Positions 1 through 50,978 of a stretch of DNA of 50,978 nucleotides are shown one piece after another. The notes under the pieces were generated by a model. The model was not told the origin of the DNA. It made no database searches and was given only the letters and a program-made list of their open reading frames with translations. The DNA lies in contig CAMOZC010000001.1 of assembly GCA_946630785.1 (NCBI GenBank), forward strand, positions 1 to 50,978. The letters are read 5' to 3'. Both the position numbers and the translations under genes were made by a program. Position 1 is the first letter of the stretch. Each line of letters opens with the position of its first letter. The DNA comes from an uncultured Clostridia bacterium (GTDB taxonomy: Bacteria; Bacillota; Clostridia; Christensenellales; UBA1242).

Positions 1-1
1 T

Positions 2-1168
2 ATGGATAAAAAAATTACAAAACAAAAAAATCAAGCGACAGTCGTAATGACTTTCACAAAAGAAGAATGGGAAGCTGCTAATGAAAGCGCTTACAAAAAA
101 AATGCTAGCAAATATAAAGTAGCAGGATTCCGTGCCGGTAAAGCACCACGCAAAATGATTGAACAACAATATGGAGCAGGTATCTTTGTCGAAGATGCAA
201 TTCAAGATTTATTCGCTGCTAATTTTGGTGACGATTTAAAATTAATTGATTATCCTCACTTGGATTTTGAATTTACCAAAGAAGGTGGAATTAAATTGAC
301 CGCTACTTGTGATATTGAACCTGAAGTTACTTTGGGACAATATACTGACTTAGAAATTAAAAAAACCGAAGTTAAAGTTGGTGCGAAAGACGTTGATGCT
401 TATTTAACCCGCTTACAACAAACTCGCGCGAAACAAGTTGCCGCCGAAAAAGATCATGCCGTTGCTAACGGTGATATTGCTGTAATTGATTTTAAAGGCA
501 GTGTTAATGGTAACTATTTTGAAGGTGGTACTGCACAAAATTATGAATTGGAAATTGGCAGTCACAGTTTCATCGATAATTTTGAAGACCAATTAATTGG
601 TATGAAGATTGGTGAAGAACGTGATGTTAACGTTACTTTCCCGAAGGAGTACCATGTTGAAAACTTACGCAATGCTAAGGCTAAATTTGAAATTAAATTG
701 AATAATATTATGATTAAACAATTACCAGCTTTGGATGACCAGTTCGCAAAAGAAGTTTCTGACTTTGATAACATGAAAGCATTCAAAGATGACATCTTGA
801 AAAAATTAACCGAACAAGCTACTAAGCAAGCCGAATATGCCGACGAAGAAAAATTGTTTGAAAAGATTATGGATAATGCCAAAGTAGAAATTCCTGATAA
901 AATGATTCATGATTATGCACATTCGATGATTCACGACATGGAACACCAATTGGCATCACAAGGTGCAACGATGGAAATGTATGCTCAATATATGGGCACA
1001 ACTGTTGAAAAGATTCACGAAGAACAACACACCTTGGCCGAGAAACAAGTTAAAATGCGTTTGGTTATGGATGCAATCGTGGAAAAAGAACATTTGTCTG
1101 ACAAAGATCGACAAAAACAATTTGATAAATTGACCATATTCTTAAAGGGGAGAAACAAAATATGTTAG
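2..1168 (+). CDS. tig: Trigger factor (ribosome-associated chaperone / PPIase), 388 aa, shorter than usual at the C-terminus
   Basis: Has the N-terminal ribosome-docking signature GFRAGKAP and a central FKBP-type segment ([13 protein letters not shown]). Sits in tig-clpP-clpX order. The 3' end overlaps the clpP start by 7 nt. Confidence 0.9.
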
Positions 1169-1743
1169 TTCCAATGGTCGTTGACCAAACAGCGAATGGT
1201 GAACGTAGTTATGACATTTACAGTCGCTTGTTGGAAGACCGCATTGTTTTCTTGAACGGGGAAGTCAACGCGCAATCGGCTAATTTGGTCGTGGCGCAGT
1301 TGATTTATTTGGAAGCTAAAGACCCAAACAAAGATATCTCGTTGTACATTAATAGTCCAGGAGGTACTGTTACCGACGGCTTCGCAATTTATGATACAAT
1401 GCAATACATTAAGTGTGACGTATCAACCATTTGTGTTGGTATGGCGGCTTCCATGGGTGCGTTCTTGTTGTCGGCTGGTGCTAAGGGAAAACGCTATGCT
1501 TTAGCCAATAGTGAAATTATGATTCACCAACCACTCGGTGGTACACAAGGACAAGCTACGGATATTCAAATTCAGGCCGAACATATTTTGCGTTTGAAAA
1601 AACGTTTGACCAAAATTTTGGCAGATAATTGCGGTAAATCCGAAACTCAAGTCGCGGCGGATTGTGAACGCGACCATTACATGAGCGCGAACGAAGCTAA
1701 AGAATACGGCTTGGTGGATAAAGTCTTTACCAAACGTGGTTAA
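1162..1743 (+). CDS. clpP: ATP-dependent Clp protease proteolytic subunit
   Basis: N-terminus is [11 protein letters not shown]. Catalytic Ser context GMAASMGA, His context IMIHQP, Asp context ERDHYMSA. An SD-like AAAGGGGAG lies upstream. Confidence 0.95.
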
Positions 1744-1823
1744 AAGATTGTGTGTTGTTGGGTATAATTGCACCCGACAATGGAAAAATAACAAATGATT
1801 GATGGTCAAGAAGGAGGTGCCAT

Positions 1824-3155
1824 ATGACCACTTTATGCAGTTTTTGCGGACGTAGTAGCCGTGAAGTTAAAAAAATTATCGGCAGCCCAACTGGGTCGGC
1901 CTATATTTGTGAATATTGTATTGAAGCGTGTGCGGATGTTTTGTTGGCTAATCGCGAACATAAAGCACCAGCTGATTTGGTTTTGTTACCACCAGCTGAA
2001 ATCAAAGCCAAGTTGGACGAATATATTATCGGACAAGACGAGGCCAAGAAGACTTTGTCGGTGGCGGTGTATAACCATTACAAACGCATCAATTACAATC
2101 AATATTTAAAACACAGTAAGAAGAAAGACCGTAAACCAGATGACGTCGAATTAGAAAAGAGTAACATCTTAATGATTGGACCCACTGGTTCGGGTAAAAC
2201 TTTGATGGCAAAAAATCTTGCCCGTATTTTGGATGTACCATTTGCGATTGCCGATGCGACGACCTTGACCGAAGCCGGTTATGTCGGTGAAGACGTCGAA
2301 AACATTTTGTTAAAGTTGTTGCAAAATTGTGACTATGACGTGGAAAAAGCACAACGTGGTATTGTTTATATTGATGAGATTGATAAAATTGCGAAGAAAG
2401 GCGAAAACCGCAGTATTACACGTGACGTTTCTGGTGAAGGCGTACAACAATCATTGTTGAAAATTATTGAAGGTACGATTGCCAATGTACCACCTCAAGG
2501 TGGACGCAAACACCCCAGTCAAGAATGTATCCAGATTGATACTTCCAATATTTTATTTATCGTGGGTGGTGCTTTCGTTGGTTTGGAGAAAATTGTTTCC
2601 GCGCGCTTGAATGGCAGTGGTTTGGGCTTTGGCGCCGAGTTAAAAAACAATACAGACGAATCCGCTTCAGTCACTGACGTGAAAAAAGTTAGCCCGGTTG
2701 ATTTAGTAAAATTCGGTATCATTCCAGAATTTGTGGGACGTGTTCCTGTTGTTGTTGGCTTGGATGCGTTGGATCGTGAAGCCTTAATTAAAATTTTAAC
2801 GCAACCCAAAAACGCGCTGATTAAACAATTCGTAAAAATGTTTTCTTTGGATAATGTTAAGTTGGAGATTACCAAGGACGCGATTGAACGGATTGCGGAT
2901 TTGGCTTTGGAATTAAAAACGGGCGCCCGCGGTTTGCGTACCATTTTAGAAGATGCCTTGTTGGACGTTATGTATGCGACACCGGCGGACAAAACCATTG
3001 ATAAAATCATTATTGATGCCAATGTCATTAACAAGGTGGCGAAACCCAAAATTGTACATGCCGAAAAGAAAGCCATCGCGACCGAAAAGTCAGCCAGTGC
3101 CGATAGTCCTGTGACAGAAATTAAAACTAAAACAGCCGCCAAAACTTCGGCGTGA
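1824..3155 (+). CDS. clpX: ATP-dependent Clp protease ATP-binding subunit ClpX, with a roughly 30-aa low-complexity C-terminal tail
   Basis: N-terminal zinc ribbon CSFCGR..CEYC, Walker A GPTGSGKT, Walker [12 protein letters not shown]-like loop region, SD GAAGGAGG 6 nt upstream. Confidence 0.95.
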
Positions 3156-3177
3156 ATAACTGCTTACTAAAAAAACA

Positions 3178-3207
3178 AAGACCCGCATCTTTACGGGTCT
3201 TTTTTGT
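3178..3207 (+). terminator. Rho-independent terminator after clpX
   Basis: Hairpin aagacccg / cgggtctt with a 7-8 nt loop, followed by a T-run. Confidence 0.8.
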
Positions 3208-3247
3208 ATGTAGTGCAAGAACCCCTTGTGGTTTGTATGGAGTAGAT

Positions 3248-3256
3248 GGTATACTG
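3248..3256 (+). promoter_or_regulatory. Extended -10 (TGgTATACT) for the LRR surface protein gene
   Basis: TG-n-TATACT lies about 48 nt upstream of the ATG. SD AAGGAG at 3290-3295. Confidence 0.5.
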
Positions 3257-3303
3257 TCATGAGTATTTGTAAAAATGCAAATACTATTTAAGGAGAAAAA
3301 CCA

Positions 3304-4404
3304 ATGCCAAAGAAATCAATTATCGCAATTTTAAGTGCGGTCGTGTTAATGGTGGTGGCGTCAGTTACTTTGGTGTTTACCATTGGACCCAAAACCAGCG
3401 CGGACAGCGAAGTAATTGAAACGGTGCCAGTTGAGTATCTGAATTTGACCAATTATGGTAAAATCTTGGGTAATGGTTCCAGTTATGGTGGGAATGCATT
3501 TACCGCGGACGGAATAACATGGATTCAAAACCATTTTCAAAACCATGCAAAATACCGCGTGGAAATTCCCGAAGGTGTGACCCATATTTGCAGTTACGCG
3601 TTCCATGGTTGCAGTGGTTTAACGAGTATTACGATACCCGAAAGTGTGACTGGTATCGGCAATAGAGCGTTCGATTGGTGCAGTGACTTAACGAGTATTA
3701 CGATACCATCCAGTGTGACCAGTATTGGCGATGAAGCGTTCGCTTATTGCAGTGGCTTAACGGGTATTACGATACTCGAAGGAGTGACCAGTATTGGCGA
3801 TCACGCGTTCGAAGATTGCAGTGGCTTAACAAGTATTACGATACCCGAAAGTGTGACCAGTATTGGTGAATACGCGTTCCGTGATTGCAGTGGATTAACG
3901 AGTGTTAATATACCCGAAGGAGTGACCAGTATTGACCAAGGCACGTTCTTTGGTTGCAGTGACTTAACGAGTATTACGATACCCGAAAGTGTGACCAGTA
4001 TTGGTCATAACGCGTTCCGTGATTGCAGTGGCTTAACGAGTGTTACTTTTGCCGAGAATTCTCAATTAACCAGTATTGGCGGAGATGCGTTCTCTGGTTG
4101 CAGTAGGTTAAAGAGTATTACGATACCATCTAGTGTGACCAGTATTAGCTATGCCCCGTTCAAGGATTGCGATAAGTTAACCGAAATTATAATTCATAAT
4201 CCGGATTTGATAGACGAGCCCGGTTTAGCTGAATACAAAAATTCTGACATTGTCCGTTATGAAGGGTCAACCGAACCTGCAACCCCAGTTGAAAATCAAA
4301 GTACTATCAACAACCAAAACAATAGTGCTTTGATTTGGGGGATTGCAGGCACCGCCGCGGGTATCGTCGTTGGTATCGTAATTAGCAAACGCCGACGTAA
4401 ATAA
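3304..4404 (+). CDS. BspA-type leucine-rich-repeat surface protein (LRR_5-like) with an N-terminal signal/anchor and a C-terminal TM anchor
   Basis: Nine consecutive ~23-aa repeats with consensus ITIPESVTSIGxxAFxxCSGLTS. N-terminal hydrophobic segment IIAILSAVVLMVVASVTLVF. C-terminal helix LIWGIAGTAAGIVVGIVI followed by KRRRK. Confidence 0.85.
   Translation: MPKKSIIAILSAVVLMVVASVTLVFTIGPKTSADSEVIETVPVEYLNLTNYGKILGNGSSYGGNAFTADGITWIQNHFQNHAKYRVEIPEGVTHICSYAFHGCSGLTSITIPESVTGIGNRAFDWCSDLTSITIPSSVTSIGDEAFAYCSGLTGITILEGVTSIGDHAFEDCSGLTSITIPESVTSIGEYAFRDCSGLTSVNIPEGVTSIDQGTFFGCSDLTSITIPESVTSIGHNAFRDCSGLTSVTFAENSQLTSIGGDAFSGCSRLKSITIPSSVTSISYAPFKDCDKLTEIIIHNPDLIDEPGLAEYKNSDIVRYEGSTEPATPVENQSTINNQNNSALIWGIAGTAAGIVVGIVISKRRRK
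3559..4185 (+). repeat. In-frame tandem array of nine ~69-bp units (one is 75 bp) encoding the LRR modules
   Basis: Units starting at 3832 and 3970 are exactly 2 x 69 nt apart. They share identical runs of 36 nt (agtattacgatacccgaaagtgtgaccagtattggt) and about 20 nt (gcgttccgtgattgcagtgg). Confidence 0.9.
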
Positions 4405-4424
4405 TTATTACAAGCAAAACAAAA

Positions 4425-4456
4425 AGTCTGACAAAATCCGTCGGGCTTTTTTTTCT
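4425..4456 (+). terminator. Rho-independent terminator after the LRR gene
   Basis: agtctgac / gtcgggct stem (two G-U pairs), 7-nt loop, T8 run. Confidence 0.7.
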
Positions 4457-4481
4457 GGTTTGAATTTGGGGATTTGGTGGT

Positions 4482-5246
4482 ATGATGGAATTGTTAATGA
4501 ACGCCAAAATTTTAAACGGTAATGTTTTGAAATTAATTGCCATTGTTGCGATGACTTTGGACCATGTGGCGTGGGTAGTGTGGTCGGTGCATGGTTTTCA
4601 CGTGGGATTATTGGTGATACGGGTAATCGGCAGGCTGACTTTACCAATCATGTGTTTTTTAATTGCGGAAGGTTTCTTTTATACACGTAGTCGTGCAAAG
4701 TATGCGTTAAGGTTGTTTTTGTTTGCGGTGATTGCACATTTTGCTTTCATGTTTTGTTTTAATCAGGGGCAAGGAAAATGGTTTTTTGTGCCGTTCTTGG
4801 GTGGTGACTGGCAGGGGCAAACTAGTGTTATGTGGGGATTGGCTTGGGGATTGATTTTGCTGTGGGTTTTTCATACTAATTGGCACTGGGTATGGAAATT
4901 TTTGGCGGGTGCGGCGATTATCTTTTTGACTTTGCCGGCGGATTGGGGTTGTGTTGCGCCATTATTAATTTTGGCATTTGGCAAAAACCGCGGACATTTT
5001 TTATTACAAATGTTTTGGTTGGTGGCAATCGTTTGGGTGGATACATTTGTTACGCTGGCGTATTCTCATTCGGTTATGGCTTTGATTAACTTAATGGTGA
5101 TTATTTGTGTTCCGGTCTTATGGCAATACAACGGACAGCGCGGCAGGTCGGTACGCTTGAATCGTTTCTTGAAATGGTTTTTCTACCTTTATTACCCGTT
5201 ACATTTGTTTGTGATTGGGTTACTTCTGTTTTATGGTTTGATTTAA
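4482..5246 (+). CDS. TraX-family polytopic membrane protein (putative acyltransferase-like)
   Basis: N-terminal LKLIAIVAMTLDHVAW matches the TraX-family pattern (K-x-IA-x-x-x-M-x-x-DH). About 7-8 hydrophobic helices. The true start may be the ATG at 4497, because 4482 lies inside a TGgTATGAT extended -10 box (4478-4486). Confidence 0.6.
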   Translation: MMELLMNAKILNGNVLKLIAIVAMTLDHVAWVVWSVHGFHVGLLVIRVIGRLTLPIMCFLIAEGFFYTRSRAKYALRLFLFAVIAHFAFMFCFNQGQGKWFFVPFLGGDWQGQTSVMWGLAWGLILLWVFHTNWHWVWKFLAGAAIIFLTLPADWGCVAPLLILAFGKNRGHFLLQMFWLVAIVWVDTFVTLAYSHSVMALINLMVIICVPVLWQYNGQRGRSVRLNRFLKWFFYLYYPLHLFVIGLLLFYGLI

Positions 5247-5256
5247 AACAATAAAA

Positions 5257-5291
5257 AACCCGACTGTGCATCGGGTTCTGTGTTTTTTTTT
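5257..5291. terminator. Bidirectional rho-independent terminator between convergent genes
   Basis: aacccga / tcgggtt hairpin flanked by an A-run upstream and a T-run downstream. Confidence 0.75.
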
Positions 5292-5292
5292 G

Positions 5293-5565
5293 TTAAGCTT
5301 GTTTTTGGTCGGGGACATCGGCGCTGATTAACGAAACTTTGTAGCCGGTCCATTTTTGACTGATTTCTTCTAGGGTAGATGGGGCAGTGACTTCGGTATC
5401 GTATTTAGTGGCTAATTCAAAATAGTATTTGATTAACTCTTCGGCGCAGGCATAAACAGATTCCAAGGTTTCACCTTCGCAGTACAAAGTTAAATCTGGG
5501 ATGTAGCCGTTATAAACATTTTCATCCTCATTAAAAATGAATACCATTGGATAGGTAAATCTCAT
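5293..5565 (-). CDS. HicB-like (HicB_lk_antitox fold) small protein with no adjacent HicA
   Basis: MRFTYPMVFIFNEDENVYNGYIPDL..CEGETLESVYACAEELI fits the HicB N-terminal pattern (Y-P-x-x-f...g-Y-x-x-x-x-PDL-x-g-c-x-x-x-G-x-T-x-e-E). No C-terminal DNA-binding domain. Confidence 0.6.
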   Translation of the reverse strand: MRFTYPMVFIFNEDENVYNGYIPDLTLYCEGETLESVYACAEELIKYYFELATKYDTEVTAPSTLEEISQKWTGYKVSLISADVPDQKQA

Positions 5566-5571
5566 ATTCTA

Positions 5572-5621
5572 ATTTTAGAAAATAAATTGCTACTTGTCAA
5601 AAGATTATTTTATGGTATAAT
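5572..5621. promoter_or_regulatory. Back-to-back divergent promoters sharing a palindromic -35 core (TTGTCAA / TTGACAA)
   Basis: Minus strand: TTGACA (5600-5595), 17 nt, TAAAAT (5577-5572), 6 nt, ATG (5565). Plus strand: TTGTCA (5594-5599), 16 nt, TGgTATAAT (5613-5621), 6 nt, ATG (5628). Confidence 0.7.
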
Positions 5622-5627
5622 GCAAAT

Positions 5628-5855
5628 ATGGAGACAGAAAAGAAAGTGCAAGACGCGAGAGGATTTGTCGTTTTAAAAGGCAAAGTGTTCGGTTTTAATA
5701 TGGAGGGTAAACAACCGCGCATGCATGAAAGTATCGCCAGGGATTTAGAAAGTCGTGGTGTCAGTATGGGTCAATTGAATTTTAATAATTTCCGCGTTGA
5801 CGAGTTAGCATCACAAACAGAAAAGAACCTTGCGAATCGTCATATTGAACGTTAA
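5628..5855 (+). CDS. Hypothetical 75-aa protein, apparently leaderless
   Basis: Open frame with a near-consensus promoter ending 6 nt before the ATG. No recognisable motif. Confidence 0.5.
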   Translation: METEKKVQDARGFVVLKGKVFGFNMEGKQPRMHESIARDLESRGVSMGQLNFNNFRVDELASQTEKNLANRHIER

Positions 5856-5899
5856 ATTTAAACAGTTGATTGAACAATTTAATAATATAAAAAACTACA

Positions 5900-5928
5900 T
5901 TGACAATTTTTTTGAAAAAAGTTAAAAT
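5900..5928 (+). promoter_or_regulatory. str-operon promoter
   Basis: TTGACA (5900-5905), 17 nt, TAAAAT (5923-5928). Followed by a leader with SD AGGAGAAGGGAG (5945-5956). Confidence 0.75.
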
Positions 5929-5961
5929 AACATTTATAACATTTAGGAGAAGGGAGAAAGT

Positions 5962-6336
5962 ATGCCTACGATTAACCAGTTAATCAAAAATGGACGTAAA
6001 AAGTCTGCTAGCAAAAGCAAGGCTCCAATTTTGGAACAAAACCCACAAAAACGTGGTACCTGCTTGCAAGTAAAGACTACTACGCCAAAAAAACCAAACT
6101 CTGCATTGCGTAAAGTTGCGCGTGTACGTTTGTCAAACAAGCAAGAAGGTACTTGCTATATCGGTGGTGAAGGCCACAACTTACAGGAACACAGCGTGGT
6201 ATTAGTACGTGGTGGTAAAGTTAAAGATTTACCAGGTGTACGTTATCACATCGTTCGCGGTGCTTTGGACTGCGCTGGTGTTGCAAAACGTAACCAAGGT
6301 CGTTCTAAATACGGCGCTAAGAGGGGGAAGAAATAA
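5962..6336 (+). CDS. rpsL: 30S ribosomal protein S12
   Basis: MPTINQLI..., [44 protein letters not shown]. Confidence 0.98.
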
Positions 6337-6806
6337 TGCCAAGACGTAGTGGAATTACACCGCGCGAAGTTTTACCAGATCCAATCTATAAATCAACCGT
6401 GGTGACAAAATTAATCAATCAAGTTATGGTAGACGGTAAAAAGGGTATCGCCCAAGAAATCGTTTACAACGCTTTAACTGGTTTGCAAAAGAAAACTAAC
6501 GTTGAACCAATGACCGCTTTCAATCAAGCATTGGAAAACGTTATGCCTGTTTTGGAAACTAAAGCTCGTCGTGTTGGTGGTAGCAACTACCAAGTTCCAT
6601 GCGAAGTTCGTCCGGCACGTCGCCAAACTTTGGCTATTCGCTGGTTGGTTGACGCTGCACGTAAACGTAGTGAACGTGGTATGGAAGCTTGCTTAACAGC
6701 AGAATTGTTTGATGCTTATAACCAAACCGGTGGCGCTTTCAAAAAGAAAGAAGAAATGCACCGTATGGCTGAAGCCAACAAAGCTTTCGCTCATTATAAA
6801 TGGTAA
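6336..6806 (+). CDS. rpsG: 30S ribosomal protein S7
   Basis: MPRR...PDPIY motif and a C-terminal AHYKW-type ending. TAATG stop/start overlap with rpsL. Confidence 0.97.
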
Positions 6807-6820
6807 GAGAAATGCAGTCT

Positions 6821-6861
6821 ACGCGTCGGTAAATCTACCGACGCGTTTGGCTGTTTTTTTA
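6821..6861 (+). terminator. Perfect 11-bp hairpin plus T-run between rpsG and fusA (attenuator or internal terminator candidate)
   Basis: acgcgtcggta (6821-6831), loop aatc, taccgacgcgt (6836-6846), then ttggctgttttttt. Confidence 0.55.
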
Positions 6862-6895
6862 TATTTAAAAACAATAAAGGGGATAATTTAAAATT

Positions 6896-8974
6896 ATGGC
6901 AAGAACAACAGATTTAAGGGACTATCGTAATATCGGTATTATGGCGCACATTGATGCGGGTAAAACTACAACTACCGAACGTATTTTGTATTATACTGGT
7001 ATGACTCACAAAATTGGTGAGGTTCATGATGGTGCAGCAACAACCGACTGGATGGTTCAAGAGCAAGAACGTGGTATTACCATTACTTCTGCTTGCGTTA
7101 CCGTTATGTGGAAAAATCACCGTATTAACATTATTGATACACCCGGTCACGTTGACTTCACGGTTGAAGTTGAACGTTCTTTAAAGGTTTTGGACGGTAG
7201 TGTGGCGGTCTTCTGTGCTCGTGCTGGTGTTCAACCACAAAGTGAAAAAGTTTGGAGCCAAGCAAACAAATATCATGTTCCAAGAATTGCTTATATTAAC
7301 AAGATGGACCGTGATGATGCTAACTTCTTACGTGCCGTACAAACTATGCGCGACCGTTTGAAAGCAAATCCAGTTCCAATTCAATTACCAATTGGTGCTG
7401 AAAAAGATTTCCGCGGTATTATTGACTTGGTTACGATGAAAGCAACTATCTATACCAATGATTTAGGTACAGATATGAAAGTTGAAGAAATTCCAGCTGA
7501 TATGTTGGAAGAAGCTAAGAAATATCGTGCTCAAATGATTGAAGCTGTGGCTGAAACTGATGATGCATTGATGGAAAAATTCTTCGCTGGTGAAGAATTT
7601 ACCGAAGCTGAAATTCGTGCTGGTTTACGTAAAGGTACCGTAACCTTGAAATTTACCCCAGTATTATGCGGTTCTTCATTTAAAAACAAAGGTGTTCAAT
7701 TGTTGTTGGATGCGATTGTTGATTACTTGCCAAGCCCAGTTGATGTTCCTGCTATTAAAGGTAACCGTCCTGGTGAAGAAGAATTAATTGAACGTAAGAG
7801 CAGTGATGATGAACCTTTCGCAGGTTTGGCCTTTAAAGTTGCAACTGACCCATTTGTTGGTAGTTTGTGCTTCTTCCGTGTTTACAGTGGTAAATTAACG
7901 GCTGGTAGTTATGTTTATAACAGTACTAAAGATAAAAAAGAACGTGTTGGCCGTATCGTTCAAATGTACGCTAACCAACGTAAAGAAATTGACGAATTGG
8001 TAGCCGGCGATATTGGTGCGATTGTTGGCTTGAAAGATACTACTACTGGTGATACACTTTGCGACGAAAAGAATCCAATTTTATTGGAAAGTATGAACTT
8101 CGCTGAACCAGTTATTCAAAACGCGATTGAGCCAGCTAACAAACAAATGCAAGATAAGATGGTTGCGGCTTTGATTAAATTGTCTCAAGAAGACCCAACT
8201 TTCAAAACATTCACTGACCCAGAAACTTCACAAACAATTATTGCTGGTATGGGCGAATTACACTTGGAAATTATGGTTGACCGTTTGCGTCGTGAATTTA
8301 AAGTTGACGTTAATGTTGGTAAACCACAAGTTGCTTATCGTGAAACCATCCGTAAACGTGTTGACGTTGAAGGTAAATACATTAAACAATCCGGTGGTCA
8401 TGGTCAATATGGTCATTGTAAAATCATTATGGAACCATTGGAAACCGGTAAAGGTTATGTCTTTGAAGATAAAACCGTTGGTGGTTCAATTCCAAAGGAA
8501 TATATCCCAGCTATTAACAAAGGTATTGAAGAAGCAAAACGTTCAGGTGTCTTAGCTGGTTACGAAACTGTTGACTTTAAAGTTACCGTTTATGATGGTT
8601 CTTACCACGAAGTTGATAGTTCGGAAATGGCGTTTAAGGCTGCTGGTTCAATCGCTTTCAAAGATGGTGCTCGTGCTGCTAACCCAGTATTGTTGGAACC
8701 AATCATGAAGATGGTAATTGAAACCCCAGAAGAATACTTAGGTGACGTTATGGGTAACATTTCTTCACGTCGTGGTCAATTACAAGGTATGGACAGCCGT
8801 CAAGGTACCCAAATCATTAACGCTTTGGTTCCATTGTCTGAATTGTTTGGTTATGCAACCGATTTACGTTCTTTGACCCAAGGTCGTGGTACCTTCGATA
8901 TGGTCTTTGACCACTATGATGAAGTACCAAAGAACGTTGCAGAAAAAATTATCGGCGAACGTGCGAAGAAATAA
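6896..8974 (+). CDS. fusA: Elongation factor G
   Basis: G1 [22 protein letters not shown]. 692 aa, colinear with EF-G throughout. Confidence 0.98.
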
Positions 8975-9001
8975 TCCAACCGCATAGTTTGAATAATTCA
9001 C

Positions 9002-9036
9002 AAAAAGCAGTAGGATTTGGTCCTACTTGCTTTTTA
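9002..9036 (+). terminator. Rho-independent terminator after fusA
   Basis: gcagtagga / tcctac(t)tgc hairpin (one bulge) followed by T5. Confidence 0.75.
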
Positions 9037-9095
9037 TAAGCAAAAGATTTTAAAATAGTTATCATATTTAAGAAAAGGAATGAATATATATAGTT

Positions 9096-9350
9096 ATGAA
9101 GAAAACACATCCAATTATTAATCATCAAAACAAAACAGTAGAAAAACCTGATTTAACACAAGACGTATCGGAAAAAGATCGCTTGATTTATTTTATCTCG
9201 TCATGCAGCAGTTACTATGGCGATAAGTTATTAGACTTTATGGATAAATACCATTTAACAGCATTGAAAGATGCAACCGAATTCCAATTAAAAGAGTTCA
9301 TTGCATTGAACCCATTCCTAGACCCAACCAGGGAACAAACGCGCATCTGA
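9096..9350 (+). CDS. Hypothetical 84-aa protein
   Basis: Open frame bounded by an upstream TATATA box 5 nt from the ATG and a downstream terminator. No motif recognised. Confidence 0.4.
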   Translation: MKKTHPIINHQNKTVEKPDLTQDVSEKDRLIYFISSCSSYYGDKLLDFMDKYHLTALKDATEFQLKEFIALNPFLDPTREQTRI

Positions 9351-9378
9351 AATCTGTAAAATTTTGTTACATGTCAAC

Positions 9379-9405
9379 AACCCGACCGCGTGTCGGGTTT
9401 TTTGT
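9379..9405 (+). terminator. Rho-independent terminator
   Basis: aacccgac / gtcgggtt hairpin with a 5-nt loop, then a T-run. Confidence 0.8.
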
Positions 9406-9458
9406 TTGTCAGTAAGTTTTTTTGCGGGAGAGCAAATTATGGGTAAATTAGAAAGCAG

Positions 9459-9488
9459 TTGCGTTTTGGCTGGGGGGGGGGGTATACT
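9459..9488 (+). promoter_or_regulatory. Candidate promoter whose 18-nt spacer contains a G11 homopolymer
   Basis: TTGCGT (9459-9464), 18-nt spacer ending in G11 (9472-9482), TATACT (9483-9488). About 74 nt upstream of the lipoprotein ATG. Confidence 0.45.
9472..9482 (+). repeat. G11 homopolymeric tract
   Basis: Eleven consecutive G in an AT-rich intergenic region. Confidence 0.95.
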
Positions 9489-9561
9489 GTAAGTAGTGGT
9501 TGATAATTTTGTAAGCAGATTATGATTTGTTAGCAAATTAATAACCTTAAAAGGAAAACAA

Positions 9562-10395
9562 ATGAAAAATTTAAAATCAATTTTATGCGGTGTTTTTGTC
9601 TTTATCTTTGGAGCCATTTTATTAACCGGTTGTAGTTTTGACAATAGCGGTAATCCTAAAAAAGATAACGGAGAAAACGAAATTAATAGTCAATATGATA
9701 GTGTTGCTGTAGCAGAAGCTAAAGACGCAATTATTAATGCTTTGGTTGTTGATGATGGTGTTAGGTTTGGTTACGACAATCGTAATATGTATGAAAAATT
9801 TGGAAAATTTACTGCCAGAATTGTGTCTGGACCCATTGTATCGGAAAATATTGTAGGGGAATGTCGTGATGGTCGTTTTGTTAAAGAATTTTGGCCCGGC
9901 GATGAAAGCGAGTCTTATCTGGATGGAAATAATAACTACATTTATGATTTATCCAATCAATCGGTTAGATGTGTATCACTTGACGATCTTCCTTCTTGGT
10001 ATATATATTCACTAACTCATGGAGGTGCTCTTGATGAAACTAAACTTTTTACTGATCAAACATTTTTGAAATACAAAAGTGCAGAAAAAACTAATTTTGC
10101 TAATTATTACACGTGGACATTATCAATGTCATGTAATCAACTACTTGAACTTCAGGTAGGATTGCCTGCGGATTATATCCGTACTGTCAAAGCTGGATAT
10201 AGCAATGAATATCAATTAAAAGTCGTATTGTTGTTTAATAAGAATAATAATCAAATTGAAAAAATTAAATGTGAGTGGCCATTCCTTGATATGGAGAATG
10301 ATCAGCTTCTGTTTTGTACTCTTGAGGTAGCTAAATTCTCTGGTAAAATTACCCCCCAATGGTATACTGATTACATTGCCAGTCAAAACAACTAA
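9562..10395 (+). CDS. Putative lipoprotein, 277 aa, unknown function
   Basis: Signal peptide MKNLKSILCGVFVFIFGAILLTGC with lipobox L-T-G-C. Weak SD AAGGAAA. Confidence 0.75.
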   Translation: MKNLKSILCGVFVFIFGAILLTGCSFDNSGNPKKDNGENEINSQYDSVAVAEAKDAIINALVVDDGVRFGYDNRNMYEKFGKFTARIVSGPIVSENIVGECRDGRFVKEFWPGDESESYLDGNNNYIYDLSNQSVRCVSLDDLPSWYIYSLTHGGALDETKLFTDQTFLKYKSAEKTNFANYYTWTLSMSCNQLLELQVGLPADYIRTVKAGYSNEYQLKVVLLFNKNNNQIEKIKCEWPFLDMENDQLLFCTLEVAKFSGKITPQWYTDYIASQNN

Positions 10396-10410
10396 TTTAG
10401 ATTTTAAATT

Positions 10411-10438
10411 AAAAAGCCCGACGTGCGCGGGCTTTTTT
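10411..10438. terminator. Bidirectional rho-independent terminator
   Basis: aaaaagcccg..cgggcttttt hairpin between convergent genes. Confidence 0.8.
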
Positions 10439-10448
10439 GATGGTGAAG

Positions 10449-11726
10449 TTATTCATTGTCGGGGGTGTCGGTGATGTCTTCGGAAATGTCGGCGAATTCG
10501 TCTTTGTCCGGAGTATCACTGACGATGGGTTCGGTGGGTTGGTTTTCTAAAATCACATATAATGGTTTGTGCGAAAATTTTTGTTTACAAGCGATTTCGT
10601 AAAGGCTGTTGGCGCGGAAATCAATTTGGCGCATACGCGTATAATATTTATCCATAGTAGGACGGTTTTGGTTGCCGTGTAAAATAATTGGGGTTAGACG
10701 GATGGAACTGAGTTCGTTAAATAAATCGTGGGCATCACTGCGGATTGCCAAAAGGTTGGCATAGGGTAAATGATTGCGTTGATAGATAAATTGAATGTCT
10801 TTTTTACTGATGCCCAAGGCGGCGTGCAAGGCTACGCGTTTTAGGTGTCTAGCCGTATATTGGCGATTGGGCATAGTTGAAACCATTTGGTCGTAAGTAA
10901 CTGGACGATGTCCGCGGAACATGCGCGCAATTTCCGGAGTGGCATTATAAGTTTGTTTGACGTCAAGGTCGGTTAAGGCGCTGAACAAAATGGTTGATTC
11001 AAACATTTCTTTGACTGGGTGTTTTTCAATGGCTTCCATGGTAAATGGTAAAACCTGTGCGGGAATGTAATGTTCAATTGGTAAACTATTTTGATAGGCG
11101 TCGCGAATTGCCAGTGCAGTGGTATTGGTTTGCTTGTTTTCATCTTTCATGCGTTCAACAGAAACCGGTTGAATGGAACTGTGTAAACGATAAAGTTCGC
11201 GTAAATATTCAATTGCTAGAACGTTATTGCTACCGCTTAAAATTTGGGTGATAACGGCTGGCTGAATTTCGGGTAGTAGTTTTTTGATGACTTCGGTTTG
11301 TGCCGCACTGTATGACAAACCAGCTTTTAAGTGAATTTTAATGTATTTATCGAATTCACGATTCTTGATTAGTTTCACATAAGCGATTTGTTTTAAAATT
11401 TGTAAATTGTTGTTTTCAACACCAAAAACCAAGTAACTGGCATGGGGAATTACGTTAGCCAGTTGGACACCCGCTTTGGCAAAGACTTCCGCGTTATTGG
11501 TGGCGTAAGCGGTTGGCATTTCAATGACAGCATCAACTCCGCACATAATCGCGGTTTGTGCACGAGCGTGTTTTTCAATAATTGCTGGTTCAGCGCGCTG
11601 TGTAAAGTTACCGGTTTGAATCACAACGATGTGAGTGCAGTCGGTAATTTTGCGTGTTTGCTCAATTAAATACTGATGTCCCTTGTGTAAGGGATTGAAC
11701 TCGGCAATAATCACAGCAATCTTCAT
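10449..11726 (-). CDS. tmcAL: tRNA(Met) cytidine acetate ligase (UPF0348-family nucleotidyltransferase)
   Basis: MKIAVIIAEFNPLHKGHQYLI (HxGH-type motif) and the length fit TmcAL. The start is set at the ATG at 11726 because the TTG start at 11744 in the ORF track lies upstream of the predicted -10 (TGgTATAAT, 11741-11733). Confidence 0.8.
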   Translation of the reverse strand: MKIAVIIAEFNPLHKGHQYLIEQTRKITDCTHIVVIQTGNFTQRAEPAIIEKHARAQTAIMCGVDAVIEMPTAYATNNAEVFAKAGVQLANVIPHASYLVFGVENNNLQILKQIAYVKLIKNREFDKYIKIHLKAGLSYSAAQTEVIKKLLPEIQPAVITQILSGSNNVLAIEYLRELYRLHSSIQPVSVERMKDENKQTNTTALAIRDAYQNSLPIEHYIPAQVLPFTMEAIEKHPVKEMFESTILFSALTDLDVKQTYNATPEIARMFRGHRPVTYDQMVSTMPNRQYTARHLKRVALHAALGISKKDIQFIYQRNHLPYANLLAIRSDAHDLFNELSSIRLTPIILHGNQNRPTMDKYYTRMRQIDFRANSLYEIACKQKFSHKPLYVILENQPTEPIVSDTPDKDEFADISEDITDTPDNE

Positions 11727-11732
11727 TATTTT

Positions 11733-11763
11733 ATTATACCACAAAAAAAATTTATGCTACAAT
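11733..11763. promoter_or_regulatory. Two divergent extended -10 promoters in a 43-bp intergenic gap, both genes leaderless
   Basis: Minus strand: TGgTATAAT (11741-11733), 6 nt, ATG (11726). Plus strand: TGcTACAAT (11755-11763), 6 nt, ATG (11770). Confidence 0.7.
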
Positions 11764-11769
11764 CATTAT

Positions 11770-12807
11770 ATGAAGATTTTAGTGTTAAATTGTGGCAGTA
11801 GTTCGGTTAAATATCAGGTGGTTGAAACTACGACCAAAGAAAAAATTGTGGATGCGGATATTCAACGTGTTACCGACCATGCGGCAGCAATTCAGGAAAT
11901 TTTAAACAAGGTCGACCTTGCGGAAATTAAAGCTATTGGACATCGTATCGTGCATGGTGGTGAAAATTTTAAACACAGTGTGTTTGTTGATGATAAGGTT
12001 TTAGCGGAAATGGACCGTATTGAATTCTTGGCGCCTTTACATAATCCAGCCGCGATGGCGGGCGTTCGGGCTTGTATGGCACAAATGCCAGATTTACCAA
12101 ATGTTTTGGTCTTTGATACGGCCTTTCATAGTACGATGGAACCCGGGGCTTATTTATATGGTCTTCCGATGGAAGATTATGAACAATATGGTATTCGTAA
12201 ATATGGTTTTCATGGTACCAGCCATCAATATGTTGCAGAACAAGCGGCAAAAGAATTGGGTCGTCCTTTAAAGGATTTGAAGTTAATTACTTGTCATATT
12301 GGTAATGGTGCTAGTATCTGCGCTGTTGACCACGGTAAATGTATTGATACCAGTATGGGCATGACGCCTTTGGCTGGTTTGGTGATGGGTACCCGTTCGG
12401 GTGATATTGACCCAGCAGCATTGAGTATCTTGTGTGAGAAGCATCATTTTACCATTGATGAAGCAATTACTTATTTAAACAAAGCTTGTGGCTTGAAAGG
12501 TTTGACAGGTATCTCTTCGGATATGCGTGATTTGGAACCGATTATGGAAACGAATCCACGCGTGAAAACCGCGATTGATGTTTTCATTCATCGTTTAGTG
12601 CAGTATGTTGGCGGCTATGTTGCTGAAATGAAGGGTTGTGATGCGATTGTTTGGACAGGTGGTATCGGTGTGTACCGTAAGTTTGTTTCTGAACGTGTGA
12701 TGGCGCATTTTGAATTTTTACCAAACTGTCAAAAATTAATCATCAAAACCAATGAAGAATTGATGATTGCTTTAGAATGTGAAAAACTATTAAGCGCGAA
12801 AAAATAA
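11770..12807 (+). CDS. ackA: Acetate kinase, about 345 aa (short form)
   Basis: MKILVLNCGSSSVKYQ, GHRIVHGG, FDTAFH, YGFHGTSH, TCHIGNGAS. The ORF-track N-terminal extension was rejected (see promoter feature). Confidence 0.92.
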   Translation: MKILVLNCGSSSVKYQVVETTTKEKIVDADIQRVTDHAAAIQEILNKVDLAEIKAIGHRIVHGGENFKHSVFVDDKVLAEMDRIEFLAPLHNPAAMAGVRACMAQMPDLPNVLVFDTAFHSTMEPGAYLYGLPMEDYEQYGIRKYGFHGTSHQYVAEQAAKELGRPLKDLKLITCHIGNGASICAVDHGKCIDTSMGMTPLAGLVMGTRSGDIDPAALSILCEKHHFTIDEAITYLNKACGLKGLTGISSDMRDLEPIMETNPRVKTAIDVFIHRLVQYVGGYVAEMKGCDAIVWTGGIGVYRKFVSERVMAHFEFLPNCQKLIIKTNEELMIALECEKLLSAKK

Positions 12808-12813
12808 TCTCAA

Positions 12814-13755
12814 TTAAATTGAACGTTCATAGCCGCGGATACGAACACGTTGTGTTGGTATTTGACTGAGTTTTTTACTAATCTTGGTGCATTGGCGCAT
12901 AGCGGTTGGACAACCATGATTTGGTTCTTCATATACTTTTGCTGATGCCTTGACCCATGCTCCGTGTGAACCAGCCGGGCTGATTTCGTGTTTGTTGCAA
13001 ATTCCTTGTTGGTAAGTAACAAAATAAAAATGATTACAAATCTCTTGGCAACCGTTGGCTTCAAAATCATTGACAACTTCGTCAACAATTAAACGTAGTT
13101 CAGGAAGAACGGGGTGATTCGATTTGAAACCTATGAATTGATTTTTCGCGGTTAGAATATCGCGTAATGTTCCCTTGAATAGTGGTGATGCGTAACGATT
13201 TAAGGCGGCGTGTAAAACTTCAATGTTATCCAGCAAATCGACACCTGCTTCGCCATAAAGCAAGCGTGCTAAATCGTCACGGTCTTGTTCTGTAAAAATT
13301 GAATGGTGAGTCTCTCTTGGAAAGATATTTACAAAATTATCATAATTAATTGGGGCTGGTCGATTGGGGACGGTGACCTCAACTTGCGGGGTTAGATGCC
13401 AGTTAGCAAGTTGCTGCATGGCTAAATTTTGATTATCCATGGTGCGTGGTTCGGCTACTTGTAGACTAAGACCTAATCCCAACAACATGGCAGCATAACG
13501 GCGCAATTGTGGTTGGTAGGCTTTTTTGATGGCAGTTTGAAATTTAGCCTTGAAGTCGTTGGCAACGTGAGTTAATTTAACTTGAGTTGTTTTTATGCCA
13601 GCCGTAACGTGTTTGACGGCTGCTTCTATTTTAGCTTTGCGTTTTTCTGCGGCGGCAGCTAAAGCCATTTGTTCTTCTGCCATTTTGCGTTCGGCGGCAA
13701 TACGTTGTTCTGCTTCCCATTGAAGATAGGCTTCGGCCTTTGCTAATAATCCCAT
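12814..13755 (-). CDS. Membrane-anchored SleB/CwlJ-type cell-wall hydrolase domain protein
   Basis: N-terminal charged coiled-coil (AEQRIAAERKMAEEQMALAAAAEKRKAK), one TM helix (YAAMLLGLGLSL), then a Hydrolase_2-like core (LARLLYGEAG...HAALNRY...NQF) and a Cys-rich C-terminus. Confidence 0.65.
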   Translation of the reverse strand: MGLLAKAEAYLQWEAEQRIAAERKMAEEQMALAAAAEKRKAKIEAAVKHVTAGIKTTQVKLTHVANDFKAKFQTAIKKAYQPQLRRYAAMLLGLGLSLQVAEPRTMDNQNLAMQQLANWHLTPQVEVTVPNRPAPINYDNFVNIFPRETHHSIFTEQDRDDLARLLYGEAGVDLLDNIEVLHAALNRYASPLFKGTLRDILTAKNQFIGFKSNHPVLPELRLIVDEVVNDFEANGCQEICNHFYFVTYQQGICNKHEISPAGSHGAWVKASAKVYEEPNHGCPTAMRQCTKISKKLSQIPTQRVRIRGYERSI

Positions 13756-13761
13756 TTGATT

Positions 13762-13807
13762 AATATATATGAAAGTTCTTTACAAATCAAGAGCGATTTG
13801 CTATAAT
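13762..13807. promoter_or_regulatory. Back-to-back divergent promoters (hydrolase gene and rpmF)
   Basis: Minus strand: TTGATT (13790-13785), 17 nt, TATATT (13767-13762), 6 nt, ATG (13755). Plus strand: TTTACA (13779-13784), 17 nt, TGcTATAAT (13799-13807), 8 nt, ATG (13816). Confidence 0.7.
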
Positions 13808-13815
13808 CATCCATT

Positions 13816-14046
13816 ATGGCAGTACCAAAACATAAAGTATCAAAGGCTCGTCGCAATACCCGTAATTCTAACAATAGTAAATTAACGGCTCCGACGTTGA
13901 CCGAATGCAAGCAATGCAAAGCAAAAATCCGTCCACACGTAGTTTGCCCAGAATGTGGCTACTATGATGGTGTTAAACGCATCGAAACAAAAAACGATGT
14001 AAAGGCTAAGAAAGCCAAGGCGGCGGCTGAACGCAATGCACAATAA
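13816..14046 (+). CDS. rpmF: 50S ribosomal protein L32 (zinc-ribbon form) with a Lys/Ala-rich tail
   Basis: MAVPKHKVSKARRNTR and CKQC...CPECG. Confidence 0.93.
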   Translation: MAVPKHKVSKARRNTRNSNNSKLTAPTLTECKQCKAKIRPHVVCPECGYYDGVKRIETKNDVKAKKAKAAAERNAQ

Positions 14047-15088
14047 TCTGGTTTTACCAGACCAAGCGATTTTGGTTGGCGTTGGCGTCAACCAAATTTT
14101 TTCTGTTGAGGATTTGGATGAATTGGCGTTACTGTGTCAAACATGTAATATTGAAACAGTTGGTCGTGTCATCCAAAATCGTAAAGATATTGATGTAACT
14201 TACTACATTGGTAAGGGTAAGGTTGAAGAAATCAAAACTTTGATTGAAGAAACTAAAGCCAATGTAGTTGTTTTTGATGTTGAATTGTCAGGTAGTAAAG
14301 TTCGTAATTTGGAACGTGAGTTAAATGTTCCGGTTTTGGACCGCAGTAAAGTTATTTTGGATATTTTTGCCGCGCGTGCGCAAAGTGCGGCGGGAAAGTT
14401 GCAAGTTGAATTGGCGCAGTTGCGTTATAACTTACCACGCTTGATTGGTAGTGGTGGTTTGATGAGTAAAATGCGTAATGGTGTTGGTATGCGTGGTCCT
14501 GGCGAAAAGAAATTGGAATTAGACAAACGCTTGATTCATGATGAAATTACGGCACTGGAACGCAAGTTGGCTGATGTAAAAAAAGCGCGCAACGTAGCGG
14601 GACAGGGGCGCCGCGATAAATGTCGTGTTTGTTTAGTGGGTTATACTAACAGTGGTAAATCAACTCTGTTTAATTTATTAACCAAAGCGGGAGTTTATGC
14701 TAAGGACGAATTGTTCGCAACTTTGGATACGACCACACGTTCGGTTTATTTGAATGGTAAAAATTTTGTTTTGACGGATACTGTTGGATTCATTAATCAT
14801 TTGCCACATGAGTTTATTCGTGCCTTTGAAGCTACTTTGGATGAAACTCGTGAAGCAAGTTTGTTGATTCATGTGATTGATTGTTCAAACCCAGCCCATG
14901 AAGAACAAATTGCTGTTGTTAATCAAGTCTTGCAAAACATCGGTGCTGGCAAGATTCCACAATTAATTGTTTATAATAAAATTGATAAAAATCCAGGTTT
15001 TGTGGCTCCCGACGGGGCGGTGGTGATTTCGGCTGTTAAGAAAACCGGGATTGAAGAATTAAAGAATGCAATTTATCAATTGATTTAA
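14036..15088 (+). CDS. hflX: GTPase HflX, 350 aa (no C-terminal domain)
   Basis: HflX N-domain (AQSAAGKLQVELAQLRY), G1 GYTNSGKSTLFN, DTVGF, NKID. Overlaps rpmF by 11 nt. Confidence 0.88.
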   Translation: MHNNLVLPDQAILVGVGVNQIFSVEDLDELALLCQTCNIETVGRVIQNRKDIDVTYYIGKGKVEEIKTLIEETKANVVVFDVELSGSKVRNLERELNVPVLDRSKVILDIFAARAQSAAGKLQVELAQLRYNLPRLIGSGGLMSKMRNGVGMRGPGEKKLELDKRLIHDEITALERKLADVKKARNVAGQGRRDKCRVCLVGYTNSGKSTLFNLLTKAGVYAKDELFATLDTTTRSVYLNGKNFVLTDTVGFINHLPHEFIRAFEATLDETREASLLIHVIDCSNPAHEEQIAVVNQVLQNIGAGKIPQLIVYNKIDKNPGFVAPDGAVVISAVKKTGIEELKNAIYQLI

Positions 15089-15119
15089 TTTCACTGGGTA
15101 GTGCATTGAAGATTTGGAA

Positions 15120-15148
15120 TAGACAAATGTTTAAAATCAACATATAAT
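15120..15148 (+). promoter_or_regulatory. glnS promoter, leaderless configuration
   Basis: TAGACA (15120-15125), 17 nt, TATAAT (15143-15148), 6 nt, ATG (15155). Confidence 0.7.
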
Positions 15149-15154
15149 TTGTAC

Positions 15155-16717
15155 ATGAATTTTATTGAAGAAGGTTTAGTACAAGCTCAAGCACGCGGAC
15201 AAGATATTATTTTACGTTATCCGCCAGAACCAAATGGCTACCTACATATTGGTCACGCCAAGGCTTTTAGTATCTCTTATAGTATGCGTTGTAAATACAA
15301 TGGCAAAGCTAATTTACGTTTTGATGATACTAACCCAGCCAAAGAAAGTATGGAATATGTTGAAAGTCAAAAACGTGATTTGGATTGGCTGGGAATTAAA
15401 TATGACCAAATCGTTTTTGCCAGTGACTATTATGAGAAATTATATCAATGTGCTGTGCATTTGATTAAGCGCGGTTTGGCTTATGTTGATGATAGTTCTA
15501 TGGAGGAAGTCAAGGCGATGCGTGGTGAATTAGGAGTACCTGGTAAAGAAAGCCCATATCGTAATCGCACCGTAGAAGAAAATCTGGATTTATTTGCGCG
15601 TATGCGTGCAGGTGAATTCCCAGACGGCAGTCGTGTTTTGCGTGCCAAAATTGATATGGCTTCACCAAATATGAATATGCGTGACCCAGTTTTGTATCGT
15701 ATTACACGTCAAACACATTATCGTACTGGTAATCAATGGGTCATTTATCCGATGTATGATTTTGCGCACAGTTTGAGTGACTATATTGAACATATTAGTA
15801 ACAGTTTGTGTAGTTTGGAATACGAAGACCATCGTCCGTTGTATCATTGGTGTATTGATCAGTGCCGTGATGCGTTGCCAAACTTACCTAAGATTCCACC
15901 AGAACAATATGAGTTTTCACGTTTAAATATTGAACGTTTTGTCATGAGTAAACGTTGGTTAAAGCGTTTCGTGGATGAAGGAATTGTTAGTGGTTGGGAT
16001 GATCCGCGTATGCCAACAATTTCGGGTATGCGCCGTCGTGGATATCCAGCGAAAGCAATTTTGGATTTTGTTGAATCCACTGGTGTGACGAAAAACGTGA
16101 TGACGGTTCCGTTGTCGGCTTTGGAATATTACATTCGTACCGAGTTAGACCAACAAGCCGTGCGTGTGGCTGTAGTTGAAAATCCAATTAAAGTTAAAAT
16201 TGTTAATTATGACAAAGTGGAAACTTTTGCCGTAACCAATAATCCACACGATGAAACCGCTGGTACACATCCAATTAGTTTCTCTAATGAAATTTGGATT
16301 GATGGCGATGATTACAGCGATAATCCTCCGGCTAAATACAAACGTTTGGTAATTGGTGGAGTAGTACAGTTGCGCGGTGCTTATAGAATTAAATGTTTAC
16401 GCAAGGTTGGTGATGTTTTAGAGTGTGAAATTACTGATGAAAAAGCCAAAGGTGTGATTCAATATGTTGATGCTCGTGAGGCGGTTCCGGTAACAATTCG
16501 CACTTTTGAACCATTATTGAAAGTTGGTACTGATTTAAATGATGAAAACATTAACCGTGATTCAATTCATGAAAGTCATGGTTTTGCGGAAAAATGGTTA
16601 ACTGACCGTAACGACGTGTCAACAAAATACCAATTTGTGCGTAAAGGTTATTATGTACTGGATCACAAAGATGGTTTAGTCTTTAATAAAACAATTGGTC
16701 TTAAGGAGGGATTCTAA
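15155..16717 (+). CDS. glnS: Glutaminyl-tRNA synthetase
   Basis: Class I HIGH motif (YLHIGHAKA) and a KMSKS-like VMSKR. Colinear with GlnRS. The TTG at 15149 was rejected because it directly abuts the -10 box. Confidence 0.9.
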   Translation: MNFIEEGLVQAQARGQDIILRYPPEPNGYLHIGHAKAFSISYSMRCKYNGKANLRFDDTNPAKESMEYVESQKRDLDWLGIKYDQIVFASDYYEKLYQCAVHLIKRGLAYVDDSSMEEVKAMRGELGVPGKESPYRNRTVEENLDLFARMRAGEFPDGSRVLRAKIDMASPNMNMRDPVLYRITRQTHYRTGNQWVIYPMYDFAHSLSDYIEHISNSLCSLEYEDHRPLYHWCIDQCRDALPNLPKIPPEQYEFSRLNIERFVMSKRWLKRFVDEGIVSGWDDPRMPTISGMRRRGYPAKAILDFVESTGVTKNVMTVPLSALEYYIRTELDQQAVRVAVVENPIKVKIVNYDKVETFAVTNNPHDETAGTHPISFSNEIWIDGDDYSDNPPAKYKRLVIGGVVQLRGAYRIKCLRKVGDVLECEITDEKAKGVIQYVDAREAVPVTIRTFEPLLKVGTDLNDENINRDSIHESHGFAEKWLTDRNDVSTKYQFVRKGYYVLDHKDGLVFNKTIGLKEGF

Positions 16718-17287
16718 ATGAAAATTACAGTTTATGGTGGAACTAACAATAAACACTATAGTGAAAAAGAGATTCAGGCTTGCGCTGATTTGGGTAAATT
16801 TTTGGCGGAAAATGGTTTTGAAATTTTAACAGGCGCCTGCATGGGTTATCCTTATTATGTTGGTCGTGGTGCGGTGCAAGCGGGAGGTAAGGTAATTGGC
16901 TATACCCCGGCAGCGGATTTGAAAGAACATTTGGAACGTTATAAATTTGTCACTGATGGTGTTAGTGATTTGGTTTTTAACGAAAATCTTTTGCCAACCA
17001 ACAGCGAAAACTTTTTAAAGCGTAGTATGGATATGACCCCATATAGTGATTTAGTAATTGCTTTGGGTGGTAGTTGGGGTACCTTTAGTGAACTTTTGTT
17101 TTCATTTTTTGCAAAGAAGAAAATTGTGATTGTGGATGAATTCAAAGGTGCTGGTGAAATTTTTGATACCGTGGATGCTTTCTTCCGTAGTCGTGATAAC
17201 AATCCTGATGTGGTTAATGGTGCTGAAATTATTCACGTGAAAGATTTGGCTGCTTTGAAAAAAATGTTGTTACAAATGGTAAAATAA
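16718..17287 (+). CDS. LOG / TIGR00725-family Rossmann-fold protein
   Basis: GGxxGTxxE-type motif (LGGSWGTFSEL), N-terminal ITVYGG, SD AAGGAGG. Confidence 0.65.
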   Translation: MKITVYGGTNNKHYSEKEIQACADLGKFLAENGFEILTGACMGYPYYVGRGAVQAGGKVIGYTPAADLKEHLERYKFVTDGVSDLVFNENLLPTNSENFLKRSMDMTPYSDLVIALGGSWGTFSELLFSFFAKKKIVIVDEFKGAGEIFDTVDAFFRSRDNNPDVVNGAEIIHVKDLAALKKMLLQMVK

Positions 17288-17304
17288 GCCATAATAATAA
17301 GATT

Positions 17305-18042
17305 ATGTCTTGGGAACTTGTTTATTGGATTTCTGGTATCGCGTTTTTGCCAATCTTAATTTTTGCGGTAATCGCTTCAATCAGAGTTACTACTGTAATT
17401 GAACATTATCATCATGTTAGGGGAAGTGGAAATTTAACTGCCCGTGAATTGGTACAGAAAATTGCCGGAGAAAAACAATTGAACATCGGTTTAGAAATGG
17501 CGTCGGAACAGGCTGGCGACCATTACGATCCACACGATAAAACGGTACGCTTAACAGCAAAGGTAATGAATAGCAGTTCAATTTCTGCGTTGGCGATTGC
17601 GGCTCATGAATGTGGACATGCTTTGCAGGATGCAGAAAATTATGCGCCCTTAAGAATGCGTAATTTAGTAATCCGTGTAAGTAATTTTTCTAGTCGCTTA
17701 TTAACACCATTAATTATTATTAGTTTGGTCGCATCATTGTTTACCTTTGGTATGGCAGCCGAAATATATTTTAAATGGATGTTATTGGGTTTCTGTGTGA
17801 TTTATGGATTAAGTGCGGTAGCGAGTTTCGCAACCTTGCCAACAGAATTCGATGCTTCGCGTCGTGGTAAGGCAATGCTGGAACAGATGCAGATAATTGA
17901 AAACCACGAAGATCAAGTAGCGGTTAATCAAGTTTTACGCGCGGCGGCGAATACTTATGTTGTTGCATTTGCTTTGTCGGTGGTATACTTTTTACGTTAT
18001 TTATCATATTTTATGATTTTATTTGGTCGCGGAAGAGATTAA
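17305..18042 (+). CDS. YugP-like membrane zinc metallopeptidase (Zn_peptidase_2)
   Basis: HExxH motif (AAHECGHALQ), N-terminal TM helix and C-terminal TM helices. Confidence 0.75.
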   Translation: MSWELVYWISGIAFLPILIFAVIASIRVTTVIEHYHHVRGSGNLTARELVQKIAGEKQLNIGLEMASEQAGDHYDPHDKTVRLTAKVMNSSSISALAIAAHECGHALQDAENYAPLRMRNLVIRVSNFSSRLLTPLIIISLVASLFTFGMAAEIYFKWMLLGFCVIYGLSAVASFATLPTEFDASRRGKAMLEQMQIIENHEDQVAVNQVLRAAANTYVVAFALSVVYFLRYLSYFMILFGRGRD

Positions 18043-18057
18043 CAAAGGAGAAAAGTT

Positions 18058-18975
18058 ATGAAAATTGGAATTGTTGGATTGCCTAATGTCGGTAAAAGTA
18101 CGTTGTTTAATGCCATTACTAAAGCTGGAGCGGAAGTTGCAAACTATCCGTTCTGTACGATTGAGCCTAATATCGGAATTGTTCCAGTACCAGATCCTCG
18201 TGTGGATTTTTTGGCTGAACATTATCATGCCAAATCTGTCATTCATTCTACGGTTAAATTTGTGGATATTGCTGGCTTGGTAAAAGGTGCTTCGCAAGGC
18301 GAGGGTTTGGGAAATAAATTCTTATCGCATATTCGCGAGGTCGATGCGATTGTGCATGTTGTGCGTGCTTTTGATGATCCTAATGTAACTCATGTGGCTG
18401 GTGGTGCTAATCCGGAAAACGATATTGATACAATTAAATTAGAATTGGAATATGCTGGAATTGATAAACCGGTGATTTATGTTGCGAATTATAATGAAAG
18501 TGATATTGCTGACGATGGTGCTAATAACCCACATTTTCAAAAAATTAAAGCCATCGCCGCGGCTGACCATGCTCAAGTGATTGGAATTTGTGCTCAAGTA
18601 GAAAACGAATTGGCGGCTTTGCAAAATGATGAAGAACGTGCGGAATTTATGCAAATGTATGGTTTAAAACAAAGTGGACTGGATCGTTTGGTTGTGGCTG
18701 GTTATGGCCTATTAGGTTTGATTTCGTATTTAACAGCTGGGGAACCAGAAGTTCGTGCTTGGACAATTAAAAAAGGTGATACTGCATTGATTGCGGCCGG
18801 TAAAATTCATACCGATTTTATGCGTGGTTTCATTAAAGCTGAGGTTGTGTCGTATGATGATTTTGTTAAATATGGTGATTTGTTGAATGCTAAAGAACAC
18901 GGTCGTGTGCGTCAAGAGGGGCGCGATTATATCGTACAAGACGGTGACATTATTCATTTCAAATTTAATGTTTAA
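18058..18975 (+). CDS. ychF: Ribosome-binding ATPase YchF, 305 aa, lacking the helical insertion domain
   Basis: [33 protein letters not shown]-domain ending [11 protein letters not shown]. About 58 aa are absent compared with my recalled E. coli YchF. Confidence 0.92.
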
Positions 18976-18992
18976 AATCTCGTAAAAATCAT

Positions 18993-19022
18993 TTGGTAAA
19001 TTTTGCATTCATGGTTTAAAAT
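18993..19022 (+). promoter_or_regulatory. Promoter of the T4SS-like module, leaderless configuration
   Basis: TTGGTA (18993-18998), 18 nt, TAAAAT (19017-19022), 6 nt, ATG (19029). Confidence 0.6.
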
Positions 19023-19028
19023 CAAAGT

Positions 19029-22000
19029 ATGTATTGGGGATATTCATTATTAAAAGTGTGGGATGAAGTTTTTGAGCCACTTTTGTCAGGACTTGCGTAC
19101 ACGGTTTGGAGTGCAATCCCCAAATTCCTTTATACAATTTGGAAATTAATTGCTTGGGTTGTGTCTCAGATTGAAGGTATTTTTAAAAACCTGGCTGGCC
19201 TTGGTGGTGAAAACACTGACATGGTTACTTCAATTATTAATCATCCTGCAGTTCGACAAATTTTTGGTAATCTGGTTGGTTTTGCGACGGCGCTAATTGT
19301 TTTCTTTACGATTGTAAAAATCATTCAAGAACATTACAAAGAAAAGGATGGCGGTAATCCGTATAAGATTATTGTACGTACTTTTAAAGGTTTGTTAATG
19401 TTCTTTTTTGTTCAAGGTGCCGTGACGATTGGATTGGTTGCATCACAAACTATTTTCAGAGCTTTGGATGCTGCTACTGGTACTGGTTCAATGTCAATTG
19501 CTGGACAGGTTTTTAAAGCCATGGCTGCAGATGCAAATCGTAGAAATTCACCACGTTCAGATGGAACTCCGGTTTCGGCTGCGATGAATGAATATTGGGA
19601 TCGGGTTAACAATCAAAGCACCGATAAAGGCAATTATTTTGTAGTGCAAATGACAGGTAATAATAAAGCAAAAACCAGTCAAGCATTGAAAACGAAATAT
19701 GTAGAGTCATTCCCGATTTTGCGTTATGGTGTTGTTAATCAAGATGGTACCGTGACACCAGCCACCAGTTTGTTAAATACTTTTGCCAATGAAAAAGGAA
19801 ATAGAGATAGGGATGAGTACTGGGATCGTGTTGGAGAAGATTTGAGTGGGTTCTATACTACGGTCGGCAGTAGTAGTACGTCATGGTATAACGAAAGTGG
19901 TAGTGTCGCTGGTTCTGTTGGTTTTAAAAGTGATCTTTTACAAGGTATTAATTTAACAGTAACACCGACTATCAGTTTAACTTGGTCGCCAATTGATATT
20001 ACAGATTACGAATATGCTTTGAAATTGGATAGTAAAGTAGAATCAGACGTTGATGTGAAGGTTATGGGTAATGGTGTATTGATTAAAATGGGCATGCAGT
20101 ATGTCAAATACGCTTTAATATCTAAAACTCAAAAATCGCTGGAAGATAGTGCTAAGGTTTTTGGTATATCAATTAACGGTGGTGTAGGTTTACAGGGCGG
20201 TCAAGCGTCAGCAAGTTTTAGTATTGATACACCTTTTGATGATAAATTTTTTCAAATCTTGCAAACTATTTTGGTAAACACCGTGTATACTAATGCTTTT
20301 CAAGTTATCATTGAAATGATTCCAAAATTTCCGGGAGAGTTTAATATTGCTGCAATGCAAATCAATATAGTACAAATATTGGGGCCATTGGTTGCAAGTA
20401 TATTTAAAGAATCGGCTGTTCAAACTTTTCGTATGATGAATTTGATTCCAAAAGATGAAAAAGGCAATGAATTAGTTGAAGTCATGTCGGTGCGTCCGTT
20501 TGATCACAACAGTGGTATTTGGTCAACAGTTAATGGTGGATCTAAAGATTTAACCGTTGGTATCGAACAATACCGTATTGATGGCAACTTTGGTGATTTA
20601 TGGGGTCAATTAGTTAATAATTATTTGGAATTTGTCGAAAAATTGGAATCAACTTCTGACGATTCTTACCAAAAGGCTGCTGATGCGACGGAGGAATTTG
20701 GGGGTTTGGCTAATCGTACGGCTGAACAAAGTGTTTGGTTTGATTATCAAGCGAAAGTCAATTCTTATAATGATACGGCCGCTCGATGCTTAACGAATTT
20801 GGGTAATTTACTGAGGCTTAGAGATGATGCCAATGCACAAACTACTGCCGAAGGTAGACAGGCGATTTTAGACGATAGGGGTTATAATGGTAACATTTAT
20901 GCATTAGATACAGAGATTAAAGAAAATTGGGTTACGGTTGTTAAAGATTATAACTTTTTATATAATCGTAAGCCACGTGATTGTTATGCTGATCCACGTA
21001 TTGTGGGACCAGTTTATAAACCAATCGCCGAATTTAATACTACGAACAATCGTGCGGCTGATATGGGAATTGATGAGATTAAAGCTTCATTGTTCTCTGA
21101 TCATAGTGCTTGGAGCATAGGTGGAGGATCTGGTAACCACGCGGCTGGTGATGTTAAAGTAAATTTAGTAATTGATGATACGGGGCTTTATGGTGATGAA
21201 GGTGCTTATCGCTTGGTCGACTGGGGTGTTTATGGTGATTTGTATACCATTAATCCGTTGGGCACTAACTTGACAAAATATGCAGATATCTACTGTAGTG
21301 ATGTTTGGTATGAAAGCGTAAACATTACTAAGGAACTGGAAGCAATTGACAGTAATGGACACTATAGTCTGTCAAATTCTAAATATGTTGATATGCAAAA
21401 AACCCCCGATGGTACTTGGAATAAACAAGGTGGTATTGCGTATTTTATTGATAAAGCAGGAGATGCCGGTTATGGTACTACTGCTAAAAATGATTGGTAT
21501 CAACATTCTTCTGCGTGTGATATTCTTAATAAGTTGCGTTTGAATGGTCAAGGTTTCTGGTCCGTTAAAGGTATCTACCTACCAGACGTAAAAAATGAGC
21601 CAATTTTCTACTATTACGAAGGTACTAGTCATATGCCTGGTAAGGAGTGGGGAATGACTTTTACCCATTCTGTTAATCCTTCAAGTATTCGTACGTCATC
21701 GGCAAATGCCAATATGGCATTTAATGCTGGTTTATCTAAGCAAAGTGAATTGTTTGATTTAATGACAATGGATACTTCTACAGCTAAAGCGACGGAATTT
21801 GCGAAGAATATTGTTACATTCCGTGAATTGGGAACCTCGGATGGTGATGTAAAAAAAGATAAGAAAACTTTGCAAGAATGGTTGACAACTAAGCCAGCAA
21901 CAATGCCAAATGGTGATTACAAAACTGAAATGATTTGGGAAATGTCCCCTGAAAAAATTAATGATTTAATGGCTTCAAATGGTGCTGAAGGTCGTTGTTA

Positions 22001-25000
22001 TTTATTGAAGAGCAATAATACACCATATGTAAATAAAGTTGAGGATTGGGGTGGTTATATTGGTCAATTCTCGTGGTGGGATGGCGAAACGGTTAACGCT
22101 TTGTATGATGTTCCTTCAATTAATTTTGCGGTTGGTTTTATTGCGATTATTGCAGCTGTCGGTGTTTATTTGAATTTTGCTTTCGGTTTAATTCAACGTG
22201 TGGTTAACATGGCAGTATTGTATGTAATGAGTCCGGTTACCATCGCATTCTATCCATTTGATGATGGTAAACGCTTCACGGGTAGTTTCGTTACTCCATT
22301 CTACAAAGAGGCAATTAGTGCATTTGCCGTAATTATTTCGTTGAACCTGTTTGTTGTTTTAATGCAACCAGTTGAACAAGCCGTAGCTACTGCTACTGGT
22401 GCGAAAGCTTTAGGCTGGTTAAGTTTGGTTGCTTTTGTTTCAATGCTACCGAAAATTCGTGATTCAATCACATCAATCCTGGGTGCAGGTTCGTTGTCGG
22501 AAAAGAGTTTAACTGACGCGTTTAAAGGGTTCAAAAGTTCAATGATGCCATCTGATTTGAAAAATGCTTGGGGTGCTGGTAAAAAAGGTCTTAAATCGGC
22601 GGCACATGCAAGTGCAAAGATTCGCAATGCGGTTGATGCTCATAAGGTTAAGCTACAATCTAAACGTGATAAAGAATTAAGCCACTTGAACCAATTGAAG
22701 GCAGAAAATAAATTGGGTTGGTGGGGTGAGCGCCGTCTAAATAAACTTAATGCCCAAGATTCAATGCAGAAACGAATTGATGAAGCGCGTGCATCAGGAG
22801 ATAGTTCCAAGTTGAGCAAACGTGAACGCCGTCGTTTAAAACGTCAAAATGAAGCTGCTACTCAACAAGCTAAAGCAGCTATTAAGCGTGAGGATTATAA
22901 GAGTGATGCCGAATATCAACAAGCTCTTGATGATAAGAAGAATGCCTTGTTGAATGATGCAAACTTCAAAAGATCAGTTAATGGCGTTATGGCAGCAAAA
23001 CACCGGTTCAGTAATACCGCTTTTGCGAAAAACATGAAAGCAATTGGTAATTATTGGAACAATTCGGTTATTGGTGAAATGGTTGAAGCGAAACTTGGTA
23101 TGAATGGTGAATTATCACAAAATAAAGATTCATTCTGGGGTGAAGTTCAACGTTGGCGCGACAAAGCTGCTCGTGCCGATAATATGGGCAAGATTAAGAA
23201 TGAATTCTTGGCGCGTGAAAGAAAACGATATGAGCATTTTAATGTAATGTCAGACGTTAGTGTTGAATACCGTGTCAACAAAGATAAAGCTAATTATGAA
23301 CTTGAAAAAACTGTTGATGGTTTGACTAATTCAAGATTGGCTAGTATGAGTGATAAGGATAAATATATTGCGTTAAAAACAAAAGAATGGTTAAATCAAG
23401 GTAAAGATATTAATGACGCAAAAGAACTGGCTGAAATTGATGCATATAATTTCAAAGGTAACTTCGGTGATGCGGTATCGCAGATGGGTGGTGATAAAGC
23501 ATTGTTTGACGATTTGCATGCGCAATTCGAAAGTGAATTGAATCAAAAGAAAAACCTTGGTACTGGTGGTATTGTGGCTGAGTTAAACAAAGCTAAAGAA
23601 AAACGTGAAAATGATCTGACAACGAGTGCAGAGAACCTAGGTAAACTTCTTGATAAAACAAGTACTGAAGATTTAGCCAAAATTAAAAATGTTTTGAGCC
23701 ATGCAAAGAGTTCGACGTCCTTAGATCAATTAGCCGATAAACTGGGTTCACAACTTGGTATGGATGTTGAACAGGTCAAAAATCTGACGCTTCATGATTA
23801 TAAGGATGTTCAATCTAAATTGCAGATTAATGACGATATTGAACTATTGACTGCTGCGAAAAAATCAATTGAACTTGATATCAGTGCTACTAAAGTTGTT
23901 GAAGATAAATTGGCTGGTCTTGCTTTTAATGATAAGAATGCCGTTATGACTGCGCTAAATAACGCCAATGATATGAACCTTCATTCAACCAATAAAGATT
24001 CGGTTGGTTATAAATTAAATCAAGAACTGGCAAACCATAATGGTGATGTTAATAATCCAGAATATATTAAGGCCGCTGCTAGAATCAAACAGGAGGCGAT
24101 GGATCAATGTGATGCGATTTTACGTGAAATTGCAACACGTAACGAAATGGCAATTCGTGGGCAAGATATCATTAACAAAACTACTCAGGAATTTAGTTCA
24201 ACTCGTACAATGTCTACCTATACTGGGTACATGAAACAGCGTGAAGCCATTATGAGTGATGAAATGGATCCATACGCACATAAACTCTTGGTTAACGATA
24301 GTATGATCCGTGATATGCATAGTTCAGGTAATTATGCTGGCGCGGGTGAAAAAATGAAGATGGTGGTTGAAGCCGTTCGCCGCCACGATGATGAAACTAT
24401 CAGCAAACTTGGTTTTGATCAAAAAACTGTTGAAACATTAAATGATTGGGTTAAACAAGGTTTGGACAGTCGTTTGGATGGTATTTATAAATTGGGTACC
24501 TTCGATCATTCATTCCTCAGTGATGGTAGTTATGCCATGGGTGGTGATACTTTGAATGGGGTTGCTTCAGCCATGACCAATGTTTTACGTATGGCAGAAT
24601 TGAAAAACCTTTCGGGTAAATTTGAAGTTATGGTTAAAAATCAGTCCGATATTGAAAACTCTGCACGTAATATGGTTACTCAGATTAGGTCGGAAATTGA
24701 AAGTTCAATTAACGAAAATGCAAAATGGACACAGGACTTACTCAATGGTGCATTTAAAGATGCTAGTGGAAAGGCAATTAACAACGCTGAAGAGTTGGCA
24801 GCCGCAGTTAGTGAGGCCATGAGGACCATTAATGAAGAGGGAAATGATAAAGCCAATAAGCCGTGGATTAAGGATTTATTGAATGGATTAAACAAAGCCA
24901 AGAGTGATCATGGTGATGATTACGGTGCAATTGGTGCAATCGATAATGTGTTAAAAGGCTTTGATGCCGCTAAGCGTGCGAATATCGCATTTGAAAATTC

Positions 25001-25094
25001 ACAAAATGCGCAAGCCGATAAAAACTCATATGATGCTATGTGGCGTAAAATTGTCAACGAACAAATGAAAGGGCAATCTGGCTCTGGGAAGTGA
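19029..25094 (+). CDS. Giant (2021 aa) polytopic membrane protein, VirB6/TrbL-like by topology, with a large exposed insert and a long hydrophilic C-terminal domain
   Basis: TM cluster 1 spans about aa 20-145. A mostly hydrophilic region spans about aa 150-1030. TM cluster 2 spans about aa 1031-1145 (INFAVGFIAIIAAVGVYLNFAFGLI, VVNMAVLYVMSPVTIAFYPF, AISAFAVIISLNLFVVLMQPV, LGWLSLVAFVSMLPKI). The tail of about 880 aa is rich in K/E/D/N/Q. The gene lies directly upstream of a VirB4-class ATPase. Confidence 0.6.
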   Translation: MYWGYSLLKVWDEVFEPLLSGLAYTVWSAIPKFLYTIWKLIAWVVSQIEGIFKNLAGLGGENTDMVTSIINHPAVRQIFGNLVGFATALIVFFTIVKIIQEHYKEKDGGNPYKIIVRTFKGLLMFFFVQGAVTIGLVASQTIFRALDAATGTGSMSIAGQVFKAMAADANRRNSPRSDGTPVSAAMNEYWDRVNNQSTDKGNYFVVQMTGNNKAKTSQALKTKYVESFPILRYGVVNQDGTVTPATSLLNTFANEKGNRDRDEYWDRVGEDLSGFYTTVGSSSTSWYNESGSVAGSVGFKSDLLQGINLTVTPTISLTWSPIDITDYEYALKLDSKVESDVDVKVMGNGVLIKMGMQYVKYALISKTQKSLEDSAKVFGISINGGVGLQGGQASASFSIDTPFDDKFFQILQTILVNTVYTNAFQVIIEMIPKFPGEFNIAAMQINIVQILGPLVASIFKESAVQTFRMMNLIPKDEKGNELVEVMSVRPFDHNSGIWSTVNGGSKDLTVGIEQYRIDGNFGDLWGQLVNNYLEFVEKLESTSDDSYQKAADATEEFGGLANRTAEQSVWFDYQAKVNSYNDTAARCLTNLGNLLRLRDDANAQTTAEGRQAILDDRGYNGNIYALDTEIKENWVTVVKDYNFLYNRKPRDCYADPRIVGPVYKPIAEFNTTNNRAADMGIDEIKASLFSDHSAWSIGGGSGNHAAGDVKVNLVIDDTGLYGDEGAYRLVDWGVYGDLYTINPLGTNLTKYADIYCSDVWYESVNITKELEAIDSNGHYSLSNSKYVDMQKTPDGTWNKQGGIAYFIDKAGDAGYGTTAKNDWYQHSSACDILNKLRLNGQGFWSVKGIYLPDVKNEPIFYYYEGTSHMPGKEWGMTFTHSVNPSSIRTSSANANMAFNAGLSKQSELFDLMTMDTSTAKATEFAKNIVTFRELGTSDGDVKKDKKTLQEWLTTKPATMPNGDYKTEMIWEMSPEKINDLMASNGAEGRCYLLKSNNTPYVNKVEDWGGYIGQFSWWDGETVNALYDVPSINFAVGFIAIIAAVGVYLNFAFGLIQRVVNMAVLYVMSPVTIAFYPFDDGKRFTGSFVTPFYKEAISAFAVIISLNLFVVLMQPVEQAVATATGAKALGWLSLVAFVSMLPKIRDSITSILGAGSLSEKSLTDAFKGFKSSMMPSDLKNAWGAGKKGLKSAAHASAKIRNAVDAHKVKLQSKRDKELSHLNQLKAENKLGWWGERRLNKLNAQDSMQKRIDEARASGDSSKLSKRERRRLKRQNEAATQQAKAAIKREDYKSDAEYQQALDDKKNALLNDANFKRSVNGVMAAKHRFSNTAFAKNMKAIGNYWNNSVIGEMVEAKLGMNGELSQNKDSFWGEVQRWRDKAARADNMGKIKNEFLARERKRYEHFNVMSDVSVEYRVNKDKANYELEKTVDGLTNSRLASMSDKDKYIALKTKEWLNQGKDINDAKELAEIDAYNFKGNFGDAVSQMGGDKALFDDLHAQFESELNQKKNLGTGGIVAELNKAKEKRENDLTTSAENLGKLLDKTSTEDLAKIKNVLSHAKSSTSLDQLADKLGSQLGMDVEQVKNLTLHDYKDVQSKLQINDDIELLTAAKKSIELDISATKVVEDKLAGLAFNDKNAVMTALNNANDMNLHSTNKDSVGYKLNQELANHNGDVNNPEYIKAAARIKQEAMDQCDAILREIATRNEMAIRGQDIINKTTQEFSSTRTMSTYTGYMKQREAIMSDEMDPYAHKLLVNDSMIRDMHSSGNYAGAGEKMKMVVEAVRRHDDETISKLGFDQKTVETLNDWVKQGLDSRLDGIYKLGTFDHSFLSDGSYAMGGDTLNGVASAMTNVLRMAELKNLSGKFEVMVKNQSDIENSARNMVTQIRSEIESSINENAKWTQDLLNGAFKDASGKAINNAEELAAAVSEAMRTINEEGNDKANKPWIKDLLNGLNKAKSDHGDDYGAIGAIDNVLKGFDAAKRANIAFENSQNAQADKNSYDAMWRKIVNEQMKGQSGSGK

Positions 25095-25100
25095 TAAATA

Positions 25101-27725
25101 ATGGGTGAGTATTTTATCCCGCGTAAGACCAAAATCAAGACCGTCTTCATTAAGGGGCTGACTTCTAGTGATTTAATTTGGTTGGTTTTCGGCATTGGTG
25201 CCACCGTATTATTGTTCGTTTCTCAGATGATTCCCTTGATGGTCTTGGGCGGTGTTGTTGGTTTCTTAGTTATTATTGGTATGACCAAGGACATCGCGGG
25301 CGACCGTCGTTACGAATCTTTCATTTGGTATTTTAGATTTTTGGCTTATCCGAAAAAATATGCTAAAGCACTAGAGAAGGGTTATGTTGAAATGTCGCGT
25401 TTGGCACCATATCTTGGTACTGCCGATGATAAGTTTATTGATTATGGTAATTATTTTGCGTCAGTAATTGAAATTATGCCAGTTGAATTCTGGCTTTTGG
25501 GACCAGAAGCACAAACCATGTTAATTAATAACATGGCTAATGCTTTGCGCCGTATTGGGTCGCAACATTCTGGTAGTTTAATTGCTTTTGAAAAACCAAT
25601 TTTATTTGATAATTACATTGATAATGAAATTCAAAAATATGATGAATTGGTAAAAAATGTTGACCGTGGCGTTTTTTCGCAAGAAGAATTGGAAGCGCGT
25701 GAACCAGTGTTTAGGTCCCGTGGACAAATGCTGGAATACATGAACGAAGAATCCAAGGTTTTCCGTACCAGTTATTATTTGGTTATATATGGTAGCAAGA
25801 AAGAGGAGTTGGATACCGTTACCGAAAGTGTCGTTCCAGCTTTAGGGGCATCGTTGCATGCTCATCGCTTAAAGGGAAAGGAATTATATATTTTCTTACG
25901 TGGTAATTATGGTAAAAATTTCAACGAAAAAGATTTTGACCATATGCCATTTGATAAACGTACAGAATGGACATTCCCCGATAAAATTAAATTTGGTGTT
26001 GGTAAATTTACCCAAGATAATGAACAAAAAACTACCTTTACGATTACTGACTATCCGATGAATGTTAGCAGTGCTTGGTTGTATACTTTCTTTAACTATC
26101 CAAATTGCCGTGCCGTTATGAATTTCTCACAGGTTTCCAAAGCGGAATCAGAAAAACTAATTGACCGTGCCATCATGGAAATGCGTTCGCAAGAGGCTAG
26201 CAAGGGTAAGGAAAGTCAAAAAATGGAAAAAGAAAGCCAATTGCAAACGATTGAACAAATGTTACAACAGTTAAAAACTGGTAATGAACAAATGTTCAAT
26301 GTTAATATCCATTTGACGACAGATACTAAAACAGCCATCGAATTACGTAATACTATTATTGAAGAGGGCTTTAGGTTTACCAACAATACAGGTAAACAAA
26401 TTGATGCTTTTGTATCAGCTAACGTTTCACGTTTGGATAAATATGATAATGTTGAGCGTGGTATGGTTACCAGTACATTAGGGGCCAGTTTCCCATTCGT
26501 TTCAGATTTGTTAATGGATGACAAAGGAATTATGTTGGGAAGTAACAGTAACCCTGTGTTTGTGGATTTCTTCCAGCGTAATGATGTACGTGTTAATAGT
26601 AACATGATTATTATCGGTAAATCCGGTGGTGGTAAATCCTTTGCGACAAAATCAATCCTGACACATTTGGCGGCAGACAATACGCGTATTTATATTTGTG
26701 ACCCTGAAAAAGAATATTCAACCATGGCAAAAAATTTGCATGGTGGTATGATTGACGTTGGTAATGCGGGGCGTGGGCGTTTCAATCCTTTCCATATTTA
26801 TCCAAACATGTTGGATGAAGATGATGAAACCGGGGAAGAGTATGATGACACATTTGAAAGTCATTTGCGTTTCTTGGAAAGTTTCTTCAAAATTGTTATG
26901 GAAGGTATCCGTTCTGATGCATTGGAAGCGTTGAACGGCTTGGTTAACCGCTTGTATAGCATGAAAGGCATTGACCGCTATACTGACTTTGCTAAATTAA
27001 GACCAGAACAATTCCCAGTTTTTGATGAGTTGTATGAATTGGCAAAACGTAGTTACGCGCAATCTAAGGATGAATTCTCGCGTGTTAACTATCGTGTTTT
27101 GACAACTTATTTGGAAAAGTTTGCTGAAGGTGGCCGTTATTCTGGTTTGTGGAATGGACCAAATACCATTCGTACAGAAGAAAACTTCTTCGTGTTTAAC
27201 TTCTTAACATTGTTGTCTAACAAAAACGAATTGGTTGCTAACGCGCAGATGTTGTTGGTATTTAAATACCTGGAAGGTGAGGTTATTAAAAATCGTGAGT
27301 ATAACCAGAAATACCACACCAAACGTAAAATTATTATTGTCGTTGATGAGGCGCACGTCTTTATTGATGAAAAACGTCCGGTTGCGTTGGACTTTATGTT
27401 CCAAATGGCAAAACGTATTCGTAAGTATGACGGTATGCAAATCGTTATTACACAAAATATTAAGGACTTTGTGGGTTCGCCAGCAATTGCAAAAAAATCC
27501 GCCGCGATTATCAACGCGTCACAATATAGTTTGATTTTCTCGTTAGCACCAAACGATATGACCGACTTGGTAACGTTGTACAAAAACGCTGGTGGTATCA
27601 ACAAAAGCGAACAACAAACCATTGTTGCCGCTCCACGTGGTCAATGTTTCTTTATGTATGGACCAGTGGCGCGCTCAACTATTCGCATTGAAACCAGTAA
27701 CGATATTCGCAGCGTGTTTGAGTAA
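25101..27725 (+). CDS. virB4: VirB4/TraE/TrsE-class T4SS ATPase with a fused N-terminal VirB3/PrgI-like TM hairpin
   Basis: Two N-terminal TM helices (aa ~24-62). Walker A IIGKSGGGKS (nt 26616), DPEKEY (nt 26700), FNPF, Walker B IIVVDEAH (D at nt 27345), IVITQNIKDF. The Walker A sits at about aa 506 of 874, as in VirB4 proteins. Confidence 0.8.
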   Translation: MGEYFIPRKTKIKTVFIKGLTSSDLIWLVFGIGATVLLFVSQMIPLMVLGGVVGFLVIIGMTKDIAGDRRYESFIWYFRFLAYPKKYAKALEKGYVEMSRLAPYLGTADDKFIDYGNYFASVIEIMPVEFWLLGPEAQTMLINNMANALRRIGSQHSGSLIAFEKPILFDNYIDNEIQKYDELVKNVDRGVFSQEELEAREPVFRSRGQMLEYMNEESKVFRTSYYLVIYGSKKEELDTVTESVVPALGASLHAHRLKGKELYIFLRGNYGKNFNEKDFDHMPFDKRTEWTFPDKIKFGVGKFTQDNEQKTTFTITDYPMNVSSAWLYTFFNYPNCRAVMNFSQVSKAESEKLIDRAIMEMRSQEASKGKESQKMEKESQLQTIEQMLQQLKTGNEQMFNVNIHLTTDTKTAIELRNTIIEEGFRFTNNTGKQIDAFVSANVSRLDKYDNVERGMVTSTLGASFPFVSDLLMDDKGIMLGSNSNPVFVDFFQRNDVRVNSNMIIIGKSGGGKSFATKSILTHLAADNTRIYICDPEKEYSTMAKNLHGGMIDVGNAGRGRFNPFHIYPNMLDEDDETGEEYDDTFESHLRFLESFFKIVMEGIRSDALEALNGLVNRLYSMKGIDRYTDFAKLRPEQFPVFDELYELAKRSYAQSKDEFSRVNYRVLTTYLEKFAEGGRYSGLWNGPNTIRTEENFFVFNFLTLLSNKNELVANAQMLLVFKYLEGEVIKNREYNQKYHTKRKIIIVVDEAHVFIDEKRPVALDFMFQMAKRIRKYDGMQIVITQNIKDFVGSPAIAKKSAAIINASQYSLIFSLAPNDMTDLVTLYKNAGGINKSEQQTIVAAPRGQCFFMYGPVARSTIRIETSNDIRSVFE

Positions 27726-27743
27726 AACATTTGTTGTGAAGAT

Positions 27744-27771
27744 AAAGCCCGGATTGCGCGGGCTTTTTTTA
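27744..27771 (+). terminator. Rho-independent terminator ending the T4SS-like module
   Basis: aaagcccg / cgggcttt hairpin with a 7-nt loop and T7. Confidence 0.85.
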
Positions 27772-27850
27772 TTTATTTTTGAAATAATCTTGATTATGCC
27801 CTGAGTAATATGATAAAATCATAGCGAAACAAAAAAGGAGTAACATAATT

Positions 27851-28231
27851 ATGGAATTAAAAAATAAATTAAAACATTTTGTTACTAATGGGATGAAACT
27901 TAAGATGAACAAGAAGCATGCTAAGCCGGTGGATTTGAACCAGCTTGCGCGGATTGATTTTCCAGAATTAGCAGACTTTGACTTGCAGTCATACGTTAAT
28001 GCACATGATGATTTTGCATTCCAAGTAATGGTCAACCTTTTGAACAGTGCCAACAAAAAACGTGAAAATATTTATGTTGAAAGTTTTGACCATAAGGCGT
28101 TGCCGGTAAAATTTTATTCCGCCGATAAGGCAACATTGGATAATGTTTATCAGACGGTCTTTGAGAAGTCAAGAGCGGAATACTTTGGTAAAAATCAAGA
28201 ACAACAAAACGATAGTGGAATAACAATGTAA
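27851..28231 (+). CDS. Hypothetical 126-aa soluble protein, monocistronic
   Basis: Own promoter (TTGATT 27790-27795, 18 nt, TGaTAAAAT 27811-27819), SD AAGGAG, and terminators on both sides. No TM segment and no recognised motif. Confidence 0.55.
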   Translation: MELKNKLKHFVTNGMKLKMNKKHAKPVDLNQLARIDFPELADFDLQSYVNAHDDFAFQVMVNLLNSANKKRENIYVESFDHKALPVKFYSADKATLDNVYQTVFEKSRAEYFGKNQEQQNDSGITM

Positions 28232-28233
28232 TA

Positions 28234-28260
28234 AAAAGCCCGCAAATCGCGGGTTTTTTA
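28234..28260. terminator. Bidirectional rho-independent terminator (126-aa gene and ntp operon end)
   Basis: cccgc / gcggg stem extended by A/T pairs, with an A-run and a T-run on the two sides. Confidence 0.8.
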
Positions 28261-28890
28261 TTCGGCGTTGTTTTGCATGTCTTTGATTTTCATGACGCGG
28301 ATTTGCGTTTCGCGTTGGTTTTCGTCCAGTTTCATAGTAATGAATTTAATCTTGGCTTGAATATCCGGAATCATGTTGTATTCCAAACTGTTGATGCGGC
28401 GACGGACTTTTTGGATTTCGTCGGCCAGCATGCTGCAAGTTTTTTCAATGTTGGCCAGTTCAATCATGGTCGCTGTTAATTGTTGGAGTAAGCGAATGGA
28501 TTCGTCGAAAGCAACTGGTGTTGTTAATAAAATTTTTTCCTTGGGGTGGTCGGTGTCGGCAATCTCAATGTGGGGTACAGTTAGTCCCATGATGTTTTGT
28601 GTTGAACAACTAAATGCCAGCGAATGGTGGCGCGCTGACAGGGCGGCATCAACCGCGGCAGTGGACATGTGAGTATTGGCAGCGACGAATAAGCGCAAAG
28701 CATGGTTGAGTTTTTTTTCAACCAATTCACGTAGATTGCGGTTTTTTTGAATTAGTTCAGCAAACTTGTGCACCATTTCGTCATATTTATCTTCCAACAA
28801 TTTGTGTGCACGCCGTGCTGTTTTTAGGCGGTCGTTTTGACGTAACCGCTCCATGCGTGTGGCATTAATATTAGTCGTAGTTGGTGTCAT
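28258..28890 (-). CDS. ntpD: V-type ATPase subunit D
   Basis: NATRMERLR...[18 protein letters not shown] is a typical V/A-ATPase D N-terminus. Last gene of the operon. Confidence 0.88.
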
Positions 28891-30256
28891 CTTCGTAATA
28901 TTTATCCAAAATGGCTTTGTTAATACGGGTTAGTTCGACTTTTGGTAACAAGCGTAGTAATGACCAACCCAAGTCCAAAGTTTCAGCAATCGTGCGGTTA
29001 GTATTGAAACCTTGGTTGATAAATTGATTTTCGAATTCTGTCGCAAATTTACAATACAGCTGGTCGGTTGCGGACAGTGCGGATTCACCCAGAATCTGTG
29101 CTAACTCTTTACTATCTTTACCTTTGGCGTAACAGGCGAAGAGTTGGTTTAAAACTCCTTTGTGGTCCTCACGGGTTTTACCTTTACCGATACCTTTGTC
29201 TTTTAAACGAGATAAAGAAGGTAAAACGTCAATCGGTGGTGTAATTCCTTTTTTATAAAGGTCACGCGAAATAACAATTTGCCCTTCGGTAATGTAACCG
29301 GTTAAGTCTGGAATGGGGTGGGTTTTGTCATCTTCAGGCATGGTTAAAATTGGAATTTGCGTAATGGAACCTTTACAACCTTTAATGCAACCTGCACGTT
29401 CGTAAAGTGAGGCCAAGTCGGTATACAAATAACCTGGATAACCGCGACGTCCTGGAATCTCTTTACGGGCAGCCGAAACTTCGCGTAGTGCTTCGGCGTA
29501 ATTGGTCATATCGGTTGTAATTACCAGAACATGGTAATCCAGTTCAAAGGCTAAATACTCAGCCACGGTTAATGCGACACGTGGGGTAGCGATACGTTCC
29601 AGCGCTGGGTCGTTGGCTAAATTGATGAACATGACCGAACGCGAAAGTGCACCCGTTTCGGCAAATGAATTCATGAAGTAAGCCGCCTCATCATAGGTGA
29701 TACCAATCGCCGCGAAGACAATGGCAAATTTACTATCACTGTTGGGTACTGTGGCTTGACGGGCGATTTGCGCGGCTAATTCAGCATGTGGCATACCTGA
29801 CATAGAAAAGATGGGAAGTTTTTGTCCACGCACTAAGGTGTTTAAACCATCAATACTGGAAATACCGGTTTGAATAAAATCTTGTGGATAGTCGCGTGCC
29901 GTGGGGTTAATTGGTGCTCCGTTAATGTCTAATTTTTTGGTGGCGATTAGGGGCGCGGCACCGTCTTTCGGACGGCCCAAACCATCAAAGACACGACCCA
30001 AAATATTTGGTGCCACGGCAACTTCTAAACCGTGTCCAGTGAATTTGACCGCATTATCGTGAATACCTAAACCTTGTCCAGCGGTAAACATTTGCACAAT
30101 GGCTTTATCGTCGAGGACTTCCAAAACTTTACCATAACGAACAGTACCGTCATCGGCTTTGATTTCCACAAACTCATTGTAGGTTACACCTTCGGTGTTG
30201 GTAACGACTAACAAAGGTCCGACAGCACTTTGAATGGTCTTGTAATATTTGTTCAT
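28871..30256 (-). CDS. ntpB: V-type ATPase subunit B
   Basis: 461 aa, colinear with the V/A-type B subunit ([23 protein letters not shown]). Confidence 0.95.
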
Positions 30257-31992
30257 GCCAATTTACCTCCTAATTCATATTTAATGCGGTTAGTCAGTTC
30301 GGAAATTTTTTCCGCTTGGTCGTTTGGAATGTAACGGAATTGTGCAAATTCTTCGCGTACCGTTGGCAAAATAATTTGCTCGTAAGGAATGCCTTTACGC
30401 ACAGCGGCATCCGCCAGATTGTAATAAGTCATCATCGCTTCCAACATTAAAAATTGTTTTTTCGGGGCAGCGTAAGTATCAACTTCGCTCATCGCGTCTT
30501 GCATCAAATAATTTTCACGTAAAAGCGTGGCAGTGCTTAAAATCAGGCGGTCACCGTCAGATAAAGAATCTTCACCAACCAAACGCACGATTTCTTCTAA
30601 GTTAGCGGATAATTGTAAAATCTTCATGGCTCCTTGGCGATATTTAACATAATCGGGTGAAATGTTGTCGCGGTACCAATTTTCTAATTGGTCGGCGTAT
30701 AAAGAGTATGATGTGAGCCAGTCAATCGCGGGGAAGTGACGGCGGTAAGCCAAAGCAGCAGAGAGACCCCAGAAAACTTTGACAATACGCAAGGTGGCTT
30801 GCGAGACGGGCTCGCTTAAATCCCCACCGGGCGGCGAAACTGCACCAATGGCAGTGATGGAACCAAGTTGTGATTCGGAACCGAGAACTTGAACACGTCC
30901 CGCGCGTTCGTAAAATTCTGCGATACGACTGCTTAAATAAGCAGGGTAGCCTTCTTCGCCTGGTAGTTCTTCCAAACGTCCACTCATCTCACGTAATGCT
31001 TCTGCCCAACGACTAGTACTATCTGCCATAATAGCTACGTCATAGCCCATATCGCGGAAATATTCCGCAATGGTAATGCCTGTGTAGATGCTGGCTTCGC
31101 GAGCAGCAACCGGCATATCACTGGTGTTAGCAATTAAGATTGTACGTTTCATTAATGGTTCGCCAGTTTTGACATCAACCAATTCTGGGAATTCATTTAG
31201 AACGTCGGTCATTTCGTTACCACGTTCGCCACAGCCAATGTAGACAACGACTTGTGCATCTGACCATTTGGCAATTTGGTGTTGGCATACGGTCTTACCA
31301 GAACCAAAAGGACCAGGAATAGCGGCAACACCACCTTTAGCAATTGGGAATAAAGTATCAATGGTACGTTGTCCTGTGATTAATGGGACACTAGTTGCCA
31401 ATTTGCGACGAATTGGACGGGCTTGGCGCACTGGCCATTTTTGTAGCATTTGTACTGGTTTACCATCAATTTCGGCAATTGTATCAGTAATGGTATAACT
31501 ACCAGAATTGATTTTGGTGATTTTTCCTTGGATACCAAAAGGTACCATGATGCGGTGTTCAATAACGGTGGTTTCTTGTACTGTACCCAGCACATCACCA
31601 GCCGTTACCGTGTCACCAACTTTTTTGGTTGCTTTAAAATCCCATTTAGTTGAGCGATTTAATTTATCAACGGAAATTCCGGTAGTAATGCGGTTACCAA
31701 CTAGTTCACGAATATCTGCCAAAGGACGGCCAATTCCGTCAAAGATGCCAGACATAATACCAGGGGCTAATTCCATGCAAAGCGGGGCATTGGTGTTGAT
31801 AACAGGGTCACCAACTTTTATTCCGCTGGTTTCTTCATAAACTTGGATACTAGCATGGTCACCACGTAATTCAATAACTTCGCCAATTAATTTAGCATCA
31901 CCAACATAAACAACGTCATGCAAATTAGCACTATCAAGATTGGCGGCAACAACTAATGGTCCACTGATTTTGATGATTTTTCCTTGATTCAT
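30253..31992 (-). CDS. ntpA: V-type ATPase catalytic subunit A
   Basis: Walker A GPFGSGKT, non-homologous insert region, [10 protein letters not shown]. 4-nt overlap with ntpB. Confidence 0.96.
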
Positions 31993-32318
31993 AAATTTCC
32001 TCCTAGTTTGATTCCCATTGCTTTTTCAAAATTTTGGTTTAATCGCTGCATGCCGTAATGACTGTGTGTCACTGTGTCTGGAATGGGCATAATGATGGGG
32101 TAAGGGATTCCCGCGCGACTATCGAGATATTTACCAATTTGGGCTGCGGTTTTTTCCAAAATTAAAATAATTTTATAACCCGCAGTTTCCAATGTTTGGC
32201 AACGATGAATGACGGCCTCGGGTTCAGTGTCATAGTAACAATCATAACCAATCGCTCTGAAAACTTTAACAATCGCTTGTTCGCCAATAACGGCAATCGC
32301 TTTATTGGAATTGTTCAT
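31989..32318 (-). CDS. ntpG: V-type ATPase subunit F (NtpG in E. hirae nomenclature)
   Basis: IAVIGEQAIVKVFRAIG pattern, about 109 aa, position between the C and A subunits. Confidence 0.8.
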   Translation of the reverse strand: MNNSNKAIAVIGEQAIVKVFRAIGYDCYYDTEPEAVIHRCQTLETAGYKIILILEKTAAQIGKYLDSRAGIPYPIIMPIPDTVTHSHYGMQRLNQNFEKAMGIKLGGNL

Positions 32319-32976
32319 ACAGCCCCCTTAAATTTTCACGCAACCAAGTAACATCGTAATTAAAACGCTTGCTGATTAAAATGGCTTTAATAATGATGAG
32401 TTCTTTTTCGCGTTGTAAATACCACCAGAAAAGTGGGTTTGGCTTGAAGATGTCATCTTTGTCAACTTCACCCAAAGCCTCTAAACGTTCTTGAATTAAA
32501 TCTTCGCGTTGTTCGGCGCTGGAATGGGGAAAGATATCTAATTGGTTAGCTTGTAAACTTCCCCCCGGAAAGACGATATCACTCCCTTTGTAGAAATTGC
32601 GAACGTTGATTAGGTCAACCCATGTTGTTAAATACTCACGGATTGATGCGGTTTTTACCAACGGAATTTGTGTGGAAAGAATGGCAAAAATTGATTGGGT
32701 ATTATTTTCGTTAAGTTGACTCATCGCTTGCACGCAAGCGAGAAGTGCCGAATCCTCGCAGAGGTCTTTAAAGATGGTTAAAGTCTGTTGGTGTGCAGCA
32801 TCTAGTAATTCATCATCGTCCGTAAAGTTGGTTTGGTAGCCACATTCTTGCAAAATGGTTAAACAGTCTTCACGGGTATTAGCGGTGGCCATGTCACGAA
32901 TGCGTTTGCGTGTTAAAAGATGGGCATCGCCCTGCATGATAATGCTCGCATTCGCAAAAGTTATGCCACCTGCCAT
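32302..32976 (-). CDS. ntpC: V-type ATPase subunit C (d-like), short 224-aa form
   Basis: Operon position between E and F, and helical composition. Shorter than the ~320-330 aa usual for this subunit. Confidence 0.65.
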   Translation of the reverse strand: MAGGITFANASIIMQGDAHLLTRKRIRDMATANTREDCLTILQECGYQTNFTDDDELLDAAHQQTLTIFKDLCEDSALLACVQAMSQLNENNTQSIFAILSTQIPLVKTASIREYLTTWVDLINVRNFYKGSDIVFPGGSLQANQLDIFPHSSAEQREDLIQERLEALGEVDKDDIFKPNPLFWWYLQREKELIIIKAILISKRFNYDVTWLRENLRGLYEQFQ

Positions 32977-32977
32977 C

Positions 32978-33511
32978 TTATAAAACTCCTAATATTTCTG
33001 CGACGGTTGGCGCCAGTGGTTCACGCAATTCTGCTAAAATGTTATCAATGCCCAACTCTAAACGATAGGTTTGGTTTTCAATGATAATACCACCGTTAAT
33101 TGCTGTTGTGGTTGGTAGTTCAGGGAAAGCATGCGCCCAGTTTTTAGCGATTAAAATTTTATCACCGGGTTTAGCGTATTTTTTGGTATATGCATCAACA
33201 ATAGTTTGAATTTCTTGTTTGGATGCGTTTAATAATTTTTCGCGTGCCGTGGTGAAGGCTTGTTCAATCCAGTCTTGTTGTGCGTTGATTTGCGCTTTGA
33301 TACAAGACACTTCGTGTGCGCGCTCTTGTTGTGTTTTACGATATTCAAGACTGTCTTGACCCTGTTTTAGGGCAAGTTTTTTACGTTCATCGGCTTGGGC
33401 TTGTGCTGCTGCAATTTGTTCAGACGCACGTTTTTCCGCAGCCGAAATCAAGTTGTTGGCTTGTTGTTTAGCATTACGTAAAATTTTTTTGGTTAAATCT
33501 TGTTCAGTCAT
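32978..33511 (-). CDS. ntpE: V-type ATPase subunit E
   Basis: N-terminal long charged helix (ILRNAKQQANNLISAAEKRASEQIAAAQAQA) plus a globular C-terminus. Operon position fits. Confidence 0.8.
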   Translation of the reverse strand: MTEQDLTKKILRNAKQQANNLISAAEKRASEQIAAAQAQADERKKLALKQGQDSLEYRKTQQERAHEVSCIKAQINAQQDWIEQAFTTAREKLLNASKQEIQTIVDAYTKKYAKPGDKILIAKNWAHAFPELPTTTAINGGIIIENQTYRLELGIDNILAELREPLAPTVAEILGVL

Positions 33512-33520
33512 GAATACTCC

Positions 33521-34003
33521 TTACAATGATGCTGGCGTGGTTGGAATTAACAATACGCACAAAATTGAAATAATTAAACCAAACAAAGCAAACAATTCAG
33601 TGAAAACTGCCATGGTAATTGCACGTCCGATGGCATCATCGCGTTTGCCAACCATGACAACGGCTGAAGCACAGACTTTACCTTGGGCAATCGCAGCAGT
33701 GGTACCAGCAATCGCAACGGCTAAACAACCACCCAAAACCATCAAGCCTTGGCTAACTGAATAATATGAACCATCGTTGGCTAATACGGCTTTAACCAAA
33801 ACCAAGAACGCAACGATAAATCCGTACAAGGCACTTGATGACGGAATCAGTTGCAAGATTAAAGTCTTACTGTATTTTTCTGGTTTCTCAGCGATAATAC
33901 CACAACTGGCACGCTGTACATGAAAAACACCAAAAGCCGAACCTGTACAGCAACAACCGACAGCCAGTGCAGCACCAATTAAAGCAAAAGCATTTCCTCC
34001 CAT
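33521..34003 (-). CDS. ntpK: V-type ATPase proteolipid subunit K (4-TM, duplicated hairpin)
   Basis: Colinear with my recalled E. hirae NtpK: LILQLIPSSSALYGF, AIAQGKV, AVFTELFALFG (the carboxylate E is conserved). Confidence 0.9.
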   Translation of the reverse strand: MGGNAFALIGAALAVGCCCTGSAFGVFHVQRASCGIIAEKPEKYSKTLILQLIPSSSALYGFIVAFLVLVKAVLANDGSYYSVSQGLMVLGGCLAVAIAGTTAAIAQGKVCASAVVMVGKRDDAIGRAITMAVFTELFALFGLIISILCVLLIPTTPASL

Positions 34004-34035
34004 ATTTTTTTACTCCTCCTTTCCTTTCTCTCTTT

Positions 34036-35985
34036 TTATTTACGCGTATCATTTTGGATACGGGCGTAGCGAAGTTTGCTGGCCATGGGTACAAACGGAG
34101 TACCTGTGCCTTCATAAAATTTCCCGAAGAATTCGACAAACTGTAAACGGGCATTGTGAATATAGGCTGATAACAAACTTAAGGCAATGTTTAAAGCATG
34201 GAACGCAATTGCAATGATGCCACCAAAGATGATACCAATTACGCCGGCACTGGCAAACATGCCACATAAGAAATTGGCAACGTAGGCAATAACGCAACCG
34301 ACCAAACCAACACCGAACAGGCGAGCATATGATAAGATATCACTGAAGTAGTTAACTAGTTTATAAGCGCCAGAAAACATGCCCAGGATATAGCCACCAA
34401 AACGATGACCAAGACCGTTGAACAAAACGATGGCAGCAAAACCAACGCCTGTAATAATTAAACCTGGTATCATTAATTGATGGAACCAGTCAACAATAGC
34501 ATAGTTAAGTGGAATAATTTTTTGAATTAAAGCAGGGAAGGCTAAAGTTAAACCAATGAACATGACCAGGTTCGGTAAAGCCTTGAACCAAGCAGTGGCG
34601 TGTTGTTTCAAACGTAGTTGATTAATCAAGTTTAGTAAGTTACCAACGGTAATTTGAATCACGCCTAAGTATAGTGATAACGCAAAGAAAAAAGTAGCGT
34701 CATTACCGAGTGGATCAATCAGCGTTTTGTTCATCATAAAAGCGGGTAAATTTAAGCCAAAGCAACTGTTAAATAATAAACCCCATAAAGCAGCAGAAAT
34801 ACCACCCATACAGAAAAGTGCGATTAGTTGGCGCGTTCCGTCTTGTGGACGCTTGATTAATAAAATCACTGCCGTAATTACGGAAAGTAATAAGCCATAG
34901 CCAATATCGCCAAACATCGAACCAAAGAATAGAAAATAAAAAATGGCAACAAATGGGTTGGGGTCAATATCGTTGCGGCCAGGCGCGCCATACATCATGG
35001 TGATGGCATTATAAGGTGCAACTAATGGGGTATTGTGGATTAACGCTGGGGGAGTATCGGTGTCGCTGGCGTCTTGTAAAGTCACCGCAATGTTTTTGTC
35101 AGTTTGGTTAATTAACTGTGTGAATTCTTCGGCTTTGCGGGCTGGAATCCAACCATTGACGATAAAACAATATTTGGTTTGAATCGTCGAAGTTAAAACT
35201 TCTAGAGTATCAATCTCGTTTAATAAATAATCGTAATAGATTTTTAGTAAATTGATTTGTTCTGTAGTGGGTTGATTGTTTTGTTGAATTCTTGTCAATT
35301 CGGAAGCCAAGTTATCGTTTTGTTCGGTCAAGTATTCAATTTGTTTTAAAGGTGTACGCTCAAAATTATAATAAGTAGGAAATGACGTGAAATTATAATC
35401 GACGATAGTTTCAGCAATGGGGTAATTATCAGCGTCACCAGTGATAACAACAATCAATTGTTTATTATCTGTGGGATAGGTTTCGTAAATAAAATCCTTG
35501 GTATCGATATCGTTGGTAAAGCGTTTAAAATCATCGGCAGCGATTAAACCAGCTAACACAAATGTGTTTTTGGTGGATTTTAATAAATTGGCTGCGATAG
35601 GTAAAGCCTTGAATTTTTCCAAATTATCAATGGTAGTTTGATTAAGATTGATTTGTGTTTGTAAATCAGTAACGTCAATTTTGTTTTTTTCAAATTGACA
35701 CAGTAATTTTTCAATTTGTTTTTGTTTCTTGGTGATTTGTTTTAATTCTTGATAAGTTAACTTGATTGGTTTACTATTGGCCTTTAAAAAATTTAAAACA
35801 CCAGAAACACGGTTTAATTCTGTATTGTAATCGTTTTTTAAAAGTGTGTCGGCAGAGGATAATGGTGTAGTACTGCTTTTGTAAAAGGTAATTTGAAAAT
35901 TGCCTGTTGCTTTTAAAGTATCAATTACTTTCTTTAAGGCCGAACGTTCTCCGACTAAAGAGACTTTTTTCATCTTTTCAATCAT
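34036..35985 (-). CDS. ntpI: V-type ATPase subunit I (a-like stator/ion channel)
   Basis: Soluble N-terminal half with coiled coils, C-terminal polytopic half containing the conserved Arg motif ILSYARLFG. Confidence 0.9.
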   Translation of the reverse strand: MIEKMKKVSLVGERSALKKVIDTLKATGNFQITFYKSSTTPLSSADTLLKNDYNTELNRVSGVLNFLKANSKPIKLTYQELKQITKKQKQIEKLLCQFEKNKIDVTDLQTQINLNQTTIDNLEKFKALPIAANLLKSTKNTFVLAGLIAADDFKRFTNDIDTKDFIYETYPTDNKQLIVVITGDADNYPIAETIVDYNFTSFPTYYNFERTPLKQIEYLTEQNDNLASELTRIQQNNQPTTEQINLLKIYYDYLLNEIDTLEVLTSTIQTKYCFIVNGWIPARKAEEFTQLINQTDKNIAVTLQDASDTDTPPALIHNTPLVAPYNAITMMYGAPGRNDIDPNPFVAIFYFLFFGSMFGDIGYGLLLSVITAVILLIKRPQDGTRQLIALFCMGGISAALWGLLFNSCFGLNLPAFMMNKTLIDPLGNDATFFFALSLYLGVIQITVGNLLNLINQLRLKQHATAWFKALPNLVMFIGLTLAFPALIQKIIPLNYAIVDWFHQLMIPGLIITGVGFAAIVLFNGLGHRFGGYILGMFSGAYKLVNYFSDILSYARLFGVGLVGCVIAYVANFLCGMFASAGVIGIIFGGIIAIAFHALNIALSLLSAYIHNARLQFVEFFGKFYEGTGTPFVPMASKLRYARIQNDTRK

Positions 35986-35987
35986 GA

Positions 35988-36284
35988 TTACGCTCCGTGT
36001 ACGGCTTCAATAATGTAATTTACCGCCGCATCCATTTTGGTTTTAGGAACTTCAATTAAAACAGTTGGTTCCGGTAAAGCTTCTGGTTGTGGTAATTGGG
36101 CAATTGTTTCGGCGATTTCAGCGGTAGTATCATTTTCAATTTTAGTAATTCTTTGATAGGTTTGTTTTTCAATTTCGCGAACTTTAACTTGGGCTTGGGT
36201 AATCATTTTTTCAGCCTGTTCTTCAGTATGATTAATAGCTTGTAAAGTGTCGGCTAACATATTGATTAATTTTAATTCATCCAT
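35988..36284 (-). CDS. ntpF: Small V-ATPase peripheral-stalk-like subunit (G/H-like; NtpF position)
   Basis: 98-aa helical charged protein at the first position of the operon, as in ntpFIKECGABD. Confidence 0.55.
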   Translation of the reverse strand: MDELKLINMLADTLQAINHTEEQAEKMITQAQVKVREIEKQTYQRITKIENDTTAEIAETIAQLPQPEALPEPTVLIEVPKTKMDAAVNYIIEAVHGA

Positions 36285-36316
36285 CTATGATTGACAAGCA
36301 AATTTCATGCTCAAGT

Positions 36317-36330
36317 CCTATATATATAGG
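36317..36330. promoter_or_regulatory. Perfect 14-bp palindrome CCTATATATATAGG in the 48-bp gap between the ntp operon and the P-type ATPase gene
   Basis: Self-complementary. It contains TATATA boxes usable on either strand. On the plus strand TATATA (36321-36326) lies 6 nt before the ATG at 36333. Confidence 0.45.
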
Positions 36331-36332
36331 AA

Positions 36333-38828
36333 ATGCAAGACTTTTATGGATTGTCCCCGCGCGAGGTTGAACAATCACGCAAGGATAACGGTGCGAATAC
36401 TTTAACGCCACCCAAAAAGCGTAGTTTTTGGCAAATTGTGATTAATAATTTGGGTGACCCAATTATGAAAATCTTGTTGATTGTGACAGGGATTAACATT
36501 GCTTGTTTGTTTTATACTCATAATTTTTTGGAAACTTTTGGGATTGTGATGTCAATTATCATTGCAGTTACGGTTAGTACTTTAAGTGAAATGGGCAGTG
36601 AAGCCGCTTTCCAAAAATTAGAAAGCATGTCGGGAAAAATTCAAGCCCGTGTTAAAAGAAACGGCAAAACAATTTTAATTGCCGCAACCGAAGTCGTTGT
36701 GGGAGATATTGTTTTGTTGAGTAGCGGCGATAAGATTCCTGCAGATGGTGTGATTGTTGCGGGTGAACTGAGTGTGGACCAAAGTATTCTCAATGGTGAA
36801 AGTTTGGAATGTCACAAGCGTGCTGCAGCAAAACCTCGCCAGGATAAAATTGACTTTATGGCGGAGCAACAATTATTTTCGGGAACAGTTGTAACAGGCG
36901 GTAATGGTATAATGAGTGTGACCGCGGTGGGTGGAAAAACGGTTTATGGTAAGATTGCGGCTGGGTTAACCGAAAATCCCCCGACCAGTCCATTAAAGGT
37001 AAAATTATCTAAATTGGCAAATTTAGTTTCTTTTATTGGTTACATCGGCGCGGCGATTGCGGCAGTGACTTATTTGGTTAGTGTGAGTGGTGGTGGCATT
37101 ACTTTCCACGAAATTCTAACCGCAATCACTTTGGTTGTGTCGGTGGTCGTGATGGCTGTGCCGGATGGTCTACCAATGATGATTACCGTGGTGTTGTCTT
37201 CAAATATGCGCGCGATGATGAAAGACCAATTGTTGGTGCGCAAATTAAGTGCCGTGGAAACAGCCGGCAGTTTGAATATTTTATTTACGGATAAAACCGG
37301 CACAATTACACAAGGAAAGTTGACAGTGTGTGGCGTGTTGTTACCAAATGGTCAATATGTGGAAAAAGATTTTCAAACACAGTTAGGTGGCTTTGGTCGC
37401 GTGTTAGGTACGGCTTTGGTGGTAAATAACGAGGCGGAAGTTACCGCACAGGGTTTTGTCGGTGGTAATATTACAGATCGTGCTTTGGCCGAGTTTGGTA
37501 GCGAATTATTAAATGGAGTAATCCCCAAAGTAACAAAACAGGCAGTAGAGCCATTTTCGTCAGCAACCAAATATATGGCAACAACTACGGAACAAGGTGA
37601 TACTTACTACAAAGGCGCTAGCGAAGTTTTACTGCCGCGTTGTCGTTTGGAAAAGTTTGAACGTTCTCGTCTGATGCAAAAAGTGATTCAATTAAATCAA
37701 CAAGCAATTCGCGTGATTTGTGTTGCGCAAGGTGAGGTTCTATTGGGCTTTGTCGCAATCCGCGATGCGGTGCGTCCCGAAGCGCGAGCAAGTATTGATA
37801 CTTTACATGCGGCACAAATTCAAGTGGTGTTGGTTACTGGTGATGCTCGTGAAACGGCAGTGGCGGTGGCGCGTGAAGTTGGTATCTTAAGTGATGATGG
37901 CTTGGTTGTCACCAGTGATGAACTTAATCATTTAACTGATCAACAGTTGGCGCAAATACTGCCACGTTTAAGAGTGGTGGCGCGCGCCTATCCACAGGAT
38001 AAAAGCCGTTTAGTTAAAGTGGCACAATCTTTAAACTTAGTGGTCGGTATGACGGGTGATGGGGTGAATGATGCGCCCGCGTTGAAACGTGCGGAATTGG
38101 GATTTGCTATGGGGAGTGGTACCGAAGTCGCAAAAGCGGCGGGTGATATTGTGATTATGGATGATAACATTAAATCGATTACTAAGGCGGTTTCTTTTGG
38201 ACGTACCCTGTTTGAAAGTATCCGTAAGTTTTTAGTGTTCAAGTTAACCATTAATTTTATTGCTATGACAATTTGTATTTTGGCACCGTTGTTTGGAATT
38301 GTGGCACCAATTACAGTAATTCAAATGTTATGGATTAATTTGGTGATGGATACTTTGGCTGGTTTGGCGTTCGGTGGGGAAAAACCGGCGACAGTTTATA
38401 TGCAGCAACCACCTAAGCGGCGTGACGAAAGTTTAATTACTCCCGCGATGTGGAATAAAATTATTTGGGGCAGTGTTTTTGGTAGTTTAGTTTGTATGTG
38501 GTTTTTGTTGTCGTCGTACATTCAAGAAATTGTTGGTAACCAACAAGTTTTTGTGACGGTCTTCTTTACTTTCTTTATGTTTTTAAATGTTTGCAACGCT
38601 TTTAATGCACGAGCGAATGGAATTAATTTGTTGCGGGGGTTGTTTAAAAACAAAGCTTTTGTAGTGATTATGTTTGCCATCGTAGTATCACAATTCTTAA
38701 TTGTTTTCTTTGGTGGTGGAATTTTCCGTACGGTTCCAGTTAGTTGGAATTATATTGTTTTTGCTGGTGTATTAGCATTGTCGATGTTACCTGCAGAAAT
38801 GTTCCGTCGTGTTTTGTTTCGTAATTAA
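36333..38828 (+). CDS. P2-type (PMCA/LMCA1-like) cation-transporting P-type ATPase, probably Ca2+
   Basis: DKTGTITQG, TGDARETA, MTGDGVNDAPALK. TM4 reads VPDGLP. TM6 reads WINLVMDTLAGLAFG. Confidence 0.88.
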   Translation: MQDFYGLSPREVEQSRKDNGANTLTPPKKRSFWQIVINNLGDPIMKILLIVTGINIACLFYTHNFLETFGIVMSIIIAVTVSTLSEMGSEAAFQKLESMSGKIQARVKRNGKTILIAATEVVVGDIVLLSSGDKIPADGVIVAGELSVDQSILNGESLECHKRAAAKPRQDKIDFMAEQQLFSGTVVTGGNGIMSVTAVGGKTVYGKIAAGLTENPPTSPLKVKLSKLANLVSFIGYIGAAIAAVTYLVSVSGGGITFHEILTAITLVVSVVVMAVPDGLPMMITVVLSSNMRAMMKDQLLVRKLSAVETAGSLNILFTDKTGTITQGKLTVCGVLLPNGQYVEKDFQTQLGGFGRVLGTALVVNNEAEVTAQGFVGGNITDRALAEFGSELLNGVIPKVTKQAVEPFSSATKYMATTTEQGDTYYKGASEVLLPRCRLEKFERSRLMQKVIQLNQQAIRVICVAQGEVLLGFVAIRDAVRPEARASIDTLHAAQIQVVLVTGDARETAVAVAREVGILSDDGLVVTSDELNHLTDQQLAQILPRLRVVARAYPQDKSRLVKVAQSLNLVVGMTGDGVNDAPALKRAELGFAMGSGTEVAKAAGDIVIMDDNIKSITKAVSFGRTLFESIRKFLVFKLTINFIAMTICILAPLFGIVAPITVIQMLWINLVMDTLAGLAFGGEKPATVYMQQPPKRRDESLITPAMWNKIIWGSVFGSLVCMWFLLSSYIQEIVGNQQVFVTVFFTFFMFLNVCNAFNARANGINLLRGLFKNKAFVVIMFAIVVSQFLIVFFGGGIFRTVPVSWNYIVFAGVLALSMLPAEMFRRVLFRN

Positions 38829-39535
38829 ATAATTTGACTTTTACGGACGAATTTCCAGTCGCCACTGGCGAGATTACCTAAAGTTAATTTACCTTCTTTC
38901 AAGCGAATTAAATGTGTTACTTTAATATTTAACGTTTCAAACATTTTGCGAATCTGACGATTGCGCCCTTCGTGAATAATCACCTCAATTTGCATGCGGT
39001 CATGTTTGATGTAAGTAAATGAAGCGGGCGCGGTTTTAATTCCGTCAATTTTTACACCGGCCGATAAAGTTTCCAATTCGGTTTTGGTTACGGGACGGTC
39101 AACTGTTGCATGATATGTTTTATCTACGTGCGTAGAGGGATGGGTGAGTTGTTTGGTTAGTGCTCCATCATTGGTTAATAATAGTAGTCCACAAGTATGG
39201 TAATCCAAACGACCAATAGGATATAAACGGACTGAGTTTAAAAGTTTGGCATATTGCTTTGGATTACTGCGGATAACGTCCAGAACCGTTGTACGACCTT
39301 GCGGGTCGTAAGTAGTGGAAACAACACCACTGGGTTTGTTTAATAAAATATAAACTTTGTCTTCCGTTGGTTTAACTGGGCGGTTATCAACAGTAACTGT
39401 AGCATCTTCCGGAATTAATGTGGCTAAATCTGTAATGACAACGCCATTTAGGCGCACACGACCTGCGGTTACCAAGGATTCTACATGGCGCCGACTGCCC
39501 AAACCGCACAAGGCAAGATATTTGTTTACTCTCAT
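38825..39535 (-). CDS. rluB: RsuA/RluB-family rRNA pseudouridine synthase
   Basis: N-terminal S4 domain (MRVNKYLALCGLGSRR). Catalytic motif GRLDYHTCGLLLLTNDG. Confidence 0.88.
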   Translation of the reverse strand: MRVNKYLALCGLGSRRHVESLVTAGRVRLNGVVITDLATLIPEDATVTVDNRPVKPTEDKVYILLNKPSGVVSTTYDPQGRTTVLDVIRSNPKQYAKLLNSVRLYPIGRLDYHTCGLLLLTNDGALTKQLTHPSTHVDKTYHATVDRPVTKTELETLSAGVKIDGIKTAPASFTYIKHDRMQIEVIIHEGRNRQIRKMFETLNIKVTHLIRLKEGKLTLGNLASGDWKFVRKSQII

Positions 39536-39543
39536 CTAAAAAA

Positions 39544-39553
39544 AGTATATCAT
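39544..39553. promoter_or_regulatory. Overlapping divergent -10 boxes in a 25-bp intergenic gap
   Basis: Minus strand: TGaTATACT (39552-39544), 8 nt, ATG (39535). Plus strand: TATCAT (39548-39553), 7 nt, ATG (39561). Confidence 0.55.
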
Positions 39554-39560
39554 AAAATTG

Positions 39561-40361
39561 ATGAATATCCTAATCGCAAATGTACGTAATTTGGAATCAC
39601 CTGAATTAAAGGTCTTGGCAGGTGAATTGTCTAAAAAACATACCGTTACGGTTTGTTCTTTAGAAGGACCTAGTCGTCAAAAGGGAAATGCTTTTTCTTA
39701 CAGTGGTTTTCCAATCAAATTTAAACAAATTTCTAATTACGTTGTTAACGGTGAAAAGATTGCCGCTTATAAATTCCAAGGTACACCTGCGGATATGATT
39801 TCGGTAATGTTGGGTAATATCATGCGTCACCGTAAACCGCATTTGGTTATTTGTGGTATCAGTAATGGTATTTCTTTAGGTACGGACGTTTTCTGTTCTT
39901 CAAATATTGGTATGGCAATGCAAGCTGCTTTTAGTAACGTGCCAAGTATTTCGGTCGGTGTGCCAATGCAAATTGGTGGACACAGTGAAGCGGAATTATT
40001 GCCAGCTGCACAGTTTATTGCCAAGAATGTGGAAAAGTTTGCAAAGGCTAAATTACCAACGGATACATTCTTGAATATCACCATTCCTGCAGTTAAAAAA
40101 TACGATGATTTCCAAGGTGTGGGAATTTCGTCAATGGATAATTTGACCAAGATGACACGTTATTTGGAAAAGGTCGATTGTAAAGGTAACAAGTATTACT
40201 GGGCTCAACTAGTGGAACGCGATACTTCGGCGAAAACGAAGGCGTCACCGACCGCGGGTATGACATACTTTAAAAAGAATTACATTATTATGGCACCATT
40301 GACTTACAACTGTACTGATATGGCAAGTTTAGCCGAAATGCAAAAGGAGATGGCGAAATGA
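39561..40361 (+). CDS. SurE-like protein, divergent paralog 1 (catalytic motif lost)
   Basis: SurE-fold landmarks GTPADM and CGISNGISLGTDVFCSSNIGMAMQA. The N-terminal NDDG motif is replaced by NVRN. The track's TTG at 39558 was rejected in favour of the ATG at 39561. Confidence 0.65.
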   Translation: MNILIANVRNLESPELKVLAGELSKKHTVTVCSLEGPSRQKGNAFSYSGFPIKFKQISNYVVNGEKIAAYKFQGTPADMISVMLGNIMRHRKPHLVICGISNGISLGTDVFCSSNIGMAMQAAFSNVPSISVGVPMQIGGHSEAELLPAAQFIAKNVEKFAKAKLPTDTFLNITIPAVKKYDDFQGVGISSMDNLTKMTRYLEKVDCKGNKYYWAQLVERDTSAKTKASPTAGMTYFKKNYIIMAPLTYNCTDMASLAEMQKEMAK

Positions 40362-41128
40362 AAATCTTATTAACGAATGAAGCGGGTTGTTTCCATCCAG
40401 GTATCGTTGCGTTGGCAAAAGAATTGTGTAAAGACCACCGCGTTTGTATTGTGGCGCCGTTAACAAAACAAGTTGGTGCCGGACATTCTTTAACTGTGGA
40501 CCAACGTCCTTTGCATGCACAACAATGGTTTGTTTTAGATAGCGTAAAAATGTGGTCAGTTGATGGTACGCCTTGTGATTGCGTAGCTTTGGCTTTAGAT
40601 AAGTTGTTGTTGGATAAACCTGATTTAATTATTTCGGGAATTGACTATGCAAATAACCACGGGAACATGATTTACACCAGTGGTGTTGTTTCAGCAGCGG
40701 TGGAGGGAGCGATTCAGGGAATTAAAAGTTTAGCCTTGAGTGCAGCGATTGCAAACGAAAAGAAAGAGCGTTGTTACCGTCGTGTGGCAAAATTTGTTCG
40801 TCGTAAATTAACTTATTTAGCAACTAAGATTCCAGACTATGGCGTCTTGAATGTTAACTTTCCAGAAAAGGTAAAACCACGTTTGGTAATGCCAGCACCT
40901 TTGACTGATGGCATTTTGGACAATGAATACGAGATTGAAGTTAACCCTTTTGGTTCAACATTTGCGTGGATGAAAAATCCGTTGCGTGAGTTTGGTTTAG
41001 ACGCGTATGACCAGAAAGGTGATTTATATTGGTTGAAACAAGGTTACATTACCTTGACTCCGTTGAAACTGGATTTGTTAAAAGGTGAAGCTTTGGAAAC
41101 CTTACAAAAGGCAGGAATTAAGTTATGA
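40358..41128 (+). CDS. surE: SurE-like protein, paralog 2 (closer to canonical, DD motif replaced)
   Basis: MKILLTNEAG (canonical is NDDG), GAGHS, DGTPCDCV, SGIDYANNHGNMIYTSGVVSAAVEG. ATGA overlap with paralog 1. Confidence 0.75.
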   Translation: MKILLTNEAGCFHPGIVALAKELCKDHRVCIVAPLTKQVGAGHSLTVDQRPLHAQQWFVLDSVKMWSVDGTPCDCVALALDKLLLDKPDLIISGIDYANNHGNMIYTSGVVSAAVEGAIQGIKSLALSAAIANEKKERCYRRVAKFVRRKLTYLATKIPDYGVLNVNFPEKVKPRLVMPAPLTDGILDNEYEIEVNPFGSTFAWMKNPLREFGLDAYDQKGDLYWLKQGYITLTPLKLDLLKGEALETLQKAGIKL

Positions 41129-41787
41129 GTATTAATATTGCGATTGATGGACCAGTTGCCAGTGGGAAAGGGGCAGTTGCTAAAGGGCTATCCAAAAGAT
41201 TAGGAATTCCAACTTTGGACACTGGGGCAGCTTACCGCGCTGTAACTTTGTTCTTACTGGAAAATAATTTGGATTTGCATAACGAAAAATTAATCTTAAT
41301 GAATTTAAACCAAATGGATTTACGGATTTATATGGCAGAAAATCATGACGTTCGTGTTTGTGTCCAGGGGCAAGATGTTACGGCACGGATTCGTGATAAT
41401 CGTGTTAGTTTGGCCGTGCCAATTGTGGCGGCGTATGCTGGTGTGCGCGATTATGTCAATCATCAAATTAGTTTAGTTGCGTCACAAGGAAATTACATTT
41501 TGGAAGGGCGCGATATTGGTACGGTAGTTTTGCCGAATGCGGATTATAAATTCTTTTTGACGGCTTCGTTGGAGGTGCGTGCCCAAAGACGTAAGGCTGA
41601 TTTGGATGCCAAAGGTGAACATTTGTCTTTATTGGAAGTTATGCAACAAGTTAAAGCCCGTGATGAGCAAGATATTAACCGTGAAATTGCTCCGTTGCGC
41701 CAAGCGCCGGATGCAATCTACGTTGACAGCAGTAATTTAACGCTAGAACAAACCATTGACACGTTGGCAAAATATATTAAACTATAA
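41125..41787 (+). CDS. cmk: Cytidylate kinase
   Basis: P-loop IAIDGPVASGKG, YRAVT, GRDIGTVV. ATGA overlap with the upstream gene. Confidence 0.92.
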   Translation: MSINIAIDGPVASGKGAVAKGLSKRLGIPTLDTGAAYRAVTLFLLENNLDLHNEKLILMNLNQMDLRIYMAENHDVRVCVQGQDVTARIRDNRVSLAVPIVAAYAGVRDYVNHQISLVASQGNYILEGRDIGTVVLPNADYKFFLTASLEVRAQRRKADLDAKGEHLSLLEVMQQVKARDEQDINREIAPLRQAPDAIYVDSSNLTLEQTIDTLAKYIKL

Positions 41788-41790
41788 TTG

Positions 41791-42123
41791 ATGGAAACAA
41801 TTGTACATGTTGAAAACGGCGAATACTTGGGTCAAACACGTTTTGCCAAAGATCTTTTACCACAATCTTTAGCTTTGTCTGTAAAAGAAGTTCGTGGTGT
41901 CGCCGGTGTTGGTGATATTAAAATTAAACGTTGTAAAGATAGTAATCATTTTAATATTGATATTGATTTGATTGTTTCAACTGGTGATTCTGTGCCGGAC
42001 GTTGCTTACCGTGTTCAAGAAGCAGTGCTGAATACTGCTACACAATTTACCAGCAACAAAATTGATCAAGTTAATGTTTATGTACGAGGCGCAAAGTATG
42101 GGGCAAGCTCTAAGCAGAAGTGA
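41791..42123 (+). CDS. Asp23/Gls24-family protein (YqhY-like)
   Basis: VRGVAGV motif, about 110 aa, located directly upstream of nusB as in Bacillus. Confidence 0.7.
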   Translation: METIVHVENGEYLGQTRFAKDLLPQSLALSVKEVRGVAGVGDIKIKRCKDSNHFNIDIDLIVSTGDSVPDVAYRVQEAVLNTATQFTSNKIDQVNVYVRGAKYGASSKQK

Positions 42124-42499
42124 ATCGCGTGAAGTGGCCTTTCGTTTGATTTTTGCATTAGGTCAACACACCGTTTTAGATGATACCGTTTGGGAATTGG
42201 CGTTGGATGGGAAAACCGCACCAGCACCAGAAAAGCAATACATTAATCAAATTTTGGAAAAATTCCAAACTGAACAAGTATCATTTGATGAACGCATTAA
42301 GGCACATTTGCAAAAATGGACAATTGACCGTTTACGTCAAACTGACTTAGCGGCTTTGCGTTTAGCTTTGAGCGAAATGGCTTTGGGTTCTGTCCCTGTG
42401 CCTGTTGTCATTAAAGAAGTTGTTGGCTTGGCAAAAAAATATGGTGAAGCACAAAGTGCGGCTTTCGTGAATGGAATTTTAGCCAAATTAGCGGAGTAA
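42098..42499 (+). CDS. nusB: Transcription antitermination factor NusB
   Basis: SRSESREVAFRLIF near the N-terminus, W.IDRL-type motif (WTIDRLRQTDLAALRLA), VVIKEVVGLAKKYG..SAAFVNGIL. Overlaps the upstream gene by 26 nt. Confidence 0.85.
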   Translation: MGQALSRSESREVAFRLIFALGQHTVLDDTVWELALDGKTAPAPEKQYINQILEKFQTEQVSFDERIKAHLQKWTIDRLRQTDLAALRLALSEMALGSVPVPVVIKEVVGLAKKYGEAQSAAFVNGILAKLAE

Positions 42500-42500
42500 T

Positions 42501-43499
42501 ATGGAGTTATCTGTAACTCAATTAAACAATTACATTAAATCGGTCTTTGTTGCCGAGGAAATGTTGCATAATGTTTTATTGAACGGGGAAGTGTCCGGCG
42601 TTTCGGTACGTGGCAGTGGCGTTTGGTTTACTTTGCGTGACCGCGAAGCGGCTATCCCATGTGTTTGTTGGGAAAAGTCACGTTGTGCCGTGAAAGATGG
42701 CGACCAAGTTACTTTGCGCGGTTCGGTTGATTATTGGCAAAAAGCCGGAAAAATTAATTTCAATGTCCATGCGTTAGTAAAGACGGGTGCGGGTGAGTTA
42801 TTAGAACAGTTAAAAGCCTTAACGGAAAAATTGAAAAAAGAAGGCCTGTTTGATAAAAAGAAAGCGATGCCGGCCAAAGTCAAACGAATTGGTGTGGTGA
42901 GTTCGCGTTATGGGGCTGTGATTCACGATATTATGACTGTCACTAAACGTCGTAATCCGACAGTAGATATCGTCTTGTATCCGGCTGCAGTACAGGGCGA
43001 AGGGGCGGCGCGTGAAATCTGTGCTGGTGTTGAATATTTTAATCGGATGAAAAGCGTGGACTTAATCATTGTTGCGCGTGGCGGTGGCTCAAATGAAGAC
43101 TTGTCGTGTTTTAATTCAGAAAATGTAGCACGTACTGTTGCGGGTAGTGATTTGCCGATTGTGGCGGCTGTGGGACACGAAACCGATTTTACTTTGGTTG
43201 ATTATGTTGCAGATTTAAGAGCACCAACGCCATCTGCGGCAGCCGAAATGGTAATTCCAGAGTTGGTTTCTCAAAAAGATGTTGTATTACGTTTGTGGTC
43301 TCAAATGAAGTTTGCGATTACTTCGCGTTTGGAGCAAATCCGTACCCAGGCTTTGGGGTTTATGAATTTATTCCCGAAGGATTTTGTGGCAGTTGCTAAA
43401 GAGGGAAAAGTTATTAAAAGTGTGAAAGAACTTAAGCCGAAAGACAAATTGCAAATTTGCTTTAATGATGGTAGAATAGGAGTAACGGTAGATGAATAA
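42501..43499 (+). CDS. xseA: Exodeoxyribonuclease VII large subunit, short 332-aa form
   Basis: OB-fold N-terminus (LSVTQLNNYIK...GEVSG), catalytic core IGVVSS..GAVIHDI, RGGGS.EDL, GHETDFT. Confidence 0.9.
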   Translation: MELSVTQLNNYIKSVFVAEEMLHNVLLNGEVSGVSVRGSGVWFTLRDREAAIPCVCWEKSRCAVKDGDQVTLRGSVDYWQKAGKINFNVHALVKTGAGELLEQLKALTEKLKKEGLFDKKKAMPAKVKRIGVVSSRYGAVIHDIMTVTKRRNPTVDIVLYPAAVQGEGAAREICAGVEYFNRMKSVDLIIVARGGGSNEDLSCFNSENVARTVAGSDLPIVAAVGHETDFTLVDYVADLRAPTPSAAAEMVIPELVSQKDVVLRLWSQMKFAITSRLEQIRTQALGFMNLFPKDFVAVAKEGKVIKSVKELKPKDKLQICFNDGRIGVTVDE

Positions 43500-43680
43500 G
43501 ACGATTGCAGAATTAGAAAAATTGACTCAGAGTATTCAGGCGGAAAAGCGTATCGACCAGGCTTTGGATACTTTTATCAATGGTGCGCAGTTGGTTAAAA
43601 CTGCTTTAAAAGAATTAGACCAGGTCGAAGGTAAGGTTTACGAAGTTATTAATGATGTCGAAAAAGTAATGGAGGAATAA
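43492..43680 (+). CDS. xseB: Exodeoxyribonuclease VII small subunit
   Basis: 62-aa helical hairpin. 8-nt overlap with xseA. Confidence 0.85.
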   Translation: MNKTIAELEKLTQSIQAEKRIDQALDTFINGAQLVKTALKELDQVEGKVYEVINDVEKVMEE

Positions 43681-45251
43681 TGCTGAATACGTTGCGCATT
43701 CAAAACATGGCTCTAATTCCTGCCGTTGAAATTAATTTCGGTGAGCATTTTAACGTGTTGACTGGTGAAACTGGTGCTGGAAAATCAATTATTATTGGCA
43801 GTTTGAATTTTATCTTTGGTGATAAATTGTCGGTAAATGCCATTCGTCATGGTGCTGACTTTGCGCGTGTTACGGCGGTTTTTGATGACACAATTATTGT
43901 GCGTACTTTGCATGCTAATGGTAAAAGTGAAATTCGGGTTAATGATGAACCAATGACAATTAAAGGCTTGCGCGAAGTGGCGGGGAATTTGATTGATATT
44001 CATGGACAACATGACACTGAAAAGTTGTTGGATCCGAAAAATCATTTAAACATCTTGGATGCGTTCGCGAAAACTGATTTGACAGCTTACCAAGCGGCAT
44101 ATGCTCAATTGCAAGCTTTGCAAAATGAATTAGCAACTTACGGCGATAATCCGGAAGAACGTGCACGCTTATTGGATTTATATCAATATCAAATTAATGA
44201 GATTGAACAGGCAAACCTTTCCGAGGACGAAGAAGAAACTTTACAGCAACGGGCTTTGGTTTTGCGTAATGCGGAAAAACTGTCCGAAGGTTTACAGGCG
44301 GTAGTTGATAACTTGTCTGATGCTGATAGTGGTCTGGGTATGGCTCAGAAAAAGTTGGTCAGTGTTGAACAGTATGACCAAAAATTACAAGCATGGGCAG
44401 AACGTTTGGGCGCGGCGAGTGGTGAGGTTACTGACATCTTAATTGATTTACGTGACTATTTAGATGGTACTGATTTTAGTGAAGATGCTTTGGAAAATGT
44501 TTATGACCGTTTGGATGAAATTAAAAATTTGAAACGTAAATATGGTGCAACGGTAGTTGATGTTTTGGCTTTTTGTGAAAAGACCAAGGCAGAGCAGTTG
44601 CGTCTTTTATCAGCAGGAGATACAATTCAAAAACTACAAGCGCAAATTACGGAACAGACGGCAGTAGTGAATCGTTTGGCAAGTGAATTAACTGCGGTGC
44701 GTCAAGCGGCGGCGGATAAGTTGGGAACGCAATTAATTGAACAATTAAAAGACTTGGGCATAGAGCAAACGCAGTTTAAGGTACAGTTTGCGGCAGTAGC
44801 ACCCAAAGCTAATGGCGCGGATGCTGTTGAATTTTTGTTTTCAGCTAACGTTGGTGAACCAGTAAGGCCTTTGGCGCAAATTATTTCGGGTGGTGAAATG
44901 AGTCGTTTAATGTTGGCAGTTAAAACTGTGGCTAATCCGGAACCGAATAAGACCTTGGTTTTTGATGAAATCGATACTGGTATTTCGGGTAAAATGGGGG
45001 TAGCATTGGCGTCTAAGTTGGCGGCATTATCACAACAGTCGCAAATTATTGTGGTAACACATTTGGCATCGGTCGCGGCGGCGGGAGATACGCACTTCTT
45101 GATTCAGAAAAATGTTAACGAAAATCAAACCATTACTAATGTTTATCCATTGGATAGTGCTGCCCGCGAACAAGAAATTGCCCGCATAATCGGTGGTGGT
45201 GATACGGCTTTGGCACATGCTCGGGCATTGTTAATTGGTAAACAAAAATGA
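43680..45251 (+). CDS. recN: DNA repair protein RecN
   Basis: Walker A GETGAGKS, long coiled-coil middle, signature SGGEMSR, Walker B LVFDEIDTG. TAATG overlap with xseB. Confidence 0.93.
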   Translation: MLNTLRIQNMALIPAVEINFGEHFNVLTGETGAGKSIIIGSLNFIFGDKLSVNAIRHGADFARVTAVFDDTIIVRTLHANGKSEIRVNDEPMTIKGLREVAGNLIDIHGQHDTEKLLDPKNHLNILDAFAKTDLTAYQAAYAQLQALQNELATYGDNPEERARLLDLYQYQINEIEQANLSEDEEETLQQRALVLRNAEKLSEGLQAVVDNLSDADSGLGMAQKKLVSVEQYDQKLQAWAERLGAASGEVTDILIDLRDYLDGTDFSEDALENVYDRLDEIKNLKRKYGATVVDVLAFCEKTKAEQLRLLSAGDTIQKLQAQITEQTAVVNRLASELTAVRQAAADKLGTQLIEQLKDLGIEQTQFKVQFAAVAPKANGADAVEFLFSANVGEPVRPLAQIISGGEMSRLMLAVKTVANPEPNKTLVFDEIDTGISGKMGVALASKLAALSQQSQIIVVTHLASVAAAGDTHFLIQKNVNENQTITNVYPLDSAAREQEIARIIGGGDTALAHARALLIGKQK

Positions 45252-45270
45252 CCCGTGCGGGTCATTTTTG
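45248..45270. terminator. Bidirectional terminator between recN and corA
   Basis: atgaccc / gggtcat hairpin (4-nt loop) overlapping the recN stop codon, followed by T5. Confidence 0.75.
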
Positions 45271-45271
45271 T

Positions 45272-46291
45272 TTAGTTATCTTTTTTCTTATGATGTCTTG
45301 AACGTGGTTTCTTTTTTGGTTTGTTGAAAAAATGGCGGTTGGGAATCATCCAAATTGCGGTGGCAATACAAACTGCTACTGTCGCTGCAATGATAATCCA
45401 AAATGCATTTAGTCCAGGTAGTTGGTCAAATGGTAGGTGTACGTTCATGCCGTAAATACCAGCAATTAACGTTGGAATGGCCAAGATGATGGTAACGATA
45501 GTTAATAAACGCATACGTTCGGCCAATTGGTTACTGATAATGTTTGAGTAGGTGCCCATAGTTTCGCTCATTAACTCGCGTTGCAGATTACATGTCGCGA
45601 ATGCTTGTTTGATTTCGACGACGATGTTTTCCAATGTTTCGACATCGTCTTCAGTTAAACCTTTTTGATTCATTAATTTTTCGGCTACAATAATGTTTTG
45701 ACGTAATGACGAAGCAAAATAAATTAGCGCATTTTTTAAACGCATTAATTCACGCAAACTGGAATCAGCATCGCGTGCTTCCATTAATTTACTTTCTAGG
45801 CGGGTACTGGATTTATCAACTGCGCGTAAATAAACTTCATACAAACTATGGAAGGCTAACAAAAACTGGTAAGTAATTTTTTGGCTATCCAATAAGATGT
45901 TGGTACGCAGTGTTCCTTGTTTAATTTCGTGGAATTTAAAATTTTCTTGTAAACAAACAGTGACGGTTAAGTTACCTTTCTGAATAATTGACAATGGAAT
46001 CGTGGTGTAGGGGGCATCGCTATCGGCATCACGTTGAATGACGGGAATATCAAAAACCGTTAAGGTGTAATGAGTGTCATCATCTTCGTCAAGACGTGGA
46101 CCTTCCTCATCATCCAAGGCGGAACGCACAAAATCTTCGGGAATTTTTAATTCTTCGACAACGCGGTGAACTTCAATTTCGTTAGGATTGGTTAATTGAA
46201 TCCAAATGCGTTCATCGGTGGGCAAAGAAGAAAAATCGATGTTGTCCATTTTGACGTATTTGCCGTCTTTGTTCATCAGAATGTTTGTCAT
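45272..46291 (-). CDS. corA: CorA-family Mg2+/Co2+ transporter (339 aa)
   Basis: YGMNV (GMN motif) before the last TM helix, and a basic C-terminal tail. The start was moved to 46291 because a promoter lies there: TTGACT (46326-46321), 18 nt, TACAAT (46302-46297), 5 nt, ATG. Confidence 0.88.
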   Translation of the reverse strand: MTNILMNKDGKYVKMDNIDFSSLPTDERIWIQLTNPNEIEVHRVVEELKIPEDFVRSALDDEEGPRLDEDDDTHYTLTVFDIPVIQRDADSDAPYTTIPLSIIQKGNLTVTVCLQENFKFHEIKQGTLRTNILLDSQKITYQFLLAFHSLYEVYLRAVDKSSTRLESKLMEARDADSSLRELMRLKNALIYFASSLRQNIIVAEKLMNQKGLTEDDVETLENIVVEIKQAFATCNLQRELMSETMGTYSNIISNQLAERMRLLTIVTIILAIPTLIAGIYGMNVHLPFDQLPGLNAFWIIIAATVAVCIATAIWMIPNRHFFNKPKKKPRSRHHKKKDN

Positions 46292-46296
46292 GCGAC

Positions 46297-46375
46297 ATTG
46301 TATTCCACAATTTGAAATAAAGTCAAGAATTGTTGCAAATAATATCTTGCCAATCCTTGGGTTTGGCTTTATAAT
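46297..46375. promoter_or_regulatory. Divergent promoters for corA and the giant surface protein gene, both leaderless
   Basis: Plus strand: TTGCCA (46347-46352), 17 nt, TATAAT (46370-46375), 7 nt, ATG (46383). The minus-strand elements are given in the corA entry. Confidence 0.7.
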
Positions 46376-46382
46376 TATCAAC

Positions 46383-49300
46383 ATGGACAAATTAAAGAAA
46401 GGTTTATTAAAATTATTTGCACCAGCCATCGTTTTATTATTGGTGGTAGCAATGGGTGTTTTTAGTCCGGTCGTTTCTGTGGTTGCAGCTTTGCGTTTGT
46501 CGATAGCCGCTGCGGCTACTCCGGTTGATTGTGTTATCACTAATTTACCGGCACGTACCGTAAAAGTTGGCGACAAAATTTTGAATGCGGAATTGCCAAG
46601 TGTAACCAACGGTTATGTTAAACTTGTGCATGCAGGCAAAGAAGTTGCGGTCGCGGGACTTAGCAGTGGTTTTGTATATAGTGAAGTCGGTCAATATGAA
46701 TGGCGCTTCTATACAGATTCTGATGTTTTGTTTGATACTTATATGGTAACAGCAACCAAAACTGCTTATACCATGTCAATGCCAAGCGATGTTATCACTG
46801 TTGCGCCAAAAGGTTTGAATCAGTTAGAATTGCCTTTGCCAAATCGTTATACAATTGCTGGTGAAACTGTCGAAGTTGATACCGTTGCCAGTGACAATGG
46901 TTTTGCCGCTATTACTTTTAAAGATCATGCTGAAGTTTATCATTTGGTAGCCAAAGTTTCATTGGAAAATGATACCTTTGCTGCTGATAAAATCACTTAT
47001 GGTCAAAAGAACATTACAATTGATTTAAATGGTCATAAAGACAGTACTGGTAATTTGAAAGTTACTTATTTATTAAAAAATGATAGTGACAAATTATTAG
47101 TTGCAACTCCGTTAACTGATATTGAAATCAAAAATGTTAACAAGAGTGATGTAACTTTTGCTAATATTCCAACTGCACCAAGTGTTTCCAACTTGTCATA
47201 TTATTCAAGTGTTAGTTTGACCGCACCAGCAGCCGACAGTGCAAAAGTTGGTTCAACATCATTTGCGGTTGAAGCAAAAACTTCGATTGCTCAAGTTCAA
47301 GTTTATTTATTCCCAACCGAACCAAAAAAATGGAACGGTAATGCGGATGTTCATACTTTGACAGTAGATGCTAATGGCGTAGTGAAAGAAGGTAACACCG
47401 TTAGTGACCTTTTGGAAATTGATGGTTTGAATGTTAAAGTTAAAGCCTTGGGTTGGTATCGTTTCCAATTCCAAACCTCAACTTTGTTTGGCTACAAAAT
47501 GGACGACAAATTTGACAACTATGATGCTATTGAGCAAGATGGTGACAAATCATATGTTCGTTACTGGAGTGATACTGTTCGTATTTATCGCGACAGCATT
47601 GAACCAAACTTTGCTTGGGTTGATGACTATAACGCTGTAGATGCGAATGGGGAATATACTGATGAAGTTAAAAACCAAGTAAAGAAATACAATGAAAACT
47701 TCAGTGATTATTTAGATGACTATGATGCTTATTTACCGATGACCGAAAAACCAAGCGCAACAACCGCCAAGAAAGTTACGGTTAATTTCAATCAAGGTTT
47801 AGTATTACCAGCAATTTTCCCACACGATAATGCAACTTCATTTGCCGATATGCAAGTTACTGCTTTCGCGATTGACCAAATTGAAGACGCTGATGGTAAC
47901 ACAGTTTCTGACAATTATGTATGGAAAGGTGAAAATTCTAGTGAAAAATATTTCAAATATGATATGCGCAAACATTTGCAAATTACTTTCGCCGATAATG
48001 GTACCAATGGTGGTGCGCAAGGTGAAAATAATCTTGTCGTTTTGAAAAAATCCGCAGGTTTGTACCGTGTACGTATCGTTGTTGAAGAAAAACAACCAGT
48101 TTTCGCTGGTAACAACGAAAAATACAGTGGTGGATATGCTCAAACCAAAACGAAATATTTATATTTCTATGTTGAAGACGAAAGTAGTTTTGATGTAGCT
48201 GGCGACGGAAGCAATTCTCCAGTAATTGATGAAAGTAAAGCTTTCCAAGTTAGTGACGTTTATTTATGGGAAGGTAGCACTTTTGATTTTGCTGTACCAA
48301 GTATTGATGATGCACACACCTCCAATAACGCACTTAATGTTGATTACTATTTAGTATACAAAAACGCAACATCGAATGAAGTTGTTGCCAAATTGGATTA
48401 TACTAAAGGTGCTGCACGTATCAATGTTGATTTAAACAACTTGAAAAAAGAAGACGGTACAAAAGTTACTCTTGCTGATTTAGACGAAAATGGTACCTAT
48501 TACATTTATGCTGTTGCCCAAAATTTTAACGGCATGCAAGCAGATTTGAAATACAAATTGGGTATTGCCGGTGCCGATAAAGATGCAACACATTTCCAAA
48601 CAAGTTTGTTCAGTGTGACTCCTTATGGAACTGAAGACGAAGTTGCTCGTTATGGCTTTGCATGGAAACGTGCTGAATTCAAATTGCATGATGTAGATTC
48701 TGCTAATACTGCACAAATTAACTTTAGCGATAGTAATGTTGTTGCTGAGGATGGTTTTGTTGCTGGTAAGACGATTAAAATCACCAACGTTAATGCAAAA
48801 TGGAACGGTAGTGCTAAAGTTGATGGACAATTGAGTGTTGCGGTTTACCAAGTTAAATCAGGTAAATTACAAGCCGTCAATTTGGTTAACAAAAATGATA
48901 CCAGTGCCGAAGTTGTTAGTACCTATACTTTCAAACGCAACGAATTAAACATTAACGAATTATATTTCACGCCAGGTGTCAGCGGTGATTACATTTTTGT
49001 AATTGCTGTTAAAGATAATGCAAGCAGCAAAGTTACCACCAAGGTTACCAAAATAACAATTGGTGCTAACAGCGATATTGGTGTACGTCCAAGATCTTTG
49101 AACACTGCAGCTGTTAACAGTGATACAGTTGATGCTTCAATCTCTGTTGGTGAAAGTTTAACTTTGCCTGACTATGATTTAGTTGATAGTAGTAACAAAT
49201 TACTCTATACAGCTAAGAACCACGAATTATTTGAATATGATACTAATGGCGTAATGAACACAACCGCCGTTGGTGACTATACTGTTACCGTAATGGGTGT

Positions 49301-50786
49301 TAACGATCCTAACTGTGTAACTGGTAACAAATTTGTACCAAACAAAACTGGTAAATATAAATTCAAATATGAATTCTACCGCGGTGCCGCATTGGTAAAA
49401 ACTGTTAATTATATTGTTCAAGTTAACAACGCTAATGATAGTACCAGTATTTTGATGGGTGAAGACTACAATGAGAAAACTATCCGTTGGGTTGCAACCA
49501 CTACCGATGCCGTTGCAAATGATACTGCAACAATCGCTGGTACAACCTATCACGTCGGCGCGAACGAAACTGGTACTTCAAGTAAACCGGCTTATGCCAT
49601 TACTTTGCCACAATTCCAATTGGCAAACTATGGCGCTGCAACCGACTTCGTCGTTGATACAGCTTCATTATTTGATTATTTGGAACCAATCTATGGTGCA
49701 AAAACTGCAACTAATGATTCTAACATTACCGGTTATATGTATCCAGCTATCTTGATTCCAATGCCAAATATCGTGAAAGATACGGCAAGTTCTGATGAAG
49801 TTGAAATTACTGTTCAAAAGAGCGGAAGCAGCAACTACTTAGTATCAAGCAAAAAATTGAACGCAGGCGGCAGCAAAAACAAAGCCAGCGTGATTGATAA
49901 AATTGATGATTATTATGTTTTCCGTCCAGAAGGAACTTTCAGCAAGGCTTGTGAAAACGCTACTCCAGATAACTATTTATTAACCGCTAACAGTAAAAAT
50001 GGTGCTTCAGGTGTTTATACGATTACCTACAAAACTAGCACCGCTAGTGTTAGTTACAACATTACCATTGGTAACTTGAAAAATGGTGAAATCAGCTGGA
50101 ACGATGGTTTCTTAACCTACAACAATGGTAAAGAAGATAAGAATATTACTGAAGCTTCTGACGATTTAATTATCGACAAAGACAGTGACGGACATCGTTA
50201 TGTAACCATTGATATGTCAAAATTGTTCTTCAGTGGTAACGATGACATGTTGGATTTAATTGCTCAAGGTCCAAATGGTGACGGAACTACAACTGGTTAC
50301 AACAGTGATAATTCTGATGCTGCTACCGAATACTACTGGTCAAAAGTAACTGTAACAGTTTACTATGAAGACGGCTCATTCGTCGATTATGACGATTGGT
50401 CTGATGCTGCGGATGCAACCGCTGCGATTAAGAACCACAGCAACTATACCTACAAATTTGATTTAACCAAGGGTAGTGGTACTTATAAAGTTACTGTTAA
50501 AATGACCAACAGTTATACTTCAAGTCCAGTATCTAAATCAATTGAATTTACCCTTGATGCTGAATCAACCAATAAAAACGTTAACTTGAACACTGTTTGG
50601 GGTGTTATCTTAATCGTCTTATCAGTTGGTTTATTAGCGGGCGTTATCTTCTACTTCGTTAAGACTGCACGTGCAACACGTTTCGTTGATGCACCACGCG
50701 CTATGAAAACTAAAGACAAAAAAGAAGACGATAAAAAAGTAGCTGCTACAAAAGACGCGGAGGCTCCGAAGAACGATGCTAAATAA
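46383..50786 (+). CDS. Giant (1467 aa) surface protein with multiple Ig-like beta-sandwich modules, an N-terminal signal/anchor and a C-terminal TM anchor with a charged tail
   Basis: N-terminal helix LLKLFAPAIVLLLVVAMGVF. At least 8 recurring strand motifs G-x-Y-x-h-x-h (GQYEWRFY, GWYRFQF, GLYRVRIV, GTYYIYAV, GDYIFVIAV, GKYKFKYEF, GVYTITYK, GTYKVTVK). C-terminal helix VWGVILIVLSVGLLAGVIFYFV followed by a K/D/E-rich tail. No LPXTG. Confidence 0.8.
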   Translation: MDKLKKGLLKLFAPAIVLLLVVAMGVFSPVVSVVAALRLSIAAAATPVDCVITNLPARTVKVGDKILNAELPSVTNGYVKLVHAGKEVAVAGLSSGFVYSEVGQYEWRFYTDSDVLFDTYMVTATKTAYTMSMPSDVITVAPKGLNQLELPLPNRYTIAGETVEVDTVASDNGFAAITFKDHAEVYHLVAKVSLENDTFAADKITYGQKNITIDLNGHKDSTGNLKVTYLLKNDSDKLLVATPLTDIEIKNVNKSDVTFANIPTAPSVSNLSYYSSVSLTAPAADSAKVGSTSFAVEAKTSIAQVQVYLFPTEPKKWNGNADVHTLTVDANGVVKEGNTVSDLLEIDGLNVKVKALGWYRFQFQTSTLFGYKMDDKFDNYDAIEQDGDKSYVRYWSDTVRIYRDSIEPNFAWVDDYNAVDANGEYTDEVKNQVKKYNENFSDYLDDYDAYLPMTEKPSATTAKKVTVNFNQGLVLPAIFPHDNATSFADMQVTAFAIDQIEDADGNTVSDNYVWKGENSSEKYFKYDMRKHLQITFADNGTNGGAQGENNLVVLKKSAGLYRVRIVVEEKQPVFAGNNEKYSGGYAQTKTKYLYFYVEDESSFDVAGDGSNSPVIDESKAFQVSDVYLWEGSTFDFAVPSIDDAHTSNNALNVDYYLVYKNATSNEVVAKLDYTKGAARINVDLNNLKKEDGTKVTLADLDENGTYYIYAVAQNFNGMQADLKYKLGIAGADKDATHFQTSLFSVTPYGTEDEVARYGFAWKRAEFKLHDVDSANTAQINFSDSNVVAEDGFVAGKTIKITNVNAKWNGSAKVDGQLSVAVYQVKSGKLQAVNLVNKNDTSAEVVSTYTFKRNELNINELYFTPGVSGDYIFVIAVKDNASSKVTTKVTKITIGANSDIGVRPRSLNTAAVNSDTVDASISVGESLTLPDYDLVDSSNKLLYTAKNHELFEYDTNGVMNTTAVGDYTVTVMGVNDPNCVTGNKFVPNKTGKYKFKYEFYRGAALVKTVNYIVQVNNANDSTSILMGEDYNEKTIRWVATTTDAVANDTATIAGTTYHVGANETGTSSKPAYAITLPQFQLANYGAATDFVVDTASLFDYLEPIYGAKTATNDSNITGYMYPAILIPMPNIVKDTASSDEVEITVQKSGSSNYLVSSKKLNAGGSKNKASVIDKIDDYYVFRPEGTFSKACENATPDNYLLTANSKNGASGVYTITYKTSTASVSYNITIGNLKNGEISWNDGFLTYNNGKEDKNITEASDDLIIDKDSDGHRYVTIDMSKLFFSGNDDMLDLIAQGPNGDGTTTGYNSDNSDAATEYYWSKVTVTVYYEDGSFVDYDDWSDAADATAAIKNHSNYTYKFDLTKGSGTYKVTVKMTNSYTSSPVSKSIEFTLDAESTNKNVNLNTVWGVILIVLSVGLLAGVIFYFVKTARATRFVDAPRAMKTKDKKEDDKKVAATKDAEAPKNDAK

Positions 50787-50802
50787 GACTGAAACGCGTG
50801 TG

Positions 50803-50978
50803 ATGTCATACATCTTTGAAAAATGCAAAGGCGAGAACAAGGGGATTTTTACCCCGAAAGAATTGCTCTCGGCTTTGATGCCAAAGTATGAAATTACTGC
50901 TAAACAGTTGGATGTAGTGATGAGCAACTTGGCCTTAGATGATTACATTGAATACGAAAAAAAAGATAAAAATGGAAA
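50803..50978 (+). CDS. Partial ORF (5' end only), possible small winged-helix-like protein
   Basis: Open frame MSYIFEKCKGENKGIFTPKELLSALMPKYEITAKQLDVVMSNLALDDYIEYEKKDKNG runs off the window end. No strong motif. Confidence 0.35.
   Translation, partial: MSYIFEKCKGENKGIFTPKELLSALMPKYEITAKQLDVVMSNLALDDYIEYEKKDKNG

Follow-up and report, generated by a model that had tools for sequence, protein, structure and literature searches.

A giant VirB6-like protein and a VirB4 ATPase as probable components of a dispersed chromosomal T4SS in uncultured gut Clostridia

When T4SS genes are encountered in Firmicutes, they are usually taken to indicate a plasmid or an ICE. The T4SS of mycoplasma ICEs contains, as does the system described here, a minimal VirD4/VirB4/VirB6 set without a recognizable VirB1 or VirB8 (PMC12857230). 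The T4SS of Patescibacteria is chromosomal and relaxase-less, and it is essential in Ca. Southlakia epibionticum (PMC12102498). Proteins of the VirB6 family in the rvh T4SS of Rickettsiales carry very large hydrophilic extensions, reaching 4322 aa in Anaplasma VirB6-4 (PMC7648143, PMC2653234), and the term “extended VirB6” is used for a polytopic VirB6-like core joined to large hydrophilic central or C-proximal domains (PMC12857230). The window analyzed here, a stretch of 50,978 nt from an uncultured Clostridia bacterium, contains two adjacent genes that probably encode the channel and ATPase half of a chromosomal, vertically inherited, dispersed T4SS of the minimal, Mollicutes-ICE-like kind, with its genes spread over at least two housekeeping-flanked loci.

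The module comprises the gene of a giant VirB6-like membrane protein (19029 to 25094, 2021 aa) and a VirB4-family T4SS ATPase gene (25101 to 27725, 874 aa); these genes and all features of the module located below are on the plus strand. The two ORFs are separated by 6 nt and form one operon, in which translation of virB4 is probably coupled to that of the upstream giant gene. An intrinsic terminator (27744 to 27766; 8-bp stem containing 5 GC pairs, plus a T-run) closes the operon. Upstream of the giant gene lies ychF (18058 to 18975), and on the 3′ side virB4 is followed by a 126-aa ORF and then by the V-ATPase operon on the minus strand. This arrangement of ORFs, gap, terminator, and flanking genes is the one given in the original prediction, and re-examination of the sequence bore it out. 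The same prediction assigned the operon its own promoter at 18993 to 19022, with the −35 element TTGGTA and the −10 element TAAAAT. The consensus match (9/12) is by itself not above chance, since 39 such matches were observed and 36 were expected from shuffles, but the −35-like TTGGyA, the −10-like TAAnAT, and the ATG hold constant positions across 12 related genomes, with the remaining spacer being variable. The ATG of the giant gene (19029) is located 6 nt downstream of the −10-like element, and no Shine-Dalgarno sequence was found ahead of it. Given the conserved positions of hexamers and start codon, the short distance between them, and the lack of a Shine-Dalgarno sequence, it is plausible that the promoter is real and yields a leaderless mRNA. 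Searches of the 51-kb window detected no relaxase, VirD4, pilin, integrase, or transposase and no tRNA, and no direct repeats were found flanking the module; the earlier reading of this DNA as free of mobility genes, a coupling protein, and flanking repeats thus stands. The GC content of the module (0.37 to 0.39) is similar to that of its flanks, and its base composition is native.

The product of the second gene (874 aa) is a genuine, full-length VirB4 in both domains, with intact catalytic motifs. All of the hallmark motifs on which its initial identification was based are present in the translation, namely, GKSGGGKS (aa 506 to 513), DPEKEY (aa 534 to 539), NPF (aa 562 to 564), VVDEAH (aa 747 to 752), and ITQNIKDF (aa 783 to 790), and their key residues, including G506-S513 and D749-H752, are invariant in 43 homologs. 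Profile and fold matches agree with the identification. The NCBIfam model VirB4_plasma (NF045975) covers aa 12 to 871 and is passed marginally (590.4 bits versus a cut-off of 590), with the remaining NCBIfam VirB4/TraC models scoring under their cut-offs. The C-terminal P-loop ATPase domain (aa 474 to 868; 26520 to 27704), which includes the Walker A motif GKSGGGKS and the Walker B motif VVDEAH, matches the VirB4 of Thermoanaerobacter pseudethanolicus in the PDB profile search (4AG5, E = 1.3e-63) and P-loop_TraG in Pfam (1.7e-24). When the AF2 model of the protein (pLDDT = 81.6) was compared to solved structures with Foldseek, the top match was TrwK/VirB4 of R388 (E = 8e-22, 846 to 868 columns, TM-score of 0.53 to 0.58). 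HerA (5e-8 to 2e-4) and FtsK (0.02) scored worse, and an identity with either family is ruled out. The N terminus forms a two-helix membrane hairpin (aa ∼1 to 85; 25101 to 25355), recognized by hydropathy and by AF2 helices at aa 22 to 40 and 44 to 60. Its Pfam matches are weak (PrgI, E = 0.049; DUF3487, 0.029) and far under the cut-offs, and the hairpin is possibly a fused VirB3/PrgI-like anchor.

The giant protein was originally predicted to contain a membrane core of the VirB6/TrbL type, and profile searches support this view. The core occurs in two parts, an N-terminal membrane block (aa 1 to 204; 19029 to 19640) and a central membrane block (aa 1001 to 1150; 22029 to 22478), which correspond to its first and second halves and contain ∼3 TM helices each; according to hydropathy and the AF2 helices, these ∼3 + 3 helices flank aa 147 to 1030. 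Conservation of the N-terminal block peaks at aa 51 to 150, and the central block is the most conserved part of the whole protein, with 81% column identity at aa 1051 to 1100. Pfam TrbL_4 matches aa 40 to 130 with profile positions 12 to 105 (E = 9e-4) and, in the fragment of aa 1001 to 1200, approximately aa 1023 to 1122 with profile positions 135 to 232 (E = 3e-3); both matches are weak and below the gathering score but colinear. The NCBIfam matches on aa 1001 to 1137 are to NF045848 (6e-19), NF045889 (1e-9), and pLS20_p028 (3e-4). The window protein scores below the curated cut-offs for VirB6-like proteins (68.5 versus 90 bits for NF045848 and 38.4 versus 70 bits for NF045889), whereas a 745-aa VirB6-like homolog in relative L023 passes both and aligns to both blocks, its aa 42 to 228 being homologous to the N-terminal one. 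Matches to MMCAP2_0566 (best, 4.6e-34) and Mbov_0396 (best, 1.6e-21) were found in 15/15 members of the giant family. The AF2 model of aa 1 to 1200 has many domains and low confidence (pLDDT of 65, pTM of 0.38); in Foldseek it had no match to a solved VirB6, including TrwI of R388, at an E value below 0.2, and nothing below an E value of 0.02 in the PDB and BFVD. The charges of the loop and tail fit a topology with the N terminus in, the loop out, and the tail in, under the positive-inside rule. Taken together, the giant appears to be an extended VirB6 with a six-helix core of the TrbL/Mbov_0396 type, in which an ∼800-aa ectodomain separates helix 3 from helix 4, and with an ∼870-aa tail after the core.

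The inserted ectodomain (aa 205 to 1000; 19641 to 22028), delimited by AF2 secondary structure and pLDDT, is modeled as beta-rich modules, a long helical hairpin stalk (aa 521 to 644), and a mixed alpha/beta head; the positive-inside rule predicts that it is extracellular. No match to the ectodomain was found in Pfam, the PDB, or BFVD, and the isolated ectodomain and tail lacked Pfam matches even at an E value of 10. Homologs of both regions are confined to a genus-level clade, and neither showed homology to the giant proteins adjoining VirB4 or VirD4 in the distant relatives L021, L023, L024, L025, and L027. The head includes a hypervariable cassette (aa 602 to 903; 20832 to 21737), identified by comparing the window to L028, a genome of the same species. 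Within the cassette, dS rises to 1.45 and dN is 0.43, against a background dS of 0.04 to 0.12, and amino acid identity is 55% at aa 701 to 810 versus 98 to 100% in the flanks. The same stretch is the least conserved of the ectodomain between species. The cassette is likely recombined within one species; no donor was found among 31 orthologs. The C-terminal tail (22479 to 25094), recognized by its K/E-rich composition and predicted to be cytoplasmic, is poorly conserved (17 to 42%) and weakly resembles helical-repeat proteins, with the PDB profile search returning only helical-bundle noise.

The related MAGs are labeled Christensenellales or Christensenella and belong to an uncultured gut Clostridia lineage. 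Orthologs of the giant (∼40) are 2000 to 2185 aa long and 36 to 45% identical between species, and both ORFs are intact and of constant length throughout. The synteny of ychF, the giant gene, and virB4 is kept in ∼12 species-level MAGs, representing all species sampled. Deeper relatives, in which VirB4 is 56 to 57% identical, retain the order giant gene, virB4, V-ATPase, and P-type ATPase, and the adjacency of the giant gene and virB4 is kept in all relatives. VirB4 is 83 to 90% identical between species with ω near 0, and the same-species pair differs by 1 amino acid change in 874. Mean pairwise identity is 0.88 for VirB4, 0.90 for VirD4, 0.94 for YchF, and 0.88 for Ppx, with correlations of r = 0.5 to 0.84. 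By these measures VirB4 appears to evolve like a housekeeping gene, and the comparisons support the pair being a fixed, vertically inherited chromosomal feature under purifying selection.

The original prediction proposed an orphan two-gene system without a coupling protein. This part did not hold, because related genomes always encode VirD4 and a second giant protein (giant-2) at another site. A conserved VirD4 (87 to 96% identical) is present in 14/14 MAGs of the window clade, on other contigs, at a second housekeeping-flanked locus with conserved context; a VirD4 in the window organism is expected from these 14 relatives, all of which are MAGs and dependent on binning. The protein matches Pfam T4SS-DNA_transf (8.6e-50) and exceeds the NCBIfam CD1115 cut-off (285 bits versus 250). 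virD4 is followed by the gene for giant-2, a 2630-aa surface protein with a signal-like N terminus and a C-terminal membrane anchor. Giant-2, a 905-aa neighbor of VirD4, and a 1526-aa ORF of the window share one architecture, in which a signal-like N terminus is followed by a huge ectodomain and then by a TM anchor at the C-terminal end. Searches of Pfam, NCBIfam, and the PDB gave no match for giant-2 or the 905-aa protein, and no homology was found between giant-2 and the 1526-aa ORF. In relative L023, the genes for VirD4, a pilin-like protein, VirB6, and VirB4 are contiguous and adjoin those for FBP aldolase and GAPDH, which are also neighbors in L021 and L024. An HMM built from the pilin-like proteins of L023, L017, and L018 detected no such gene in the window, L001 to L012, L021, or L024. 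A VirB1-like hydrolase, a VirB8-like protein, a pilin, and a relaxase were not seen at either locus, hydrolase domains were found neither in the two giants nor among the neighbors at each locus, and no relaxase or oriT was found within ∼10 kb of either locus. It had also been considered that a complete T4SS gene set might lie just outside the window; this applies in part, since VirD4 occurs elsewhere in the relatives.

Several alternative explanations for the pair were weighed. A self-sufficient VirB4-VirB6 translocon without a coupling protein, such as a DNA importer comparable to Helicobacter ComB or archaeal Ced, would account for an operon whose own promoter and terminator enclose just this pair of T4SS genes, with no further T4SS gene within 51 kb, and a faint similarity to CedD was seen in the NCBIfam scan. 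In Patescibacteria, moreover, the distal t4cp was reported not to be essential, unlike other T4SS genes (PMC12102498). However, VirD4 is kept at housekeeping-like rates in every genome of the clade and diverges in step with VirB4, virD4 is contiguous with virB6-virB4 in L023, and pilins of the Ced or ComB type were not found; we consider such a translocon unlikely. The pair might instead be the remnant of a decaying Mollicutes-type ICE that retained two genes by chance. The curated families nearest to the two proteins are indeed the ICE genes Mbov_0396 and Mbov_0397, and the closest plasmid VirB4s, in Spiroplasma and Mycoplasma elements, point in the same direction (the window VirB4 is 25 to 32% identical to Mollicutes proteins). 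Decay is nevertheless scarcely credible for ∼40 intact orthologs of constant length, with a VirB4 under strong purifying selection and the same context across species and the deeper clade, in a window of native composition that lacks an integrase, transposase, att repeat, and tRNA. Synteny, intact ORFs, selection, and the absence of mobility genes in the window effectively refute this explanation.

The recurrence of giant surface-type proteins beside VirB4 or VirD4 in many relatives raises another explanation, in which a T4SS-derived machine serves envelope biogenesis by exporting, inserting, or anchoring the giant surface proteins of the lineage itself (giant-2, the 905-aa protein, and the 1526-aa ORF of the window), all of which are of one build. 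Their signal-like N-terminal helices suggest Sec-dependent export, however, and the hypervariable head of the VirB6 protein speaks for contact with a partner outside the cell. We know of no T4SS with a role in envelope biogenesis and regard this explanation as quite improbable.

The evidence is more consistent with a dispersed minimal T4SS in which the products of the two loci act together. In such a machine, VirB4 hexamers would dock on the membrane via their own VirB3-like hairpin and the VirB6 core, and the core would form the translocation channel. The stalk-and-head ectodomain would span the wall and contact the target cell, with the allele-variable head setting or evading specificity. 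VirD4, encoded at the other locus, would recruit the substrate, and the anchored giant-2 beside it may serve as an adhesin. The topology, the channel and adhesin roles, and the co-operation of the two loci are inferred. The substrate may be a protein, or it may be DNA by analogy with chromosomal transfer in mycoplasmas. A tentative and rather unlikely extension is that the dispersed T4SS is a lineage-defining organelle, perhaps an essential one, through which cells of this gut Clostridia clade engage in obligate interactions with other cells. Such interactions could take the form of routine exchange of chromosomal DNA or of contact that is epibiotic, syntrophic, or predatory. If that were true, the essential T4SS of Saccharibacteria would offer a parallel, and the variable VirB6 head would be a determinant of partner specificity.

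In this uncultured gut lineage as a whole, a VirB4/VirB6/VirD4 set thus appears to be part of the stable chromosome and conserved like a housekeeping function, with a channel subunit that has grown to a 2000-aa, predicted surface-exposed protein with a putatively recombining hypervariable head. A giant VirB6 with a variable head suggests that abundant uncultured Clostridia of the rumen and hindgut make routine, selected contact with other cells, whether to exchange DNA or to deliver effectors. The locus also carries a practical caution: with the partner ATPase encoded elsewhere in the genome, a single contig is not a safe basis for describing a T4SS as “orphan.” Literature searches found no published description of a VirB6-VirB4 system in Christensenellales or Christensenella, consistent with the initial suggestion that the module is previously uncharacterized.

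Among the known systems, F-plasmid TraG and Clostridium perfringens TcpH share the extended VirB6 build but are plasmid-borne and much shorter (∼830 to 940 aa). The extra domain of F TraG mediates mating-pair stabilization and allele-specific recognition; no sequence or fold similarity was detected between the extra domains of the window protein and those of the TraG/TcpH type. The type IVC, or minimized Gram-positive, T4SS (e.g., Streptococcus suis 89K) has the same recognizable core of VirB4, VirB6, and VirD4 (PMC3464263). It is encoded as one cluster on genomic islands or ICEs and includes a VirB1-type hydrolase, whereas here two loci are involved and neither an island nor a hydrolase was found. 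The Rickettsiales rvh T4SS is likewise inherited vertically, with genes scattered over several chromosomal islands (PMC7648143, PMC2653234), but it is of the diderm P type, includes VirB7-11, and belongs to an unrelated lineage. Its VirB6 extensions are C-terminal, whereas the main insertion in the window protein is a central loop, predicted to be extracellular, in addition to the C-terminal tail.

The Patescibacteria T4SS resembles the present one in having a monoderm, MPF-FATA-related VirB4 and a chromosomal, lineage-coherent distribution, in the frequently large distance of t4cp from virB4, and in a presumed role beyond plasmid conjugation (PMC12102498, PMC12857230). Its clusters differ in carrying VirB2-like pilins, TrsD, a separate VirB3/PrgI, and peptidoglycan hydrolases, none of which were seen here; no VirB3-VirB4 fusions were found in Patescibacteria, and the window lineage belongs to Clostridia and has a giant VirB6. 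The T4SS of mycoplasma ICEs (CDS5 VirD4, CDS16 VirB6-like, and CDS17 VirB4/TraE; Mbov_0395, Mbov_0396, and Mbov_0397) provides the nearest curated family for both window proteins and has the same adjacent order of VirB6-like protein and VirB4, and L023 has a pilin-like gene of the Mbov_0395 type. In contrast to the mycoplasma elements, the genes of the window lineage are chromosomal, immobile, vertically inherited, and spread over two loci, without a DDE transposase or ICE borders; their VirB6 is a 2021-aa protein with an inserted ectodomain and tail, a small pilin-like or VirB3-like gene is missing, and the VirD4 of the clade belongs to the clostridial CD1115 family. The dispersed T4SS would be a second independent domesticated monoderm conjugation machine, after that of Patescibacteria, and one linked evolutionarily to the minimal mycoplasma ICE apparatus.

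The two open reading frames of the module run in the same direction, 6 nt apart. The giant VirB6-like gene (19029-25094, plus strand, 2021 aa) is followed by the VirB4 ATPase gene (25101-27725, plus strand, 874 aa) and a terminator at 27744-27766, with the YchF gene as the upstream neighbor and a 126-aa ORF and the minus-strand V-ATPase operon downstream of the terminator. These ORFs, gap, flanks, terminator, and ATPase motifs were all found as described in the original prediction, which was made from the sequence alone. The remaining genes of the 51-kb window are all housekeeping or unknown; the housekeeping genes include those for trigger factor, ClpP/X, S12/S7/EF-G, acetate kinase, HflX, GlnRS, V-ATPase, a P-type ATPase, SurE, Cmk, NusB, XseA, RecN, and CorA. 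As claimed, the 51 kb contain no relaxase, VirD4, integrase, or transposase gene and no direct repeats flanking the module were found; a pilin gene and a tRNA gene are also absent from the window. The GC content of the module equals that of its flanks.

The proposed promoter (18993-19022) stood only in part. Its 9/12 consensus match does not exceed chance, as promoter-grade matches are equally frequent in shuffled sequence (39 found versus 36 expected). When the spacers between ychF and the giant gene of 12 genomes are aligned, both hexamers and the ATG are fixed in position while the remaining spacer varies, and no Shine-Dalgarno sequence fits within the 6 nt preceding the ATG of the giant gene, which together make a real promoter yielding a leaderless transcript plausible.

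Several neighboring genes deserve mention in their own right. The 126-aa hydrophilic ORF (27851-28231) matches no family and lies between near-identical terminator hairpins (27738-27768 and 28233-28263). It occurs only in the window and in a contig of the same species (L028). Other species lack it at this site, which gives it the look of a small insertion of recent date. The YchF homologue (18058-18975) is only 305 aa long, a length constant across all relatives, and aligns in two stretches to the TIGR00092 model (368 positions), apparently lacking a segment from the interior of canonical YchF. Approximately 14 kb upstream of the module are a TraX-family (PF05857) membrane protein (4482-5246) and a BspA-type leucine-rich-repeat protein (3304-4404). 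The name TraX comes from the F-pilin acetylase, and the TraX-family protein of the window shows no sign of T4SS membership.

The key residues of the ATPase motifs are invariant in 43 homologues. The 874-aa protein scores just above the cut-off of the NCBIfam VirB4_plasma model, the Mbov_0397 ICE ATPase family (590.4 versus 590 bits, aa 12 to 871), and a profile of the 43 homologues matches the solved VirB4 of Thermoanaerobacter pseudethanolicus (4AG5) with an E value of 1.3e-63. An AlphaFold2 (AF2) model (pLDDT 81.6) aligns with TrwK/VirB4 of the R388 T4SS over ∼860 columns (E = 8e-22); HerA (at best 5e-8) and FtsK (0.02) match much more weakly. On the modeled structure, the N-terminal and the C-terminal domain are thus each VirB4-like, and the alternative named beforehand, a HerA or FtsK ATPase, was rejected. 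A membrane hairpin of two helices occupies the first ∼60 residues and weakly matches PrgI, the Gram-positive VirB3 (E = 0.049); a fusion of VirB3 to the N terminus of the ATPase is possible.

Among ∼32 full-length orthologues of the giant protein, conservation peaks in two hydrophobic blocks (aa 51 to 150 and 1001 to 1150). The second block matches the Mollicutes/Firmicutes conjugation membrane-protein families MMCAP2_0566 (6e-19), Mbov_0396 (1e-9), and pLS20_p028 (3e-4), all below curated cut-offs; the first two families are matched by 15/15 tested members of the giant family, with best E values of 4.6e-34 and 1.6e-21. When the blocks were scanned singly against Pfam TrbL_4, aa 40 to 130 aligned to profile positions 12 to 105 and approximately aa 1023 to 1122 to positions 135 to 232, which is colinear. 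In the distant relative L023, a 745-aa protein immediately upstream of VirB4 exceeds both NCBIfam cut-offs and aligns to both blocks, which are there ∼30 to 70 residues apart. On these sequence matches, the giant protein is VirB6-like, as predicted: roughly 3 + 3 helices make up a core of the VirB6/TrbL type, which is interrupted by an ∼800-aa insertion and followed by an ∼870-aa, K/E-rich tail with weak resemblance to helical-repeat proteins. The central block, used as the query of an exhaustive search, returned 631 cluster representatives, of which ∼85 scored an E value of 1.8e-21 or better; 81 of these are 1,079 to 2,391 aa long, and the other four are shorter, probably partial sequences. 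Below a gap in score lie ordinary forms, mostly of 600 to 960 aa (5e-12 or worse).

A Pfam search of the insertion and tail found nothing. From the charge distribution around the helices, we infer that the insertion is extracellular and the tail intracellular. An AF2 model of aa 1 to 1200, mediocre overall (pLDDT 65), contains a confident, long helical hairpin (aa 521 to 644) and a mostly confident mixed alpha/beta head (aa 660 to 870), and it matched nothing among PDB or viral structures. Compared with L028, the giant gene carries a cassette (aa 602 to 903) in which dS rises to as much as 1.45 and dN is 0.43, and protein identity falls to 55% at aa 701 to 810, versus 98 to 100% on each side; housekeeping genes show dS of 0.06 to 0.12 with ω < 0.07, and VirB4 has a dS of 0.036 and a single residue change. 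The cassette values and the local drop in identity mean that recombination has replaced the allele within the predicted head.

A scan of species-representative genomes located the VirB4 in ∼14 gut MAGs, ruminant and other, of uncultured "Clostridia bacterium" (the clade). The ychF-giant-VirB4 order is held at every locus with enough flank. VirB4 is 83 to 90% identical to the window protein, the same range as housekeeping neighbors, and the giant protein is 31 to 45% identical across species at a steady length of 2,000 to 2,185 aa. A decaying ICE, the reading under which the pair would be a remnant, is excluded by this synteny, the constraint on VirB4, the constant giant length, the native GC content, and the same-species selection and cassette data. 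In the more distant L021 and L024, VirB4 is only 56 to 57% identical, the order is GAPDH, giant, VirB4, V-ATPase operon, P-type ATPase, and the giants (1,520 or 1,611 aa) share the split-core build.

The surroundings are more fluid. Comparison of loci L003, L009, L010, and L014 showed that the V-ATPase operon (28258-35985) lies downstream of VirB4 in some clade species and is absent in others, in which a P-type ATPase gene directly follows VirB4. Gene content also differs upstream (window regions 15149-16717 and 17305-18042): the GlnRS gene is absent at the site in L010 and the Zn-peptidase gene in L006, L008, and L012. Two MAGs titled "Prevotella sp." (JAMPCO01, L005/L115; CAZXAV01, L008/L114) show the full synteny at the module and at the VirD4 locus alike, and their proteins there are 86 to 89% identical to those of the Clostridia MAGs; these labels are evidently wrong. 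In more distant Clostridia, the family VirB4 lies beside enormous unannotated genes (at least 3,855 aa, at least 2,438 aa, and 888 aa; L025 12688-22670, L023 1-2826, and L027 13125-15791), again among housekeeping genes (HflX, YchF, RadC, and FBP aldolase) and with no sequence similarity to the window giant.

The original prediction of an orphan pair without a coupling protein did not survive. In the more distant relatives L023, L017, and L018, virB6-virB4 has beside it a gene for VirD4 and one of the Mbov_0395/T4SS-pilin-like type, and an alignment scan with these VirD4 proteins matched one contig of the clade MAG JAZSQY01. With the latter as the query, VirD4 was found in 14/14 clade assemblies that yielded VirB4 (87 to 96% identical), always on another contig, and the radical two-gene translocon falls. 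The protein has T4SS-DNA_transf, TrwB_AAD_bind, and TraG-D_C domains and scores 285 bits against the NCBIfam model of the clostridial CD1115 VirD4 family, above its cut-off of 250. Its context is conserved (L117 272-17959; L109-L126): Ppx/GppA, a PNP-family phosphorylase, VirD4, and an ∼2,630-aa gene (giant-2) on one strand, and a flippase followed by membrane-anchored proteins of 140, 173, and 905 aa on the opposite strand. Giant-2 is 45 to 58% identical between species and matches nothing in Pfam, NCBIfam, or PDB; it starts with a signal-like helix, its body is acidic and rich in G/S/T/N, and a membrane anchor lies at its C terminus. Across nine species, mean pairwise identities are 0.88 (VirB4), 0.90 (VirD4), 0.94 (YchF), and 0.88 (Ppx) and are positively correlated (r = 0.5 to 0.84), the pattern that would be expected under joint vertical descent. 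Neither clade locus showed a hydrolase, VirB8-like gene, or relaxase, and no pilin-like gene was detected there or in the window; the small bitopic proteins of the VirD4 locus, which match no family, could be unrecognized VirB8-like parts.

The window itself has a second very large ORF (46206-50786, 1,526 aa as listed), whose product combines a signal-like helix with a membrane anchor at the C terminus, a build also seen in the 2,630-aa and 905-aa proteins of the VirD4 locus, to which it has no sequence similarity. It has no Pfam or NCBIfam match, and since the 5′ end as listed runs into the minus-strand CorA gene (45272-46609), its true start is likely near 46386.

The comparisons above show what the parts are, that they are fixed, how selection acts on them, and that relatives have a VirD4 partner. 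The best-supported reading of 19029-27725 is that it supplies the channel and the ATPase, one half of a minimal T4SS of the Mollicutes-ICE/MPF-FATA kind that has been domesticated on the chromosome and is dispersed there. The VirB6 core would serve as the channel, the variable head would be surface exposed and contact a partner, and the module would co-operate with the other locus, which would supply the coupling ATPase and giant-2, a probable adhesin; the substrate would be DNA or protein. The system stands out by its housekeeping-grade conservation in a Clostridia lineage, its two-locus layout, and a giant VirB6 with a recombining head. We found no paper describing such a T4SS in Christensenellales-like Clostridia. 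The nearest known systems are the mycoplasma ICE apparatus (CDS5, CDS16, and CDS17; PMC12857230), the T4SS that Patescibacteria encode on the chromosome without a relaxase (PMC12102498), the rvh system of Rickettsiales, which is dispersed and includes giant VirB6 paralogues (PMC7648143), and the "extended VirB6" class (PMC12857230).

Follow-up and report, generated by a model that had tools for sequence, protein, structure and literature searches.

What would a membrane protein of 2021 amino acids be doing next to a VirB4-type ATPase, between housekeeping genes on the chromosome of a gut bacterium labelled as belonging to the Clostridia? In the window (the whole stretch of DNA analysed, 50,978 nucleotides) the giant protein has two hydrophobic clusters, aa 20-145 and aa 1031-1145, with an acidic centre of 880 aa between them and an all-helical tail of 880 aa behind. 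An earlier sequence-only reading recognised the open reading frame, both clusters, the long insert and the long tail, with nucleotide coordinates that are exact, and the full-length architecture is more than chance, being common to at least 36 orthologues of 2023-2402 aa. What is new is the setting and its contrast: the giant gene and VirB4 are a chromosomal operon flanked by housekeeping genes, in which a conserved ATPase stands beside a membrane protein that swaps cassettes.

A fixed chromosomal operon

The unit consists of the following:

19029..25094, + strand: putative extended VirB6-like gene, 2021 aa (open reading frame; NF045848 at E 6e-19 in two colinear stretches)
25101..27725, + strand: VirB4-type ATPase, 874 aa, with N-terminal membrane hairpin (NF045975, P-loop_TraG)
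27744..27766, + strand: intrinsic-terminator-like hairpin (8-bp stem, 5 GC pairs, then a T run) that closes the two-gene operon

Only 6 nt separate the two genes. The ATPase scores 590.4 bits against NF045975 VirB4_plasma (cut-off 590) and matches Pfam P-loop_TraG at 1.7e-24; it carries Walker A (GKSGGGKS, aa 506) and Walker B (IIVVDE, aa 745) motifs and is hydrophobic at aa 22-66. VirB4 lies directly downstream of the giant gene in all 14 loci that reach that far. The order HflX-GlnRS-SLOG-(Zn peptidase)-YchF-giant-VirB4 is identical in L001-L015, L018 and L022-L024, the Zn peptidase being missing from four of these loci, and the pair occupies the same housekeeping site in more than 15 species. 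Synteny is retained even where the VirB4 identity of a lineage falls to 55-57%, and VirB4 diverges in step with its neighbours (69% against 77% for YchF, 58% against 68% for VatA and 45% against 41% for HflX). There is no integrase, transposase or repeat boundary around the pair, and the remaining genes of the 51-kb contig are all housekeeping. Genes for DNA handling, RecN and exonuclease VII among them, are also found in the window and are ordinary housekeeping genes themselves. The operon is a fixed, vertically inherited chromosomal part of a deep uncultured clade of gut and rumen Clostridia, and does not lie on a mobile element.

The 51-kb contig contains no other T4SS gene, whether for a coupling protein, a relaxase or a VirB1-, VirB8- or VirB2-like protein. 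With only two such genes left, and with the giant protein 31-43% identical between species where neighbouring genes are 82-97% identical, one might imagine the remnant of a decaying ICE, its giant protein drifting without function. That view is hardly credible, already contradicted as it is by the data. Both genes are intact at every locus and the giant gene in all species (dN/dS 0.26 against the closest relative), while VirB4, at 81-90% amino acid identity between species like its neighbours, has a dN/dS of 0.013 and intact Walker motifs. The membrane core is 63-84% identical, even the hypervariable tip cassette keeps a dN/dS of 0.29, and there remain the synteny across distant lineages and the missing marks of mobility.

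A membrane domain in two halves

19086..19463, + strand: hydrophobic cluster 1 (aa 20-145), putative first half of a VirB6-like domain (NF045848, TrbL_4, hhalign, AlphaFold2)
19317..19379, + strand: basic loop KI[IL]Q[DE]HYKxKxGGNPYK...R (aa 97-117), nearly invariant in 36 sequences
22119..22463, + strand: hydrophobic cluster 2 (aa 1031-1145), putative second half of the domain and best conserved part of the protein

The two clusters match one profile in order: aa 19-158 correspond to positions 2-139 of NF045848 (E 5.6e-7) and aa 1014-1122 to positions 171-277 (E 3.4e-12). NF045848 belongs to the NCBIfam MMCAP2_0566 / Mbov_0396 set, which is the VirB6-like CDS16 of the mycoplasma ICE. Matches of both clusters to Pfam TrbL_4 (positions 12-102 for cluster 1) are weak but colinear in the same way. 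Colinear matches of both clusters extend to the pLS20_p028 family and to NF045889, the latter at E 1.3e-10 for cluster 2, and as a query cluster 2 finds 608 relatives. The giant protein lies under the curated cut-offs everywhere (NF045848 68.5 against 90, NF045889 38.4 against 70, TrbL_4 15.2 against 27), and it matches no solved VirB6 structure by sequence or fold; hhalign against ICE-type relatives that do pass the NCBIfam cut-offs gives a probability of 99.95. Within the family, cluster 1 is 54-81% identical and cluster 2 63-84%, with R1057, N1060, S1068 and P1069 invariant. The basic loop (K+R 5 against D+E 3), retained by the distant relatives P0038 and P0039, is predicted to face the cytoplasm. 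On these matches the clusters are halves of a single conjugation-type membrane domain, and the insert therefore occupies a loop that relatives already possess. The VirB6/TrbL-like identity proposed at the outset is thus borne out by colinear profiles, hhalign and the VirB4 next door, and I think it rather probable that the giant protein is an extreme "extended VirB6", a polytopic subunit of a T4SS machine of the Gram-positive/Mollicutes (MPF-FATA-like) type.

The gross layout is also that of EsaA/PIP, the third-ranked Foldseek match is an EsaA extracellular fragment (E 0.57), and a search of PDB sequences brings up a tape-measure protein at E 0.16. Could the giant protein, instead of a secretion-channel subunit, be a polytopic surface protein (of the EsaA/YueB/PIP kind, an adhesin or phage receptor whose large extracellular domain lies between membrane anchors), or something like a tape measure, that stands beside an ATPase? 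It is very improbable: none of these matches is significant, Pfam and PHROGs give no YhgE/Pip or tape-measure match, the core is matched to conjugation-type VirB6-like families with an E value of 6e-19 and an hhalign probability of 99.95, and order and spacing with VirB4 are invariant.

On the Kyte-Doolittle scale cluster 1 peaks at aa 78-96 and 121-139, besides a less pronounced amphipathic helix near aa 20-46, and cluster 2 peaks at aa 1037-1055, 1058-1076, 1094-1112 and 1122-1140. AlphaFold2 places helices at 2-56, 73-104 and 111-150 in the first and at 1033-1073, 1088-1123 and 1126-1151 in the second, so the four helices once counted in cluster 2 (MSPVTIAFYPF at aa 1067 among them) survive as hydrophobicity peaks and become three in the model, a mediocre monomer model (pLDDT 66, pTM 0.38). 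Most of the VirB6 helices seen in the R388 structure lie outside the membrane (PMC12857230), so helix counting may mislead. Two duplicated motifs reported in the protein are indeed present twice, EYWDRV at aa 188 and 263 and W..DLLNG at aa 1900 and 1946, but no meaning attaches to them: 11% of shuffled sequences also contain some 6-mer twice, BLASTP of the protein against itself reveals no internal repeat, and across the 36-member family the second copy is conserved for neither motif.

Expansion of loop and tail

Variation in length among homologues takes the form of an expansion series. Ahead of the second cluster there are 189-435 residues in ICE-type relatives, 185-1051 in intermediates and 737-1075 in this clade; tails have 155-500, 287-1473 and 866-1224 residues, respectively (whole proteins, for example, of 745 aa in L017, 1520 aa in L016 and 1841 aa in L020). 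Across the family the loop lengthens from next to nothing to about 900 aa, and tails grow from some 150 aa to over 1400 aa. The membrane core has been split by expansion of the loop from the third helix to the second cluster, and a separate expansion enlarged the tail. In a sister lineage the short VirB6-like gene is flanked by a lipoprotein and a 619-aa protein, and neither insert nor tail shows homology to either of them. The suggestion that missing T4SS parts were fused into one polypeptide is therefore unsupported, since the added regions have no domain homology and short relatives already have a loop and a tail, which merely expand.

The insert and the tail

19479..22118, + strand: central insert (aa 151-1030), net charge -30 with acidic flanks, a probable extracellular multi-domain region
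20589..20963, + strand: helical hairpin or bundle in the insert (aa 521-645), possible stalk (AlphaFold2)
21099..21638, + strand: hypervariable tip cassette (aa 691-870), replaced through within-species recombination
22464..25091, + strand: C-terminal tail (aa 1146-2021), all alpha-helical (AlphaFold2), with whole-allele exchange in relatives
22449..22928, + strand: strongly basic start of the tail, next to the membrane (aa 1141-1300), K+R 36 against D+E 19
23946..24668, + strand: helical domain towards the C-terminus (aa ~1640-1880), better conserved than the linker before it, pLDDT 85-93

Neither region has a match in Pfam, NCBIfam, PHROGs, PDB sequences or Foldseek. The insert (G 8.8, S 7.8, D 7.5, N 7.4, Y 5.0, W 2.3%; family identity 11-58%) is modelled as mixed beta and helical domains, including bundle helices at 521-566, 568-602, 607-616 and 623-645, with pLDDT 79-92 from aa 560 on and only 52-59 at aa 521-560. 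The stretch at aa 405-460, once offered as extra membrane segments, is unlikely to be so: its hydrophobicity peaks at 1.71, it is polar (IAAMQINIVQILGPLVASI), and its AlphaFold2 helices lie inside a globular part. Surface exposure of the insert has fared better. It is very probably extracellular, because of its acidic flanks, its charge of -30, the basic loop before the preceding helix and a cassette imported by recombination.

The tail (A 10.7, K 10.7, N 8.6, D 8.1, E 6.6, Q 4.0%) is modelled at pLDDT 77.7 as helices only, 10-55 residues each and packed in bundles. It had been described as long helices or coiled coil; helical it is, with many bundled helices in place of one long coiled coil. 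Between species the tail is 21-33% identical. By 40-residue blocks, identity is 28-41% in most of aa 1641-1840 (one block 18%) and 11-25% in the linker at aa 1401-1640. The better conserved domain has invariant S1653, S1658, G1660, D1757 and E1876, and in L016 it is all that is still matched past profile position ~1500 (E 6.8e-8). Because aa 1141-1300 are basic, the positive-inside rule would place the tail, probably, in the cytoplasm, a topology that depends on this rule and on the mediocre monomer model.

The same family of protein might be arranged otherwise, with the tail extracytoplasmic or pushed through the channel to serve in partner recognition, mating-pair stabilisation or exclusion, its alleles acting as compatibility groups. 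There is precedent in F/SXT TraG, itself an extended VirB6, whose C-terminal domain has been proposed to pass through the channel towards the partner cell. Four helices in cluster 2, as the peaks have it, would put tail and insert on the same side, and alleles 24-49% identical with a dN/dS of 0.26-0.37 are what one might see in an exposed or partner-recognising domain. R388 VirB6 helices are, moreover, mostly periplasmic (PMC12857230). Against this, the first 160 residues of the tail have a net charge of +17, the very basic, low-complexity tails of short relatives (seen in the L017 sequence) would be hard to export, AlphaFold2 counts three helices, not four, and no co-varying partner or exclusion gene adjoins the operon. 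I regard the arrangement as a doubtful one, though worth keeping in mind.

Exchange of alleles

Three parts of the protein have been swapped between genomes otherwise 97-100% identical: the N-terminal half, the tip cassette and the whole tail. Between the window and L015 the cassette is 61% identical in amino acids and both sides 98-100%, with a dS of 1.06 against 0.095 in the remainder of the gene; across the family no other part of the insert is so poorly conserved or so gapped. Between L022 and L023 the tail has been replaced as a whole, and the divergent tail alleles occur in genomes otherwise 98.7% identical, with their dN/dS measured at background dS. Each part was exchanged via homologous recombination anchored in conserved flanks. 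Such modular exchange would imply diversifying selection on the contacts that these parts would make. The tail had also been cast as a scaffold contacting the ATPase. A cytoplasmic place fits the positive-inside rule, but the whole tail is swapped between near-identical genomes while VirB4 stays constant, which argues against a role confined to docking on VirB4.

A working model

I propose that a membrane channel or platform atop the VirB4 hexamer is built from the conserved helices, probably pentameric like other VirB6 proteins, with the basic loop and the basic start of the tail pointing into the cytoplasm. The acidic insert of 880 aa would be an outward stalk whose variable tip touches a partner cell or surface, a task that plasmid systems leave to separate wall-spanning and adhesin proteins, and the helical tail would be a cytoplasmic platform that selects or holds the transported substance. 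Taken whole (identity, setting, model and diversification), this explanation seems to me somewhat better than an even bet.

Might the pair instead serve DNA uptake or release, and not cell-to-cell transfer, as a machine of T4SS origin comparable to Helicobacter ComB or the gonococcal GGI system, the insert being a wall-spanning conduit and not an adhesin? The contig has no coupling protein or relaxase, an absence that covers 51 kb only, and VirD4-less systems are known, ComB among them (PMC12857230). The DNA-handling genes in the window could be cited as well, ordinary though they are. Still, a recombining hypervariable tip makes more sense if it meets a variable partner, phage or host than if it belongs to a passive conduit, and the sister lineage L017 retains a VirD4 gene beside the module. 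I judge such a machine unlikely.

Comparison with known systems

Among the known systems closest to the pair is CDS16-CDS17 of the mycoplasma ICE (Mbov_0396 / MMCAP2_0566 and the VirB4/TraE ATPase Mbov_0397), the best profile match for both proteins. The order is the same, membrane protein then ATPase, the ATPase meets the equivalog cut-off, and VirB1- and VirB8-like partners are missing there too (PMC12857230). The mycoplasma proteins, however, match a profile of 306-322 positions, whereas the giant protein has 2021 aa and falls under family cut-offs, and the mycoplasma ICE is mobile and includes genes for VirD4 (CDS5), a lipoprotein (CDS14) and a DDE transposase. No other ICE gene is on this contig, where the pair lies fixed between housekeeping genes.

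Hugely extended VirB6 paralogues were rightly named as known: extended VirB6 proteins are a recognised class with central or C-proximal hydrophilic domains, whose role is acknowledged as unexplained (PMC12857230). Rickettsiales paralogues, MPF-FA homologues of 700-900 aa such as TcpH, F-type TraG and Legionella DotA are examples, and the giant protein shares their five or more hydrophobic helices and large central and/or C-proximal hydrophilic domains. It differs in having both extensions, about 880 aa each, without detectable similarity of sequence or fold to anything, and in its two-gene chromosomal module. Its extensions are allelic cassettes.

Patescibacteria/Saccharibacteria have a chromosomal, vertically inherited T4SS derived from MPF-FATA, its relaxase link lost, that is thought to be co-opted for non-conjugative cell contact (10.1101/2025.01.22.634366; PMC12857230). 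The likeness lies in chromosomal location, vertical inheritance and type of machinery. Those loci keep VirB1-, VirB3-, VirB8-, VirD4- and pilin-like genes and a VirB6 of ordinary size, whereas here, in a gut bacterium labelled as Clostridia, only the VirB6-like gene and VirB4 are at the locus.

Finally, sharp blocks of very high dS within or across the gene, near-identical flanks and divergent alleles kept within a species are what recombining surface-protein loci between conserved genes display. Here, unlike there, the variable protein would be a core subunit of a secretion machine, and one of its exchanged modules is predicted to lie in the cytoplasm.

Two hydrophobic clusters and an ATPase partner

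The open reading frame at 19029-25094 (+) comprises 2021 codons. The layout that the sequence-only reading gave its product, two hydrophobic clusters separated by an insert of about 880 aa and followed by a tail of about 880 aa, is borne out by the length of the ORF, by hydropathy, and by composition. Hydropathy peaks lie at aa 78-96 and 121-139, preceded by a weaker amphipathic helix around aa 20-46, and then, in the second cluster, at aa 1037-1055, 1058-1076, 1094-1112, and 1122-1140. The 880 residues between the clusters are enriched in G, S, D, N, T, and Y and carry a net charge of -30, while the 876 residues beyond the second cluster are enriched in A, K, N, D, and E.

Some finer details of that reading fared less well. 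The stretch at aa 405-460, thought to hold extra membrane segments, is polar, and AlphaFold2 places it in a globular portion of the insert; the four helices assigned to the second cluster become three long ones in the same model. The motifs EYWDRV and W..DLLNG were placed correctly, but their duplication is not significant: a repeated 6-mer appears by chance in 11% of shuffles of the protein, and the second copies of both motifs are restricted to the window's species. With motifs that are not conserved and a self-BLASTP that reveals no internal repeat, an internal duplication can be set aside.

The giant gene is followed at once by that of its partner:

25101-27725 (+): VirB4 ATPase gene (NF045975), 6 nt after the giant gene
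27744-27766: terminator-like hairpin 3' of the VirB4 gene

The ATPase reaches the equivalog cut-off of NF045975 (VirB4_plasma, the Mbov_0397 VirB4 family), with 590.4 against 590 bits over aa 12-871. Its Walker A (GKSGGGKS at aa 506) and Walker B (IIVVDE at aa 745) are both intact, and its N-terminus bears a membrane hairpin. The giant gene adjoins VirB4 in all 14 loci long enough to show it. No coupling protein, relaxase, or VirB1-, VirB8-, or VirB3/VirB2-like protein was found near virB4 on the 51-kb contig, and no small two-helix ORF fits the gaps of 53, 6, and 125 nt associated with the pair.

A membrane core of the VirB6 type

VirB6/TrbL proteins are expected to have at least five hydrophobic helices; here hydropathy gives six to seven and AlphaFold2 six long ones. 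Both clusters match, colinearly, the MMCAP2_0566 family of conjugal transfer proteins (NF045848, 322 positions; E 6e-19 for the whole protein), aa 19-158 aligning with positions 2-139 and aa 1014-1122 with positions 171-277, at a score of 68.5 bits that is below the curated cut-off of 90. Weaker matches, likewise under the curated cut-offs, are to NF045889 (the Mbov_0396 ICE transmembrane protein; 38.4 against 70 bits, E 9.6e-10) and to the pLS20_p028 family. Pfam TrbL_4 gives 15.2 bits for the whole protein, below its cut-off of 27, and 19.7 and 17.3 bits for the halves alone, colinear with positions 12-102 and 135-232. One orthologue (P0013) bears a precomputed PF19597 hit. The TrbL_4 evidence, being sub-threshold, is suggestive of VirB6/TrbL membership; none of 30 ICE-type relatives matches that model.

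An exhaustive search with aa 1001-1165 as the query returned 608 relatives. The more distant ones, of 590-960 aa, do exceed the cut-offs of NF045848 and NF045889, and hhalign matches their profile to the N-terminal cluster of the giant family with a probability of 99.95. The colinear family matches, the hhalign result, and the adjacent VirB4 together uphold the view that the two clusters are halves of one VirB6-type core. Likeness to the solved VirB6 (R388 TrwI) did not emerge from Foldseek against the PDB at E<=0.001, with a core model of pLDDT about 55-79. Searching PDB sequences with profiles of the giant family (36 full-length orthologues) and of the ICE-type relatives produced only low-complexity helical noise and no VirB6 match.

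Might the protein be something else altogether? A phage tape-measure protein was rejected in view of the chromosomal context, the lack of a PHROGs match to any segment, and a PDB tape-measure match of only E 0.16. A protein of the YhgE/Pip/EsaA type was rejected as well, there being no Pfam match and a Foldseek comparison to 7jqe of E 0.57 and TM-score 0.04-0.09.

The nearest sequence relatives of the giant protein and its VirB4 are the CDS16/CDS17 pair of mycoplasma ICEs. Mbov_0396 I take to be CDS16, judging by its position beside the CDS17-type ATPase family Mbov_0397. In those elements CDS16 is the likely VirB6 and CDS17 is VirB4 (2025 T4SS review, PMC12857230). Extended VirB6 proteins consist of a helical core with large central and/or C-proximal hydrophilic domains (PMC12857230), and the giant protein belongs with them by architecture: the 880-aa insert falls at profile positions 139/171, and the 876-aa tail follows the core.

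Models and topology

The AlphaFold2 model of aa 1-1160 is mediocre (pLDDT 66, pTM 0.38). That of the tail is wholly helical (pLDDT 77.7), as had been anticipated, but it forms a set of helical bundles, not one coiled coil.

Regions of the giant protein, from the AlphaFold2 models and comparison with relatives

N-terminal end of the aa 1-1160 model: three helices
aa 250-300: variable linker, low confidence
aa 303-400: beta-sandwich
aa 521-645: helical hairpin or bundle, pLDDT 79-92 from about aa 560, 52-59 for aa 521-560
aa 660-870: alpha/beta region, pLDDT about 78-89
aa 874-918: disordered stretch
aa 928-1013: beta-rich domain
C-terminal end of the aa 1-1160 model: three helices
aa 1160-1640: variable tail linker, relatives carrying insertions as long as 110 residues
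about aa 1640-1880: better conserved tail domain

The loop at aa 97-117 (KIIQEHYKEKDGGNPYK...R) is invariant and basic, the residues flanking the insert are acidic, and the first 160 residues of the tail contain 36 K+R as against 19 D+E. By the positive-inside rule, the insert would lie outside and the tail inside, an arrangement that I provisionally consider the likelier, over one in which the tail too is outside or is translocated. It requires an odd number of passes in the second cluster, in agreement with the three modelled helices, and it would put the invariant Arg1057 within a long helix. The assignment is provisional because most VirB6 helices can be extramembranous, as in the R388 structure (PMC12857230).

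Expansion rather than fusion

Where did the insert and the tail come from? When 97 representative relatives and four individual proteins are compared by where the second cluster falls, a series emerges.

Residues before the second cluster, or loop length, and tail length

ICE-type proteins: 189-435 before the second cluster; tail 155-500
Intermediate group: 185-1051 before the second cluster; tail 287-1473
The window's clade: 737-1075 before the second cluster; tail 866-1224
L017 (sister lineage), 745 aa: near-zero loop; basic, low-complexity tail of about 330 aa
P0038 (related protein), 1237 aa: loop of about 70-100 aa
L016 (related locus), 1520 aa: loop of about 400 aa
L020 (related locus), 1841 aa: loop of about 750 aa

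The loops of these last four are mutually unalignable except for the last residues before the second cluster. Neither insert nor tail alone has a match in Pfam, NCBIfam, or PHROGs, or, by profile search, among PDB sequences. Their folds are equally solitary: no Foldseek hit at E<=0.001 was obtained for either AlphaFold2 model against the PDB or for the N-terminal model against BFVD.

The sequence-only reading had supposed that missing T4SS parts were fused into the single polypeptide. L017 is the obvious place to look for such parts, its short VirB6-like gene being preceded by a gene for a 554-aa lipoprotein, with a 619-aa hydrophilic protein encoded beyond VirB4, and with VirD4 alongside, a layout that recalls the backbone of mycoplasma ICEs. 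None of the three proteins resembles the insert or the tail by family HMM or hhalign, nor do the giant surface proteins of L017 and of L019, another sister lineage. With every such comparison empty, a fusion of neighbouring genes finds no homology support. Judged by these sequence comparisons, insert and tail are expansions and not fusions. It is possible that the giant protein has taken over the function of missing T4SS parts.

The surface proteins of the sister lineages are themselves large. In L017 (1-5088) the VirB4 locus is beside a 2438-aa surface protein whose N-terminal hydrophobic segment is either a signal peptide or an anchor, and in L019 (12688-22670) beside a 3855-aa lipoprotein; VirB4 identity in these lineages is 45-46%.

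A vertically inherited chromosomal module

The order HflX, GlnRS, SLOG protein, Zn peptidase, YchF, giant gene, VirB4 is found in all 14 loci of GTDB species representatives, in the closest relative of the window (L015, same species), and in more distant contigs, except that no ORF was detected at the place of the Zn peptidase in L002, L003, L005, and L008. What follows VirB4 is a V-type ATPase operon in some loci and a P-type ATPase gene in others. The window takes in the whole 50,978-bp contig, whose remaining genes are housekeeping ones (among them those for trigger factor, ClpXP, S12/S7/EF-G, acetate kinase, and RecN), and no rRNA or other Rfam match was found in the window.

Between species, protein identity is 82-97% for neighbours, 81-90% for VirB4, and 31-43% for the giant protein. 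In deeper lineages the module is still amid housekeeping genes, and the identity of VirB4 declines in step with theirs: 69% as against 77% for YchF, 58% as against 68% for VatA and 73% for VatB, and 45% as against 41% for HflX. The synteny, the in-step divergence, and the surroundings make the pair an old, vertically inherited chromosomal module. The pair is accordingly no remnant, and gene content and conserved synteny exclude an ICE, another mobile element, or a phage-derived locus; the ICE setting of NF045848 and NF045889 (VirD4, lipoprotein, transposase) is not found on the 51-kb contig. Against the closest relative, dN/dS is 0.013 for VirB4, 0.00-0.08 for neighbours, 0.14 for a 126-aa ORF downstream of VirB4, and 0.26 for the giant gene.

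The region beyond VirB4 differs among species. The 126-aa ORF (27851-28231, +; hydrophilic), just past the VirB4 terminator, is shared by the window and L015 alone, at 97.6% identity. The same slot holds unrelated small ORFs in L005, L016, and L018, a 786-aa ORF in L001, and nothing in L022; the slot beside the operon is variable. The V-type ATPase operon (28258-36284, -), between VirB4 and the P-type ATPase gene, is found at that place in L002, L003, L005, L009, L015, L016, and L018 too. In L004, L006, L010, L011, and L022 it is absent and VirB4 leads directly to the P-type ATPase, a presence/absence difference of about 8 kb among related species.

Exchange of cassettes

Three pairs of genomes show replacement of cassettes within the giant gene at the level of DNA. 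The window and L015 have a dS of 0.03-0.12 in neighbouring genes, and the differences between them concentrate in aa 691-870, a block with sharp edges in which they reach 48 per 90 nt. There dS is 1.06, as against 0.095 in the remainder of the giant gene, the signature of an imported allele. L022 and L023, from independent samples, share 98.7% identity along 9.6 kb, as far as about aa 1193, beyond which the whole tail (about 2.8 kb) is unalignable; similarity resumes 35 nt short of the stop codon and extends into VirB4. In the third pair, L024 and L011, upstream sequences are 97-100% identical, the region between the start codon and about aa 1040 only 60-85%, and the tail and VirB4 again 94-99%. 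Comparisons of proteins add internal cassettes at aa 1151-1400 and 1401-1640.

Could the cassettes be chimeras of assembly? That is unlikely, because both flanks revert to the same background. Recombination appears to be anchored in the conserved YchF side, the second cluster, and the VirB4 side; no silent donor cassettes lie within the window. The insert diversifies in a way consistent with a contact domain exposed at the surface. The diversification of the tail, beside an invariant ATPase, argues that the main partner of the tail is not VirB4 but something variable, for instance cargo, a partner cell, or an antagonist.

What the pair might do

The closest biological parallel to the pair is the chromosomal, relaxase-less T4SS of Patescibacteria (PMC12857230; 10.1101/2025.01.22.634366). 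The giant protein differs from that system, from the mycoplasma ICE pair, and from other extended VirB6 proteins in its size and in having both extensions, and the pair differs from all three in being a two-gene locus with cassette exchange.

I offer, as a conjecture more apt to be wrong than right, that the pair is a conjugation machine pared down to two chromosomal genes by a deep clade of uncultured gut Clostridia, its entire apparatus built by a single giant VirB6 subunit. The extracellular insert would substitute for wall-spanning, stalk, and adhesin proteins, and exchangeable tip and tail cassettes would determine the specificity for partner or cargo, defining compatibility or kin-recognition groups. 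If true, it would be a core organelle of cell-to-cell exchange or host contact, ranking in importance with the essential T4SS of Patescibacteria. Apart from that conjecture, the pair would be a second domestication of a T4SS after the one in Patescibacteria, vertically inherited and chromosomal, here in two genes.

The contribution of the extra domains of extended VirB6 proteins to structure and function is not known (2025 T4SS review, PMC12857230). For that question the family is a natural series, and it makes the role of the domains testable: one membrane core with loops of about 0, 400, 750, and 880-900 residues and tails from 150 to more than 1400, always beside the same ATPase. The replacement of tip and tail in near-identical genomes marks surfaces under selection, and the cassette alleles are ready-made sets for tests of specificity. 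The MAGs that bear the locus, JAZNFA01, JAZSRL01, and JAFZSF01 among them, come from rumen and gut and carry public labels of Clostridia, Eubacteriales, or Christensenellaceae bacterium. Their annotation calls the giant gene and VirB4 "hypothetical protein" and "DUF87 domain-containing protein", and for that reason a secretion-type machine widespread in gut and rumen Clostridia has been overlooked.

Other observations in the window

A second very large ORF, at 46206-50786 (+), is listed as 1526 aa and has no Pfam match. Since it overlaps a CorA gene on the opposite strand, translation probably begins at Met60 (about nt 46383) instead. The Met60 start yields a signal or anchor sequence, and a C-terminal hydrophobic segment lies at aa ~1458-1485. 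The product is likely a further large surface protein with no relation to the giant VirB6-like one.

TraX takes its name from a transfer gene of the F plasmid and is common in chromosomes of Firmicutes. About 14 kb upstream of the VirB6/VirB4 pair, at 3304-5246 (+), a gene for a BspA-type leucine-rich-repeat protein (366 aa) precedes one for a TraX-family membrane protein (254 aa). The 313-aa protein encoded at 12814-13755 (-), with only a weak match to Cell Wall Hydrolase (Hydrolase_2), evolves much faster than its neighbours (26-67% identity as against 85-95%) and ranges from 255 to 614 aa across species. Two tandem SurE-family genes (267 and 256 aa, overlapping by 4 nt) at 39558-41128 (+) are conserved together, as a pair, in L006, L010, and L011. 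GC skew is positive in nearly all 2-kb bins of the window (about +0.1 to +0.25) and falls only across the minus-strand V-ATPase operon.
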